DNA of 62,912 nt, counting the filler, from Salisapilia sapeloensis CBS 127946 (taxonomy: Eukaryota; Protista; Oomycota): NCBI GenBank assembly GCA_023334545.1. It is 5 parts of 5 records of this genome, joined end to end, with 100 filler letters (N's around TTAATTAATTAA, not from the genome) between each part and the next. Parts side by side here need not be neighbours in the genome. Positions count along the whole stretch, not along the records: positions 1 to 24,765 come from JAADVB010000257.1; 4 more parts are not named here. One strand, written 5' to 3'. The translations under genes were made by a program, and so were the position numbers. Shown here piece by piece: positions 1 through 62,912 of the stretch. The notes under the pieces are model-generated. The model had not been told where the DNA came from. It was given only the letters and a program-made list of their open reading frames with translations, and ran no database searches. How positions within the stretch are numbered: position 1 is the stretch's first letter; the number at the start of each line of letters is the position of its first letter.

Positions 1-141
1 CTCCATACGACTCTTCAAGAATCGATGCTTAAAGTCTGGATTGCTTATCGAGATTGGCAGAAGTATGCCTGCATGCGCACTTTTGTCGAGCGACCGAGGT
101 TACTTTTTGGCATAATAACCAGAGATTGCATCTTTAATAAA
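1..141 (+). repeat. 141-bp inverted repeat, copy 1 (window start)
   Basis: Positions 1-141 are the exact reverse complement of 24625-24765; both copies end on the same base, CTCCATACG. Confidence 0.95.
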
Positions 142-954
142 CCTGAAGGCGTGATGACAAAAGTGAAGGTAGTAGATATCGGCATAAGAACTTGAGTAGC
201 GTTCGTCGTCATGTGCTTTAAGAGTATTGCATCTACGCTTGTTTATACGGTTTAAAATGCTTTAAAGTCAAATGAAAAACTACAATACAGCTTCATAAAA
301 CTAGTTGTTGCAAGGAGTAAAATCTCTGCGGTGGGAGATTGCTATTGATACCTTTGTCATCATGACCATGTCTTTTGCTCAAATAAGCTCCTACACCTCT
401 TCTATTCTGTATTACGCACTTCCACCAAGATTACACGTTCACTGTAAAGCTAAACTTGTGCGATTGTTGGCGCTATCCATTCGCAAAGATGCTAGTTTCC
501 ACAATCCTCCAGCAGTATCTTATGAACACGATCTCATGATTCGGACCATTGATGCCAACAAGCATAAAAAGCAAGACCTTACGAATCAAGATAGATACCT
601 TAGATCTAGTACAACGACATGCTACTTGTTATATTAAGTGCTTTCGACCCACTCTAAAGCCAAGCAGCAACATAAAGCACAAGCGTCTAAACCTTCATTT
701 TTGTATACTAAGCACGAAGTAGAGTATTCTACCACTTATATACTATTACCAAGACCTTGTCAATATCATCTTCTCATCAAAAAATGTCTACTACACTCTA
801 CTGCACTTGGAACACGCACATATCGTACCTCATCTGCATAACCCTCCAGTACCGATACACCAACTAAATCCAAAACAATTGGATAAAACTAAACATTTCA
901 TCCAATCACATACGGAATACCTAGAAACCATCAACTAAACCACACAAGTTCCTC

Positions 955-3900
955 ATGTTTAGCTCTCGGAAGCCGCTGGAGGTGCCGCCGAGCAAACGGT
1001 TCGGCAGTGATGCACTCACATCCTCTTCCTATATCACTTCCAAGCGTCCGAGACTTTTGCACACTCCAACTGCCAATACGTCCGTTGAAAATGCGACGAT
1101 TGCGAGCGATGGTGCCGCCGATATTGGTGTACTGGACATGCTGCCGACTTCCTTCGCGGAGGAAGTGCGTGCTTGTGCAGTAAAGAGGATCCTCTCCTGT
1201 CGCACACATAATGATACGCATCAGAATGCAGATGTATTCTACATTGCAGTGCTACCGACGCGACTGCTCCTGTGGTCTTCTGAAGGCAAGCGCGAGACGC
1301 TGTCACTATCGCTTCCAGACCAGATTTCTCCCGTTTCAGATACGATGACGCTTTACCCGTTTGTATTCTCATTATACGGCTCTTCTCTTTCTTTGCTTCT
1401 CGTCTGCAGCTCTGGACTCGTCGCCTTGTACGATGACATTGAAGCTCCTTTCGAAAGCACGCCATTGACTGTCCAAATCCCGCTTCAGTCTCCTCATGAG
1501 CACGTCGAGACGAGTGCAGACGCCATCTTTGTCGGTCTCCAGGATTATTCACAAGCCAATGACGAAAGTCTCAAGAGTTTGCTCTGTTGGAGTGACTTTG
1601 GACAGTTGTGGGAAGTCGCGATCGAAGACCATCGTCTTCGTATCCGTACGTTCGACTGCCGGGAAGCTAGTTTGCTCTCTGGTCTGTCCAAATCTTTTTC
1701 TCGTTTCTTAGGCGGATACAACGACTCGATCGTGCCTCTTCGACAGGTACAATTGGCAACGACTGGATCGAATGCATCGACTCATGAGAGTGCCAACATG
1801 CTGCTCTTGTCTGCCGACGGATCACTCGAGCTGCGCTCCTTCAATACGGCTGACGTCATGGACCCCGAGTGTTCTCTCTGTTGGAAGTACGACGCCTTGA
1901 CGGCAGCAAAAGAGTGTTTCTTTAGCAGATTTACGTCCAGGAGGCTGCATCACACGCGTGTGCTTTCTATTGCATATGAAAATCAGGATACTGTTGGTCT
2001 TCTTGTAAGTTTCTCATGGCAGGGAGACGGCAATACGTTCAAACTGTCCTACGCACTCGTACACTGTAGTAAGCACGCGCCCAACCGTGCGTTGCAGGTT
2101 GCTAGCTTCCATCTTCTGGACTATGAAGTATCTCTATCGCACCCGGATGAAGCGAATGAACTGACTCATACACTAGTAGAGTGCTATCCAGTGACAGATG
2201 CAGGCGTCTACATCGTCTGGACATGTAGTATGCCTGTTCAAATAGCTTCTATCCGTCTCCCGTCTGCTGACACGGAGCTCGAGTCATCTTGCTTTGCTCT
2301 CCAGAGCGACATGACACGTACTCCACACGCTTTTAACTGTCAGATCACGAGCAGTCCTTTGTCTCCGAACGCTCTACGTGCATCTCTTTCCTTCATTTTG
2401 TTGGATGGAAGTGATCGTGGTCCGTCCTGCACTCTGTGCTTAGCGACTGCTTCTGCTATGCAGCAGATTGAGCGCCGAGTGCGTACGCAGACACCAAAGG
2501 TGTCTCTACCACCAGCAACTGGACAGCCAGAAGTCCAAGAGTACGTCCAGCAGCTCTCCAACGCCTTCCTCCAGTCCATGCACGGTGGACTACCTAACCT
2601 ACGCACAAAGGACAGTGAGCTTCCGATGCTTGCCGAAGCTGCTGTCTCGCTCGCGCTCCAGATCGTAGACGTAACTCCTGCGACAGGACTCCGCTGGGGC
2701 GTGCAAGAGCCGTCTGTCCAGAGCTTGATGCAAGCGACACCAAAGCTCGTTCGTTTCCAATTGGAAGAGAAGCGATCGAGGCTGAAGGAGTTTGTCGAGT
2801 TCCTCCAGCTCCAATGTCCGAGTCTATGGGGCGTCCTACAGGCGTCTTCAGACCTAAGCGATCGCCTAGCAGAAGGCAAAGAGAAGCTGGATGCAGCCGT
2901 AGCACTAAGTAAATTACAACATTCGTTATTATCTGGTGAAGAGGATGCGGTCAGTGGCCGTTTCCTCTTGCACGCGATTGAAAAGACGGTCGAGATGCGT
3001 GGACATTCTTCTCAAGAGCTCGAATTAGCTGGATACAATGCGTTTGACATTTTCTTCTCGGAAGCAAGCAACGTGGCCGATCTCTTGCCTTGTCTTATTT
3101 CAGAACTGCAGAAGATGGCAGCATCCGTTGGTAGGACCGACTTGTCGTATTTGCACGCATTGTTGGAAACAGGTCATACGATCACTAGTATGCTCCAGTC
3201 GCTGTCGTTTGCAGGAAAGGAAGCGCGAGGTCGATGGTTATTCGCGTACCTTTTGAACGACCAAGTGTTGACGGAGCAAGTGTCTCGATTAGGAGAAGTC
3301 GTCGGGTACATTCGTCATGCGTCAGACGAATTTAGACAAGTAGAGCACGGTCGAGAGGAAGTAGCGGATGCAGCGAAACAACTTGAAGCACTCGCGTCGT
3401 TGCTACTAAAGACGTACGAAAGGTACTTGATGAAGCTGCATGGAGATGATACAGTGGTGAAGCAAGAGCTCGTACGCGTCGCGCCACTAGTTTTAAATCC
3501 TCTCATCTACGTCGCGACAAGCGAAGATAAGGGATCGAGTGTATCAGCTGAAAGTGCCTTCCATCGACATGCAGAGCTCTTTGCGAGTGCGAGGAAGTTG
3601 TGTGAAGAGCATGCGTACTATGAAGGCATGGCGCACTTGGCTCAGATGGAGGATAAGGATGTGTTTGGCGAGTTGGATTACGTCTTCCCAGGCGAAAGCG
3701 GACGTCTGTCTGGCTTGAATCGACTGGAAGAGTACTGTCAGACGTACGACGGGTTCCAGCAGTTCTTGATGCAGTGGTGTGGTGGAGACATTGAACGTCC
3801 GTGGCCTGCTCCGCGATCAAAACGAGCGTCGAGTGACCATGCATTGCTAGCATACTTGCTCTCTAACTCCAAGATGGAGGCGGATGCATACGTCAAGACG

Positions 3901-4626
3901 CATGAACGACTAGGGCGGTTCGCTTGGATCACGTCCATTCGAGTGGACAAGTACGGAGAGAGTGGAAAAGCAGCGTTAGTAGAAGCTAAGGAGGAGGAAG
4001 AGGATCTAGGTAGGCGACGGACGATGGCGAGTATTGCTAAGATCGCTGCGATGGCGGCGGACGAGACGGATCAAGAGACGGAGGAGAAGGCTGCTAGAGA
4101 GTTGATTCGCACGCGTGTGCAGCAGTCGTTGCAAGACCTTCCGATCGACTTGGCGATCGACTCGGTGCCGTTGAAACCAGAATCCTTAGTAGATCGGTGT
4201 CTAGAGGCCGAGTCGATCATCCCGCTGGAAGATCCACTTCGATCAAGTGTCTTTGTCATGGCGTTAGAGGTACTCGATTCTCTCGCGAGTGAACCTTCGC
4301 GTCTGTGTAGAAATTTGCATTCGTTGCGGCTGAAAGCATGGCGTCAAGCGCTGCATACGGACCGGTCGATTTGGAAGGAAATGGTCGAAGAGTACATTTC
4401 GAGTGCGAATGAAGACAAGATCGAGGAGCTTATGCGGCAGACGTTGGTGTTTAACGCGATGAAGAGGTATGTAAAGCTGATGCCAACGAGTGTCGAGTCT
4501 GCTGCATTGACTCGCGAGATGGTCGAGACGTTGACGGACGGAGAAGCAGAGAGCGGGGAGGATGTCGTGTTTAGCCCTCGATGCCGGCAACTCGTGCTCA
4601 AGGCACTGGACCTGGCACGGAACTAA
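955..4626 (+). CDS. NUP133: Nucleoporin Nup133-like protein, 1223 aa, single exon
   Basis: Long ATG ORF with a beta-rich N-half and helical C-half. The C-terminal segment FAWITSIRVDKYGESGKAALVEAKEEEEDLGRRRTMASIAKIA resembles the Nup133 conserved block. Recognised from memory; an HMM search would confirm. Confidence 0.75.
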   Translation: MFSSRKPLEVPPSKRFGSDALTSSSYITSKRPRLLHTPTANTSVENATIASDGAADIGVLDMLPTSFAEEVRACAVKRILSCRTHNDTHQNADVFYIAVLPTRLLLWSSEGKRETLSLSLPDQISPVSDTMTLYPFVFSLYGSSLSLLLVCSSGLVALYDDIEAPFESTPLTVQIPLQSPHEHVETSADAIFVGLQDYSQANDESLKSLLCWSDFGQLWEVAIEDHRLRIRTFDCREASLLSGLSKSFSRFLGGYNDSIVPLRQVQLATTGSNASTHESANMLLLSADGSLELRSFNTADVMDPECSLCWKYDALTAAKECFFSRFTSRRLHHTRVLSIAYENQDTVGLLVSFSWQGDGNTFKLSYALVHCSKHAPNRALQVASFHLLDYEVSLSHPDEANELTHTLVECYPVTDAGVYIVWTCSMPVQIASIRLPSADTELESSCFALQSDMTRTPHAFNCQITSSPLSPNALRASLSFILLDGSDRGPSCTLCLATASAMQQIERRVRTQTPKVSLPPATGQPEVQEYVQQLSNAFLQSMHGGLPNLRTKDSELPMLAEAAVSLALQIVDVTPATGLRWGVQEPSVQSLMQATPKLVRFQLEEKRSRLKEFVEFLQLQCPSLWGVLQASSDLSDRLAEGKEKLDAAVALSKLQHSLLSGEEDAVSGRFLLHAIEKTVEMRGHSSQELELAGYNAFDIFFSEASNVADLLPCLISELQKMAASVGRTDLSYLHALLETGHTITSMLQSLSFAGKEARGRWLFAYLLNDQVLTEQVSRLGEVVGYIRHASDEFRQVEHGREEVADAAKQLEALASLLLKTYERYLMKLHGDDTVVKQELVRVAPLVLNPLIYVATSEDKGSSVSAESAFHRHAELFASARKLCEEHAYYEGMAHLAQMEDKDVFGELDYVFPGESGRLSGLNRLEEYCQTYDGFQQFLMQWCGGDIERPWPAPRSKRASSDHALLAYLLSNSKMEADAYVKTHERLGRFAWITSIRVDKYGESGKAALVEAKEEEEDLGRRRTMASIAKIAAMAADETDQETEEKAARELIRTRVQQSLQDLPIDLAIDSVPLKPESLVDRCLEAESIIPLEDPLRSSVFVMALEVLDSLASEPSRLCRNLHSLRLKAWRQALHTDRSIWKEMVEEYISSANEDKIEELMRQTLVFNAMKRYVKLMPTSVESAALTREMVETLTDGEAESGEDVVFSPRCRQLVLKALDLARN

Positions 4627-4761
4627 CGAATGGAACACGTTTTCTTTTTCTTAAGAGAGATTAAAAGTATTGAAAAAAGCGGGTTGGAAGAGGCAGGAGG
4701 GTGGGAAAATCACATGAGGTAGCCAACCTTTATCTGCACTAGTACCGGAGAAACAAGTCTA

Positions 4762-6140
4762 CTAAGCCGTCGGCAAGCGCGAGAGAGCGATGGTCATCTA
4801 TGATAGGCGATGCTTAGTACATGGCGTTCTTGGTAGAAAATGTTAAGTACGTACGACTGAAGCAGACATGATACCGACCCGCAGGTCGAGGCCAGGCATG
4901 CCCGTGAGCACCATCCAGCTACAGCGTTCACGACAGATTAGTCTTCCTATGTCCTTTCGTCGTTTATGTAAAAAGAGATAATGTACATGTCGGATCCGAA
5001 GAGCGTTAGTGTCCCAACTGCCAAGATTGCGAGCGAGACCTTGGCGAAATCGTGCTCTTTCTTGAGGAAAGCGTCGACGAATGAAGCGATGAGTGCTACG
5101 TCTGCAATGACAAAGCACGTCGTGAACCAGTACAAGTAGTCCATGGCGTCGTCACCGCATAGAACCAAAATCTCGGCAGTGCTACGCCACGCGAGAGCGA
5201 TGGCGATCCACTTGGCAGATGCTCGGTCTTCCTTTTGGACTAGAAACGCCAACAAGGCTGTGACGGGAGCGATGAATGGCATCCAGGTGTGCATTTCCGT
5301 TAGGATGTCGTCGGCGCTCACCAATTCCTTTTTCAAGTACAAGTTATGAATTGCTAGTGCTACGAGAACGACAAAGACGGCAGAAATGGAGAGGAGACGA
5401 GCATCCGTCGGTACTCTCTTCACGACTTTGCTTGTCTCCTTCTTGGCCTTATTCCACTGCTTCTGTGCGCCGGACGTTGCATTGTCTAAAGCACTCTTCG
5501 TTTCATTCGTAGTCTCCGCCGAAGCCGGGACGAGCACAGTTTGCTTCTGGGTGATCTGGACTTCACGACGGACCACTGGATCCTCTGTCGCGTCGCCACT
5601 CATCCGTCCAACGAATTCAGTGCTTTCATCTCCGACAGAGCTGTCTCTGGATTTGCTGCGTCCACGAGAAGACACACGAGACGACGTACTTTCAGACCGT
5701 TCCGACTTGCGTCCGCGAGAAGACTCGCGAGAGGTGTCCCGGCTTTTACTCGTGCTACGTGGTCGGCCACGGCCGCGACGAGCAGGACTTCTGCCACGCT
5801 CCTTGTCCGAGGAAGATGCGTAGCCATCCTCTTTTTTACGAGCTGCAAGCATCCTGCATTACAATCCATCCATGTGGTAAGTGATTAATGAGCTCACCTT
5901 TTTCGAATTTACGAATGATGTTCGAGTATCCATCGGCGATGAGATCCATGCGAGTCTCCCTACATTATGCGAAATGAGTACAAGAGCAAAGGAAGCGAAC
6001 GAAAAAAGATGGACGTACCACGTATTGCTGTCGGCACCAAAGCCCTTCCAGATGACGAGATACTGGACTCGACCACGCACGGTCTTCCGGTCCAAGATCC
6101 GCTCGATCGTGGCATTATCCTGCTGCTTTTGTTTCTCCAT
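4762..6140 (-). CDS. Chromodomain + RS-rich region + multi-pass (YhhN/TMEM86-like) membrane protein, about 379 aa
   Basis: Manual exons 6140-6019, 5959-5898, 5842-4987, 4918-4855, 4797-4762; all GT-AG introns of 55-68 nt, frame preserved. The chromodomain IERILDRKTVRGRVQYLVIWKGFGADSNTWETRMDL is split by intron 1. The last intron is optional (alternative stop at 4843). Confidence 0.75.
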
Positions 6141-6641
6141 TCGGTTTTGTCGCTTTCTTGTCTTTTCGCTTCCTTGGACAGACCACACAAATTCCCGCGC
6201 TCCGATTCAAATTAATTCTTTATCAAGTGTCTTTATTTTGACTCATATCCATTCAAATATATTTGCTTACTATAGAAGAATGTATAGAAGGGTTTTGTGA
6301 TAAAATACCGTGCTATTCTAGTATGAATTTAAATCATAAAATAATTTGTACCTTGTGTCTCACTTTATATTCATGATACGATAGTGTCTTTGGATGGAAA
6401 CGATTTAAAGTTCAAGTTGAAACGTCCATCATCCAAGTGACTTGCTGCCAAGTGGCTCTACTATCCGTATGATCTACTAGACACCTTCCTACGAGAGAAA
6501 CAAAGTATCTTGAGAAACGATAATGGACAAGAGACTGTAACCAGCAATAAGTATCTTCCCAAAAGCATAAAAGAAAATATTAAAGAGCCAAAATGCATCA
6601 AAACTTGGATCCTACGCCATGTACAGCTCCGGTCGATTCGC

Positions 6642-9600
6642 TCAGCTGACGTTGCCTCGACCGTACGTACCTTCGGGGCACTTGTACTCTTCCGGAAGCA
6701 ACGACCGCTGAAGTCCATTGAACGCATACTGTCGTTTCCCAGTGTTCTTGTACGCGTTCTCAAGTCGCACGCCGTTGCTTCGCAATGTCGATACGGTACG
6801 AACAACGTATTCCGTCGGTAAATTGTGGAACTCGGCTAGCAGCTGCACTTGTTCGAGCGTCACTGCCATGGCCGTCCGATCCTTGGCGCTCTTACAGGAC
6901 GTCGCGCGACCAGCTCCGAGCATCCGACATAAGAAACTGCCTTCTTGTATAATCTTCGGGTTTTTTGTCTTCACGACCTGCTTGCTCGCGTTCAAGATTC
7001 GCTCTTCAAGCGAAGACAGGAGCGGACGGATGGTCGCCATCGGTGTCGGGACGTGACTGTCATCCAGCTGAGCGTAGCGGTCAATGTAGCTCGCTAAGAG
7101 AGAGAAACTTTTGTGATTAATCGTGTCCTGCAGACTCGTCCGCTTGCCCTGCGCACTATTCGCCAGTGACTGCATCTCGTTAATGCCTTGTGTGAACATG
7201 ATTGGCGTGACGCTAATGCGCTGTCCGGTCTGTAGACTATGTGGGATCTTGGCCAACACCTCATCGTTGCATCTCACGCCGATCGTCACGACAAAAGATC
7301 GAGGTATTGCTCCTCGTGACAAAACGACAGATACGACGCTCGGGAGGTCATTCAGTTCCTTCAAATGCAGATTCAGCGATGGTAAGTTGGCAGGAGGTTT
7401 GGTGTCCAGTGCAAAGGATACGTTCTTCATAGCATCCACCGATGCAGCAAAGTCTTCTAACATGCCATTCTCCTTTCCTTGCGTCGACAATAAACTCTCG
7501 ACTTGGAAGAGGAAACCGATTTGATCTACAAGTGTCAAGAACTGTTCGTCCTTTGGATGCTGCAACGCGACTTCTAACTGTCGACAGAACGAAGCGACGA
7601 GTGACGTTAATGCCTGCGAGACACAAGCGTCGAGACGCTGTGTCAAGTGCCACTTGGTTTCATCGTCTGCACGCACCTCTGCCTGCGTCCAGTCAGCGTC
7701 TTCCCCACCATCTTCTCCGTCATCGTTCAACGTTTTGGACGGAGACTTTTTCGACAGCTTCGCGCGAAGACCGAGGACACCCATGCCATGTCGGAACTTG
7801 AAGCAGTGTGCAGCAAACGCACCGACAGTGATCGTTGGATACACCTTGACATTCTCCGACGTTCTCTTGGACCTTTGCGACCGGAGTTCCTGTACAGGTC
7901 CGACCCACATATCCTGGACGTGAAGATTTGTCGGTAGGAAACGGAGGACGAGACTCTTCTTCTCCGTACTCGCCTTGAAGTTCACGCTCTCCGCTTCTCG
8001 ATCATGACACGTCTGGAGACACTCGCGCAAAGCGTCGACGTACATCCGACGTTGCTGTACTCGATCTTCCAACCAGTTAAGCACGACCGCGTGGTCGTTC
8101 TCGCCCTGGATCTGATCAATCACATTGTCATAGTAGCCACTAAGCAACCCGTTCTTCATCTTATGTTCAAAGTTCGCGAGCGTCGATCGTGCGCGTGACA
8201 AGTCTTCCGATCGTTCTTTCCCCAACAGTTCAAGGTACTGTCGCGGAATTTCATTCGACAAGATGCTTTCCGTCATCTCTTCCACCACGAGATCATCTTT
8301 GGAACCGAATTGGAACGTCTTGCTCAGATGGAAACCAGCATTCTCCTTAAGTGCACGTGTGCTCACGGTCATGGCTTGGATGTGAAGCTGTGGCGGTGCA
8401 CCAGAGTCGGAAGAGCTCTCGAGCTCGTCACTCGTGTGCGTTGTGCTCAAGGACGTTGCGTTTGATCGATGCGAACCTTGACGTGCGATCAAGTGCATCT
8501 CATTCGACGATGCGAGGTCGATCGCGGCGCAAGTGAATTCGCAAAAGACACGTGGACGACGTTGTGGGTGGAGTCCCATGCCCGAGACTCTCGACGTGGT
8601 TGCTCGTTCGCTCAGATGCACGGACGACGTCCGGATTCGAGTTCTAGACTCTTCTTCCTCGTCCTCCGGGATCTCATACACGACGAAGCGTAGTGCCGGG
8701 TTGTTCACGAGCAAAGGGACGTGCAAGACACTAAGGAAGGTGGCTAGTTGCGTCGAGTTGTCTGCATTCAACGTCGGAAGAACCGTCTCGGTCGACCCAA
8801 CACGCACCCAGTGGCTACCTGCAGGCGCACTCATGCTAATGGATGTCGACGTACGTCGTCGTAGCATCGAGATCTCATTCTGCAGTCCTGTCTGGATGAC
8901 GTTCGAGACGCTAGCTCTCGTATGCGGGTCCTCCATCATGTCTTCAGCAGCCAAGTCCACGTCAGACGGCAGCTCTGCCACGAACAGCTCGACACAACAC
9001 GCTTGCGTCAACGGTTGCTGCGTCGCCAATTGCACCGACAGCGCCAGGACGTTCTGATTCGTCGTGTCTGCCATGGCATTCGCACCTGCGTTGTATTCGA
9101 CATCGGGGAAGCGAGTGATGCCTGCCCAATCGTCGCTTAAAGTGTCCTGTGAGTATGGCATCGTGACCTTATCTCCCGTCTCTTCATCCTTCCCGCCGAT
9201 GCGACTTTGCATCGTGTCGCGAGAGTTCAATCCTGACAGACGTGGATTCCACTGCAAGAGGAGGAAACCTGCGGACGGTAGCATGATCGGGAGCCAGACT
9301 GTGAAGGTGTACCACACTACTGCATGGACAGACCATTCCTGCGTGTACAAGACGACGTCAATAATGCACGAGATACCAAAGGTAACGGCGACAACAACAA
9401 TGACCACGAGGTACGTCACGAGCGACTTTTTCATGACACGAACGATACGTGCGTCGAGGATATCACCTGACTGCATCACGAGCTTTCGACCTCGTTGGAG
9501 CACGAGACTACCTAAGGCCAACAGCACGAGTGCCATGACAAAGATAAGCACTTGGGCTCCGAGTGTCGATGGTTCATGCCACGAAGAGTACGGGACGTTA

Positions 9601-12559
9601 TGACACACTTTCTGTCGAGCATATAGCCACTGCGTCGGTTGGAGGTCAGGACAGTAGTCAGATCCGCACATCTTGAGGTCGTAGAGAGGGTTACGTAGGT
9701 AGTCGTTGTACGTGCACTTGATAAAGTCTGTCATGCTGATCAACGCCACGAGTTCATAAGCGTAGAAGATGCCGTTGACGACTACGAAGAGTAGAAGGAG
9801 GTAGAGACGACGGATCGTACGTGTGTCGTGGTTCAAGACAGTGGACCAGTGGAAGCAGACGGACGTGACCATCGTCCACATGCAGCAGTAGGTGATGATA
9901 CGAAGCATATAGTAGACGTGTCCAGTCGTTTGTCCTTGGGACGAAGCGTTGATCCAAATCGCATTCGCAAAGATCTGCAAAACGAAGACGAGGATGATCC
10001 AGACGGACGTCACGTCACTGTAGAACGTCGGGCCGGAGAAGGATATACCGTTCATACGAGTGACCAAGATCGCAACGACAAGTCCAAGGGAAAACATCGT
10101 GATGGACATGACGCTATAGACACTTAATCCATAGTCCGAGTACGTCTGCTTTTGGACAAACACAGGTCCACAGTCTGCTCCTTGGACGTCATCCCCACTA
10201 AGCAATATCACTTTAGCTAATTGCGGCAACGACTTAGTGGATTCGTTCCCGCCTCCCCCAGACCATATCGCTCCTTGCACTTGAATTTCAAACGTGAACT
10301 CGTTATGGAGCTCCCACGTTGCATCCAGGTTGGCACCTGTCGGAAGCAAGTCTGTGATACAAAAGTACGAGTCATTCACTCGCTTCGCATTTAAATTCGT
10401 TTCGCCTGGAGAGCTGTACATGTCAATGAATGGATTGCCGACCTTGTCGTACGAAGCTTTGGCGTATCGAAAGTCGACTTGACCTGTAACAGGTCGACCT
10501 TTGGCGCCACAAGAGCTCGAAGCGAGGTCGACGCAGACTCGAGGATTCTTCGATGTCGGACCGACGATCGTGGATGTCGTGAAGGATAACGACAGAACGT
10601 TGGTGTCTTCTTGCATCCACATGAGGGACGAGTGGAGACTATCTGACTGCGGCTCTGGCAGGTCCATCGACACGAGCTTGACTTGTCCCATGACAGAAGA
10701 CGTGCCCGTCGTAGACGTATCTGCTGCGACTGCTAGTTCCGTCAGACGTCTCTTCTTCTCCACGACGCCCTTCACGCGTTCGTAGACGAGCAAAATATCC
10801 AAGTGGTTGTCTCCAGAAATGCCGGATCCAGACACGAGACTCTGCAAGAGATCAAACGACAAGGACGTCGTGTCATTGGACTTGAAGTACGTCTCCCAAT
10901 CATTGAAAAGCTCCATGATATCGACGAACCCAACGCGCGAGTTGCTTTCCGAGTCGATTGGACAATCCTCTTCCGGCATGACGTCTCTGCATGGATTGAT
11001 CTTGTAGTCCGTGCTGTCCCTCTCTCCCTTGGTGATGCGTAGAGCTGTTTCGCTCCAACTAACGAACCGCCAGCCTTTTGGAATCTGCATTGCGAACCAC
11101 CACTTTTTCCCAGTGAGTACTGGACTATCCTTGATGTTGTACAAGGCACCAGCAACGTCCGATGCGAGTAAAGAGAACGTCATGTTGCTCACGCTACTCG
11201 GCGTTGATGGAATGACATTTACTTTGTAGCTGTTTGTCGATACGCACGTCTCGTAGGCAATAGGACAATCGCCATTGTCGAGCATCTTGACGCAAAGAGG
11301 CTTCTCCGTGGAAGAACCGAGGAACTTGTACTGACACTCGTTGCTCTTGCATCGACAGTACTGAGACGTGTACATCGGGTAGTTCCGCACGATCATCGGT
11401 TTCGACCCGTCGCCAGTGTCAGCCGACGCTGTTTCTTCGCTCATGGTGTTCACATTTACCAGCGCTTCATCACTCACAGAAGTCGCATTCTGAAGCGCCT
11501 CCAAAAATTCTTCAAGCTCCAGACAAGCAGCAGACGAAGAGCCGTCGTTGCACTCTTCCTCTAAGAGAGCGATCGTCTCGTTGTCCGCGAGGCTCACGTT
11601 GGCTAACGAGATACCTAAAGAGCCTGCAGTTACATCGTCTATATGGGAAGCTCCTACATCGCTCGTGTTATGCGAATCTGACGACGCGTCGTCATGCACC
11701 ACCACTTCTCCAGGATGACTGCTGCTTGTCGCGCCATCTGTACTACTGGCATTAGCAGAAGCACTTTCGTGATTCGAGCCTGGAGACGTAGAGATATAGT
11801 CTTCTGCTGAGGACGGGGAGGTGTTCTCTTCTGATGCTGATGAGTCATGTCCATAGTCATGGGCTTCAAAGGAACTCGCGGGAGGATTTGTTGGGTGAGT
11901 AATATGGTGAGACTCCTCCGGCACAGGTGTCGGTGTCGGCGTTGGCGTTGGCGTTGGTGTCTTTGTCGGCGACGGTGTCTCCGTGGGAGGCGTGTTTACC
12001 GGCCTTGGTACTAGTGGTATATGCCCAGCATGTGGGTTGAACAAGTTCAGGAAGTCGTCTTCGATGAAACCATCGTCACTTGCCGATTCTTCCGCTGATA
12101 AGTCGGACGAGTCCGAATCCGAGTCATCTGGACGAGTGGCGGCTGGAGTAAAAGCAGGGTAGGCTGCAGTACTTACGTCTTCAATCTCATGCTGTACAAC
12201 TAGAATGGAATGAATATAAGGTGGTAGAGAAGTGGATGCGTGTGTACGTACGAGACGTCGATGTATGCGTGGCGGATGATGCCCCGTTGATGACTGCGTG
12301 TGCGAAGCTTTCAACGGCTTTGGACGGGATAGATCAGTCTTAAAATTCGAATGCAAAAGTCCCGATGTAGCATACCTGTATCTATCGGTGTTTTCTCTGC
12401 TGGTGCATATGCGACCGTTAAGACGGTCATGAGCAAGAATAATGGACGCTCAAGAGGAGGTCGTCGCGGCTTCTTTCGCTGCAATAATGTTCTATGAGTT
12501 TCCCACTATCAATGTATCAAGGGAAGATAGTATACCCGCGTCGCCATCGCTTGTACCAT
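6642..12559 (-). CDS. 7TM receptor fused to an inositol polyphosphate 4-phosphatase (GPCR-INPP bigram) with a large ectodomain, about 1916 aa
   Basis: Exons 12559-12536, 12478-12376, 12317-12252, 12199-6642. Hydrophobic leader (PLFLLMTVLTVAYA), seven hydrophobic helices at about 10140-9250, and the INPP4 catalytic motif CKSAKDRT at 6896-6873. The ORF-track start at 12356 is a TTG inside an intron. Confidence 0.85.
11926..11961 (-). repeat. Imperfect hexamer repeat encoding (PT)n in the mucin-like stalk
   Basis: ggtgtc/ggcgtt units translate to TPTPTPTPTPTP on the minus strand. Confidence 0.8.
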
Positions 12560-12736
12560 GCTCCGATTGCTCTGGTCTGCGATCGCCTTCTGCCCTCGAT
12601 CGTGACAATTTGCAATCGGACGACCGACTACCGTCACTGACGCAGCATCTGGCTCTTTACGCTATGGTGGGTGCTTCGAACTATTCTGTCGCGACCTGGA
12701 GCTATCCACCAACCAACGCGACATCTGATAAGTAGC

Positions 12737-14507
12737 ATGGCCATGGCCGAGCATGGCAGCGATGGCGATAGCGATGGCGAGCAGACGCAGCAGCAACCGA
12801 CACAGAAGAGACTAGGACACAAGAGGAAGCATGAGAAAGATACCGGCGGAAAAGTCAAGCACGTTGGCAAGTATCTACGGAATGCACCGATCTCAGAAAA
12901 GCGTATCAAGGTATGACGATTCGTGTCCATTGCCATGTCAATACATTCGAATGACTTACAATTGATGATTGTCATGTAGCATATTCGAGATAAGAAGCTT
13001 AAAGGCACATTGGAAACGGCGTATGAAGAGCATCGAGAAGCAGCGGAAGCTGCTGCCAAGGCCGAGGTCCTCAATCCGGAGCAAGCTGGGTACCTCGAGG
13101 CGGAAGGCATGGAAAAGACGTATAAATTCAGGCAAAACCAGCTCGCACAGAACGTCGATGTGAACACGGCGAACAAAATCTTTAGTCTCGACTTGCCGGA
13201 GTTTGGCAGCTACTTTGCCAAGTACACTCGCAACGGTCGAAACCTCTTGCTCGGTGGTGAAAAAGGTCACTTAGCGGTCCTTGACTCACTCCGTATGCGT
13301 GTGACGTGTGAATTCCACGCGAATGACCTCGTTCGCGATGTCACGTTTCTACATAATAACACCATGTTCGCTGCGGCGCAGAAGAAGTATGTGTACATTT
13401 ACGACGGCACTGGCGCCGAAGCGCACTGCCTTCGGTCGATCCCAGAGCCTCAGGCCATGCAGTTCTTGCCGTACCACTTTTTATTGTCCACCATCAGTGG
13501 CAACGGTTTCCTGAGCTACCACGACGTGACCACCGGTCAAGAGGTCGCTGCGCATCGTACTAAGCAAGGGTTCTGCAACACGATGGCACAGAACCCTTGG
13601 AATGCTGTGATCAACCTCGGTCATGCCAGTGGTCTCGTCTCTTTGTGGACGCCCAACATGTCCGACGCTGTCGTGAAGATGCAATGTCACAAAGGACCAA
13701 GTACGACTACTTACTCATCTATCCTATACTCGCTTCTAACTCTTGTGCCTAGTTCGCTCCATGGGTGTGGATACCAGTGGCAAGTACCTTGTCACGGCCG
13801 GTGCGGATCGCCAGGTCAAAGTCTTTGACTTGCGCAAGTATCAAGAAGTAAGTCACTACTACTTGAGCGCAGCTGCGAACACCATGTCTGTGAGTCAGCG
13901 AGGACTTGTCGGTCTCGGCTTTGGTCCGAACGTTCATGTCGTGAAGAACCTCTTGTCTACGACGTCTCCGCAGTTGTACATGACGCATAAACTTCCAGGC
14001 TCTAAGGTCTCATCCGTGACGTTCCAACCGTTCGAAGATGTCTTGACCGTCGGACACGCCACGGGACTAAGCAACCTCGTGATCCCAGGCTCTGGTGAAC
14101 CGAACTTTGACACGTACGAGGCGAATCCGTATGAGAACGCCAAGCAGCGTGGAGAATCCGAAGTCCATGCGTTGCTCGAGAAACTCCGACCGGAGATGAT
14201 TTCGCTCGACCCGACCAAGATCGGCCAAGTGGACACAGATGCAACGGACGAACGTCAGTCCAAGATCGAGATGATGGAGCAAGCGAACGGTGTGCCGACG
14301 AAGCGTAAGAACAAGATGCGTGGTCGGAACAAGGTGAGCAATCGTCTTCGGAAGAAACAGAAGAACGTTGTCGACATTCAGAAAGAAAAGTTCAAGGAGA
14401 AACAGGAGCAGGAAAAGAAGAGTCGAGAGATGAAGAAACGACAGGAAGAGTGGCAGGACAAGGCCGAGTCGGCGCCAACGTCTTTGAATCGCTTTTTTAA
14501 ACACTAG
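12737..14507 (+). CDS. WDR46: WD40 ribosome biogenesis factor WDR46/Utp7 (BING4CT domain), about 549 aa
   Basis: Exons 12737-12910, 12980-13700, 13753-14507. Motifs YTRNGRNLLLGGEKGH, FLPYHFLL and PGSGEPNFDTYEANPYE (BING4CT). Confidence 0.92.
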
Positions 14508-14538
14508 ATCGGAGGGAAAGAAAGAGCTTTGCATTCGC

Positions 14539-16764
14539 TTACGCCAAGTAGTTGTATGTGTTCTGTTGCTCTTCATCTCGTTCCAAGTACTCGCGATCGA
14601 TCAGAGCTTCGATACGACGTTTAATCACCTTGACATCCGGTCGGAAGAAATGGAGTTGACTCAGCACTTCCGACACGAGTTGCTGATGCGACAAGGTCTT
14701 CCGCGCTTTCATAATGCGTACGATGGCAGCTTCAATCGCCAGACTCCGGTCTTCTTCCACGTGTTTCTGACTATGACTCTCTTCCAACGCAGCCATCGGG
14801 ATACGCAGTCGACGCATCGGAGACGTAAAGCTCGTGTTCACACTGAACGCGTCGGTTTTGGGCGCAATCTTCTTGCCGGGTGGGTCCTTGCTCAAGACCT
14901 TGAATTTGCCACACGACAGCGAGTGTAGGATGCGCGTCACGACTTCCGTCTCCAAGTGCAGAGCTTCGCATACTTGTTGGAAGGATAGCGGCGTGGAGGC
15001 ATCATTGAACAAGAGGAGAGCAACAGCCTGGAGTGTCGTGACCACGAGGTCGTAGCTCTTTTTCCCGAAGCGAGCACGGACGGAGCAGTTGCCTAGTGAG
15101 TACACCCACTGCAGTCGACGGTGACTCGTGGTCGAGTCGTAGTAGACCTTGAAGAGGTTCATGCATCGGACCATATTCGGTGGCATGGTGACTTCCAATG
15201 CAGGGTACGTGGGCCAATAGCCTGTGGTGAGCACTTGGACGTTGAACTCGAGGCTCGGGACGTCCCCTTCCGTCGCTCGCTGGCGTTTCAAGAAGGCTTC
15301 AAACTCCTGCTGATGGTCCGTCCCGACCGCCAAGTCGTTCATCATACCTTCCATCTTGCCAGTGAACTGTGCGCCGCATCTTAGCTTTAGCTTTCCGATC
15401 ATCAAGCTCTCGGCATCTTTCGACGCAGAACGTTGGTTGAGCAATCGCTTGGCGAGTTGATTGCGATAGATCTCTGCGAAAAGATCTTTATCGGTCAAGT
15501 AGGAGAAGACAAAGACGACTTTTTCCAAGTACTCTTCGACTTGTTCGTCACTAAGTTTCTCTCCACCAGTCTTGAGGATCCGATCGCAGAACGTCGACAT
15601 GAGTTTCGCGGACGAGTCTTTCCCAACGTCTTTATTGACAAACTCTTCAAAAGCATCCTTGAGAGCTTTTTGGAATAGCGGAGTAGCACCAAATTGATCA
15701 TTGACAATCCCTCGGAAACGATCGTGGATCGACAAAATGTCTTTGATAAATGTCGGATCGGCACTTGCGTCCTTGATACTCCCACTTTCAAGTGCCCTAC
15801 ATCGTTTTTCGACAATATCATTCCCGACGCTCGTGATGTACTTTTGAACCAACGCTGCGATCGGTTGTAGACCGTCCTTCAGGTCCTTGTACAGTCGGAA
15901 CATGCGTGATAAGTCGTCTAGCTTTTCGTTTTTGAGTAAAGCAATGACACCCGAGTTCTCTCGCTCGATCAATTCACTCTGAGGGTTCTTCAAAAGCACT
16001 TGTTCAATCGCGCTAATCAACTTTGGTTCCGTCGAGGAATGCAAGTACCGAGCGACGCGACTACGTTCACTCTGGAGCGCTTGTTCCACCTTCTCCAAGT
16101 ACACAGGCGTCGGGTCTTCACTCAGCCATAGCTTGGACTTTTCAGCGTAATACCGTTCGCTACGTTCGATTAAGTCTACTTCCAACTTTTGCTCGTAGAC
16201 ATGGAGCGAGTTCATGCCCATGACTTCAAAGATCTCGACACAGTGGCGTAGGAGGTCCGTGTCGATGATATCCCCGTCACGTTCCAAGTCAACGAGGTCG
16301 AGCATACGCTCTTGCATCCGGACGTGGAGACTGTCAAAGACGCGTTCACGAAAGGCATGCAGGCCGACTTCCTGTAGACTCTTGACTTGATGGTGCTTGA
16401 CGTAGTATCTGTCCAAGTACATGAAAAAGCGGCTCATCCATTTATTCATGAGCTTATGGTTCTGCCATCTCGACACGACATGATCGAGGAATTGATCATC
16501 CGAGGTCTGCGCAAGCGCCGGTCGAACGGTCGATCCGAGGTAGTCATCAAAGGTCTGACCATGGCGTTCATACAGCTGCTCAGAGAAGTTATACGGCGAT
16601 CGTTGTGTACTCATATTGTAGCAAATCGTATAGATCTCCATGAATGCTTTGGGTGGAAACGGAGACGCCGTTAGTTTATCAACGCCATCTTCGAGAATAC
16701 CCAAGAGAACGTCAATGGCTTTGGGCTTAATCTCTTCATCCCATCCAGCTTCTAAAGTGATCAT
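14539..16764 (-). CDS. CUL1: Cullin-1, 741 aa
   Basis: YTICYNMSTQR, FMYLDRYYV, cullin homology region and the neddylation-domain motif IEAAIVRIMKARK...IEALIDREYLERD. First ATG is at 16764. Confidence 0.93.
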   Translation of the reverse strand: MITLEAGWDEEIKPKAIDVLLGILEDGVDKLTASPFPPKAFMEIYTICYNMSTQRSPYNFSEQLYERHGQTFDDYLGSTVRPALAQTSDDQFLDHVVSRWQNHKLMNKWMSRFFMYLDRYYVKHHQVKSLQEVGLHAFRERVFDSLHVRMQERMLDLVDLERDGDIIDTDLLRHCVEIFEVMGMNSLHVYEQKLEVDLIERSERYYAEKSKLWLSEDPTPVYLEKVEQALQSERSRVARYLHSSTEPKLISAIEQVLLKNPQSELIERENSGVIALLKNEKLDDLSRMFRLYKDLKDGLQPIAALVQKYITSVGNDIVEKRCRALESGSIKDASADPTFIKDILSIHDRFRGIVNDQFGATPLFQKALKDAFEEFVNKDVGKDSSAKLMSTFCDRILKTGGEKLSDEQVEEYLEKVVFVFSYLTDKDLFAEIYRNQLAKRLLNQRSASKDAESLMIGKLKLRCGAQFTGKMEGMMNDLAVGTDHQQEFEAFLKRQRATEGDVPSLEFNVQVLTTGYWPTYPALEVTMPPNMVRCMNLFKVYYDSTTSHRRLQWVYSLGNCSVRARFGKKSYDLVVTTLQAVALLLFNDASTPLSFQQVCEALHLETEVVTRILHSLSCGKFKVLSKDPPGKKIAPKTDAFSVNTSFTSPMRRLRIPMAALEESHSQKHVEEDRSLAIEAAIVRIMKARKTLSHQQLVSEVLSQLHFFRPDVKVIKRRIEALIDREYLERDEEQQNTYNYLA

Positions 16765-16985
16765 AGTAACGATGGAAGTGATCGATCGAAGCGTCTCGGT
16801 GTAATCCCCAGTCGATCTTCTTTGGCCCGCTGATCGTCTTCTCACGAGCTACCAATGTCCTACTATCGAACAACTTTCTTTCTCTTTTGTATTTTGTATA
16901 CTGTCTCGGAATAGATGCGACTAAACCTTTGGCAGGAATCAGACGCGAGACTACACTTCCAGTAGACGTACTTGTGACGGCCGGA

Positions 16986-18170
16986 ATGGAGGCGTTGCCG
17001 GCAGAGCAGCGACACGAGACACTTCCATCCCATACGTCTGCTCATATGCAGGAAATGGACGGATCGCCTCCGATATGGGGGCCCTTTACGACGTCCTTTA
17101 CGGTCGGTCGAAGTCGACGATGTGACCTGATGATCCCGACGAATGCGGCCACGCGGACCGTGAGCAAGCACCACATTCGCGTCTATCCCACGTTGGATCC
17201 ACTAGGTGATCCGAACGTCCAGAAGTGGATGGTCCGGGACTTGAACGGTATGAATGGGACTGCCGTGAATGACATTACGCTCGAGCCAGGGGAGTCTGCT
17301 TCTGTCCGAGACCAAGACCGCGTCGTCCTCGCGTCTGTACAACGCCATGGCGTCCAGCTCGAGTTCCATATCCCAGAAAGTGACGGACACGAGATATTTG
17401 TGAGTGTCTGTCCGGAACGACAAGCTCCTCATGCCTCGGACGGTCTCTTGCCGCCCATGGCGCCGAATCCGACTTCGTACGTACATGTGCAGGACGAAGA
17501 GCTTGTTGTTGATAACCAGGAGGAAGAACTACAAACGATGGAGACACCTACGCGGAAACGGAATCGAAGTGAAAAGGAACAATTGGCGCAATTCCACGCC
17601 AGCAATGAAAAGGACGAGCTAGAAGGCTTCATGACGTGTCCCGTATGCCTCGAGTTCTATCAGTCGAGTGCCACGCTCGCTTGCTCCCATACGTTTTGTA
17701 GTTACTGTCTCAACCAGTGGTTTCGTTCCTCTCTTAGCTGTCCTGAATGCCGAACGCTCGTCGATCGACTGCCTGTGCGCAATCGAGCACTCGACGACCT
17801 CGTCGCGAGACTCGTCGGACACACGGATGCGTACCAGAAACTCCAGCAGAGTCGCACACAACGCTTACCGCCACTCACGTCGCTCGTGTCTAGTTCCTGG
17901 CCGTACAATCGCCAGCGTCTGAACGTGTTCAGAGCTTGGAATAGCTCGGATCAGCAGGCATTTGCGTCCTTAGTACGGACGCTTATCGGCGAGCAACGCG
18001 TCGCGGTCTTGCGACACGTTGGCTTGACGATGGAGACAATTGCCCATTCGAGTCAAAAGTACAGGACTTTGGCCGCAACCAACTTGCTTTTGGAGGCAGG
18101 GGACGCCCCGCGAGGAAGCTTGGCGTACGACAGCGCGGAGCGTTTGCGTCTGTATGTGCATTTTGGTTGA
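16986..18170 (+). CDS. FHA + C3HC4 RING E3 ligase (RNF8/CHFR-like), about 394 aa
   Basis: FHA motifs GRS...VSKHH...DLNGMNGTAVN; RING CPVC...CSHTFCSYC...CPEC. First in-frame ATG is at 16986. Confidence 0.85.
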   Translation: MEALPAEQRHETLPSHTSAHMQEMDGSPPIWGPFTTSFTVGRSRRCDLMIPTNAATRTVSKHHIRVYPTLDPLGDPNVQKWMVRDLNGMNGTAVNDITLEPGESASVRDQDRVVLASVQRHGVQLEFHIPESDGHEIFVSVCPERQAPHASDGLLPPMAPNPTSYVHVQDEELVVDNQEEELQTMETPTRKRNRSEKEQLAQFHASNEKDELEGFMTCPVCLEFYQSSATLACSHTFCSYCLNQWFRSSLSCPECRTLVDRLPVRNRALDDLVARLVGHTDAYQKLQQSRTQRLPPLTSLVSSSWPYNRQRLNVFRAWNSSDQQAFASLVRTLIGEQRVAVLRHVGLTMETIAHSSQKYRTLAATNLLLEAGDAPRGSLAYDSAERLRLYVHFG

Positions 18171-18228
18171 AGTGGGATGTTGTTAGAAGGTTGCGCTCGA
18201 GATGCCAGTTGGCTTTGGACGAGACGAG

Positions 18229-18915
18229 ATGAGTAGTCGGCGCGTATTCAAGCACCAAGGTGCTTACTCTTTGCTTTAACTTAAATACGAAAGTGGCTTC
18301 TTTTACATTGCATCAACTAGGGCAAGTCATTTATGAGTGGGAGCAGTCGATGGAGGAAGTGAATTTGTATATCACGCCACCGAGTGGCATTCAAGCAAGT
18401 CAGATTCAGTGTGATATCACGACGCATCACGTTACGTTGGGACTCAAGGGCGTGCAGGATAAATTTTTGAATGTGTGCATGTCTGTAGGATCTAGTAGAA
18501 GTGGTCTAGCGTATTAATACTTGGGTATTTGTTCCAGCATGACTTGATCGATTCGGTTGTGGTGGATGAAAGCTACTGGATGCTAGGTATGAGCACTCCT
18601 TCCTTTCTTGAGAGCTATTATTGATGCAAGGGAGTAGACGATGGCGAGCTGAATATCAATCTGCAGAAGATGAAAAAGGGACAGATGTGGTCTGCCGTTT
18701 TCGTCGGCCATGGCGAGGTGCTAACTAGATAAAGTCTCTACACGTATCCGACTAACACCGACTAGCTAAATCCATTGGAGCAAGAGGAATCGAAGAAACA
18801 AATGATGCTTGAACGGTTCCAGCAAGAGAATCCAGGCTTTGACTTTTCCAACGCAGAGTTCAATGGCTCCGCGCCAGACCCTCGTTCCTTCATGGGTGGC
18901 GTCAAGTACAACTAA
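18229..18915 (+). CDS. NUDCD2: NudC domain-containing protein 2 (CS-domain co-chaperone), 153 aa
   Basis: Exons 18229-18259, 18321-18472, 18538-18586, 18638-18717, 18766-18915. YEWEQSMEEVNLYI at the N-terminus; MMLERFQQENPGFDFSNAEFNG at the C-terminus. Confidence 0.9.
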
Positions 18916-19205
18916 CGAATGCATCCAGTCTTTTTCCATTCCCAAAATAAACAAATCCGATTCCATCTCTCTTCTACATACCTTCCTATTCATTTTATTT
19001 GATACTAGAGCTAGTAGAAACCAACCTCCTAGGTGATTACATCGACAGTATATCAGACCGCGTCATGGTGGTACGTGTGTCTTGTTGTGAAAACGGACGG
19101 ATGTGTAAGAGCGAATAGCACTTCAAGGAGCCTTCAAGGCCTCTTCGTGCGACCATTCAATCCCAGAAGACGACGAATCGAGTCATTTCGTCAAAAGATC
19201 TCGCG

Positions 19206-20396
19206 ATGGTAGCTGCTCCACCCGTTGTCAAGATCACTGCGTCTGAAAAGGAGCTAGCCAAGGCCGGGTACCAGCATGTCCAAGGTGCTCCGGAACCGCC
19301 ACCACTGGAACCACTGCCGTTCACCTTAAAGGACTTGCGAGCGGCGATACCACCACACTGCTTCGAACGGTCGCTCGTCCACTCCATGGCGTACGTCGTC
19401 ATGGACCTTACGATCTGCTCGGCTCTCTTCTACGCCGCGACGTACATTGACGGTCTGCAGGAAATAAGCTCCTTCGCCGTCTTGCTATGGCCAGTCTACT
19501 GGTTCTTCCAAGGCACATACGGCATGGGTATCTTTGTCCTCGGACATGAATGCGGCCATGAGGGTTTCTCAGACTATATGCTCGTGAATGACATCGTCGG
19601 CCTTGTCCTCCACTCGATCCTCCTCGTTCCATACTTTAGCTGGCGCATCTCCCATCGTCACCACCATTCGAACACGAATAGCTGCGAGAACGACGAAGCA
19701 TACGTGCCAAGCTCCCGCTCGGAGATCCAGCCACATCCTGCTGGAAACCACTTTGAAGAGGCGCCGCTCTACCAGCTCTATTGCATCGTCCGCATGCTAG
19801 TCATCGGCTGGAATCCTGCTTACCTCTTCTTCAATATCTGGGGCCCAAAGAAGTACAAGGGCAAGAGCAAAAGTCATTTCAACCCGTACGCAGCCTTCTT
19901 CACGGCCCGAGAACGCAAGTTGGTCTTGATCAGCGATCTCGCCTTGCTTCCCCCATTGGCTGGTATCTGCTATGCTGTCCACGTCTATGGCTTGATGGCG
20001 TTCGTCAAGTATTACGTGGTGCCATACTTTGTCACGAACGCCTACCTAGTCCTGATCACGTACCTCCACCACACGGACACGTTCGTGCCTCACTTCCGTG
20101 AAGGCGAGTGGACTTGGCTACGTGGTGCCCTTTGCACTGTCGACCGCACCTTTGGCACATACCTGAACAGCGCCTTGCACCATATCGTCGACACCCACGC
20201 CGTCCACCATATCTTTTCCAAGATGCCATTCTACCATGCACAGGAAGCGACGGAAGCTCTTCGTCCAGTGCTTGGCAAGTACTATCTGAAGGACGAGACG
20301 CCAGTGGCGACTGCTCTCTGGCGCTCGTATCGCAACTGCAAGTTCGTTGAGGACGACGGGAAGATTATCTTTTACAAGAAAGATTTACATCACTAG
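19206..20396 (+). CDS. Microsomal delta-12/omega-3-type fatty acid desaturase, 396 aa
   Basis: Three His boxes HECGH, HRHHH and HAVHH; TLKDLRAAIPPHCFERS; ITYLHHTD; TVDR. Confidence 0.92.
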   Translation: MVAAPPVVKITASEKELAKAGYQHVQGAPEPPPLEPLPFTLKDLRAAIPPHCFERSLVHSMAYVVMDLTICSALFYAATYIDGLQEISSFAVLLWPVYWFFQGTYGMGIFVLGHECGHEGFSDYMLVNDIVGLVLHSILLVPYFSWRISHRHHHSNTNSCENDEAYVPSSRSEIQPHPAGNHFEEAPLYQLYCIVRMLVIGWNPAYLFFNIWGPKKYKGKSKSHFNPYAAFFTARERKLVLISDLALLPPLAGICYAVHVYGLMAFVKYYVVPYFVTNAYLVLITYLHHTDTFVPHFREGEWTWLRGALCTVDRTFGTYLNSALHHIVDTHAVHHIFSKMPFYHAQEATEALRPVLGKYYLKDETPVATALWRSYRNCKFVEDDGKIIFYKKDLHH

Positions 20397-20985
20397 ATAT
20401 AACTGCAAATGCTACTGGAGACTTTCAACCACCACATTTTCTTGTCGATCTGTACTTCTTTTTCGACCAGTCTCTGCCGTGTACATAGGCACTTGTACAC
20501 TTTTCTACGCTCTGATCTGCAACTCGGCTTCTTTACCGTCATCTCTCGTGCATTTTGCTGCTAGAGCTGACGAAGATACATGGTGCTGACGTGGTGCAAG
20601 GTACCGTCTGCTGTCTCGAAAAGAAGTAATTATTTTCACTTGTTATTTGTATGTGATTGTCAGTGTTTCAATGGGGAAATCTTCTCCATGACCTGCTGGT
20701 CCAGACGCGTTCGAATGTAAAATTGCAAACTATCCATGACTGTATCGGACGAACTAGACGCTTATCGACGTACTGGACAATGGCCATTTTCCATCATTTG
20801 TCGTACATTTGCATGGACTTCAGTATGGTACTTGAACCATGGCGTTCTTCCCATGCGAAAAACCAAATGGAGGACAATTAGACGATATACACCTGTCTCT
20901 AGTATACCCTACCCAGTCGATCGAAGGAGTGGTATCTGCCACCACATTTGGCGTCTCTTCATTTTTCATTTCTCTAGAGCAAGCG

Positions 20986-22038
20986 ATGGGTGTCGTGGAT
21001 AAACTAACGGAGCGCATGCGTCGGCGCAGTAGCCGGGGAGGAGCTGCCCCAGAAGAAGAGATGAGTCCGAACGGTGCACCGAAAGTCGATGACCAGCCGT
21101 CGAAAGACACCAAGTCCAATTTTTTTCCCCGTCGCTTCTTCCGAGGCCATTCGACAGATCTCGAGAGTGATAGTGATAAAGAAGAGAAATTGCAACCGAC
21201 TGCAGTGGCCGTACCGTTGGAAGTCGGCACGATCCTCAGTACTTCGTTCGGTATCGCGACCATCACAAACGTTCAGAACGATACGATCGAAGCGCAATTA
21301 CAATGGACGGAGGATGACATGCCACCGGCGCTCTTCATGAGTCACAAGGCTGCTTCCCAATGTCAAGATCTCCCTGTCGTGTTGCATGAAAACGTTTCCA
21401 CATCACAAGGAGATGGCATTGTCCTCCACTATGATCGGCAGACGAATGAATATGTCGTCGAGATTGTGTCCGACAAGGTACGTGTACCTCCGTCTGACGT
21501 CAAACGCAAAGTCCAGCCTCGACTACGACGAGCCTCCCAGGTCGCAGCATCCGTCTTGCAGCGAGGTGTGTCGAATGCGTACAAGACGGTCGTGAGCACC
21601 TCCACGAGTATCTCGCACTATGTCAGCGACCGATCAGCTGCCGGTAGTTGTGTCTTGACAACGCACGGCCCAGCAATCATTGTCAGTCTTGACTCAAACC
21701 AAGGAAAGGGAGAAGTAGAGTGGACGGATGGCATGACGTCCTTCATCGATATTGCGTCCATTCAGCACTACGTGAAAGCCATTCCAGGCATGCAAGTCAC
21801 TTCCAAGTTTGGCACTGGTGTCGTCGACAGTGTCCGGCCAGAAGATGGCATCTACACAGTCCGACTGGATGACGTCCAGTCTGGTGAAAGTGATTTGGTG
21901 TTTGTTCCCGAGATGGACTTAATGCGCCTGCAGCCTCGACGTCCGAGCTCGGAAAATGCGAATGTGCTGAAACGACTGCGATCGTTCACGCAATCCAGGA
22001 ACGTCGATGAGAAGGATATATGTACTGCTGGCATTTAA
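20986..22038 (+). CDS. Hypothetical protein with four small beta-barrel (SH3/KOW/Tudor-like) repeats, about 350 aa
   Basis: Long ORF with repeated V/L-x-T/S-x-x-G-x-G/A-x-V/I motifs. Start placed at the 20986 ATG; an upstream in-frame ATG at 20839 is possible. Confidence 0.65.
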   Translation: MGVVDKLTERMRRRSSRGGAAPEEEMSPNGAPKVDDQPSKDTKSNFFPRRFFRGHSTDLESDSDKEEKLQPTAVAVPLEVGTILSTSFGIATITNVQNDTIEAQLQWTEDDMPPALFMSHKAASQCQDLPVVLHENVSTSQGDGIVLHYDRQTNEYVVEIVSDKVRVPPSDVKRKVQPRLRRASQVAASVLQRGVSNAYKTVVSTSTSISHYVSDRSAAGSCVLTTHGPAIIVSLDSNQGKGEVEWTDGMTSFIDIASIQHYVKAIPGMQVTSKFGTGVVDSVRPEDGIYTVRLDDVQSGESDLVFVPEMDLMRLQPRRPSSENANVLKRLRSFTQSRNVDEKDICTAGI

Positions 22039-22667
22039 ACCTTTCACTGATGATTGTTTCTATACGACAAAATACATGTAAGCAACTAACAGCAGCAACT
22101 TTTGTCTCTTCGATGCCTATGCGTGGAGTTGGTTTCACGCGGATAAAGTAATTTGAAAAGTACTTTTACCTTTCTAAGGTCTGATTTTCATGTTGATACT
22201 TGATTTCCATGCTGCTTTAGCTAGTACTCGACATTCTCATGTATGCGTTACCTTGACATGCCTTTAATCACTACTTTATAGATGACAATGTCCTCGCCCA
22301 CAAGTCAATACGGGCAGACCAATGTTGTAATTGCATGACGCAGCGTGGGGTTGGATGAGTCGACAAGATGGTCGAAGCACTAAGCTTCACATGCACGACT
22401 ACCGGTCGACCAGGAAATAATGTTAGGAAATTCAAAAGTAGTTCTCGTTGTTCAAGTGTTCTTGGCTTTACCAATTGTGTACAGTCATTGTCACCAATAT
22501 CAGCGTGCTTTGCGATGTGTGAGATAGCCATAAGACGAATCCGAATAGATTGCAACGGGTAACTCAGGTTATTTACTCGAATCTATCCGAGTTACCATCA
22601 AACTTGTCATTAGAAAAACAAAGTTATCCTGCACTACACAGTGAACATGAGTGTAGCAGCACAATCA

Positions 22668-23666
22668 CTAAACTCCTTGCTCTTTATTCTTTTCTCTCAC
22701 TTCTCGTTTGACGTGCTCGATCCATGCACGAATATTCGATACACGAGTAAAGATACCATAACTCATTCCGCACATGGGATGCGCTCTACTCACAACTCCA
22801 ATCTGCTTTTCTTGAAATAACAATGGACCGCCTGAATCTCCTCTACATATCCCTTTCTTAGGGCTCTCATATTCCCTTCGTACGGCTTTGCCAGCACAAA
22901 TGTACATATAAGGAATTGTGCCGTCAAATCGCATCTGGCACGTTTTCAACGTCTGCAAAACTAGTCTTGCGCGTTGTAATTGACTTGGATACGAATAGGT
23001 ATACGTCCCATCACTGTGCATTGCACTTTCGTCGGCGCCCCAGCCGTATGCGTCCGCTTGCATGAATAGCCAACGTGATCGCCCCTCTGTATTATCATGT
23101 GATGGATGGAACTTGACATAGTTGCGGTACCGTTTGGATACTTTCTCGCGAAGTAGAAGGATACCTGCATCGAACTTCGCCACACTATCGCCATCTTCTT
23201 TGGTATAGCCTAGGTGCACTATGACTTTGGTCACGCCAATCCTTTCGCCAGATTTATTACCGCCTGCCGCAGCAGACCCGATGGAAACATAGATGTCTTT
23301 AGTGGCCATAGGCACCACAAAGACCCCACTCTCATTCTTGACCAAGTCACTCATGCAATGCGCTGCAGTCAGCACAATTTGACTAGTTATCAGCGTCCCA
23401 CCGCAGTAGTTCCTCCCCTTCGCTGTAGCACGTATTCCGACCATGAAAGGGACCTTGCTCAAGTCGGATGGTTTTCCATTGAAAATTCGGTTTTCACTTC
23501 CTTGAGTCGAGATAGGATTGACGTTGTTCATCATGTCCGTAGCTGAAGCATTGAGAAATCCCTTCCTATCCACGCTGTTTGGATCTTGCTGAGTAGAGAC
23601 TCCGAGACACAGTGCGAATAATAGGAGGGTCGAAAGATCAATAGCAAGTACAATTCTACACTGCAT
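22668..23666 (-). CDS. Secreted S1 (chymotrypsin-fold) serine protease, 332 aa
   Basis: Signal peptide, activation site ENR|IFNG, and an intact triad LTAAHC / FDAGILL / GDSGGP. Confidence 0.9.
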   Translation of the reverse strand: MQCRIVLAIDLSTLLLFALCLGVSTQQDPNSVDRKGFLNASATDMMNNVNPISTQGSENRIFNGKPSDLSKVPFMVGIRATAKGRNYCGGTLITSQIVLTAAHCMSDLVKNESGVFVVPMATKDIYVSIGSAAAGGNKSGERIGVTKVIVHLGYTKEDGDSVAKFDAGILLLREKVSKRYRNYVKFHPSHDNTEGRSRWLFMQADAYGWGADESAMHSDGTYTYSYPSQLQRARLVLQTLKTCQMRFDGTIPYMYICAGKAVRREYESPKKGICRGDSGGPLLFQEKQIGVVSRAHPMCGMSYGIFTRVSNIRAWIEHVKREVREKNKEQGV

Positions 23667-23701
23667 CTTTCGATTGCTCCGGCCTTCCTTTAAACTAATG
23701 T

Positions 23702-23711
23702 GGAAATGAGC
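23702..23711 (-). promoter_or_regulatory. Oomycete initiator (INR) of the protease gene
   Basis: GCTCATTTCC on the minus strand, about 40 nt upstream of the ATG; matches the first 10 positions of the oomycete consensus GCTCATTYYNCAWTTT. Confidence 0.5.
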
Positions 23712-24624
23712 TTTGTTTCCCAGGAATGACGAGAATACGAGAATTTATAACTGTCATTATAGTCATGACATCAAAGGGACTATCTTCTACATGGAGGGTA
23801 CCATATCTTTTTTCGAATTGAACAGGAGGTTTGATCGTTTTGCATTTTTGCGATTGATATCACAAGCTCCAGTTTCTATTAGAATGTACTTCGCTGGAGG
23901 TAGGTCCGGAGTTACTGAAAAGAGAAGCAACTATTAGGATCAAAGATGCGCTTCTGCTCTGTCTGATGAGTACATCAACACGATAGGTAGTTTTAAGGCT
24001 GTATAAAGCAGTATGGTGGTGGATAATCTGACAAGATAGTCAAAAGTATTGTTTCGATTAGCAAGGTTGCTTGGAAATTACGCAGATAGACAGTCTGGAT
24101 GTTAGTGTAGGAACACCATTCTAGCTGTATCAGTTTACCTGGTTCAGGATACACAATTAAGGAGTTGGTATGCGTTGACGACTTTGATCAAAATCCGATC
24201 GTAGTTCAGGTTTGGACGGAAGACTGTGCGGAGTTTACGTATGGACTCGCTTTCGACCATCCAAACTGCTTAGTTTCTTGGAGTTAGTTTCATTCCCGTA
24301 GAAACAAGTAGCAAAAGTCAAAAATCAAGACAATATTCGCGAACAGATCTACTGGTATGTGCGAGAAATGTAGAGGTTAGATGAAGCTAACGAGAAGAAT
24401 TGCTACCGATATTTTCGGCATCACGACCATAAGCATAAGACTTTTAATATTTGCGACAACTAGTTTTAAGTATCTTTCTTTGAGGATATCCACCGCCGAC
24501 AAAACATTCTTCATGCCGATAAAGGAACGTGGATACCTTGCTCTCCTTGCCCACGACGATGAATGCTAGTCAAATCGTTACGGCAAGCCATACAAAACCA
24601 TCTCCTTGCCAGTAGGCCGTCAAA

Positions 24625-24765
24625 TTTATTAAAGATGCAATCTCTGGTTATTATGCCAAAAAGTAACCTCGGTCGCTCGACAAAAGTGCGCATGCAGGCA
24701 TACTTCTGCCAATCTCGATAAGCAATCCAGACTTTAAGCATCGATTCTTGAAGAGTCGTATGGAG
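24625..24765 (-). repeat. 141-bp inverted repeat, copy 2 (contig end)
   Basis: Exact reverse complement of 1-141; abuts the N spacer. Confidence 0.95.
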
Positions 24766-24865
24766 NNNNNNNNNNNNNNNNNNNNNNNNNNNNNNNNNNN
24801 NNNNNNNNNTTAATTAATTAANNNNNNNNNNNNNNNNNNNNNNNNNNNNNNNNNNNNNNNNNNNN
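24766..24865. other. Artificial contig spacer (44N-TTAATTAATTAA-44N)
   Basis: Six-frame stop linker at 24810-24821; an identical 100-bp spacer occurs four times. Confidence 0.97.
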
Positions 24866-25168
24866 GTTCGTTCGCTGTGCCTGCCCTGGACGACTTACTC
24901 GATACCGTCGTATCGGTCTAAATATAATCCAATTCGAGATAGAGATACTTTCGGAACCATGAAGGGAATGGAATACATCCAGGCCGAGTTCGCCGCCGCC
25001 ATAGCGGCCGCAGTGGTGACTTTGATATTCTCGAAAATTTTGTAATCCCTCAGCAATGCCTCTAGCACTAACTTTAGTTTCGACATACTTAATATTTAAA
25101 AAGGAACAATGGTAGGTATGATCACTCTAATTTTAATTATCACGGTATCGCATACTTTTCCACTTTGC

Positions 25169-27089
25169 TCATCGCGATTTCTTTTGCTCCACTGTTCCTG
25201 TCGACTCATCAAACCGCTCCGACAATGCACTTGCAGCCGCACCAATCATCTCTTCCCGCCGCTGCACACTTTTATGAGTTCTCAAAGAGCCATTCCCCAT
25301 CGGCCGCCGTCCACTTGCACTGTCTGCTTTCCTCTTGCCAGCACTACTACTAGTCTGTCTAATAGGCGTCCGATCCGATGCTCCAGACGAAAGTCGATGT
25401 TGGACAAGGACAGACCGAATGGATGCTTTCACCGCTCGAAGAAAGTGGCGGAACCATAGGAAGGGTACAGTCCATTGTATGAAGAGGTAGACCACAAGTG
25501 CCACGAGTAGGTACTTGTTCGGGACGATGATATGCAGGACACAGCTGACGATTAAGAGAAGCACGACTTTCGCAGTGTAGTATGGATCCTCCCATGAGAA
25601 CATGACTTCTAGGTTCGTGAAGATGCTAGACCACCACGCCAAGTTGTTCTGAACAGACTGAAGCGTCCGCTTGGTCTCCTGATCGATCGTCACGTGTGTC
25701 ATTCGGTTCATCAAGTGATTAAATCCAGACGGTAGATTATAGTAGCTAAAGCCACTTCCATCATTTGATGTCGGTGCCACGCTCGCAGGTGTACTGCCAA
25801 CAGCAGTAGAGAAGGACTGAACATTCATCTCAAAGTAGTTTCGTAGAGCGAACGCAAGCAGACCTACGTGGAGTATGACAGGAAGCCATTGAATCGATAG
25901 GCATAGCCAAATACAGACAATAAAGCAAATGAACGTATGAGACGGTTGCTCCCAATTGAGCGTTGGTAGGATGGCCCATACGACTTCCAAGTACGGCCAG
26001 AGGTCATCCAGGAGGACCCAAAAGTTGCTGTACAATTGAGCTACTTGGAACTCTGGCCAGTCATACAAGTACTCTTGCTCTCGAGCATAATGCGAACAGA
26101 ATTCGGCTACGCGCGAGAATTTATAATGCAATAGGATATGAAGTCGTCCGGCTCGTGCATCATTATTCCATCCCATCCGGTGCAGTTTCTCGGGCAGCAT
26201 GAGATCTAGCCATTTATTATGTCGGCGTTGATCCATGAGCTCTGTAAGAGGAATGGAAACCTCGCCTAGCTTGGTCGGCTGACTTAACTGGCCGTGGTTG
26301 TAGACCTGTAGAGTCAGTTCTGCGCCAGGTGCACAAACATTAAAGATAAACGTTTCGTGCCAACGTGGATTGAGCGTTCGAGACTTTTTGTTCGTACATT
26401 TGACTTTCTTCAGGTCCGGCCCCCATTCTTGTCCGTGGCTCCATTTGCCAGATAGAATAACACGAACGAATGGATCGCTCGTGATCGAGTCTGTGGATGG
26501 CAGACCAATAGCTTCGACGACTTTGACGTACAACTGACCTATGTGGACCCGCCCTTCGACCACAGGATCTGGTTTACTTGATGTGGACTAGGATGGATAA
26601 GTAGATGGTATTGGCGATACGTGCGACGAGAGCCGTACCTCAGAGCCAGAGTGGTCAGACCATTCCAAGGAAGAGAAATGCTCATCTACAGCAGCGTAGC
26701 ACGTATTGCACACTCGCATCGGCTACAAGTGTGAATGAGATAGGGTGCTTTTAATCCGTGATTACAACATCATACGAATGGATCGGATGCAAGGATACGA
26801 CGCTTATGTGGGGAACAGTTCGCGCATATAACATTGCCACATCTCCTGCAGTGATGCTACTTGTATAAGCATCTTTAATAGTTGTCAAGGTTACAAAGGA
26901 GCTAGTATATCTTACTTTTCGCGTGAGAATGGTGAAGGGCGTATTGCAACTCATACAGTTGGTCGTATCGTCGTCATGGACCCACTGGAGGGCTCTTTCA
27001 CCACCTCCATTCGCAGTGGTGACCAAGGCTCCTCCATGAGCCGTTTGACGTATCCCTGTGGCAGGTAAGTCATCGAATAAGCTCGCCAT
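25169..27089 (-). CDS. FYVE + C2 + C-terminal membrane region (MCTP/PRT_C-like) protein, about 585 aa
   Basis: Exons 27089-26916, 26856-26776, 26722-26639, 26587-25169, all phase 0. FYVE WVHD..CMSC..TRKHHCRRCG..CANC..RVCNTC; C2 SDPFVRV..TLNPRWHETF; two hydrophobic hairpin segments. Confidence 0.88.
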
Positions 27090-27405
27090 CGCACCAAATC
27101 AGCTCAATGGCGCTTATGTATCTGATTCGCTTGCGTGGTCTCTGCTACTTTTATCCTTTACCCTCTTGTATGGCTAAAATTGATAAAAACAAGTAAATTC
27201 GTTTTAGACAAATAACAAACGTTTCAAAATTGACTCCAAGTGTGCCACGTACCTCGTCTTGTAAAAGTAGCTACAAAGCATACATTTAATCTTGATGGTA
27301 ATTGCAGATTCATTGGAACAAAGACCATCTTTGGGCACAAGTCAGGATTGCAAGCAGTCCGACTTTCGCCAGTTCGCGTCTGGAGCTGACACTTTACGAT
27401 TGGAA

Positions 27406-29152
27406 ATGACTGCAGACACGGACCAAGAGCTCCGACAGCGGAGAAAAGCTGATCAAATGGATCCTCTTGGCACGAAGACTGTCGACGGTGAAGACCAATG
27501 CGACGCTTTGGAAGATGATGACAAGTCGGATTGGCCATCGATCTTGCTACTGCTATTGCTGTACACACTGCAAGGCATTCCCATGGGCCTTTCTTCCAGC
27601 ATCCCATTTCTCTTGCAAGAAAAGGTAGATCCTATACTCTGTCTAGACCAACTTTCCATCTGAATGCACTTGACTAGGTCAATTACGCCGATCAAGCCAC
27701 CTTTAGCTTCGTCTCGTGGCCCTTTAGCCTTAAACTCTTGTGGGCTCCATTCGTCGATTCTATGTATAGCACTCGCTTTGGTAGACGTAAATCATGGCTC
27801 GTACCTGTTCAATTCGTTTGCGCTGCTCTTATGATCGGTGGTAGCCTCTTCATCGGCGACTTGCTAGGTGAAGGCGATCCAACCGCCAAGCCTCATGTGA
27901 ACTACCTCACGGTCTTCTTCTTCATTCTCTACTTTATGATGGCAACACAGGACATTGCAGTCGACGGATGGGCGCTCACGATGTTATCCCCCAAGAGCGT
28001 CGGTCATGCCTCCACCTGTAACACAGTCGGTCAGACCATTGGTTTCTTCGTTGCGTACGTTGGTTTCCTAGCTTTGCATGACCCAGCTACTTGCAACGCA
28101 TACTTTCGTCTCGAACCAAACGAGAACGAAGGTATCGTGACGCTACCTGGCTTTATGAACTTTTGGGGATGGGTCATGGCGATCACGACTGTCGGTGTCT
28201 GGCTTCTTAAGAAAGAGGAGCCGGAAAAACACCCGGAGCAGCTTTCCATTGTCGAAACTTATAAACAGCTAGGTAGTGTCATGAGCCTCTCGAGCGTCAT
28301 GGAACTCTCGGCCATGCAACTAACGAGTCGTATGGGCTTTGCTGCTGCCGAGAGCGTCGCTTCTCTTAAACTCGTCGAGTACGGCTTCAAGAAGGAACAA
28401 ATGGCTTTGTTAACACCCATCCTCATTCCGTTTGGCATTGCTATTCCGATCTACCTCGGATCACGGATTAAACCAGATCGACCGCTCGACCTGTACTTGC
28501 TCGGCTATCCGTTCCGACTCATGATGGGGATCTTGTATGCTCTGATCGTGTACTGGACACCAGGGATGATGTCTAGTGACGACGAGACGTGGCACATGTA
28601 CTTTTTCCTCTTCATTGCGTTTAGTGGAGCTCTTCATGAAGTCACGACCAACATGATGTACGTCCCACAGGTACGAAGACACTTGCTGATGTAAGTCGAA
28701 AGGTATTTTATCAGTCTTATTAGATGGCATTTTACGCTCGGATCAGTGACCCAGCCATTGGAGGCACGTACATGACCTTTTTGAATACCGTCACGAACCT
28801 CGGCGCCAAGGTATTTTTGCCTAGTACCTTATCTCGACACTATCTAATGAAACTCTAGTGGCCGGCATCCTTGAGTCTCGCGTTGGTGGACTACTTGACG
28901 ACACGTGAGTGTGTTGGTGGCAAGACGCATGAAGAAGTGCTGTCGATCGGGTCGCACACGTGCTCTGACTTGGAAGAACGAGAACTGTGTGCGTCTGCTG
29001 GTGGCGAGTGCATCATCATCCAAGACGGCTTCTACGTCGAAGTCGCCGTTTGCACGGTCATCGGCGTTCTGTGGCTACTCTTCTACTACCGACGCATCCA
29101 TCGTCTACAAGACTTGGCCTTGGACCAATGGCGTGTTGTCAAAACCGATTAG
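27406..29152 (+). CDS. SLC33A1: Acetyl-CoA transporter 1 (Acatn, MFS), about 530 aa
   Basis: Exons 27406-27624, 27678-28670, 28724-28810, 28859-29152. Motifs LYTLQGIPMGL, WPFSLKLLWAPFVDS, GRRKSWLVP, ATQDIAVDGWALTML. Confidence 0.93.
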
Positions 29153-29191
29153 AATATATTTTCAGAACGACTACGTTTTCATTGTCCTTGT

Positions 29192-30478
29192 TCATTGGGA
29201 CGCCGCGAGCGTCGATCGAAAGACGTCTTGCGGCGCAAAGTCCAGACGTAGCTTGGGTTTCGTCCGTTGTCCATGTCGATGGGCCGAGTCTAAAGTCCGT
29301 CGGAAGCGTTCGAGTTGAGCAGCTAATTCCGAGTCGTCTTCATCTTCAAATTGAGATTCTTGGAACACGGCGCTCGGATCTTGTTGGGCTAACCTGACCT
29401 TCTCCGCCACTTCCCTCGACCTCCATCCAGGTGCATTCGACTCGTCTGCATCGTGAGTGTCGGACGTGTCCTGTGTCTTTGGTTTGTCCATCTCGACTAT
29501 CGCTTTCTTCTGTCGACGCTTCTTCTTCCGCTTCTTCTTGGACGTTGTCTCATCTTTTTTATTCGCATCGCCATTGATGAACTCGACTAATTCATCGACA
29601 CTCGGTTGTTCCAATTCAACGAACTCGTACTCTTCGCTGTCCAAATGCGGCTCAAAGGCATTTAAAAGATCGATATCAATTTCACTGCGTACTATCATTT
29701 GATATGAGAATGTGGTAGCTAGATAGACAGTACAAGTCTTACAATCGCAATTGTCCGTGTCTTCGAGTCCGAACTTTTGTTTAATTTCGTCCGCAGCTTC
29801 CGTCGCAAACATGATTTCTTCAATGGAACCACACGTGAGGTCGACGAGGGATTGTATATCCAAATGCGACGCTACCTAAAAGCGTTTGTAATTAATGCGA
29901 AAGAAGACAAAGATAGCGAGCAAGAGGTACTTTGGCAACGTCACATAGGGTCTTGGAGTCCAAATCAACGTACTGGGCTTCCCAATCGACCATTCGTTGG
30001 CCGTCTCCATCCATCTCCTTTGCATACAAGCATCTAGACGTGTGTGAATACGATAGCAAGTGCACTTGTAGGGAAAAAAGTTACCTGCAGTAGTCCAAGG
30101 CAATCCGAATGCTTTCACTCGGGACGTCAAACACGGGAATTGTATGCTTTTTCAACGGTCCTTTTGCCTTCTTATCTGGCACATCTACATGAAGCATGTC
30201 AGGTATGTAGACTGGCGTTTTATTGATAGTGAAATACCATGCATGAGCGTCCACAAGGTATTCGACGCCATGGCTTCTTCCGGTTGAACGGTAAAGACGC
30301 TACCATCCGAGCACGTGAGCTGTATACTGGTCGTAGGTTTGGCATCCTCTGCATCTGGACTTGTCCAGTCATCCACGCTGTCGTCCTGCGTGGTCGTCGA
30401 AGATGCGATGGAGGCTGCGAATGGTGCTAATCGACGTTCAACACGCTGCGCTTGTACTGACGACTCCATCGAAGACAT
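29192..30478 (-). CDS. SKP1-like protein with a long C-terminal extension (ASK20/21-type architecture), about 358 aa
   Basis: Exons 30478-30238, 30184-30085, 30033-29931, 29875-29743, 29691-29192. Skp1 POZ (IQLTCSDGSVFTV) and dimerisation (VASHLDIQSLVDLTC) motifs, then VDELVEFING-KKKRKKKRR. Confidence 0.75.
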
Positions 30479-31918
30479 GCGCACGGTCGAAACGTGTTGT
30501 GGATGCTAGTGCAGACCTATACACTTGGAGAACGGATGCGCCACGATGCCACGGCAGCCGGCGACTTGTCTTCTTCCAATTTTCTGCCCGCGGTCGCTCT
30601 ATATGGCACAACACTGGTACAGGTTTCACTGGCCATTTATAGCTGGGTCTAGTTTGCATAGGAGTATCGCTGTGGATGTGGAGTGGCAACACTGGTAGAA
30701 CAGACGAGACGAGGTATATTCGCAGAAGTTTCGTTGAGTGCATTTGGTTATACGATCTGCGAGAAGTTTGTCATGTAGCTGCTTCCCCTTCTCACGACTT
30801 GTATCCATGTCAATATCACTTAACATTGTCATGACATTTGATGATCTGTGCCAAAAGGTATTGAACAAGCGGTATGCTCATCTGATCAAGTTGGATAGTG
30901 TCGCCTCGCTCCGATCAGTTGCTATCGCACTTTTTCTCACGATTGCTTAGCAACGCGACGAATGACCTAGGCAGATCGCAGTTTGTAGTTGGCATGTGGG
31001 TGCACGATGCGGTAGAGCTAGAGTCAAGCATGCTGATTCATCTGGTCACCTATCGCTTTGTCGGAAAAAGAGGCAGTGATTGCGACGCGAATAAACGAGT
31101 GCAAAGCAGTACGCTAACGAGACTACAAAATAAAGAAGATAGAATGAGTTAGTATGAGAGTAGAAAGGAATAAAGAGGAAGGTGTATTATCTCGGATTGA
31201 TACTCTCTAGTCTGCATGTGATGCGGCGTTAAACAAGTAGTAGATAATAATAAGAATTGCAGGACAAAACGACAGACTTGGTGTTTGTACGAGAGTGGAC
31301 AGACCGTAACTTTGTACATAAGCAGTATAGATAACATGGATCTATAATGGATATGTGTCGAGAGAGTTACTTGTATTCTAGACGAATGCACTCAAAGTAG
31401 TATATGAAATCACTCAGCTATTTTCGTGCACGACAAAGCTACAAGCCGGTTTATTGGTCATGCTACTTTATATGCTACCTCCCAAGTACCTCCAACTTCT
31501 TCATGATTGATAAAAGCAAACACTGAACCAATGTACGTGAATTTCATGAATTGGACTCGTGTCTTGCATTTGAAGCCTTTGCTGGTCAGTTTCTCCAAGT
31601 TACCACTTCAACAGACTTTTTATCCCATTTACATACGTTGATCATACACAGACAGCGATTGGCAACGTGCAGAGTAGATGCGGCTCGTATAAGCATCAGT
31701 GAGTATACGGCGCTCTAACTTATCCTAGTGTGTGTCGCAAGTAGAACAAGTAACAGTGGTATATGGTATATGTATAAAGAATAGTTGTAAAGCAAAATGA
31801 CGTCAAAATGATGGAAAACTTGAAGCAAAACTGAGCATTTGTACAAACAGAACGGTTTCCATCTATCATTCCTTCGTTCCCTTAGCCGCGATGTCGACTA
31901 GCTTTACAACACATGTAT

Positions 31919-32725
31919 TTAGTGCGCGTCGCAGTCTGGGTGAACCGCGGCCGGAGTCTCGGATGCAGGGGATTCCGTGGGCACCATAGTCGGTGCTTCC
32001 GTTGGAGCAGGGGTTGCTGCCGGAGCAGGAGCTTGCGTTGGAGGCTCAGTCGGGGCCTCTGTGGGAGCATCGGTTGGGGCAGGAGTTGCGGCCGGAGTAG
32101 GAGCTTGTGTGGGAGGCTCAGTCGGGGCCTCCGTTGGTGCATCTGTAGGTGCATCCGTCGGTGCAGGAGTTATGTCCGCTTCTTTTCCGTATGTATCGTC
32201 ACCGCTTTCACACTCTTCTGCTGTGCTCTTACCAAAGTCCTGTGCCCAGTAATGACTGTACTGACTTTTCGCGTTGAAAGCGTACCCTCCTCCAAACTGG
32301 TTGTAGTCACCCATGATATTCTTACGGTGTCCTGGAGACTTCATCCAGGCATCCATAACTGCCTCAACGTCGACTTGTCCGGCAGCAACGTTTTCAGCGA
32401 TTTTAGAATAGTCATAACTTGTAGCCTGGATGCGACTTGTCATGGTCGAACCGTTGTCCGGAGAAGTGTGGTCCATGTAGTCATTTTGGGCTTCATCGTC
32501 CGCGTGGAGCTGAGCTGCACGCTTGAGCTTAGAGTTTATGCAAAGTGGTCCCTTGCCTTCCTTTGCACGCTCCGCGTTCAGGCGTTGCAGCATTTGCTGT
32601 TGGAAGTCATCAGGACTGCCGTATGTCTCTCCATCCTGCAGGAGTCGGGCTTCTTGGCGAAGGCTCGAAGCGGAAGCCATCGCGACGGTCGCGGCCGTGA
32701 AAAGGATGATTTTAGAAAGCTGCAT
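31919..32725 (-). CDS. Secreted CAP/SCP (YkwD-like) protein with a Thr/Pro/Ala-rich mucin tail, 268 aa
   Basis: Signal peptide MQLSKIILFTAATVAMA; CAP motifs LNAERAKEG, AENVAAG, WMKSPGHRKNI, YWAQDFG. Start supported by the INR-FPR element upstream. Confidence 0.92.
   Translation of the reverse strand: MQLSKIILFTAATVAMASASSLRQEARLLQDGETYGSPDDFQQQMLQRLNAERAKEGKGPLCINSKLKRAAQLHADDEAQNDYMDHTSPDNGSTMTSRIQATSYDYSKIAENVAAGQVDVEAVMDAWMKSPGHRKNIMGDYNQFGGGYAFNAKSQYSHYWAQDFGKSTAEECESGDDTYGKEADITPAPTDAPTDAPTEAPTEPPTQAPTPAATPAPTDAPTEAPTEPPTQAPAPAATPAPTEAPTMVPTESPASETPAAVHPDCDAH
31977..32165 (-). repeat. Imperfect 72-bp tandem repeat (about 2.5 copies) encoding TEPPTQAPTPAATPAPTDAPTEAP
   Basis: Recurring ggaggctcagtcggggcct anchors 72 bp apart. 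Confidence 0.8.
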
Positions 32726-32770
32726 TGTTGTTGAGAGAGTAGATGGAAGAGGAGGTCGGTGCTTGAAAGA

Positions 32771-32786
32771 CAATTGCGGAATGAGC
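32771..32786 (-). promoter_or_regulatory. Oomycete INR-FPR core promoter
   Basis: GCTCATTCCGCAATTG matches the consensus GCTCATTYYNCAWTTT at 15/16 positions, 46-61 nt upstream of the CAP gene ATG. Confidence 0.85.
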
Positions 32787-34487
32787 AGTACCCTCGATTT
32801 GCCCCAGCACAACAGACGAACGTTGTCAAGCCACAAGTTGTTCACAATGCAACGATATGTTGCTATATACATGTGTTCGGTTAACCTGGTCCTGAACTTT
32901 AGAGTAGAGCATTTATATGATGAAGAAGAAATAGACAGAGTAACATCATCATTACCACAAACTGGGAACCCGCTTTTTTCCTGCGTGATCCCAAGATGAA
33001 AGCCACGAACAAAACTGACTGCATTTGACTTTGGCTGATGGCAATGTCGCAACCGTGCCGCCAATGGGGTATAGTCAGCTATCGGTCACCACATGATACT
33101 CATATGCATTTCGTGATTTTTCCTTTCCTAAAAGGAAATAATGCGAGAGGAATAGGAAGTCGTACAGTTTTTCTATTTCCGGATAAATCAACTTTCTCGA
33201 TAGATTCTGGTGCTCACCGCAGTACCTCATCAAATGTATACTATGTCACGTGCGACGACACTTGTCAAACCAAGACATACGTGTAATATCGGTTAGTCGT
33301 AGCCCTTAGTCATCTCAGGGAACTTTCCTCAGCACCACATGGGCAAAGGTTGAAGCTGTTGGTTTTCCATGCTCAGCATCGTGACCTTCAGTGCGTGAGC
33401 ATGGTTGACATTTGTACATTCGAATATGCATGTACACCCATCAATACCGGCGTTAGCTATTACTTTCGTATGCGCGTATCATAGATAACATGCAAGAGCG
33501 TAGGAAAAGATACCCAGTGCACTTGCATACAACTTTGAATGTACGAGAGCATATACACACGTCTAGCACGGAAACTCTGCATTCTCATCCGACACTCTTG
33601 ACTTTCCATGCTTTTGCCAACTGTAGGCAAATACCTTTTCGCTGCTTTGTAAAACGCATTGGATGTCGAACCACAGGCTTAAACAATACAAGACACTCGC
33701 CAGCTAAGAACACCAATGCGTTCATACCGTCTATGATCGATACCTAATACCCCTGCTCAATTAGACATACCTCAAGTGGACGATGAGATGTCGGATAAAT
33801 CGGCACGCCATCTCGTCCTTACGAAGTTTAGCATACATCTACCCTGAAATACCTTCGAATCCTTCGCATAAGCCATTAACGATCCATGTGCTATGACGCA
33901 ACAATATAAAATAATCGTATCCACGAGATATGTGCCGTGTATCTCTTGATTTCGTGAAACTGGTATGTACGCAAATCTGTCGAGTACGACATTGAAAGAT
34001 CGACAATCATAATGTCGTTCACGATTGCTAAACAAAGTTGTAAGTTTTGGAGTTATGAGAAGTGTTGAAATGAATAAATTGGACGGATCCATCCCTCGCG
34101 ATCCTCCTGTGCGAGAAACGATGATAAATGAATTCGGTCTTCTAGGTTGCTAGTACCGCGTTCGATGCTTTACGCGTACATCTCGACTTTGCGCATGCTA
34201 GAGCGATCTGGTTGCATTCTATGCTCAAACATGACTAGAGGCACTCTCATTTATTCCAGCCATCGCATGTGATTGGAGCATATAGGCTGTATACACCTAG
34301 AGCAATTCGTGCACTTCGAATAAGGCCGGCGTCATGAAATTTACTAAATCGCTCGGCCAGATTTGAAGGCGCCTCACGCTGCATCGGCAGTTTGGTGTCT
34401 GAATCGGTACGAAGTCTTGGTGCAGCTTATCGCGTAGGGTGGTGTCATTCATGATTAAAAGCTGACATTATTTTTTAAATAAGATAA

Positions 34488-34587
34488 NNNNNNNNNNNNN
34501 NNNNNNNNNNNNNNNNNNNNNNNNNNNNNNNTTAATTAATTAANNNNNNNNNNNNNNNNNNNNNNNNNNNNNNNNNNNNNNNNNNNN
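34488..34587. other. Artificial contig spacer
   Basis: 44N-TTAATTAATTAA(34532-34543)-44N. Confidence 0.97.
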
Positions 34588-34816
34588 GACGAGCAAACCC
34601 GTGGAACGGCTGGCCGTCAACGTCCCCAAACGTCGGGAAGACAATGGGGATGCCACCATAAACGAGGTCTTGGCCATCCAGCACGGCCTCCTTGGACACG
34701 AAGAGGACATTGCGAGACGGATCTTGGGCGGTCGAGAAGTGTATGATGTTAGCACCGTTCTTATGCACTTCGACACGTGCACCAGAAGGATGGGAAAGTT
34801 TTACGATATTGCTCAT
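34588..34816 (-). CDS. Glucose-6-phosphate 1-epimerase (aldose epimerase family), 5' fragment truncated by the gap
   Basis: NVLFVSKEAVLDG...GGIPIVFPTFG...FHGFAR is the family N-terminal signature; the ORF runs into the Ns. Confidence 0.85.
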
Positions 34817-35331
34817 GATGAGAAAGGAGAGACGTACTCGGTATACCGGCAATTGACTTGTGGATCCACGTGCACATCCTCCAACCTTCAACTTGGAAGC
34901 GTTTATGCACTTATCTAGAAACTTCAAGTCGAAGCAACCTTGAAGAGACGGATAGATGGTCCATTTAGTTTTATGAGGCACCAAACGACTTGCTCAGCGT
35001 CTAAGCTATTATATTCAACGTTAATGAATGTACTCAATTTATAGACGTCTAAATTGGAGATGAGATTTTTGGCGTTTTAGTCGACATATAAGCTCACCCT
35101 ACTTGGCGCACGGGCCAGAATTGTTTGAAATCCTGTTGTGAATGGTTCGAGTAGCTCTCCAGACGTCGATTCAACCCATTTTACCTCTTGTCGACAATCT
35201 TATCCTACTTGATAGATAGCTAGAGTACCATGGCAACAAGGTCAAGACAGGAGTCTGCAATACGAGTCTTTGTTGTTCACTTCACACTAGCCTCGACAAA
35301 AGGTACCTCTGCAATGATTTGTACAACGAAA

Positions 35332-38300
35332 TTAAAATCCGAGCGTCGCTCGCATCGAGCCATTGCGTCGCACATCTTCCGACTGGCGTTCCTCCGAACT
35401 GTCATCTCGCGGTGACGTCGCATTGAGAATCATATCACTAAAGTACGCATGCGCACGTTGCAGCGTCTGGACCCACGCCTCTCGCTCCGTTTCAGACGTC
35501 GCGACGAACCGCGTCTGGTGCGTCGGGCTGCTCAGAATAAACTCGTTCGGTTTCCCGACATCCGGCCCGTGGAGAATCTCGAGCTCCAAGTGGAACAACG
35601 GGATCGACCCACGCGGTTCACGATCACCCTGGCGTTTGTAGTAGCGAAAGTATCCTGCAGGATCGATCGTACACCAGCGAGAGCGACTACCTGTCAGCCG
35701 CACGCCGCCAAAGACGCTCTTTTCATTCGAGATACTCGGGAACTTTTTCAACATGCCGCTCTTGGCCGGCATCGCTCCTGTCTCTTCCTTGGCTTCATAC
35801 TCTGGTGTCGATGCAACTGATGGAGCCTGGTACGACCGCGGAGACGTACTTGTCGAGTTGTCTGGAGATAGAATCGCTTCCGAAGGTCGAAGATCCACCG
35901 ACGATCGAGCGTCCGAGTCTCGAGACGCAGCCTGCATCGCCATTGTACGCGTCTTGCCTTGCACCGCTAGTGCCGACTTGCCGACTTCCTGATACTCATC
36001 CTGCACGCGCTTCATCTCGTCCTTCAGCTGCGCTCGTTTGTCTCCTAATTGCGCCGCCAGGGCGTTATCTCCGTCGCGACTCGCCTGCGCGAGCTGCGTC
36101 ACGGTTTCATGCAGTCTCGACCGGAGTGCCGACAGCTTTCCCTGCAGCTTGGCAGCCTCACTCTCTCGCATCTGAGGCGTAAGGCCCGTGACACTACCCG
36201 TGCTGCCTTTACTCGAGTCTCGATTCAAGGACGGTGGACCTCTGTCCATCTCTTGCTTGAGCTTTTCCAGTTTATCCTCAAGCTCCCGAATCTCGTCTTT
36301 CAGTCCCGCACGCTTGATCGACAAGTTGTCTGCACGACTCGAGTCACCACTCTTACTCGCAGAAGCAATGGCTTGCACCGTTTCTTTCAGTTCCTGCTTG
36401 AGTTTATTGATCCGATGTTCCGTCTTGTCATGTTCGACACTAGATGTCTTCATGCTCGATGACCGCATGCTCGACCATAAAAGGTTATAGCCTAGACGTT
36501 CATTCGCTGGGCTACTACTAGAGAAGGAAGCGGATGTACGACTAGATAGATCACGAAGTAGGGAGCTGTCGAGGTTCAATTCCTCGAGTTTCGCCGCAAG
36601 CTCTTGCTTGGTGCTCTTCATCGAGCTCTTCACCTGCTTCTGCTGTGCCGTGATCTCCTTCACTTTCTCTTCATCGCCTTGTGTACGTGCCTTGGAGAGC
36701 GTCACGACGAGCTCTCGTAGCTGCTGTCGTAGCGTCACGAGCTGCTGCTCCAATGCAACGACGTGCGGCGGTTTCTCATCGCTGCTGACGCTACGAGCGA
36801 TACGTTCCGGCGCGATCATCGCCTCCCACTCCGTCAGTTGGTCCTGCGTCTGCTTCAGTTCGTACTGAAGACTGTCACGCTTTATCCTTAGACTGTCCAT
36901 ACTCGGCTGATGTCCTTCTGCCGTCGCCTTGGATAGTTGCTCTGTCGTCGTCTGCACCTCAGAGCGTAGCGACTTAAGACGTAGCTGTAGTTCCTGATAT
37001 TTGTTCACATTCTCACTCGAAGCATGGCTTTCTGCATCGTACGAACTGCTTCGATCATCAAATGCTGCGAGCTGCTCTTGTGCCTGCCGTAGCTCATCCT
37101 TAATCTCCGCGCGTCTCGTAGCGAGCTCTAGCGCCTGCTCCGTGTCGTTCTCAGTAGTCGCCTTGGCCATCCTAGTGACCGTCTCATGCAGCATGTTCCT
37201 TAGCTCTTGCACTCGACTCTCGACCTCATCTCTTCCCTGCGGCGCCATGGACATTCTCCGACTCTGTCTCTCTGCTTCCTCCCGCTCTCTGTCCTGCAGC
37301 TCCTGGATCTCATCCTTGAGCTCTGCACGTCGAATGGACAGTTCGTCCATCTTATCATCATCATCGTCCTCTGCTGCTTGTGCGATGCCTTGCACCACTT
37401 GCTTGAGCTCTTGCTTGAGTTTATCGAGCTCTGACTCTTCATACGGAGCGTACGGAGCGATGGAAGCACGAGAGATACCTTCGGTAGCTTCTCTCAACTC
37501 CTTTCGTAGCTGCGAGATCTTACCTTCCAATAGGTTGTGCTGGAAAAGAGGTTCGTGACTGGCACTCGGCACATCAAAGTCACTCGCTTTCACCAGACGA
37601 TCGTCTTCGTGTTGGAATTTAGACTGGAGGTTCTGTAGTTCATCCATAGCGGTCGAGAGATCATCCTTAAGACGAGCACGACGGGTGGATAAGTGCTGTA
37701 CACTCGCTCTATCGCCTTCGCTTGCGGCCTTGGCCATGGCCGTGACAGTCTTGTGCAAGTTCTTTCGCAAGAGACCGACTTTGCTTTCCAAAAAGACGAG
37801 CTGCGGAGGCTTTGCGCCACTGAGAATGTCTTCCTCTCGCCTCGAAGCAGCGTCCACAACGTCCATTTGTTTCTTAAACTCATGAATTTCAGACTCGACG
37901 AACTGTGCACGTTCTTCCTCTTCATCCAGCTCCATCTCCAGCTGTTCATACCTGACGCGAATACGATCCAAGAGCTGTGCACGTGTATTCACTTCTCCAT
38001 CGAGCGAGTCACGAGAGAATGTGACACCGAGGTAGGATGAGTTAAAGACATCGTGCTCATCATCCATATCAAACTGTTTATCAAGTTCTTGCTGCAAGAG
38101 ATCGAGTTGTGCCTGTAGCTCCGCTCTCTTCTTTCTTAATCCTTCATTCTCCTTGACGCTGTCTTCGATTTCCATTTCTAAATCTCGATTCCGAGCAGCG
38201 AGTTCATCAGCTCGGACGATCTCAAAGGATTCAATGTCACCCCGAAGGATCTCGTCTAATTGACCGATGAAATGATGCAGACGCTTCTCATCTTCAAACA

Positions 38301-39747
38301 GTGTCTCGAGCTCCTTTTGCATCCGTTCGTGACGTTGAGAAGCGGATTGGATGCCAGACTCTAGTAGAGACGTTTTATAATCGACTTCGTCTTTCGAATC
38401 GTGCATCGTCCGGAGTTTCACTCGACCGACTTCGACGTGCAGCTCAAAGGCGACGAGTAACTCGACGAGATCATCCTTGAGGACCTTTTGCTTCTCCCGA
38501 GCTTTACGAGCCTTCTTCTGTGCACGCGTCTCGACTTCCGTCGGGACTTCACTCGCACGTCCGATGATGCCTTTGGACGTGTCTGCAAATTTCAGTCGGA
38601 TCGGACGAGCGTAGCGTTGGATGCGGTCCATGATCTCGTGGAAAGTGTAGCCTGTGAGAGGGACGTCGTCCATGGCTGTGACGCGAAGACCCGGCTTAAG
38701 CTTCTTCTCTGGCTTGACACTCCAGTTGTAGATCTCTGCGGCACTCGCGACGCCGTTCGAGTACTTGTGCACTTGCACGATCTGAGCGATGAGGTCCGTG
38801 AACTCGACGCCAGGCTCGCCACGTATCGGCTGGATATCTAGACCGAGTTTACCTGGACCAAAGGACACTTCGACTTCATGAACCCATCGGTACATGACGC
38901 CGGTGCGCATGGGCGGTCGAATCCATTGCGTCTGTCCGTATGGCGACACGTAGTAGGTTTTTCCATTGTTCGAGCGACTTACTCGAGTGGACCAGCCTTT
39001 CGGTAGGACGAGGATCTCTCCGGATTCGAGTAGCTCGGCAGACTGACAAGGAAGCGTCTTGCGGAGTTTCTCCACGAGCTTTTCATCGTCTGCCTTGTCC
39101 TCCTCTCGCTTCGACATGATCTCCGTCGCGCTGATGCGGACAAAGGAAGACTGTGGTGTACTCTCCTCTTTACTCGTCTCTGTCTCTGTCTCTGTCTCTG
39201 TTTCGGTCTCTTCAGGTGCTTCTTGCGTGTCGTCTTCCTTGGTGTCGTCCTGACTGATTCCATCGTGTCCATCATCTGATTCATGTTGATCCTTCATGTC
39301 TGATTCTTCCTTTTCATCCGTTTCCTGTGTTTCCGCGTCTTCTTTTTCCATCTCGACATTGACGTAGTCGTCATCTACACTGTCCTCTGCTTTCTCTCCG
39401 TCAGCTTCTTCGTCCGAAGACAAGTCATGGTCATTCTCAGATAATCGAAGGGCGTCGGATGCAATGGAGACTGTGCGAGTGGTATTTATGAGTCCATCCC
39501 CAAAGTTATCCAAGTCATCTTCGTTCGAATCATCGGCATGGACGTTTCTACGAGGCGTTTTCGGTGCTTCCATCTCGTCATGAGATTCTCCATCCTTACT
39601 CTCATCGTCTGTATGTTCATTTTCAAACGACGCCTCGTGTGCATACGCCGTTGGCGTGGTGGATGCCACAGGGGATGATACGGGCATCTCTTCTTCCGTC
39701 CTTGGTGTAGCTGCAGGCTTGACCCCCACCGGCAGCGGTGTCTCCAT
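35332..39747 (-). CDS. WW + PDZ-like + coiled-coil/helical-hairpin repeats + PH scaffold protein, 1471 aa
   Basis: WW LPKGWSTRVSRSNNGKTYYVSPYGQTQWIRP; PDZ-like FGPGKLGL...RPIRLKF; C-terminal PH KSGMLKK...SRWCTI...EREAWVQTL. First ATG is at 39747. Confidence 0.85.
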   Translation of the reverse strand: METPLPVGVKPAATPRTEEEMPVSSPVASTTPTAYAHEASFENEHTDDESKDGESHDEMEAPKTPRRNVHADDSNEDDLDNFGDGLINTTRTVSIASDALRLSENDHDLSSDEEADGEKAEDSVDDDYVNVEMEKEDAETQETDEKEESDMKDQHESDDGHDGISQDDTKEDDTQEAPEETETETETETETSKEESTPQSSFVRISATEIMSKREEDKADDEKLVEKLRKTLPCQSAELLESGEILVLPKGWSTRVSRSNNGKTYYVSPYGQTQWIRPPMRTGVMYRWVHEVEVSFGPGKLGLDIQPIRGEPGVEFTDLIAQIVQVHKYSNGVASAAEIYNWSVKPEKKLKPGLRVTAMDDVPLTGYTFHEIMDRIQRYARPIRLKFADTSKGIIGRASEVPTEVETRAQKKARKAREKQKVLKDDLVELLVAFELHVEVGRVKLRTMHDSKDEVDYKTSLLESGIQSASQRHERMQKELETLFEDEKRLHHFIGQLDEILRGDIESFEIVRADELAARNRDLEMEIEDSVKENEGLRKKRAELQAQLDLLQQELDKQFDMDDEHDVFNSSYLGVTFSRDSLDGEVNTRAQLLDRIRVRYEQLEMELDEEEERAQFVESEIHEFKKQMDVVDAASRREEDILSGAKPPQLVFLESKVGLLRKNLHKTVTAMAKAASEGDRASVQHLSTRRARLKDDLSTAMDELQNLQSKFQHEDDRLVKASDFDVPSASHEPLFQHNLLEGKISQLRKELREATEGISRASIAPYAPYEESELDKLKQELKQVVQGIAQAAEDDDDDKMDELSIRRAELKDEIQELQDREREEAERQSRRMSMAPQGRDEVESRVQELRNMLHETVTRMAKATTENDTEQALELATRRAEIKDELRQAQEQLAAFDDRSSSYDAESHASSENVNKYQELQLRLKSLRSEVQTTTEQLSKATAEGHQPSMDSLRIKRDSLQYELKQTQDQLTEWEAMIAPERIARSVSSDEKPPHVVALEQQLVTLRQQLRELVVTLSKARTQGDEEKVKEITAQQKQVKSSMKSTKQELAAKLEELNLDSSLLRDLSSRTSASFSSSSPANERLGYNLLWSSMRSSSMKTSSVEHDKTEHRINKLKQELKETVQAIASASKSGDSSRADNLSIKRAGLKDEIRELEDKLEKLKQEMDRGPPSLNRDSSKGSTGSVTGLTPQMRESEAAKLQGKLSALRSRLHETVTQLAQASRDGDNALAAQLGDKRAQLKDEMKRVQDEYQEVGKSALAVQGKTRTMAMQAASRDSDARSSVDLRPSEAILSPDNSTSTSPRSYQAPSVASTPEYEAKEETGAMPAKSGMLKKFPSISNEKSVFGGVRLTGSRSRWCTIDPAGYFRYYKRQGDREPRGSIPLFHLELEILHGPDVGKPNEFILSSPTHQTRFVATSETEREAWVQTLQRAHAYFSDMILNATSPRDDSSEERQSEDVRRNGSMRATLGF
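39176..39210 (-). repeat. (GAGACA)n-type hexamer repeat encoding (ET)n
   Basis: gtctct units on the plus strand; translates to ETETETETETET. Confidence 0.8.
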
Positions 39748-39930
39748 GACCACCTTCTTTCGTTTGTTTGTATGCAAATAGGTTTGTGGACATATTATTG
39801 GATGAAATAGATATTCGTGCGATAGGATTGGATAAAATAAGTTCAAGATGGACTGATACCGCTCGGACACATCACGCATCTAGATGGTGGATCGATCGGG
39901 TCGTCCAAGATTCTTTTTCTGTATTTCATG

Positions 39931-41192
39931 TTACACGGATGGAAAGTCGACGAGCGTATAGCCTTCGCTGCATTCACTCGACTTGGTCGCCGCTTCCAAC
40001 GGTTCTTCATCATCGACCGGGAGATGTTCGGGCTGGAGAGGTTGGACACGAGGGGCTGGCAGGCGAGTTTCACGCACGTACTGGCATAGAGAAAAGATCT
40101 CGTTTTCGACCGAATGGTGTTTCGGTAGTTTGATCAGCAGGATTTTCGTCTGGAACGACCGATTGGCTTCGGCTAGAATGGGAATTAGAAATTGGAAATC
40201 GAAAATAGCCATGAGAAACGTACTGCGAGATGGCATCTTGTAGAACTGGCACATCGTGTGCACTAGCAGACGATGGAATGGAGAGTCCATGAGTGGAAGA
40301 CATAAGCGGACACTTCCATCTTTCGCATTCACAAGTTGTAACGGATGGACGAGTGTTCGCAAGAAGGCTGGAGGGATCTCAACCTGAGATGGAAGTTCCT
40401 GCCATTGGAGGAAGTGGGTGAGGACGTACTCGACACCCATGAGAAATGGTTCCATGCGGCGGTAGGAGCGCACGAGAGCGACACGAGATTGGCGATCGAT
40501 CCCCAAGAGCAAGTCTTTCGCATCTAATTCCAAAAGTAGCCCATTAGACTGAGAGAAAACATAAAAGATAGTTAAAAAGTACTCTTCTGACGATCTTTTT
40601 GCTTGCGCATGGAAGAGGGTGGAACATACCCTTCACGGAACGTCTCCTGTGCAGTCACATTCTTAGACTCGGCTAGATTCTGGAACTCGGATCTGAGCAG
40701 GTGGGTTACTGGTCTGGCTACTTTGAGAGTATGCTAGTGAAACCTACTTCCACTCGACGTTAATGGTCATGTGCTCCATCAAGTCTTCCAATCCAGTAGC
40801 AGCTTTGCCATTGCCGAAATGGTGGTCTAGCATATAAATTTAGAATCTTCCTACTCGAATCTGCACACACGGAAGAAACCATTGAGCCAGCGCTGTTGCT
40901 TGCGACGACCGGCAGGGAGTTCATTCGGTCGCACCAAGTATGCAGGAGATCTCGCTCGATCAATGTTAACCATCCGTTCCAGTCGTCTCTGCGAAACAAC
41001 AGGCGCACCGATCATCGCCGACCCGTTCTTCACTTCACTGGGTACATGATGCGGCGTCAAGGGTCCTTCGTGCCACGCTGACTCGAGTTCCGAGTCACTC
41101 TCGTGCAAAGAGCTAACCTCCGAGTCACTCGCAACTGATAGCGCTGGGTCGTCCGCAGACGCAGCGTGTAGTACTTCCGCCATGTCTCTCAT
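39931..41192 (-). CDS. R3H-assoc + R3H domain protein (R3HDM4-like), about 347 aa
   Basis: Exons 41192-40880, 40826-40748, 40692-40583, 40523-40224, 40172-39931. GRRKQQRWLND and SPFHRLLVHTMCQFY..SRT (RxxxH). Confidence 0.75.
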
Positions 41193-41480
41193 CCTGAGCC
41201 GTGTTCTTCTTCGAGTTAAGTCGCTTAATGACCGTTAAGCGTCTTCCTAGGTGACGCGAAGGTTGCAGAAACGTTGTAGGAAGACCTTCATTCACTCCTT
41301 CTCTTCTATAAAGGTTTTACTTGTTAATAGGATAAATTTAACCTTGTAGGAAGGATCTACTTGTATATTTGTTCGGTTGGCTGGAAAACGTTCCTCGTGG
41401 GTTGTTTGGCGTCATTTTCAGATTTGGTGGAGCTAGTCCATTTGACCTCGCTGAGAAGCTAACTTTTAAACTCGTCAACA

Positions 41481-42065
41481 ATGGTTTCCTCGAAGAAGAC
41501 GGTATGGAAAGATTCGCGTTACGAATTCCGTTGAGGAAGGACACGCATCAATGACCACGAGTCTTCCCATGTCGTTGGATGAGGATGGAGAGTGTATGGA
41601 CACTTTGCCACCACGCAGATGATGGGCATTGATGATGAACCTTCCTCTTGGAGCGGCACAGGACAGTGTATTAATATTATTTTCCCATGAGCAGAAGAAG
41701 TCGATGGAGAACATCAACTCCCGCCTCCAGCTTGTCATGCGTTCCGGTAAGGTCGCGCTTGGCTACAAGCAGACGCTCAAGAGCCTCCGCTCTGGCAAAG
41801 GTACTTTTGACTATTTCTATAATGCTCCTACGTGTCCATACTTATGCTGTCGACAATAGCCAAGCTTGTGATCATGGCTTCGAACACGCCTCCTCTCCGT
41901 AAGAGCGAGATCGAGTACTACTCTATGCTTGCTAAGACTGGTGTGCACCACTTCGGTGGCTCGAACAACGACCTCGGTACGGCCTGCGGTAAATACTTCC
42001 GCGTCTCGTGCATGTGCGTCCTCGACGCTGGTGACTCGGACATCCTTCGCACGGCCACGGACTAA
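41481..42065 (+). CDS. RPL30: 60S ribosomal protein L30 (eL30), 110 aa
   Basis: Exons 41481-41501, 41695-41800, 41860-42065. [37 protein letters not shown]. Confidence 0.97.
41533..41647 (+). ncRNA. Candidate structured RNA element in RPL30 intron 1 (unclassified)
   Basis: Two in-register perfect 8-bp helices (41533-40/41640-47 and 41546-53/41627-34) plus an internal hairpin at 41591-41604, in an intron about three times the local norm. Folded by eye only. Confidence 0.4.
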
Positions 42066-42267
42066 GCGTAGAGGAAGCCCATTTGTTTTACCATACTAAA
42101 ACAAAGATAAATTGTTGGCACCACCACTCACGTTCGATTTTCCATCTTGCCACCTCTAGTTTCGAAAATACAGTTTTTGCTCGATATCTCGAAATAATAC
42201 GTTCGTTTCTACCCGTGTCCCGTATTATATCGACTTTCGTTCGTGCGAACTACCAAATCGCGTAAAA

Positions 42268-45200
42268 ATGACCGATACCATGCAACGACAGGAGATGGCC
42301 CAGCGGTGGGTCGAGATGGTACTCGGGGAACGGCCGCACGAGAACTTCCCTGTCGCACTCTACTCTGGCGATCGACTTTGTAGCCTCGTCAATAAAATTT
42401 ATCGGGCTCTTGGACGGAATATACGTGTTGGACCGCGAGCAAATAAAGCCCGTCGAGACGAAGCTCCCCCGGCGAATGAACAGGAGGCAGAAGCCAGAGC
42501 TCGACGGCATGTGGAGGAATACCTCGAGTGAGTTGCATGAATCCTATTGCTGTCAATGTATTTATTTACGTACGTGCTAGAGCGTGTTCGTCATTGGGGG
42601 TACAGGAGGGGGAATTATTCGATGCTGATGATCTGCTCAAGTTCGAAAACTTGGAAAAAGGTATACACACGTACACTGTCTAGACACGTGCGTTCCTTTA
42701 CATGCATATTAGTCTATACGAATATACTGGCCTTGCAGTCCGTGGCCATGAACTTGTCGTACCGTCGATCACTCGAAGACCGTCATTCGAATCCTTCCGA
42801 CCACACCGTACACCTTTCATATATCCACTTCTATGCTCGTACTAAGATGATGGAAACTGTAGGAAGGCTCATCCGAGACACATACAGGTCGGAATAGCAG
42901 ACTAGACCATGCGCTCTTAACAAACATATCATGGTACGACCTCTTAAGCCAGTATGAATCAGCCATCGACCGGCACTATTGGCCCACTCCACGTGGTCAC
43001 TACGGCTCGTCTGCGCAGATCAGTTCTGGTATGGGTCAGGCAGCGCATGACTTGTGGCGAGTGGAAGAGCGTATCCGAATGGCATTGACGCAAGACCCGA
43101 AGACTTCTGGCGTCCCGACAGAGTTGCATGGCAGGCTCTGGATGCTCGCATCAGGTGCATACGTCTTACAGAGAGTAACAAGGGGCAAATACGACGAGCT
43201 ATCAACAGCTTCGGTGGATGATTCCGAAGCTGTCAAGGAGATTGATGCAGATTTAAACCGTACCGTGTCACTACAAGACCGAGAGTCGTGGACATGTGAA
43301 CAGACAGATAGGATGCGTCGAGTGCTGGTAGCCTATTCACAGTTCAATCCGACGCTTGGGTACTGCCAAGGTCTCAACTGTGTTGTTGCGAGGGCATTGC
43401 AGTTCTTATCGGAAGAACAGGCGTTCTATCTCCTCGTAAAGGTCGTGGAGATGATGCCAGAGGATTATTACACGACCATGCTCGGCCTCGCCATCGACCA
43501 GCACGTGTACGCGGATCTAGTGCGCGTGGAACTGCCCGATGTCGTGGAGCACATGACGTCGCTGGGTGGATCTGGCATGGAGCTGTCGCTTGCATGCACC
43601 GAGTGGTTCCTCACGGCCTTTGCCAGTCCGTGCTCTAAGGAAGTGACGACGGAGATCTGGGACCGCATCTTCCTCTTTGGCAATAGCGTGCTCTTCCACG
43701 CTGCCTTATCGTTAATGCGCATGGAGAAGACGCGTTTCCTCGATACGAATAACATGGGCGACATGCTCAAGGTCTTAAATGAGCTCGGACAGCCGAGTAT
43801 CACTGCTCAGGCACTCATCGAGGACTGTAGCGCACATGACAGGGTCGCTACATCTCGTCTGGATGATTTACGAGCGCACCATCGATTGCAACTCGCATCT
43901 ACGATCGCAACGCAGCTACCTGACACGACATCCGATGCTCCTCTTCACGTCACGGAGCAGAATAAACGTCGGTTTACGAAACACAACAAGAACGTACGTG
44001 TAGGGTACACGCAGGATCGAACGATCAGTGATGATCAGCTAGTCAAGATGCAGCAGAGTGATCCGAACACGACGCAGTTTTATCCCGAAAGACCTTTTGA
44101 GATCGTCGACGAATACTGGGGTAGCGCCCAGTACGGATCACTATGGGAGACAGTGGATGTGCGTCTGCTATCGAGCCCGACGGATGACAAGTCAGTCGAC
44201 TCGGACAACCTCGTGACGATCTCGGAAAGTGAGCACCAGTCTGTGAACTCGGAGCCTCAAGGTCGAGGCAGTAGGCACTCTCGTCATTCATCTCGAGAAC
44301 GGAGGAGGAAGAGCAGTGCGATTCCTCTCATGCAGTCGAAGCGAGTGAAGAGCGACGGACAGAGGAAGAAGAAGGAGAAGGAGAAGAAATCTGGGCAGGA
44401 GACGCCGTTAAAGTCGCCTATCAACTTTCTCCATCGACTGGGCGAATGGTCGCAGAGTCTAAAGCAGCAGAAGCAACGACGGAAGACAAAGAAGATATCG
44501 ACGAACATTAGTAGACAGAGTCTTCCGCATACAAAGCATGATACGGTCGGATGGGATGTAGAGAATGAGCGGAGTAAGAGTGTGTATGACATTTCCGATC
44601 GGAGTGCCGAAACAGAGGTGGACCATAGCCAGCGCGAGTCGGAGACGCCAGTCATGAAAGGCTTAGCGGCCAAAGTCGAGATGGCTGACTTATCGACTCC
44701 GGACGATGCGAATGACAAGATGCCGAGTCCATTGAATCTACCATCTGCCGGCAATCACGCTGGTCTCGTCCGATCCCAAGGCACGCTTCTGGAGCACTCG
44801 AGCTACGAAGACTTGATGCGGACGTTTGCAGAGTCTCGCTTCCGGCATGCACCATCGTCTCTATATGGTACACGCAGCGTTCGTAGTGGCGTGAATGCTC
44901 GATCGACAGCACTTCGAGATCGAGCACAAGTCGTGTCGTACCTGAGTCGTAAAGCAAGTGACGCATCGAGTTTATCTATGTCTCGAAGTCCCGTTGGGTT
45001 GGACACGTCGAGATTTAGTGAGACGTCCAGTGGCTCCCAACGACTGAGTGACCGGATGAACCTTTCAAATCGCAAGAGCTCGTTCCCGTTCTTTGATAAG
45101 CTCTCGTTTGAAGTGGAACAGAGCGTAGATGAGATTCGAAATAGTGTCCAGAGCGAACTGGGGGCACCCGTGACGGAAGAGGAAATTGATGTTGATGAGA

Positions 45201-45277
45201 TGGACGCGACGAGCTCTACGTACCCGTTGCCAGGGATGAGAGAAGCTGTGTTGGTCGAGGAGAGTAAAGAAGCGTGA
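42268..45277 (+). CDS. Calponin-homology (CH) + Rab-GAP TBC domain protein, about 949 aa
   Basis: Exons 42268-42527, 42581-42660, 42713-42807, 42863-45277, in frame. CH motifs (WVEMVLG, LYSGDRLCSLVN, LGV...LFDADDL); TBC IDADLNRT and GYCQGLN. Confidence 0.85.
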
Positions 45278-45567
45278 AACGATAGTGTTTTGATCTGTTT
45301 CGTATCTGGTATGCTTTTGTATCTTTCCCACATGACGCTTGACTGACGACTACGAGGTTGCTTATAGCTTGACTATAGGTTAATGATCGCGCAATCGTCT
45401 GAAACACGGACAACCACGATAACATTCCCATGGTCTCAATTAAGATGCATGGATCCTTCTCTCTATTTTAGCATATAGTTGTATAGGACTATTCGGCGCA
45501 TGTCAGGTAGATAGACAGATAAGTGTTTGACCAGTCAAGCTCTGCTTTCAGTATTATATTTGCATCG

Positions 45568-45707
45568 ATGCTACGGTCAGCACGTTCAATTGCTCGCGCC
45601 GTGCCACGGACATCGTTGTCCCGGTTCTCTCGGGCAGCCTGCTCGTTCCTTCCGAACGCGAATGTCGCGCGCAGTTTCTCCGCCGGCACGCAGGCCATTG
45701 AAATGGC
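45568..45707 (+). CDS. 5' fragment of a probable mitochondrial precursor protein, truncated by the gap
   Basis: MLRSARSIARAVPRTSLSRFSRAACSFLPNANVARSFSAG is R/S/A-rich with no acidic residues and an RxF|S-type cleavage motif. The mature part is not visible. Confidence 0.55.
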
Positions 45708-45807
45708 NNNNNNNNNNNNNNNNNNNNNNNNNNNNNNNNNNNNNNNNNNNNTTAATTAATTAANNNNNNNNNNNNNNNNNNNNNNNNNNNNNNNNNNNNN
45801 NNNNNNN
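45708..45807. other. Artificial contig spacer
   Basis: 44N-TTAATTAATTAA(45752-45763)-44N. Confidence 0.97.
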
Positions 45808-47271
45808 CCCATTGCCGACCATGATATGAGGCATTTGCCATCCAGCACTGTCAGTACATTAAATTTTCGCCACGCGTCGAGATGGGTTTCGCTCACGGTG
45901 CATGGTCACATTTCTGAATGCCTTAATGGTTTCTCAACGCTTACTATCCATTTCACGAGGTACCGAACGATCAAATTTTTAATAATCGCGGAGTGCTTCG
46001 TGAACGAGTATCATAGCGATGCATTTACAATCAGCCTTCTTTGCATCCGATAGGGTAAAGCCTTCGTACGTATTTGCTGTCAACTGTACATTCTTCATTT
46101 CGAAGTGAGTATCAGGGTGCTAATTTGGAAGCGGCATGAAAGCGTAGTGTCAAATCTTGAAAAAGATACGGCGGGAAGCACTGCTTGCGTGCTTTACGTA
46201 CCGCCTTTAAGCATGGTCTAGAATGCCGTCTGCTAGGTATCATAATGTACCTTGGGCAGAAAAGCAAACGATGTAATTAAACGCTCAGAGGTTTGTGATG
46301 GTACGATCGCAATCGCATTCTTTGCATGCCTTTAAAGTATTTAAGCGAGCGGTGTCGATCCTTTGCATCAGAGTCACAAACTCCTTAAGATAGTAGATAT
46401 ATCTGATAACCAAATGATATCGCATCACGTTGTCCACTTTATGTAGCCCGCTTCCTCAATTGCATGCATCTTTGTAACTTCGGAGGGACTAAGGTAGAGG
46501 CTCATCACCCTGAGTTCCTGGCAATGCAGATCGCAGTACTATCAGATTACTTAAAACGCTTTCTTGAACTGGACTATGAGTCCCTTGTACATTGCCATGA
46601 CCAATACGATGGTACAAAGATTGTAGTGACAATCACGAAATGGATGCAAATGAACATGGCAGTATATATTATCAGAATTGTGCTTCTCAAGCCGACAGAC
46701 ACCTCAGCGTTATAGTCTATTGGGGGTGGGCTACTTTGTGGTAGCAGTGAATATAAAAGCGCTGCACAAGGAATTAGACCTGGTGCAGTTTCCGGTAGAT
46801 ACGAAAGAGCTGCATTACTGGTAATCTGGCGCGGAGACTCTTTGCGCCCAAATTGATACGCATACTCCCACTTTGGTCCTATGTGTCTTATGCACTACTG
46901 CTTAGTAGTTTATCCTTTACGGATTTGATTACCTCTATCACTGGGTGCGCTCAATGTTTTAAAATTATATGTGCTCTCGTTCCATGGCGAAATCTTTATT
47001 TCTTGGCGAAAGTTAGATCAGGTTCTCACATCTTGTTGATAACCAGTATAATCTACACTTACAGAGCCAAATTTCCATTCACACTTATAACCGACCTGAA
47101 AGCACTCACAAGACTTCGTGCTGTGACCTGCATTAGAATGTACAACCGAATCGAAACCGAGGAACAACACTAATCAACTCAAGAAAACGCACAAAGAACC
47201 GTGTGACCAGATCTTCCCGATTTCCTCGCAGGTTCAAACACAAAATCGAATTTGATATCAACCAAGTAGTG

Positions 47272-48174
47272 ATGACAGAGCAATTCTACTACGCAGTCGC
47301 ACGTGGCCGCACCGTTGGCGTATATGACACCGAGGATGAAGCGAATCTCCAAGTTCGTGAATATCTCGACGCACTCCACGAAAGATTTCTGACGCGTAAG
47401 AAGGCCGAGCAATTTGTTCGGGAGAATCGCGTTTCTCCAACTCCTTCACATGAGGACGATCAAACACCAAATTCTCCTCTCGTAGAAAATCAAGCATCAT
47501 CCTCATCTATCGAAGTATCTTTGGAAAATCTGCATTTAGAAGACCACAAGGATTCACAGCCTATTAGGGACTCAAATCTACATGAAAACGGCGATGTAGA
47601 CACGCATGAAGCATCCGATTCTACCATTAATTTTACTTTTGACCCCAGCCGAACGGAAGCAAACGAGATACCAGAAAGAAATCTTGAAGATCCGGCAGAC
47701 CCACACGAAATCGTCGCATTTACACATGGAAGCGCTCCGCATAACGGTGGTCCTAATGCCAGAGCTGGCTATGCTGCCATCTTCCCACAGAACGAAGACT
47801 GGAATGTTTCTGAGCCACTTGACGGTCGACGGACGAACAATCGGGCACACTTAACTGCTGCCTTGAAAGCTTTGGAACGAGCGAATGAGAAAGATCCGAG
47901 ACAAGCAAAAGCCCTGCGCATCTTTACTCCCTACAAAAATCTGGTTACGGCCATGACCGGATGGGTTCAAGGTTGGATTAAAAGCAATTGGATCGGAAGT
48001 AAGGGTACGGAGATTATAAACCGAGACCTTTACGAGCGTCTACTAGCTGCAAGAGGAAGTCGAAAAATTGAATGGTGCTATGTGGGTCAAAATGATAACG
48101 AAAAGCCTTACAATTTGGAGCGGAACAAGATGGCATTAGAAGCTGCAAGACAAGCCGCTAAAGCACAAACTTAG
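47272..48174 (+). CDS. RNase H1 homolog (Cauli_VI/hybrid-binding domain + RNase H fold) lacking catalytic residues, 300 aa
   Basis: N-terminal YYAVARGRTVGVY...AEQFV; RNase H scaffold motifs F-T-x-GS..NG...AG, TNNRA, WVQGW...NRDL. Acidic catalytic positions are replaced by H, H, P and L. Confidence 0.85.
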   Translation: MTEQFYYAVARGRTVGVYDTEDEANLQVREYLDALHERFLTRKKAEQFVRENRVSPTPSHEDDQTPNSPLVENQASSSSIEVSLENLHLEDHKDSQPIRDSNLHENGDVDTHEASDSTINFTFDPSRTEANEIPERNLEDPADPHEIVAFTHGSAPHNGGPNARAGYAAIFPQNEDWNVSEPLDGRRTNNRAHLTAALKALERANEKDPRQAKALRIFTPYKNLVTAMTGWVQGWIKSNWIGSKGTEIINRDLYERLLAARGSRKIEWCYVGQNDNEKPYNLERNKMALEAARQAAKAQT

Positions 48175-48578
48175 TGAATGAAATGAAAACAGTTCGCATT
48201 TGGAAAGACATCCTTGTTAAACTTGATACAATCGTGCAGAGCAGCTTGCTATATCTTAATGTAGCCGCAGTAAATGTCTAAAAAGCGCATTGAATAAGCA
48301 CATCTTTTAATCTATCGCTGCCCTTGCAAGCGAAACTTCAATCAACCCAAGTCGCCCGCCTTGATCACGTATTGACTGACTGACCGGTACAATCATGTTC
48401 TGCCTGGTAGAGTGATGGTGGTGATGCTTACAAATCTAAAAGGTCTAGGTTAGCACTTTCCCACCAATACATAGCCTCCGATCATCCAGCTCATAAAATC
48501 GCGGAAAGGGTTATGTAGTGATCGCTTAATCATCTTTTGACGAACAACCGATCTAATGTCGAATGGACGCAGTTTAAA

Positions 48579-50086
48579 ATGGGCGGCCTGACCCGGAAGT
48601 CGTTACCTTCGGGACGCAATGGCAGCAAGGACGAAAAACTGCCATTGCTGCAAGTGAATGCAGTGTCATCGAAGGAAACTTCGTACGTGGAGGAAAAGTC
48701 CAAGGATGAAGGGCTTGGACATACTTATCCGACGAAGGAAGCTGGTTGGGTCAGCAGCGTCTTCTTCTCATGGGTCACACCACTCATGCAACTTGGCAGT
48801 GAACGTACATTGCAGCATGAAGACTTGTACCAGCTCGACCCACCGAATCGTGCTGCGAACGTCTCGTCTGACTTCCAAGAGGCATGGAAGCAGGAAATCT
48901 CAAAAGCTCCTGCCAGCCAAATGAGTCTCATTCGAGCTATTGCTAGAACGTTTGGTGGCCAAGTGCTGCATGCTGGTGCTCTGAAGGTCATCCATGACTG
49001 CCTCCAGTTCGTAATGCCACTTATGATCCAACGCATCATTGCGTTCTTAAAAGACCCAGACGCACCTCTCTCCGAAGGCATCCTCTACGCTTTCATCGTG
49101 TTTGTCGCTGGCATTGGTCAATCTTTTTCTCTTCGTAACTACTTTTTCTTGTGCTACGAATCCGGCGTTCGCATTCGATCAGCCACTTGTACGGCAGTGT
49201 ACCGCAAGTCCTTGTCTTTAGCAACGAGTGCTCGACAGAAGCGTACGTCTGGTGAGATTACCAACCTCATGTCCGTCGATGCACAGAGACTTCAAGACTT
49301 GCCGACTTATGTGAACAGTCTGTGGTATTCACCATTCCAGATTATCGTGTCTTCCATCCTGTTATGGAATCAGATTGGCGTCGCAACACTTGCCGGTATT
49401 GGTCTCATCCTCGTGATGGTTCCTGCCACTGCAGGCGTCGCTATGTTCATGCAGCGTTTACAGAAAGCTCTCATGAACGTCAAAGATAGTCGGCTTAAGA
49501 TTTGTGGTGAAGTGCTTTCTGGCATCAAAGTCATCAAGTTCCAAGCATGGGAAAACAGCTTTACCAAATCGGTCATGTCTTACCGTTATGAGGAGCTAAA
49601 GAAGCTACGCAATTACATGTACGCACGTGGTGGCATGATGAGCTTGTTCATGGGCATTCCTGCATTCGTGACTGTGGTCAGTTTCGTCACGTATGTCATG
49701 CTGGGCAATCAATTGGAGGTAGGTACAGCCCTGAGCAGTCTGGCGCTGTTCAACATCCTTCAATTCCCTCTTATGCAGTTCCCGCAAGTCATCAACTCCG
49801 TCGTGGAAGCTGGTGTCAGTATGAATCGTTTGAGTGCCTTTTTGATGGAGGAGGAGCACCAGAAGGTTGGCTCGGGCAACTTGACGGAAGTCGGGATCGA
49901 GGTGAAGGAAGCTGACTTTGTCTGGGACAGCGACCCTGCTCAAGGGCAGGAAGGCGAGACGACCGAGTCGGCCAACACGGACTCGGAAGAAGGGGCCAAG
50001 ACGCCTGTGCTTCGTCAGATCTCTCTGAGCGCTCGTGCTGGAGAGCTCATTGCAGTCGTTGGCCACGTCGGATCCGGCAAGTCCAC
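48579..50086 (+). CDS. ABCC/MRP-type ABC transporter, 5' part (TMD1 to Walker A), truncated by the gap
   Basis: FFSWVTPLMQLG, GEITNLMSVDAQRL, KVIKFQAWE, Walker A GHVGSGKS running into the Ns. No TMD0; N-terminal EKLPLL dileucine-like motif. Confidence 0.92.
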
Positions 50087-50186
50087 NNNNNNNNNNNNNN
50101 NNNNNNNNNNNNNNNNNNNNNNNNNNNNNNTTAATTAATTAANNNNNNNNNNNNNNNNNNNNNNNNNNNNNNNNNNNNNNNNNNNN
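50087..50186. other. Artificial contig spacer
   Basis: 44N-TTAATTAATTAA(50131-50142)-44N. Confidence 0.97.
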
Positions 50187-52093
50187 AATTTAGGACAGTG
50201 ATCGAGCCTACGAGCACTCGGTGTACCTTGAACGGTCGTAGATATACTTTGATCATTTTAGAGATGAAGGAACGACTTGTAGACACTCTAGACCAGCCCA
50301 CTAGACACTTTCGAGCATGCTTTATTCATATATGCCAAAATTGGAATTTTGAAAAACGAGTATGGTCGTCGACTCAAGCTCGCTGTTTTGGGTTTTGCGC
50401 TCGAGGATGTTGTGTTGGCGGCTTGGCAGGTCCGAGGCATACAAAAAGCTAGTCACTCAAAATAAAAACGCTGACTGTAAGGAAAGTGCTGCGAATTCTG
50501 GACTCACTAGCTTTTTTATTATCTCGGAAAGTCCGGGGATCAAGCGAACACTGGATGCGGACATCGAGGTAACGATCTCGAGTCGACCATCAGAACCTTT
50601 GATTTTTCAAATTTCCAAATTTGACATGAATAGATAGAGCGCACTCCAAAGTGTCTATTGAGTTGGTCCAGGGACTCTACATGTCATTCCTTGCCTCTTG
50701 AGAGCTCACTGGAAGATCTATCCGTACTTTCAAGTATATCCACTTGAAGTTTGTAAGAACACACGTCAAGCTAGAAAGCGAAAGGCCAGTGGATGGAATC
50801 TGGATGCTCACGAGTAGGTTGAGGAGCAAGCGAGTACGTCTACTATCGTTCTGGTTACAAGAGCAGTAGCATTGCACGCCAATGATGAACATGTCAGTCC
50901 AAGATGCTTCTACATCTACCGTACCGATAGCTCGGCTGGTCAAAAATATACTTAATTAATTTATCTCAAGAAATATAGTAAGGCCGTATTTGAACACGGC
51001 CTAAATAAGTTCATGAATTGATACATGAAGTCGTATTTCAAAAAGCCCTGGTAGCAAATTCGATCAGGAAATTGGTCCTGACCTCAGAAAAGGAGATAAG
51101 AAATAAATGAAGAAATGATGTGATATCTTGTACAGCCCTGTCTGGTGGTATTTGCTGTGGGTGAATCTAACGTATGCAAGAACTTTAGGTTGTATATCAT
51201 GGCTCAACTACTGCATCGAAACACGTTTTCGAATGATGTATTCACGATTGAGTTCTAGCTGGATGTCCGAAAAAGATTACCGTGCTCAGGAGATAACTCA
51301 TGCAGATTAAAGTTACATTTCAGATTTCAACTTGGAGCCTGAAGCTAGAGAATCAAAGCAAAGAACGAGTCCCAAAGTCTAGAAGCTAACGTCAGCAATG
51401 TTGTGTGGTGAGGCAGATGGAGACTGCAGAGCGGTATTGATGACTACTAGTAGGAATACATGTAAACGAAGTGTGACGCTACGATGGAAACCTACAAAGC
51501 AATCTCGTCGAGTCATTTCATTTTTATCATCCGCACTTGCCATCCAACCCACTAAAATCTTAAACAGTGAAAACGATTAATGCGAAGAGATTGATCCGCG
51601 TCATAGCAATGAATAGAGTATCTTACGCTGTTGATCGACTATTTCGAATTCCGTCATGCTTTCTTATAAAGGTGTACGTTCAGATCGCTACCTTTTAGTT
51701 GACGCAAATCCTTTTCATGTGCTTCATTTTGAGCACTTGCTTTCAATTGAAACTCATTCTGAAAGAAATTATACCGATAACAGCATTTAAATGCTGTTGT
51801 ATTTTCCAGGCTGTATAGTGTTTCACCTCTATGGACACAACATTATGAGTTCAACAGTAATGACAGTTCTCTTCTTGCAAACCTATGAAAATTTCACAGA
51901 ATAAAATAGTTGAGCACAGAAAGCCTACAAAATTTTTGGTGTGAACTACCGAACAGACAAACTAAAGTGAGTTTGAGTGAAATGAAGATATTCTTGTATT
52001 AATGGAGCATTTTTTCGTAATTTGGTTTACTTGTAGTGGTATAAGAACGAATGGAATGTGTTATAGCGCTTTACGCCATGGACTACTCAAAGG

Positions 52094-55000
52094 TCATTGC
52101 TTTTGCTCATCAGAGCTTGGTGTCAAGAGCGCATTAACTTGGTCTTCCGAGGTGAGTTGAAGTTCCGTTGAAGAAACCTCTTGATCACACATCGGGCAAG
52201 TCGGGTCCACTTCGAGCATTTTCACGAAGCGCGTGTATAATGCTGGGGAAGCACAATTCGGGCACGTGCACCAGTCTTCCTTGATCATGTGGTAACCCTG
52301 CCAACAATTACAACAATAAAATGTGATCATGAAGACAAATATACGTCGATCAACTTACGGTTGCGACACAGTAGGGCACCCAGTTCTTACATTGGCTGCA
52401 ATTGAGGTCAGCGTTTGGCAAATCACTATGGCAGAATGGACACGGCGTCTGTTCATCAGGCCCTTGTTCCTTGTTGGGGCGTCTCACAATCGCCTCGATC
52501 TTACGTCGAATGTCCTTGTCCATCGTAGTACGATGCTCCGGGCGCATCAGCACAGTCGCGTGCTCATAGCTGTATGCTTTCAGACCAGCTCGCTGGCATT
52601 CAATAACGGCTGATATCAAAATGTTGGTGGCATGCGTTGGAAACTTTGAGATATGCTTAACAATTCTTCCTAGCATATATGAAGCTGCAGTGTGGTCACC
52701 GACTTTTACGAGCTTTTTGACCAGGATGTAGCTATGAAGTAGCATGAGAGAATGACTGAGCTCTTGGTCAACATGGATGCGGTGAAGTTGGAGCTGACGA
52801 TATGTGCTGCTTAGTACATCCCGAGCGACTTTGTAGTTACCAAGCTCCTGCTCTTGTTTAGATATAATGAGAGCGGTCTTTGCTGCCTGGGCAAAGTTAC
52901 CTAGCGCCATGTACAAGCGGAAGATGTAGTTCGGATCCTTCGGAATGCCGTCAGCTTCGCCCATGAGGTAATCGATCAATGTATGGGTAAGCATGTCGTT
53001 GCGTGCCTTACCAACAACATCAATGGCTCGATCAAGTTCCGAGTCTCCGCATTGAAGAAACAAGCGAAGTGCTTTATGGTAGTGTCCACATATCTGATAG
53101 AATTCGGCAGCACGCTGAGCTTGTCTTGCTTGCTCGTAATACTGAGCCATGGCAACCGCTCTTTCGACTGAAATACGGTCGCCAAGGACGGATGCAAACG
53201 TATCCATCTCACTGTGTGTGAGTGCAAGTTGGAAAGCCTCGCTTTCCTTGTTTGCCATCAAAAGAAACTCGATCGCACCTTTGTAGTTGCCTGACTCGAC
53301 ACAGTATTTAGCCACAACCATTGCTCCTTCCGATGACTTCGTTTTGCGAACAATGGAGAAAGCTTTCTCGGGATTTTGTAGATTTTCTAGCTGAATCCGA
53401 ACTACATTGTCCATGTCGTTAGCAGCTTCATATGCATTGGAAGCAGCATCGAAGTCTCCCGCTGCTTCCTTCGCTCGGCCGAATTGAGCATGAATTTTGG
53501 GTGTGGTAACCTTGGACATGAGCGGTTCGGCTTTGTTCAAACTTTTCGTCTGAATGTAGATTTGGGCTGCTTTCTCGTATTGCTGACCCATTTCAAAGAG
53601 GATGGCAGCATCGACTAGTTGCTTCATCCCTTCCAAGATATTGGCACATTCTTTATAAACAGTCATATCGGTTACATCCGCCATCACCTTCATGCCTTGA
53701 CGGACATCACCCAGACGGAACGTGCAGCGAGCAATACCAGCCAAGCTCTGACGCTGTAACTTGTCACTGCACACGACAACATTCCCGCCTTCATCTGTGG
53801 CTCCTGTAGCATTTTCATACATTTTCAACGCACCGCTAAAGTCACCTCGGAATTCCAATTGCGTCGCGTATGCTACACTCAGCTCCGGCACGAGGTCTGG
53901 TGACAAGGAGTCCGCTAAATTGAGAGCCTGATCCCACTGGAGCAAATGCTTTTGCATCTGCAGCGCTGCCATTGGATCGCTGGAGTCGAGGAAAAGTCGA
54001 CGTGCTGTAGTGTAGTCTCCAAAGAGCATGGCAACATGGCCTGCTAGTAAAGTTTTTTCTTCAATACCTTCGATCCGATCTAGCCCCAGCACCATCCCTG
54101 CGTCTCCTAACTGCCGATACACACGCTTGGCAAGGGAAATATCTAGTGCGTGCATTGCTCTTCCAGCAAGTGCCAGCCAATAGTCACGGATATTCAAAGT
54201 CATTGCGAGGTCCCATGCAGAAGTCAGTCGGTATAAGCTTAGGTTCTGCCGAAAGACCGACTTGTTTGTTTCCATTGCGGTAAAACTGCGTTCGGACTGG
54301 TGTAGCTGTTCATGTGTGCATGACGTTAATGTAGATAGCTTTCCGGAAGCATGTTGGCATGTCAAGATACCATCGTGAAGAAGAATCGGTGACAGATCAG
54401 AAGGTATTGGCGTCGTCTCTGGGACCATAATGAAGTCGCCATTTTCGTGGATCTCCATTAAGCCAAGTTGTGTGGCTTCCGGGCCATGTACGGTGGTATC
54501 ATTATACAAGAAGACGCTGAATTCAGTTTGTTGAAAAGCACTAAATACAGTCTGATCAGCGACGTCCCACAGAACCTTCATGGTCCCTGTGGGCAAGTTG
54601 GGGACATGTACCAGATCTTTCGTCGGAACATTTAGAACGTAACCGCGTCGGTGTGAATCTAAAAACACGATTCGAGTGCCATATTGGTTTGGTGCAATTT
54701 TGACGATGCCAACACCTTGCTCATGTCGATACCCGCACGCTTCGATAGGTGTCCAATCCGCCATGTAAAAAAAGTGGATTGTTCCAGTGCTACCGCCGGT
54801 GGAGTAAATAAGAAAGTCTTTAGTCAGTGCGATGGAGCTCACTTCACTCTTGCGTTCATCTCGTCCACTGCTAGTGCTGCTGAAGGTCTTCCCTTGCTCC
54901 GCTTGCGAGTTTCCATTTCCTTGCTCGATTAAGTGAAGATTCACTTTACCATCGTATAGAACTGCGGCGTAGTCACGGTTGAGTTTGACGCTCATGACGT

Positions 55001-56550
55001 TACCGAGGTACTGCTGCTCGTTGACGAGCGTGTCTTTCGAGCTGCCATCACAACGGTAGAACCAAACTCGATTGTTCATACCGACAGCAACATGTCGAGG
55101 CCCGATAGAAACAAATGCCGGTTCAATCGAAACAGTAATTCGCAGTGGCTTCTCTCGCTCCAATACATCGACGATCGTAATTTCGCGAAGGGAACTTAAG
55201 AAGGCTACATACGTGTTGTAGTAGTCATAGATTTGAGGCATTTGTGCAAGGAAGTTGTGAAGAGTTCCTTCAGCAGTTGCAATACTTAAAATTTGTCCAT
55301 CCTTCGTAAACTCTAAATGACTGGCTTCGGTGCTCTATTACCAGCGTTTACATTTAGTTATGATCGAGTTAAAGCTTATGTGTAGGAATTTGCAAACCTC
55401 TAAGTCGCTGGATTTAATCATGTCTGAAGTCACTTCTTTTCGAGCGGACATGTCAATGACCTTGATGCCACCATTTCCAGCCAACGCAATTCGATTTAGA
55501 TTGGGAGAATACGTAGCTGCGTATATACGTTCACTAAAACACTTAGTTGAAAAGATTTCTTCTCCAATTTCCTATGGTGCATTTCGTTAAACTTCATTTT
55601 CATTTTCATTTTCATTTTCATTTTCATGAGCAAGTTACGTACTGATATCTTTGTCGAGATGATAATCAAATAGCCTTCTGAAAAGGCTACCATCAGCATG
55701 CCGTCAGCAAACCAGTCGAAGAAGACAGCTGAGCCATAGTGCTATTCTCGTAAGCAAAACAGTCGATGAGTCATTGATAGCTTTTATATCAAACAAACGC
55801 TTCGTACTGTTTGGAAAGATAGCTCGACCGGGTTTTCCGGGTCCTTCATATCGTACATGACCAAGGATTTGGTAAGGTTAATGACGATGATTTGCTCCCC
55901 CAACTGCATTGAATCACCACGCGTCCGTCCAAATTTGATATTCAAAGGCTACACCAGTAGTGTGAGCATTTCATTAATTGATCATGTGGCAAAAGTTAGG
56001 ATTCATATACCGAAGTCGTTAGCTCTCGTTGATCGATTGTGTCTCCCTTCGAGTCGCTAAGTGTCATTAGTTTGTCGTCTCCACCAAGTACGAGCTTGTC
56101 ACTGATATTCCAAGCGCCACAAGAGATCCGCTTAGAATGCTTTCCTAGAACCGGTACAATCTTGCGAGAAATCTTGTTGTACACAACCAAGTTACCCTTT
56201 TGCGTTCCGATAGCAAGCAGTTCACCAGATGTGTTCCATCGAATAAAGGTAGGGTCCTTCATATTGACATCAAGGTTTTGGAGAGATCGACGCCCGAGAT
56301 CCCAAAGAGGAATGACGTCACTACCTCGCTGTAGCACTGCGAGTGTTGCTCCTTCCGGGTCCCATTGGAGATCCAAAACCGGTGCATTGATGTCCAGTCC
56401 AACTTCATCATACTCTTCACCTTGTCGGTCAAAGATGTGAACGAGACCGTTTTTCCCACTGGATGCAAGAAATGCTCCTTGAGGTTGCCATGCAAAGACC
56501 ACATATCCTTGTCCATGAACCTTGGCATTTAGCTTGAACAATTTCTTCAT
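52094..56550 (-). CDS. WDR19: Intraflagellar transport protein IFT144/WDR19, about 1377 aa
   Basis: Exons 56550-56011, 55948-55808, 55741-55643, 55571-55398, 55334-52359, 52297-52094, all phase 0. LGKHSKRISCGAW, GPRHVAVGMNNRVWFY, KDPNYIFRLYMAL, KIEAIVRRP and C-terminal CxxC zinc ribbons. Confidence 0.95.
55593..55627 (+). repeat. (TTCATT)5.8 microsatellite within WDR19 intron 3
   Basis: Perfect hexamer run inside the 71-nt intron 55572-55642. Confidence 0.9.
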
Positions 56551-56823
56551 CGTTTTAGGATTTTATAAACGGTGGCGAATGCAAAGAGTCACGTGTCTAC
56601 TGGGTATAAGGATCAATCGTATCTGTTCCAAGAGGCTCTTGGATCCAAGTTGCTATCCGTCGCGTATGCAAACAAATGGAAACTGCCGGATATATACTTA
56701 TAACATGACAGTACAGCTTTTGGTGTTTAAACAATTCTATTCAAGCAGAAAAATACTTTGAATATGAGCAGTCAGCTCAAAGTAGATGAGTAGCTTTCTT
56801 GATATGCCGAACAAATCAAGTTT

Positions 56824-58686
56824 CTATCTCCAACTTGACCTCGAAGTAGTATTACGCTGTCCATACGACGCTGAAGATGATCCTGAGTTTGTTGTAACAG
56901 TCCTCCTCCTTGGTTTTGGAGCGGTCGGATTCATAGGCGTTGCTTGCGATGGAGTCTTGTTTGCACTATTAGCAGGTCGCCTTGATGGCATAGAACTTGA
57001 GGTAGACATCTTGTTATTTCTGTCTGCCCCAATTTTCGTACTGAAGAGGAAGTCTTCGATCTCAATCCCGCGCCCTTGAGACATAGTTTGGGGTCGTATG
57101 CTTACATCTTGCATCATGCTGGTGGTATTACCTCGAGTGGATCGTGTCTGAGTGCCTGTGAGTGGATCCCGCCTCGCATCTGAGCTTCGAGTTGTACCAG
57201 TAGATGTGGGCTTAGCTCCTTTCCGCGGAGCACTTTTGCTACTTGATCGCGTCGACTTTACCTCGCGGTCACTTGAAACTTTTGTAAACATCTTCTTGTT
57301 ATTGTCAACGGGGTGCACGGGCTGTGTGCTTCCGTAAGATGAAAGCGAGTAGGATGGGACTGACCGGTTGTATACGCTATGGGCTGCATGGTTCTGCTGG
57401 CGAGCTGTCCGAGATGAAAGCGTGTCTCGCAAGTACCTTGGTACCGATGGCACTTGCTCGACATGTTGATCCCCAATATCACTCGAAGAAACAGAAGTCA
57501 ACGACATCTCTTCTTCCAGTTTAGGCTTCCTATCACCCGTCAACGTACTTGCTCGTCCATTTTCAAATGAGCGCATTGTCACAAGTAGCTGCGGAGATGA
57601 GTCACCGACGGAAGCTGTGGAAGGTGTCGATACTTCGTCACTGCATACATCCGGCAACGTCGTGCTTGCCCAGGCTGGATTTGCACTACTTGCAAGATTG
57701 TTCTGTAGGGCATGGATAGTAAAGTTAGGAAGGCATGTAGTATGTAGCTTGGAAATACTCGTACAAGTGACTGCAAACTGCGCTTTGGGCCAGTTAATGT
57801 AGGTACTGGCGCGACAAGATCGACCCAACCATTTGCCTATTAGTCAAGTTCCAGCATTAGTCGACTTGTTGGGGCTGAAACCAAAGTAAAGAATATACGG
57901 GTAGCATGTCATTGTACGAGTTGTTTGGTGGTCGTTCTGGTCGCATGATGAGCGACGGATGTGTCTTTTTCTATACATAGCAAGCATTCCTTGAGTCGAT
58001 GTGTAGCCTACTGGTAGAAGCAAGCTTACCATTTGAACATTCTCATCGATCCATGTAAGTTTTTTCGCTCGTCGAGATCCTCGTGTAGTAATTAAAGCCC
58101 CGGTTTCTCCATTTATGTCCACTTGATCAGCTGCCGAGTTAAGAAACGTGTGCACCAGTACAAGTTCATCTGATTGATCGTCTGCCGTCGCGGTATTCCA
58201 TTCATACACTTGGCTTTCAACTGCTCGGTGAGCATACTTCTTCAATATCTGAGCTTCTAAATTGCACAATTGATCCACATATGACTCGTGCAGTTTCAAG
58301 TCCGGGCGTTTGGAGAGAACGTATTCATATGCCTTGTCAAGTCCCCAACAATACTTGAGCATCAAATACCCGATCATGACACTTGGACTTCGACAGATTC
58401 CATCAAGCGAATGTACCAGAACCGAATCTGCTCGATCGAGTGCATTTTCAATAACTTGATAGATGGTGACAAAGTCTCGGTTGCCCAGATCAAAGAATGG
58501 TCGATGCAGGATTTCACTAAGGTCAATGGTTGTGTAATTGATCCCAAGCACTTGCTGAAAGAGGTTGGGCACTTCGCGAGGCACGCAATTGATGATCGAC
58601 CGGATTCCATTAAGTTGGAGAAAATCGGCGTCTTGTGCGGCATCGATGTCTCCCATGAACAGACCATCCTTAATCTTGGACGACAT
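56824..58686 (-). CDS. Dual-specificity phosphatase-fold protein with Cys->Ser in the active site, plus a long S/T-rich tail, about 559 aa
   Basis: Exons 58686-58030, 57970-57899, 57836-57765, 57702-56824. KIKDGLFMGD..AAQD and VLVHSLDGICRS (canonical HCxxGxSRS). Confidence 0.8.
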
Positions 58687-58838
58687 GCTACAATCCGAAC
58701 AACGCTGGGCTCCAATCAGACTGTCAAAGCATGTAGTGCGATGAAACAAGCTAAAAGCGTCTCAGTAGATGTATAAATAAGTTCTGGATATTTATATCTG
58801 GCCGATTGCAAGAAGAAAGTAATCTCTATTTTCATCGA

Positions 58839-60642
58839 TTAAAGGTAGGAATAAAAGAGTTGTTTCTCTTCCTTTGTCCAATTTGTCTCGTCAGGGCAAA
58901 ATGGGACTTTCACTACTTCCGAAAAACCTTCCGATGTCTACGATAATAAAAGATTAATAAAGAAATGGAGGGAAAAGTCAAGTGTGCAGACTTGTGGACT
59001 AGTAAAGTTTTTGTAGAAACTGTGAATGGCAACGTCTGGAATCTTCTTCGCCTGTGTCACCATACGATACTTGTTCAAGTGCATCGACAGTGGCTTCTCA
59101 ACATCCATCTCAAAGCATCGCACATGAACGTTCTACTGAATGTTAGTACTAGCGTATGGATAAAACGGAGTGGATTGCTACATGGTCTTTCGCGAGTTGG
59201 ATCCACTGCGCTCGGGCCCGTACGTCACGATTCGTCGAGTCAATGACAACGCTGTGTCCGTCTTGCAGAGCTTTCTCGCAAGCCTTCTTGCATTTCGGAA
59301 CGGATCCAAGTTCATCCTGTGAGACAATGGTGTACGATTGCAGTCGTGTTGCTGCAAAATGACTTTTTCCGGAAGCTGGAGGGCCGGAGAGGACTACAAT
59401 TTCTATTTCTTCCTTCTCCATCGAGGATGACGTTGGTGTCGAAAATCCTTCCATCGAGATCAGCATCAAGCACAAGTTTATACGCGTGAATGCAAGTTAA
59501 ATGTACCTGATGCTGGACGTGTCAGCGTCCGAGGATCAACACCGACGTCCCACATATTTGGTGAGGAATGAATACGCTGCTTGGAGTCAAGGAAGAAAGC
59601 TTCTGGTGTATAAAATGGTAGACCGAGATTCAAAGCGAATTTATAGTCGGTCGCTGCAAAGTCCTTGGGACGTCCAGCTATTTTCGGTCGCCCTGCAGCG
59701 TCTCCACAGTAGAAACTAGACTTGACGTCAATCTCATTTTTACCCTTGTCTTTCTGTATCTTTTGCTCCATGGCCGTCCAGGAACCAGGTCGAGGCTTTC
59801 GGTAGATATCGTCGTGAACGGCTAGAAAGACAAGGATGGGAAGATCTAGACTCTCGACGATGCTCTGTACTTTGTTCTACCTTCATTATCAGTATACCGA
59901 TTGGTTGACAAGTAGAAGGACGTTGATGTACCTGCATGTCATCAATCGTCAATTTTCCACTCGCAACTCCGTTTTGATTGGAAAAGAGGACGAGTTGATA
60001 GTCATCTCGTACAAGTTGCGTGAGCTTTGACTGGACTATACTTGGATGCCACCACTTCCAATCCTTGGTATCTGTAGCAAACTTCTTTCCACTCTTGGTG
60101 GTAATCAACGTACCATCCAGATCAAAACTTGCGATTTTAATTGTCTGGCTGGATGAATTGGTCAAAGAACGAGTATCGAGGATATGAAGAGATTGATCCA
60201 GCACTTCCCACGGTCGAATGACCGGTTTTAATATCTCTTTCTGCTCTACCTTTTGTCTCTTTGCTGCTGGTTCATCAGGTTTATTGCGTTCACTGTCTTC
60301 TGGGCGGTGGTGAGGCGTGCTATCCACCTGTTGGAATTGAGACGTTCTATCGTACGTGTGGTATGCCACTCGCTTCTGCTTTTGGATGCATTCTTTAATC
60401 CATTCGGACGAGATGCAAGCCTTGAGTCGACGTAGGATAGCAACCGGCATGTCGTCTGGAATGGTATCTGGTGGGACGATACCAATGGTGTCGCTCCCTG
60501 CCGAATCGTACGACGCGACCTGTCCCCCGTGGCTTGTAATGCGCTCTTGTAGATCAGACGTATCGTCTTGTGTGAATAGAAGGAATGTGTTGCCTTGAAA
60601 TATCTCCGTTGGCTTCCTCTTTGTCTCGAGGAATTTCTCCAT
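58839..60642 (-). CDS. PNKP: Polynucleotide kinase 3'-phosphatase with an N-terminal BRCT-like domain, about 528 aa
   Basis: Exons 60642-59932, 59876-59507, 59447-59182, 59132-58992, 58937-58839. HAD motif FDLDGTLI, FSNQNG, RKP, YCGDAAGR; P-loop GPPASGKS, VIDSTN. Confidence 0.9.
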
Positions 60643-60669
60643 TCGGTCTCACACCACAAAATCGCACAA

Positions 60670-61548
60670 ATGGCGTTACTCGAGTCCCAAGTAATCGCAC
60701 CAGTGAACACACTTCCGTCGTTCAATCCACCGCTCTTCTTTGAGATCGTTGAAGACCAGGTGTATTGCTCGAACAAGTGTGATGCATCCTCGTTCCCATT
60801 CCTAGCGACTTTGCACATTCGTACGGTCATCTACCTCTCCCCCGATGAGCTCTCGAGAGAACTCGCTGCATACTTTCGGGAGAAAGACATTAACGTGGTA
60901 TGCATCCTACTGCTCTACCTTTATCCTACTCTACTTTTAAGCTAGTGTATTAGATCCACTTGGGGGCCAAATATCGATCTGCTTTGCGATGGAAGAGCAT
61001 CACGGAGGGTCTCGCGAAAGAAGCGATTGAACACATGCTGGACAAGAGACGCCATCCAGTCATGGTCATGTGCAAGTACTAGTAGCTAGCAAGTCAACAC
61101 CGTGAACATGTATCTAACTACAAGGCATAGGACCGGTATTCATCTCTCTGGCACCGTCATCGGGTGTCTTCGTCGACTCCAGAACTGGAGTCTAACTGCT
61201 ACCATTGACAAGTACCGGAATCTAGCCAACACCGTGAACACTCGCTTCGAGAATGAACAGTTCATCGAGCTCTTTGACGTGGACCTCGTGACACTACCAA
61301 AGCACTTACCAGACTGGTTTCTCTTCAACCAGCAGCTCCTGGAAGAAGAGCGACAGACATTAATGGACGGATCTAGACACATCGATTCGAATGCAGTAGC
61401 TGAAAGTAGTACAGAAAGCCATGATGAGACTCAAGGAAGTGACGTGCCTGCGTATCAAGAGTACTACTTTAGTCTCCAAGGTCCGCTCGTGTCTCCTGGT
61501 GTCAAGTTTTCCGAGAAGAAGAGTATTATTGGAGATGACGATGACTAG
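60670..61548 (+). CDS. Siw14/OCA-family (Y_phosphatase2) protein, probably inactive, about 255 aa
   Basis: Exons 60670-60897, 60954-61075, 61131-61548. PPLFFEIVE, FPFLATL, IGCLRRLQNWSL, EQFIELFD. The P-loop reads CKTGIHL (no CX5R Arg). Confidence 0.82.
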
Positions 61549-61595
61549 TATACACATAATCATCAACAGAAAAAGTCATTGTATGGTCTTTCGAC

Positions 61596-62672
61596 TTAGG
61601 TCAGGTCCTGCGCAGCGTCGGCGTCGCCTAGAATCCCTTCCTTCACCTTGAGCAAGATCGAGATCTTCCAAGGCTCGAGCTTCGAGATCGTGTCGAACTG
61701 ATACACCGCATCAGCAAACTCATCTGCGTCTCCTTTCTCCATTGCCTGGATCATCGACTGGAGGAACTTGCCTTCTCTGCTTTCAGCAAACGTGTAGTCA
61801 ATGTCCTGGAACTCGTTCCATTTCATCTGCATTAGCACGTGGTCTTGACGAGCTAAAGCACAGATACCAGCATGCAAAAGGTGGTTCTTGGCGTTGAATT
61901 TGAGCAGATTGGATTCCATCGAAGACTTGGCAATGTCTTCATAGATCTCCACTGCTGCGTCGTACCTGCCGAGTTGAGCTGATAGCTGCGCTGTCTTCAA
62001 TAGCATGTTGTTTGCAGATGAGGACTGGTTTTCTCCGGAAAAGTAGTCTGCTGCCTGACGATAGTTGTCCAAAGCTTCTTCTTTGTTGTCCTGACTTTCC
62101 ATAATCTCAGCCACTTGTTTCTGTAGCTTTGCTGCGTTCGAGAAACGACCAGCATCGCATAGCATAGTGATCGCAGTCCGGAAGTGCTCCACGGCCTCTG
62201 TGTATTCCGATTACAAAATGATTTCATTATGTAGATGGTAGGGAATATACCTAGAGGATTGATCTTTTGGAGAGAATCCGCAGCGCTCTGATAAAACTGC
62301 GCAGCACGGGAGCTTTCCTTGAGGCTTATCTAGATGACACGATAGATAAGAAGTTAAGGATCGATCTCGACATACTTATTCGTATTGGTGTTACCTGGCA
62401 TTCAGCAGCTTTTTTGTAGGCATTTGCAGACTCTTCCCCTATGCAAATATAACGTAAGTACATGTCCAGCTTCGGAATGGCTTCTACCAAGCTGTGAAAA
62501 GGATCTACGTCGTACATTTCTTGGCGATTTTGTACTGGTTTCCAGCTTTCTCGTACAGGTCACTGGCATCCTCGTACTTTTGGGAGCCGGAGGCAAAGGA
62601 GAAGAAAGATGATTTCTTTAGCGCCTTATCTGCTTGCGCAGAATACTCCGCAGCACGAGACTCGGCCGACAT
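61596..62672 (-). CDS. NAPA: Alpha-SNAP (Sec17), about 293 aa
   Basis: Exons 62672-62516, 62438-62395, 62329-62251, 62197-61596. KYEDASDLYEKAGNQYK, GRFSNAAK, FAESREGKFL, LEPWKISILLKVK. Confidence 0.95.
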
Positions 62673-62912
62673 TAGGGCGTTTTCGCTTGTGCTTTAATTC
62701 TATTTTGCTGCCAACTAAGCCATACAAATTTCAAGTTTAAATGGCACACATCCACGTAATATTTCGTCAATCTACCTTTGTGTACGGGATCCATTAAAGT
62801 AAAAAGAAGCTAAAGGGCTATAAATAAAGCATGCCTATGTGGCGTGGCCACTTGTGGCGCATGGCACGGCGGCGAGGAAAGGGTAGATGCTTGCCGGAGC
62901 AAAACAAAAATG

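What the first reader, a model, noticed from the sequence alone, without database searches (positions are those of the whole stretch)
4762..6140. Hidden chromodomain-RS-transmembrane protein with lamin-B-receptor-like architecture
Seen: splicing joins a chromodomain (split across two small exons and missed by the ORF track) to an Arg/Ser-rich tract (RGRSPARRGRGRPRSTSKSRDTSRESSRGRKS...RGRSKSR), a VRREVQI segment and several TM helices. The TM part resembles YhhN/TMEM86 lysoplasmalogenase, but the conserved GD and AH positions appear as AE and AD. Established: animal LBR is a chromatin-reader (Tudor) domain + RS domain + enzyme-derived membrane domain that tethers heterochromatin to the inner nuclear membrane. 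Inference: this may be a convergently assembled oomycete heterochromatin-to-envelope tether built on a dead lipid-enzyme scaffold. It lies tail-to-tail with Nup133.
Basis: partly seen in the sequence, partly recalled or inferred. Interest (0 to 1): 0.78.

Follow-up and report, generated by a model that had tools for sequence, protein, structure and literature searches.

The report
Membrane-anchored chromodomain protein of oomycetes
The window holds a real five-exon gene that joins an HP1-type chromatin-reading domain and a basic Arg/Ser-rich linker to a six-helix membrane domain; oomycetes conserve this uncharacterised protein, and it is a plausible but untested tether between chromatin and the nuclear envelope.

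Summary
On the minus strand, five exons (6140-6019, 5959-5898, 5842-4987, 4918-4855, 4797-4762) give a 379-codon reading frame. All four introns are 55-68 nt and GT-AG. Exon 1 alone passes Pfam's Chromo threshold. Exon 3 carries an Arg/Ser-rich tract with an AT-hook-like motif (RRGRGRPRS) and five membrane helices. Exons 4-5 add the sixth helix.

An exhaustive search found a small family. Every member with a known source is an oomycete: Phytophthora, Peronospora, Bremia, Plasmopara, Pythium, Globisporangium, Lagenidium, Albugo. Independent gene models show the same chromodomain-RS-membrane layout. Three intron positions were read base by base in one relative. One contig carries the gene as a single uninterrupted reading frame. 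The flanking genes, including the Nup133-like gene, are syntenic.

The lamin-B-receptor analogy is reasonable as a way of working but untested. Two caveats apply:
- The chromodomain is closest to HP1/CBX but lacks the first of the three aromatic cage residues in every member.
- The YhhN/TMEM86 resemblance rests on weak signals only: sub-threshold Pfam hits, hhalign probability 46% (no better than the best permuted control), and Foldseek TM-score 0.45.

"Dead enzyme" is therefore not established. No publication on the family was found. I class it as a new variant of a known kind.

The parts
6019..6140 (-). Exon 1: start codon (6140) and the three beta-strands of the chromodomain. It ends two bases into the Trp codon of the NTW motif.
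   Evidence: Pfam Chromo 31.2 bits, cut-off 25.1. Sequence and frame checked. Same intron position in L001.
5960..6018 (-). Intron 1, 59 nt, GTACGT...TAG.
   Evidence: An intron at the same codon position in L001. A gap of about 78 nt between the exon 1 and exon 2 matches in L096; no gap in L095.
5898..5959 (-). Exon 2: completes the Trp codon and encodes the C-terminal helix of the chromodomain (ETRMDLIADGYSNIIRKFEK).
   Evidence: 58-70% identical to the matching stretch in L001, L095 and L096. This part is a helix in the AlphaFold model of the orthologue P0011 (residues 46-62).
5843..5897 (-). Intron 2, 55 nt, GTGAGC...CAG.
   Evidence: Only the acceptor at 5843 keeps the frame. Same intron position in L001.
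4987..5842 (-). Exon 3: disordered basic linker followed by membrane helices 1-5.
   Evidence: Translation. Relatives found at E down to 1.6e-23.
5637..5798 (-). Arg/Ser-rich tract within exon 3 (residues 15-68 of the exon 3 translation).
   Evidence: The 133-residue linker has 20 Arg, 26 Ser and 10 RS/SR dipeptides. The same composition is seen in all 28 orthologues checked. The region is predicted disordered in the orthologue (pLDDT below 50).
5754..5780 (-). AT-hook-like motif RRGRGRPRS.
   Evidence: A GRP core flanked by Arg. Related SPGRP[RK]GR motifs occur in 11 of 29 family sequences.
5601..5621 (-). Conserved linker motif TEFVGRM (family consensus TQFVSRL). It is followed by diverged counterparts of the LLRSTLxAL and KKxVxLxYEE motifs.
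   Evidence: Family alignment of the linker.
4989..5420 (-). Membrane domain, helices 1-5. It holds the family-invariant Trp, Ala, Trp-Arg, Glu (in WRxxAE) and Asp (in GSD).
   Evidence: Alignment A2. AlphaFold model of the orthologous domain: pLDDT 79.6, pTM 0.73, six long helices plus one short one.
4919..4986 (-). Intron 3, 68 nt, GTACAT...TAG, placed right after the conserved Ser/Ala-Asp.
   Evidence: Same codon position and phase in L001. Several database gene models read through this intron.
4855..4918 (-). Exon 4: loop and first part of membrane helix 6 (WMVLTGMPGLDLRVGIMSASV).
   Evidence: Matches SWVISTENSELESRVILMSMAV in orthologues. tblastn match in L095.
4798..4854 (-). Intron 4, 57 nt, GTACGT...TAG.
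   Evidence: In L001 an intron also ends just before the codons for Met-Thr-Ile.
4762..4797 (-). Exon 5: end of helix 6 (MTIALSRLPTA) and stop codon TAG at 4764-4762.
   Evidence: Matches LTIALSPMPT / MTISLS in orthologues.

Best explanation
The gene encodes a roughly 379-residue integral membrane protein. It is the fast-evolving orthologue of a conserved, uncharacterised oomycete family.

Shown by the data:
- An N-terminal HP1/CBX-type chromodomain.
- A disordered basic linker of about 130-240 residues, rich in RS dipeptides and S/T-P-x-K/R sites. In the window it carries an AT-hook-like RGRGRPR motif, and it keeps three short conserved motifs.
- A C-terminal six-helix membrane domain with invariant Arg, Glu and Asp residues inside the helices.

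Inferred:
- The basic N-terminal part and the basic loop between helices 2 and 3 put the chromodomain on the cytoplasmic/nucleoplasmic face.
- The protein is inserted in the ER and diffuses through the pore membrane. Its extralumenal part is only about 25 kDa. A basic patch followed by a long disordered linker resembles the sorting signal that yeast Heh2 uses to reach the inner nuclear membrane.
- It is then retained at the inner nuclear membrane because the chromodomain binds a histone tail and the basic linker binds DNA. This would hold chromatin against the envelope, as the lamin B receptor and C. elegans CEC-4 do in animals.
- Phosphorylation of the RS and SP sites would tune the binding.
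- The conserved polar residues suggest the membrane domain does more than anchor, for example oligomerisation or lipid binding.
For: Fused architecture:
- Gene model.
- Full-length orthologues in at least 8 oomycete genera.
- Intron positions shared with L001 and gaps consistent with introns 1-2 in L096.
- One uninterrupted ORF in L095.

Chromodomain:
- Pfam Chromo above threshold on exon 1.
- Nearest solved structures are CBX5, CBX1, CBX3, CDYL, SUV39H1, MPP8 and Polycomb CBX, all methyl-lysine readers, at E down to 1.8e-9.
- The canonical fold of three strands plus a helix is modelled at pLDDT 78-91.
- The Trp and Phe/Tyr cage residues and the NTWE motif are kept.

Linker:
- Predicted disordered.
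- RS-rich in all members, with AT-hook-like motifs in 11 of 29.

Membrane domain:
- Confident six-helix model.
- Charge distribution in the loops fits an N-terminus-inside topology (sequences).

Precedents:
- CEC-4 is a chromodomain protein of the inner nuclear membrane that anchors H3K9-methylated chromatin. LBR binds chromatin through its Tudor domain (PMC4783997).
- A nuclear localisation signal plus a disordered linker gives active import to the inner nuclear membrane (PMC4695851, PMC4569319). Diffusion-retention is described in PMC4460150.
Against: - There are no localisation, binding or expression data for any member, and no paper was found.
- The first of the three aromatic cage residues (Tyr20 in human CBX5, from my own knowledge of that structure) is Ala, Thr, Asp or Pro in every family member where the position could be read, and Ala in the window. 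The classical cage needs three aromatics (PMC4660199), so methyl-lysine reading may be weak or altered.
- Chromodomains can bind non-histone Arg-rich peptides at membranes, as in cpSRP43.
- Invariant intramembrane Arg, Glu and Asp hint at a function that a plain anchor would not need.
- Synteny with Nup133 is conserved, but gene order in oomycetes is broadly conserved, so this says little about function.
- The window's membrane domain lies on a very long branch.
Confidence: 0.45

Rival explanations
1. The chromodomain is not a histone reader. With only two cage aromatics, it is a peptide-binding module for a non-histone partner, as the cpSRP43 chromodomains are for Arg-rich tails. On this reading the protein works in the ER or another endomembrane, for example as an adaptor or receptor, and the RS linker is a phospho-regulated interaction region.
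For: The first cage aromatic is absent in the whole family. cpSRP43 shows that chromodomains can read Arg-rich non-histone motifs with a modified cage (PMC4660199). The family's own linker is Arg-rich and keeps three conserved short motifs that could be ligands in cis or in trans.
Against: The closest sequence relatives are all nuclear HP1, CBX, CDY, SUV39 and MPP8 readers. The NTWE motif and the Trp/Phe cage positions are strictly kept. The AT-hook-like and SPxR motifs point to DNA or chromatin. CHD1 reads H3K4me3 with two aromatics (my own knowledge).
Confidence: 0.2
2. The membrane domain is the business end. It would be a diverged but active YhhN/TMEM86-type lipid hydrolase, or another intramembrane enzyme or transporter. 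The chromodomain and linker would only place or regulate that activity at chromatin-facing membrane, so this is nuclear-envelope lipid metabolism rather than tethering.
For: - YhhN is the most frequent Pfam family among sub-threshold hits: 17 of 30 members, best E 2.8e-5.
- hhalign against a diverse 17-sequence YhhN profile gives probability 46% and E 2e-4 over 97 columns. GD aligns to AE and (A/S)H aligns to AN or AD.
- A YhhN HMM scores the family at a median of 9.3 bits, against 3.2 bits for reversed decoys.
- A Tupanvirus lysoplasmalogenase is Foldseek rank 12 in BFVD with TM-score 0.45.
- Arg, Glu and Asp inside the helices are invariant, and the acidic residue of GD is kept as Glu.
Against: - No hit reaches Pfam's cut-off, and the window's exon 3 gives no YhhN hit at E up to 1.
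- MerC (16 of 30 members) and MFS_1 (E 3.3e-5) score similarly.
- Helix-order-permuted controls reach 48% hhalign probability.
- The reverse search, family HMM against YhhN sequences, is at decoy level except for one sequence.
- NCBIfam gives no lysoplasmalogenase hit.
- The domain has six helices, whereas I infer about eight for YhhN from the alignment and from memory. The His of the (A/S)H motif is lost.
- The Foldseek match has E 0.89.
Confidence: 0.15
3. The fusion is an artefact. On this reading the chromodomain exons and the RS-membrane ORF are separate genes, or the small exons are chance ORFs.
For: No transcript data are available for this genome. The ORF 4947-5852 has its own ATG.
Against: The intron positions and phases I could read are shared with L001. 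In L095 the exon 1-4 matches lie within one continuous 427-aa ORF. More than 25 independent annotations give the fused protein. The ATG at 5852 lies inside intron 2, and the frame continues through the acceptor at 5843.
Confidence: 0.02

Closest known systems
Lamin B receptor (LBR), animals
   Same: The order of parts is the same: an N-terminal methyl-lysine-reader-type domain, an Arg/Ser-rich basic region, then a multi-pass membrane domain. The proposed job is also the same: holding chromatin at the inner nuclear membrane (PMC4783997).
   Different: The membrane part has six helices and no ERG4/ERG24 sterol-reductase signature. There is no sequence relationship. Localisation and binding are untested.
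CEC-4, C. elegans
   Same: It is a chromodomain protein resident at the inner nuclear membrane that binds methylated H3K9 directly and anchors heterochromatin (PMC4783997, PMC9988841).
   Different: I recall no predicted membrane helices in CEC-4 (own knowledge). This family has six. CEC-4 mutagenesis targeted cage tyrosines (own knowledge), whereas this family has only two cage aromatics. The two lineages are unrelated.
HP1/CBX-class chromodomains (CBX5, CBX1, CBX3, CDYL, SUV39H1, MPP8)
   Same: These are the best sequence matches, E 1.8e-9 to 1e-5. The fold is the same. The Trp and Phe cage residues and the NTWE motif are conserved.
   Different: The first cage aromatic is missing. The domain starts 3-10 residues from the N-terminus. 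There is no chromo-shadow domain. The domain is fused to a membrane domain.
YhhN/TMEM86 lysoplasmalogenase family (Pfam PF07947)
   Same: There is weak collinear similarity of helices 2-4(5) with YhhN helices 2-4(5). It appears as sub-threshold Pfam hits, hhalign probability 46% and Foldseek TM-score 0.45.
   Different: All signals are below every significance threshold and within the range of the controls. The domain has six helices against about eight. GD becomes AE, and (A/S)H becomes AN or AD.
Heh2/Src1-type inner-nuclear-membrane sorting signal (yeast) and Pom121
   Same: A basic patch followed by a long intrinsically disordered linker lies ahead of the first membrane helix (PMC4695851, PMC4569319).
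   Different: No importin-binding signal was tested. The resemblance is one of layout only.

Membership tests
Chromodomain (Pfam PF00385), HP1/CBX class | Profile match above the curated threshold | tested here: met
   Exon 1 alone scores 31.2 bits against a cut-off of 25.1. PF00385 is precomputed for nearly all orthologues.
Chromodomain (Pfam PF00385), HP1/CBX class | Fold of three antiparallel strands packed against a C-terminal helix | tested here: met
   AlphaFold model of the orthologue P0011: strands 5-14, 17-25 and 33-38, helix 46-62, pLDDT 78-91. The window's spliced protein was not folded.
Chromodomain (Pfam PF00385), HP1/CBX class | Cage of three aromatic residues for methyl-lysine | tested here: not met
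   Trp and Phe/Tyr are kept. The position aligned to the first cage Tyr of CBX5 is Ala in the window and Ala, Thr, Asp or Pro in every member where it could be read.
Chromodomain (Pfam PF00385), HP1/CBX class | Binding to a methylated histone tail | not testable with these tools
   Needs peptide pull-down or ITC.
Lamin B receptor | N-terminal Tudor domain | tested here: not met
   Pfam finds Chromo and no Tudor domain.
Lamin B receptor | Arg/Ser-rich region after the reader domain | tested here: met
   10 RS/SR dipeptides in the window's linker and 9-23 in orthologues.
Lamin B receptor | Sterol C14-reductase (ERG4/ERG24) membrane domain | tested here: not met
   No such Pfam hit at E up to 1 for the window or E up to 10 for the family. 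The domain has only six helices.
Lamin B receptor | Residence in the inner nuclear membrane | not testable with these tools
   Needs microscopy of a tagged protein.
YhhN/TMEM86 (PF07947) | Profile match above the curated threshold | tested here: not met
   The window's exon 3 gives no hit at E up to 1. The first member P0003 scores 20.0 bits against a cut-off of 25.6. The best family E-value is 2.8e-5, and 17 of 30 members hit at E up to 10. NCBIfam gives none.
YhhN/TMEM86 (PF07947) | Profile-profile or structural similarity beyond controls | tested here: inconclusive
   hhalign probability is 46%. Reversed controls give below 1%, but helix-permuted controls give a median of 5% and a maximum of 48%. 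The YhhN HMM scores the family at 9.3 bits against 3.2 bits for decoys. The BFVD lysoplasmalogenase match has TM-score 0.45 and E 0.89. No YhhN structure was found in the PDB by sequence.
YhhN/TMEM86 (PF07947) | Conserved GD and (A/S)H motifs in adjacent helices | tested here: not met
   In the best alignment GD pairs with AE, and (A/S)H pairs with AN in the family and AD in the window.
AT-hook | Gly-Arg-Pro core flanked by basic residues | tested here: met
   RRGRGRPRS in the window. SPGRP[RK]GR-type motifs occur in 11 of 29 family sequences, so the motif is not universal in the family. DNA binding was not tested.

The most novel reading that the evidence does not exclude
Oomycetes have independently built an LBR-like tether. 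A histone-tail reader (a chromodomain with a two-aromatic cage) and a phospho-regulated DNA-binding linker are fused directly to a multi-pass inner-nuclear-membrane domain that descends from a YhhN-type lipid enzyme. To my knowledge this would be the first chromodomain wired straight into a membrane, and the first direct chromatin-to-envelope anchor outside animals and fungi. It would position the H3K9me3/H3K27me3-marked, repeat-rich compartments where effector genes lie.
Probability: 0.3. Interest if true: 0.8.

Novelty: new variant of a known kind. Interest (0 to 1): 0.62.

Why it matters
How chromatin is held at the nuclear envelope is understood in animals (LBR, lamins, CEC-4, PRR14) and yeasts, but hardly at all in stramenopiles.

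A conserved protein that joins a chromatin reader directly to a membrane domain gives a concrete, testable candidate. One gene can be tagged, deleted and assayed.

It also bears on two wider questions. The first is whether the layout of reader, RS region and enzyme-like membrane domain is a recurrent evolutionary solution. The second is whether nuclear position contributes to the epigenetic switching of genes in the repeat-rich compartments of oomycete genomes.

If the function turns out to be different, the family is still an unusual use of a chromodomain outside soluble nuclear proteins.

Tried and rejected
Searches that led nowhere:
- The word-indexed protein search with exon 3 found nothing. 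The exhaustive search was needed.
- Exact look-ups of two window ORFs were not on record, so the source species stays unidentified. The family tree puts the window on a long branch next to an unnamed Logan contig.
- Sequence and profile searches of the PDB with the membrane part were empty.
- Foldseek against the PDB gave a best E of 0.31, to FAT domains and class C GPCRs.
- Foldseek against BFVD gave nothing significant.
- NCBIfam gave nothing relevant.

Attempts to build a YhhN profile:
- A narrow enterobacterial YhhN profile gave hhalign probability 0.3%.
- The genome-contig scan returned almost only Enterobacterales-type sequences.
- Diversity was obtained instead from plasmid records.

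Ideas considered and rejected:
- Separate genes or chance exons. Rejected on shared intron positions and the uninterrupted ORF in L095.
- Membership of the LBR family. Rejected because there is no Tudor domain and no sterol reductase domain.
- A retrotransposon (chromovirus integrase) origin of the chromodomain. No reverse transcriptase or integrase ORF adjoins it, synteny is conserved, and the nearest relatives are HP1/CBX.
- Nup133 adjacency as functional evidence. The order is conserved, but the whole three-gene block is, so it carries little weight.

Literature searches for the family or its accession numbers found nothing.
Full report
**1. What is in the sequence**

Reading 4500-6500 on the minus strand and checking frames by script gives a five-exon gene.

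| Feature | Coordinates | Length |
|---|---|---|
| Exon 1 | 6140-6019 | 122 nt |
| Intron 1 | 6018-5960 | 59 nt |
| Exon 2 | 5959-5898 | 62 nt |
| Intron 2 | 5897-5843 | 55 nt |
| Exon 3 | 5842-4987 | 856 nt |
| Intron 3 | 4986-4919 | 68 nt |
| Exon 4 | 4918-4855 | 64 nt |
| Intron 4 | 4854-4798 | 57 nt |
| Exon 5 | 4797-4762 | 36 nt, stop TAG at 4764-4762 |

- All introns are GT..AG.
- The exons sum to 1140 nt, which is 379 codons plus the stop.
- The mechanical ORF list shows only the 301-aa ORF 4947-5852 and a 109-aa read-through ORF over exon 1. That is why the chromodomain was "hidden".

**2. The pieces, searched exon by exon**

- Exon 1 alone (40 aa) passes Pfam's Chromo threshold: 31.2 bits against 25.1.
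- Exon 3 starts with an Arg/Ser-rich tract that includes RRGRGRPRS. It continues through a TEFVGRM...VRREVQI stretch and ends in five hydrophobic helices.
- Exons 4 and 5 encode a loop and a sixth helix.
- Exon 3 gives no YhhN hit in Pfam at E up to 1.
Natural full-length orthologues stood in for the whole protein.

**3. Relatives**

- The word-indexed search found nothing.
- An exhaustive HMMER search of 1.84 billion representatives with the linker and membrane part found 15 proteins, best E 1.6e-23.
- Five of these are full-length annotated proteins with an N-terminal chromodomain, an RS tract and the membrane domain. They come from Peronospora belbahrii, Lagenidium giganteum, Pythium oligandrum, Albugo laibachii and Pythium insidiosum.
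- A profile search added Phytophthora (many species), Bremia, Plasmopara, Peronosclerospora, Globisporangium, Nothophytophthora and Albugo candida.
- Every member with a known source is an oomycete. Sources name the proteins only "Chromo domain-containing protein" or "hypothetical protein", and in two cases "Heterochromatin-associated protein". The only precomputed Pfam domain is Chromo.
- No saprolegnian was listed. The searches were not designed to prove absence.

**4. Support for the gene model from other genomes**

- Locus L001 is a Logan contig of an unnamed relative. I read introns 1-3 there base by base and they sit at the same codon positions: after the second base of the Trp codon of NTW, after the first base of the codon that follows the chromodomain helix, and after the second base of the codon following the conserved Ala/Ser-Asp. 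Intron 4 ends just before Met-Thr-Ile, as in the window.
- In P. oligandrum (L096), tblastn places the matches to exons 1, 2 and 3 in order, separated by gaps of about 80-90 nt. This is consistent with introns 1 and 2.
- In L095, a Plasmopara-like Logan contig, the matches to exons 1-4 follow one another within a single uninterrupted 427-aa ORF. It is either an assembled transcript or an intron-less copy. Either way the fused protein is real.
- The flanking genes are syntenic. The same-strand upstream 1904-aa ORF is 61-67% identical to its counterparts. The tail-to-tail Nup133-like gene is 35% identical.

**5. The chromodomain**

- The nearest solved structures are the methyl-lysine-reading chromodomains of CBX5, CBX1, CBX3, CDYL, SUV39H1, MPP8 and Polycomb CBX proteins, at E 1.8e-9 and weaker.
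- The AlphaFold model of P. oligandrum P0011 gives the canonical three strands plus a helix at pLDDT 78-91.
- Of the three cage aromatics of the classical domain (PMC4660199), the Trp and the Phe/Tyr of the WKGF motif are conserved, and so is NTWE.
- The position two residues before the I/V-E-R/K-I/V strand is Tyr20 in human CBX5 (my own knowledge of that structure). Here it is Ala in the window and Ala, Thr, Asp or Pro in every member where I could read it.
- The domain also begins only 3-10 residues from the N-terminus.
- This is therefore an HP1-class chromodomain with a two-aromatic cage. Methyl-lysine reading is possible, since CHD1 manages with two (own knowledge), but it cannot be assumed.

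**6. The linker**

- The linker is 133 residues in the window and 164-239 in orthologues.
- It is predicted disordered, with pLDDT below 50. The exception is one low-confidence helix over the LLR(S/A)TLxAL motif.
- All members are rich in Arg and Ser, with 9-23 RS/SR dipeptides and 1-9 S/T-P-x-K/R sites.
- 11 of 29 sequences, including the window, carry an AT-hook-like GRP core flanked by basic residues.
- Three short motifs are conserved: TQFVSRL, LLRSTLxAL and KKxVxLxYEE. The window keeps recognisable but diverged versions.

**7. The membrane domain**

- A 30-sequence alignment (A2) shows six invariant columns. They include Trp-Arg and Glu in helix 3 (WRxAAE) and Asp at the end of helix 5 (SD). 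There are also many nearly invariant positions.
- AlphaFold gives six long helices plus a short one, with pLDDT 79.6 and pTM 0.73.
- Loop charges fit an N-terminus on the cytoplasmic/nucleoplasmic side: a basic pre-helix-1 segment, a basic loop 2-3, and acidic loops 1-2 and 3-4. This is an inference.
- The window's copy sits on a very long branch of 2.18 substitutions per site. It has lost the nearly invariant His before helix 3 but keeps all invariant residues. Its chromodomain remains 58-74% identical to relatives.

**8. Is the membrane domain YhhN/TMEM86-like?**

Evidence for:
- YhhN is the most frequent Pfam family among sub-threshold hits: 17 of 30 members, best E 2.8e-5. The first member P0003 scores 20.0 bits against a cut-off of 25.6.
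- I built a diverse 17-sequence YhhN alignment from E. coli and plasmid-borne lysoplasmalogenase genes. hhalign against it gives probability 46% and E 2e-4 over 97 columns.
- In that alignment, GD pairs with AE, and (A/S)H pairs with AN in the family and AD in the window.
- A YhhN HMM scores the family at a median of 9.3 bits, against 3.2 bits for reversed decoys.
- In BFVD, a Tupanvirus lysoplasmalogenase is rank 12, with one of the highest TM-scores in the list at 0.45.

Evidence against:
- Nothing reaches a significance threshold.
- MerC and MFS_1 give similar Pfam numbers.
- Helix-order-permuted controls reach 48% probability.
- The reverse HMM search is at decoy level apart from one sequence.
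- A narrow YhhN profile gave probability 0.3%, and NCBIfam gave nothing.
- The PDB holds no YhhN structure by sequence, so the empty PDB Foldseek result says nothing about YhhN either way.

I put remote homology at about even odds. "Dead enzyme" is not shown: the acidic residue is kept as Glu, and invariant charged residues persist inside the membrane.

**9. How it most likely works**

The layout is a chromatin-type reader, a basic disordered DNA-binding-type linker, and a multi-pass membrane domain, with the N-terminus on the nucleoplasmic side.

Three things fit a protein that reaches the inner nuclear membrane by diffusion or import and is retained there by binding chromatin:
- The extralumenal part is small, about 25 kDa.
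- A basic patch lies ahead of a long disordered linker.
- The layout resembles known sorting and retention mechanisms (PMC4460150, PMC4695851, PMC4569319).

Such a protein would tether chromatin to the envelope as LBR and CEC-4 do (PMC4783997). Localisation, ligand and phenotype are all inferred. I give this reading 0.45.

The rivals are:
- A non-histone ligand for the two-aromatic chromodomain (0.2).
- An active lipid enzyme or transporter positioned at chromatin (0.15).
- A gene-model artefact (0.02).

**10. Comparison and novelty**

- It is not a member of the LBR family: no Tudor domain and no sterol reductase.
- It is not a demonstrable member of YhhN.
- It is a member of the chromodomain superfamily with one defining feature, the three-aromatic cage, not met.
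- I know of no other chromodomain fused to a multi-pass membrane domain.
- Four literature searches found no paper on the family or its accession numbers.
- The kind of system, a membrane-resident chromatin reader or tether, is known. This is a new architectural variant, restricted as far as seen to oomycetes.

**11. Limits**

- The source species was not identified.
- The window's joined protein was not searched or folded.
- No AlphaFold DB library was available for the decisive fold comparison with TMEM86.

Noticed in passing
window 6642-12356 (-): A 1904-aa ORF lies directly upstream on the same strand. It has no Pfam hit, but its last 586 residues match the inositol-polyphosphate-4-phosphatase-like domain of P-Rex1/2 in the PDB at E 3e-12. 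They contain a CKSAKDRT (CX5R) motif. A hydrophobic multi-helix region lies in the middle of the protein, so it looks like a membrane-bound 4-phosphatase-like protein. It is a conserved neighbour in P. oligandrum and in L095, at 61-67% identity.
   Followed up: partly
window 955-4626 (+): A 1223-aa single-exon ORF lies tail-to-tail with the finding, with 135 nt between the two stop codons. Pfam finds nothing, but phmmer matches human Nup133 structures at E 2.9e-6 over residues 553-752. The arrangement is conserved in L001 and L096.
   Followed up: partly
L095 (Logan SRR11364883), 1665-2948: The orthologue is one uninterrupted 427-aa ORF, with the exon 1-4 matches following one another without gaps. 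It lies 290 nt downstream of the 3' end of the upstream neighbour. It is either a read-through transcript assembly or a lineage that lost the introns.
   Followed up: partly
window 4989-5420 (-) compared with relatives: The window's membrane domain is only 25-40% identical to all relatives and sits on a branch of 2.18 substitutions per site. The neighbouring gene, in contrast, is 67% identical to the Plasmopara-like contig, and the chromodomain is 58-74% identical. Evolution of the membrane part is therefore markedly accelerated in this lineage.
   Followed up: partly
window 13010-14507 (+): A WD40 + BING4CT (UTP7-like) gene is split over two overlapping ORFs in different frames (13010-13828 and 13743-14507), which suggests a short intron.
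   Followed up: no
window 14539-23666: Ordinary eukaryotic genes in a compact arrangement: cullin (14539-16845, -), an FHA + RING protein (16887-18170, +), a fatty-acid desaturase (19206-20396, +), a 399-aa ORF with no Pfam hit (20839-22038, +) and a trypsin-like protease (22668-23666, -).
   Followed up: no
database gene models P0001, P0002, P0004, P0006-P0008, P0010, P0037, P0038, P0041, P0043: Many public or automatic gene models of this family are truncated or read through the intron after the conserved Ser/Ala-Asp, giving tails such as ...LADRY.... Others lack the chromodomain exons. The family's architecture is therefore under-reported in databases.
   Followed up: partly

Follow-up and report, generated by a model that had tools for sequence, protein, structure and literature searches.

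An RNase H1-derived gene at a transcribed locus of the oomycete Salisapilia sapeloensis lacks every catalytic residue and may encode a non-cleaving binder of RNA:DNA hybrids

RNase H1 is viewed as a single universally active enzyme, dead versions of which are known mainly as laboratory tools. The human enzyme, RNASEH1 (structures 2QK9 and 6VRD, with 3BSU for the hybrid-binding domain, HBD), consists of an HBD, a flexible linker and an RNase H domain. In the 2QK9 structure, residues N151 and N182 reportedly read the 2′-OH groups of the RNA, with R179, T181 and N240 making up the phosphate pocket. The DNA strand is selected by type 1 RNases H via a conserved phosphate-binding pocket, and W221 of human RNase H1 stacks on deoxyribose (PMC8960830). 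An engineered inactive RNase H1 carrying D210N or a similar substitution serves as an R-loop probe; it has no catalysis and an intact binding surface and binds hybrids specifically (PMC8266564).

RNase H1-like proteins devoid of the DEDD metal-binding tetrad are also encoded by oomycetes, examples being those of Phytophthora lilii (P0052), P. nicotianae (PPTG_06018, P0070, present across many strains), P. megakarya (P0085), P. pseudosyringae (P0108) and Globisporangium ultimum (K3WDB6, P0086). The tetrad-less oomycete copies are automatically annotated in databases as “ribonuclease H”, and because dead copies are labelled in this way the annotations are functionally misleading. A search of a literature library, itself incomplete, yielded no description of catalytically dead oomycete copies of RNase H1 or, more generally, of RNase H1 pseudoenzymes. 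The connection (tether) domain of retroviral reverse transcriptases reportedly represents an RNase H fold that has lost its catalytic residues and kept a non-catalytic role, a view ascribed to Malik and Eickbush in 2001.

The gene described here occupies positions 47272-48174 on the plus strand of the window, by which the whole stretch of analysed DNA is meant, 62,912 nucleotides comprising five joined parts of the genome of S. sapeloensis CBS 127946. It is located in the piece from record JAADVB010000681.1 (45808-50086), which contains two recognisable genes, both on the plus strand, and which gave no match in an Rfam search. The ORF, recognised from the ORF list, Pfam and its match to human RNase H1, is complete and intronless and comprises 300 codons and a stop. 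In a DNA run from which the window may derive, one 3705-base contig spans the gene at single-copy depth, and the depth over the ORF (39.5) equals that of the single-copy flanks, indicating that the gene is single-copy. Pfam searches with the ORFs flanking 47272-48174 gave no match. At third codon positions the ORF resembles noncoding DNA and has no codon bias (GC3 0.40, compared to 0.59 in the neighbouring ABCC-type transporter gene and an intergenic GC of 0.42-0.43).

The product has the same architecture as human RNASEH1, namely an HBD of the Cauli_VI type (aa 5-52, 47284-47427), an acidic, Ser-rich linker (aa 53-145, 47428-47706) and an RNase H-like domain (aa 146-296, 47707-48159), all encoded on the plus strand. 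The HBD was delimited with Pfam, an alignment to the human HBD and column counts over 183 related HBDs, and the RNase H-like domain with Pfam, a MAFFT alignment with 158 homologous domains, AlphaFold and Foldseek. PF01693 (RNase H1 N-terminal domain) matches aa 6-48 (E 1.2e-10, 41.9 bits, cut-off 21) and PF00075 (RNase H) matches aa 146-296 (E 2.6e-17, 63.7 bits, cut-off 25.8, profile positions 3-140 of 141). The linker, read from the translation, falls outside both Pfam matches; it shows no detectable homology to the relatives and has no secondary structure in a single-sequence AlphaFold model, which was poor overall (mean pLDDT 38) and was discarded in favour of an alignment-based one. The best solved relative found by phmmer in the PDB is human RNase H1 (6vrd, E 7e-24), the identity in the catalytic domain being about 31%. 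Unlike the human enzyme, the product has no N-terminal targeting extension, its HBD beginning at residue 5, and it carries a 5-residue insert before the last catalytic motif. This insert marks the subfamily formed by the nearest proteins, which has members from Thraustotheca, Peronosclerospora and Aphanomyces as well as from Rozella and the chytrid Geranomyces, together with rows of a liverwort assembly.

None of the residues of the DEDD tetrad is present in the product. The positions of human D145, E186, D210 and D274 are taken by H152 (CAT, 47725-47727), H193 (CAC, 47848-47850), P220 (CCC, 47929-47931) and L289 (TTA, 48136-48138), respectively, all four columns being 100% conserved in 122 intact homologs, and the flexible-loop histidine (human H264), found in 98% of the intact homologs, is replaced by N274 (48091-48093). 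All five codons lie on the plus strand and were assigned by alignment, with L289 placed by MAFFT with the insert-bearing relatives. A pairwise HMMER alignment had put D274 opposite N285 and was dropped, as the closest relatives have their 5-residue insert just before this motif. In the MAFFT alignment with the 158 homologous domains the W-N-D-x-A-D of the relatives stands opposite R-N-K-M-A-L, with the Asn and Ala kept and the Asp replaced by Leu, and the assignment of D274 to Leu therefore stands.

An earlier note on this DNA had claimed that all the catalytic carboxylates are replaced within an intact frame, among them the Asp of the last motif by Leu, and that three of the changes require at least two nucleotide substitutions. 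Every codon it named was found at the positions given above, the alignment with the insert-bearing relatives bears out the last replacement, and the minimum numbers of substitutions are at least two for Glu to His, at least two for Asp to Pro and at least three for Asp to Leu. Its claim that sequencing error is not involved is borne out as well, since contigs from four separate runs belonging to two studies agree at every base of the gene. Judging from these residues, the product would count as a pseudoenzyme within a well-known family and is presumably unable to cleave hybrids.

The loss is confined to the catalytic positions to a degree that can be expressed in columns. In the alignment of 158 domains, taken from the best 150 of 5488 hits, conservation across the 122 DEDD-intact domains is 80% or higher in 28 columns; 21 of the 23 non-catalytic ones are kept in the S. 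sapeloensis protein, compared to none of the five catalytic ones (Fisher p 2e-4), and the two exceptions are Ser to Tyr and Val to Ile. As judged from this contrast, the catalytic loss is targeted and not a chance pattern. At the positions equivalent to human N151, R179, T181, N182, W221, W225, S233 and N240 the protein has the human residue in each case, and the equivalents of N151, T181, N182, W221, W225 and N240 are among the kept columns with at least 80% conservation. These retained contact residues are at the same time the most conserved columns of the family and may serve folding rather than binding. The RNase H-like domain is basic, with a net charge of +7 and a pI of 9.8, as in the active relatives. 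Its basic protrusion contains fewer Lys and Arg residues than that of the relatives.

The alignment-based AlphaFold model of the RNase H-like domain (111-row alignment) has a pLDDT of 95.2 and a pTM of 0.91, values that come from an alignment of mostly active homologs and are blind to destabilising point changes such as Asp to Pro. In a Foldseek search of the PDB its best matches are structures of human RNase H1 (TM 0.83-0.92, rmsd 1.5-2.5 Å). The fold is thus that of RNase H, a five-stranded sheet flanked by helices, with a basic protrusion. Selective inactivation with retention of the fold, as described in the earlier note, is supported by the column contrast, by the model (pLDDT 95, TM 0.83-0.92 to the human enzyme) and by a reading frame that drift by substitutions would not be expected to keep open, as described below.

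The HBD is altered too, and here the initial description proved partly too strong. The Trp/Lys-Lys set that contacts the DNA strand (human W43, K59 and K60) is not kept, the scaffold columns of the domain being kept: W43 corresponds to E21 (47332-47334) and K59/K60 to E37/R38 (47380-47385). Both the replacement of Trp by Glu and that of Lys-Lys by Glu-Arg are therefore present as claimed, but the latter is milder than had been suggested, as Arg at the K60 column is a conservative change and Glu occupies the K59 column in 12 of the 183 related HBDs. Likewise, the His at the human F58 position (H36) is found in 17 of the 183 and is common in oomycete sequences. The W43 column contains Trp in 155 of the 183 HBDs and Glu in no other, and on these counts the loss of Trp is the sole truly unusual change in the domain. 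As regards a hybrid reader or antagonist, this option is favoured by the retained substrate-contact residues and the basic domain (+7) and weakened by the unique change of W43 to Glu.

With respect to the described systems, the protein would resemble the engineered R-loop probe (PMC8266564) in combining absent catalysis with a retained binding surface. The probe, however, carries one substitution and an intact HBD, whereas in the S. sapeloensis protein the HBD Trp and all five catalytic residues are gone. The tetrad-less oomycete proteins are members of the insert-bearing subfamily as well and likewise combine an HBD with an RNase H-like domain; they are 31-41% identical to the S. sapeloensis protein, yet they share no catalytic replacement with it and keep the HBD Trp. 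The retroviral tether domain is likewise reported to be an RNase H fold without catalytic residues. It is embedded in a polyprotein, however, where it adjoins a newly acquired active RNase H, and it lacks an HBD and falls within the retroelement branch of the fold, whereas the protein described here descends from cellular RNase H1.

Loss of the tetrad is not rare among the relatives, being seen in 34 of the 155 related domains in a tree. The tetrad-less relatives keep N151, T181, N182, W221 and W225 and hold assorted residues at the catalytic columns. A quick tree had placed the S. sapeloensis protein in a clade of 11 rows, all of them dead, as sister to P0009, which would have meant an ancient shared loss; this placement was not upheld when the catalytic columns were masked. 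In a careful tree with these columns masked the protein branches close to the subfamily's base, next to a DEDD-intact row, and 7-8 changes of catalytic state are required, at least three of them forced by well-supported branches. The catalytic loss in S. sapeloensis is thus, on the sequence data, probably independent of that in the dead copies of Phytophthora and Globisporangium. The ORF, which the earlier note took for a paralog, could from its basal position in the masked tree also be the lineage's own copy of RNase H1.

How such copies fare over time was estimated for the dead clade of Phytophthora from the gene sequences of three species, P. cactorum, P. idaei and P. nicotianae. The comparison of P. 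nicotianae with either P. cactorum or P. idaei gives an omega of 0.35-0.42 (bootstrap 0.22-0.63, never reaching 1), from which the clade is judged to be under purifying selection. The closest pair, P. cactorum and P. idaei, gives 1.4-1.6 with a wide bootstrap range of 0.55-7, and the HBD region is frame-disrupted in both of these species. Dead copies can therefore be selectively kept for a long time and can also decay.

The S. sapeloensis protein itself is highly diverged. An exhaustive search of 1.84e9 cluster representatives returned the 5488 hits mentioned above, with a top identity of 43% over the matched stretches and of 45% over the trimmed domain alignment, and the terminal branch leading to the protein amounts to about 1.2 changes per site. 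A word-index protein search with the ORF produced three distant hits, with neither a self hit nor an ortholog among them, and a scan of JGI metagenomes produced partial matches at 32-37% and no ortholog. Exact look-up of the 300-aa product, and of a 323-aa product beginning at an upstream GTG start, retrieved no called gene. In simulations of drift restricted to substitutions the 300-codon frame was still open in 3.75% of the runs once 20% of the amino acids had diverged; at 30% divergence this figure fell to 0.55%, and at 45% none of 2000 runs kept the frame. These rates would be even lower with indels, which the simulations leave out. Neutral drift by substitutions would thus almost never leave the frame open, and drift on the scale needed to remove the five catalytic residues would close the frame and would not spare 21 of the 23 conserved columns.

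Transcription of the locus, a further check proposed in the earlier note, is indicated by gene-bounded contigs, a pattern typical of RNA, in three RNA-like runs (X2, X3 and X5) from another study of this organism, whose status as RNA is a guess and whose contigs carry no strand. The contigs together cover 46874-48196 (46874-48141 in X2, 47103-48171 in X3 and 47153-48196 in X5) and are identical to the window. The intergenic stretch 46094-46808 is uncovered in all three runs, and the stretch 48239-48524 is uncovered in X3 and X5 with a depth of just 3-5 in X2. Depth in the RNA-like runs reaches 55-270 over the gene compared to 3-14 over the neighbouring ABCC gene.

Some of these contigs skip short stretches of the gene, one of 63 nt (47519-47581) in X5 and one of 51 nt (47621-47671) in X2 and X5. 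Both joints are absent from the DNA run. The boundaries read CT..AC on the plus strand, i.e. GT..AG on the minus strand, and since no shift of the joints yields GT..AG or AT..AC on the plus strand, introns of the sense strand were ruled out. Template switching is an unlikely cause, as the two sides of the joints share merely 0 and 1 nt. Both stretches most plausibly represent introns of a minus-strand transcript antisense to the gene, and transcription of the locus therefore runs in the antisense direction at least in part. The minus strand over the gene contains no ORF longer than 90 aa, even once spliced, and has no Pfam match. Expression of the sense strand is likely, the points in its favour being weak ones: unspliced forms are dominant, the X3 contig is unbroken and the depth increases along the sense gene towards its 3′ end.

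It is reasonable to suggest, tentatively and without firm confidence, that the gene encodes a maintained, non-cleaving binder of RNA:DNA hybrids descended from RNase H1, a reading that draws on the residues lost and kept in the protein. The surface of the RNase H-like domain would still dock on RNA:DNA hybrids without cutting them, and the product would sit on the hybrids, either shielding them from active RNases H or marking them for other factors, comparable to the laboratory behaviour of the engineered D210N enzyme. The HBD with Glu in place of W43 would probably contribute little affinity, and binding may be weaker or differently targeted than that of the enzyme. That unique change among the 183 HBDs, the long acidic linker, which could be an interaction region, and the greater Lys/Arg content of the basic protrusion in the relatives would also fit a protein maintained for a role independent of hybrids, such as a protein scaffold or a binder of, e.g., dsRNA using the RNase H fold as a frame. 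We regard this as rather unlikely, as the residues reading the 2′-OH groups, those of the phosphate pocket and the one stacking on deoxyribose are all kept, which a mere scaffold would not need, and the domain stays basic. A nuclease or another hydrolase with a rebuilt active site is highly improbable. The two histidines (His152 and His193) at the D145 and E186 positions, direct neighbours in the active site of RNase H, could in principle form a metal site, but Pro and Leu take the place of the remaining two ligands and Asn that of the general-base His; moreover, the His/His pair occurs in none of the 158 homologous domains compared, and other dead copies vary at these positions as unconstrained sites would. 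We know of no RNase H that works with a site of the His/His/Pro/Leu type.

The preferred reading of a maintained hybrid binder has also to be weighed against the possibility that there is little to maintain. The gene could be a decaying, functionless duplicate of RNase H1 that drifts, with its open frame and its transcription being residual. This would be in line with the GC3 of 0.40, with the lack of an ortholog in the collections searched, with the spliced antisense RNA overlapping the locus, with the loss of the HBD Trp and with the related Phytophthora pair, in which an omega of 1.4-1.6 goes together with disrupted HBDs. Despite that, we consider decay improbable: losing five sites by drift implies that about 30% or more of the residues have changed, at which the frame survives in at most 0.55% of the simulations with indels uncounted, whereas the protein keeps 21 of the 23 non-catalytic conserved columns and none of the five catalytic ones, its domain still scores 63.7 bits against the Pfam RNase_H profile, and the sequence is identical in runs of two studies. 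It is quite improbable, in turn, that the RNA at the locus is mainly a spliced non-coding antisense transcript with the ORF expressed little or not at all. The two joints with GT..AG on the minus strand, absent from the DNA run and sharing 0 and 1 nt across, do speak for such an RNA, as do an X2 contig extending 400 nt upstream of the ATG and the lack of a long ORF or a Pfam match on the minus strand, spliced or not. The unspliced forms, however, have the higher depth, X3 contains a single unbroken contig (47103-48171), and in X2 and X5 the depth increases towards the sense 3′ end, depth being weak evidence; an antisense RNA is in any case compatible with a sense mRNA alongside it.

If the gene indeed encodes a naturally maintained dead RNase H1 whose binding surface is intact, the product would represent a cellular factor stabilising or reading RNA:DNA hybrids rather than removing them, of relevance to R-loop regulation, to organelle DNA replication and to conflicts with retroelements and viruses. 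Among oomycetes, a group with major pathogens of plants and animals, tetrad-less copies turn up repeatedly. A wider and more speculative picture, possible but doubtful, is that oomycetes and their relatives have repeatedly turned copies of RNase H1 into non-cutting hybrid binders, with the gene described here being an independent, expressed example that protects or marks R-loops or retroelement or viral replication intermediates and antagonises active RNases H, a native equivalent of the dead RNase H1 probe used in the laboratory. These copies make up a small pseudoenzyme family accessible to experiment, to which the ORF 47272-48174 adds one clean and intact example.

Two further features of the piece are located on the plus strand on either side of the gene. 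An upstream ORF of 11 codons, read from the sequence, lies at 47138-47173; it would fall within the leader only if sense transcription begins upstream of 47138, which the X3 and X2 contigs would allow. Downstream, from about position 48579 and truncated by the end of the piece, there is the 5′ part of the gene coding for the ABCC-type ABC transporter, recognised by Pfam (ABC_membrane, E 3.6e-38, and the beginning of ABC_tran). Proteins of the host itself are absent from the databases; those of Phytophthora, Pythium insidiosum, Saprolegnia, Aphanomyces, Thraustotheca and Achlya all match the fragment at 50-57% identity, all others being more distant, and by this measure the host is about equidistant from Peronosporales and Saprolegniales.

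The acidic linker of the RNase H1-like ORF (window 47272-48174, + strand) contains two stretches, 63 nt at 47519-47581 and 51 nt at 47621-47671, that contigs from the RNA-like runs leave out, neither skip being present in the DNA run. Each is bounded by GT..AG when read on the - strand, opposite the ORF, implying that a spliced antisense transcript crosses the linker region. The two lengths are each divisible by three, which may be a coincidence. On the + strand, the putative 5′ leader of the ORF contains an upstream ORF of 11 codons (47138-47173), which is included only in transcripts starting upstream of 47138.

Approximately 1.2 kb upstream of the RNase H1-like gene there is a dispersed repeat (45808-46100), where the summed depth in the DNA run is 527-667 compared to 39.5 for the rest of the piece (about 13-17 times higher) and numerous short contigs diverge into unrelated continuations. 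The repeat has no match in Pfam or Rfam. Downstream, the start of a gene coding for an ABCC/MRP-type ABC transporter is located at 48579-50086 on the + strand, truncated by the end of the piece; no intron interrupts the 1.3 kb of it that an RNA-like contig spans, and its product shares 50-57% identity with peronosporalean and saprolegnian oomycete proteins alike. The GC3 value is 0.40 for the RNase H1-like ORF (47272-48171), on a par with the intergenic level of 0.42-0.43, versus 0.59 for the adjacent ABCC gene (48579-50084). This difference in codon bias fits oddly with the ORF having the higher RNA-contig depth.

RNase H1-like genes lacking the catalytic DEDD tetrad are found at mutually syntenic positions in three Phytophthora species: P. 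cactorum (L006:3001-3936), where part of a hybrid-binding domain (HBD) lies in a shifted frame, P. idaei (L008:2600-3654), where an HBD is located upstream in a frame different from that of the annotated start, and P. nicotianae (L010:3001-3882). The last of these is adjoined by further Cauli_VI and RNase H-like genes, an arrangement resembling a tandem family.

The RNase H1 subfamily with the 5-residue insert before the last motif, which includes the ORF, is otherwise mostly oomycete but is also represented by proteins from Rozella allomycis (P0005), the chytrid Geranomyces variabilis (P0008) and the genome assembly of the liverwort Calypogeia fissa (P0010 and P0011), several of which contain two or three HBDs.
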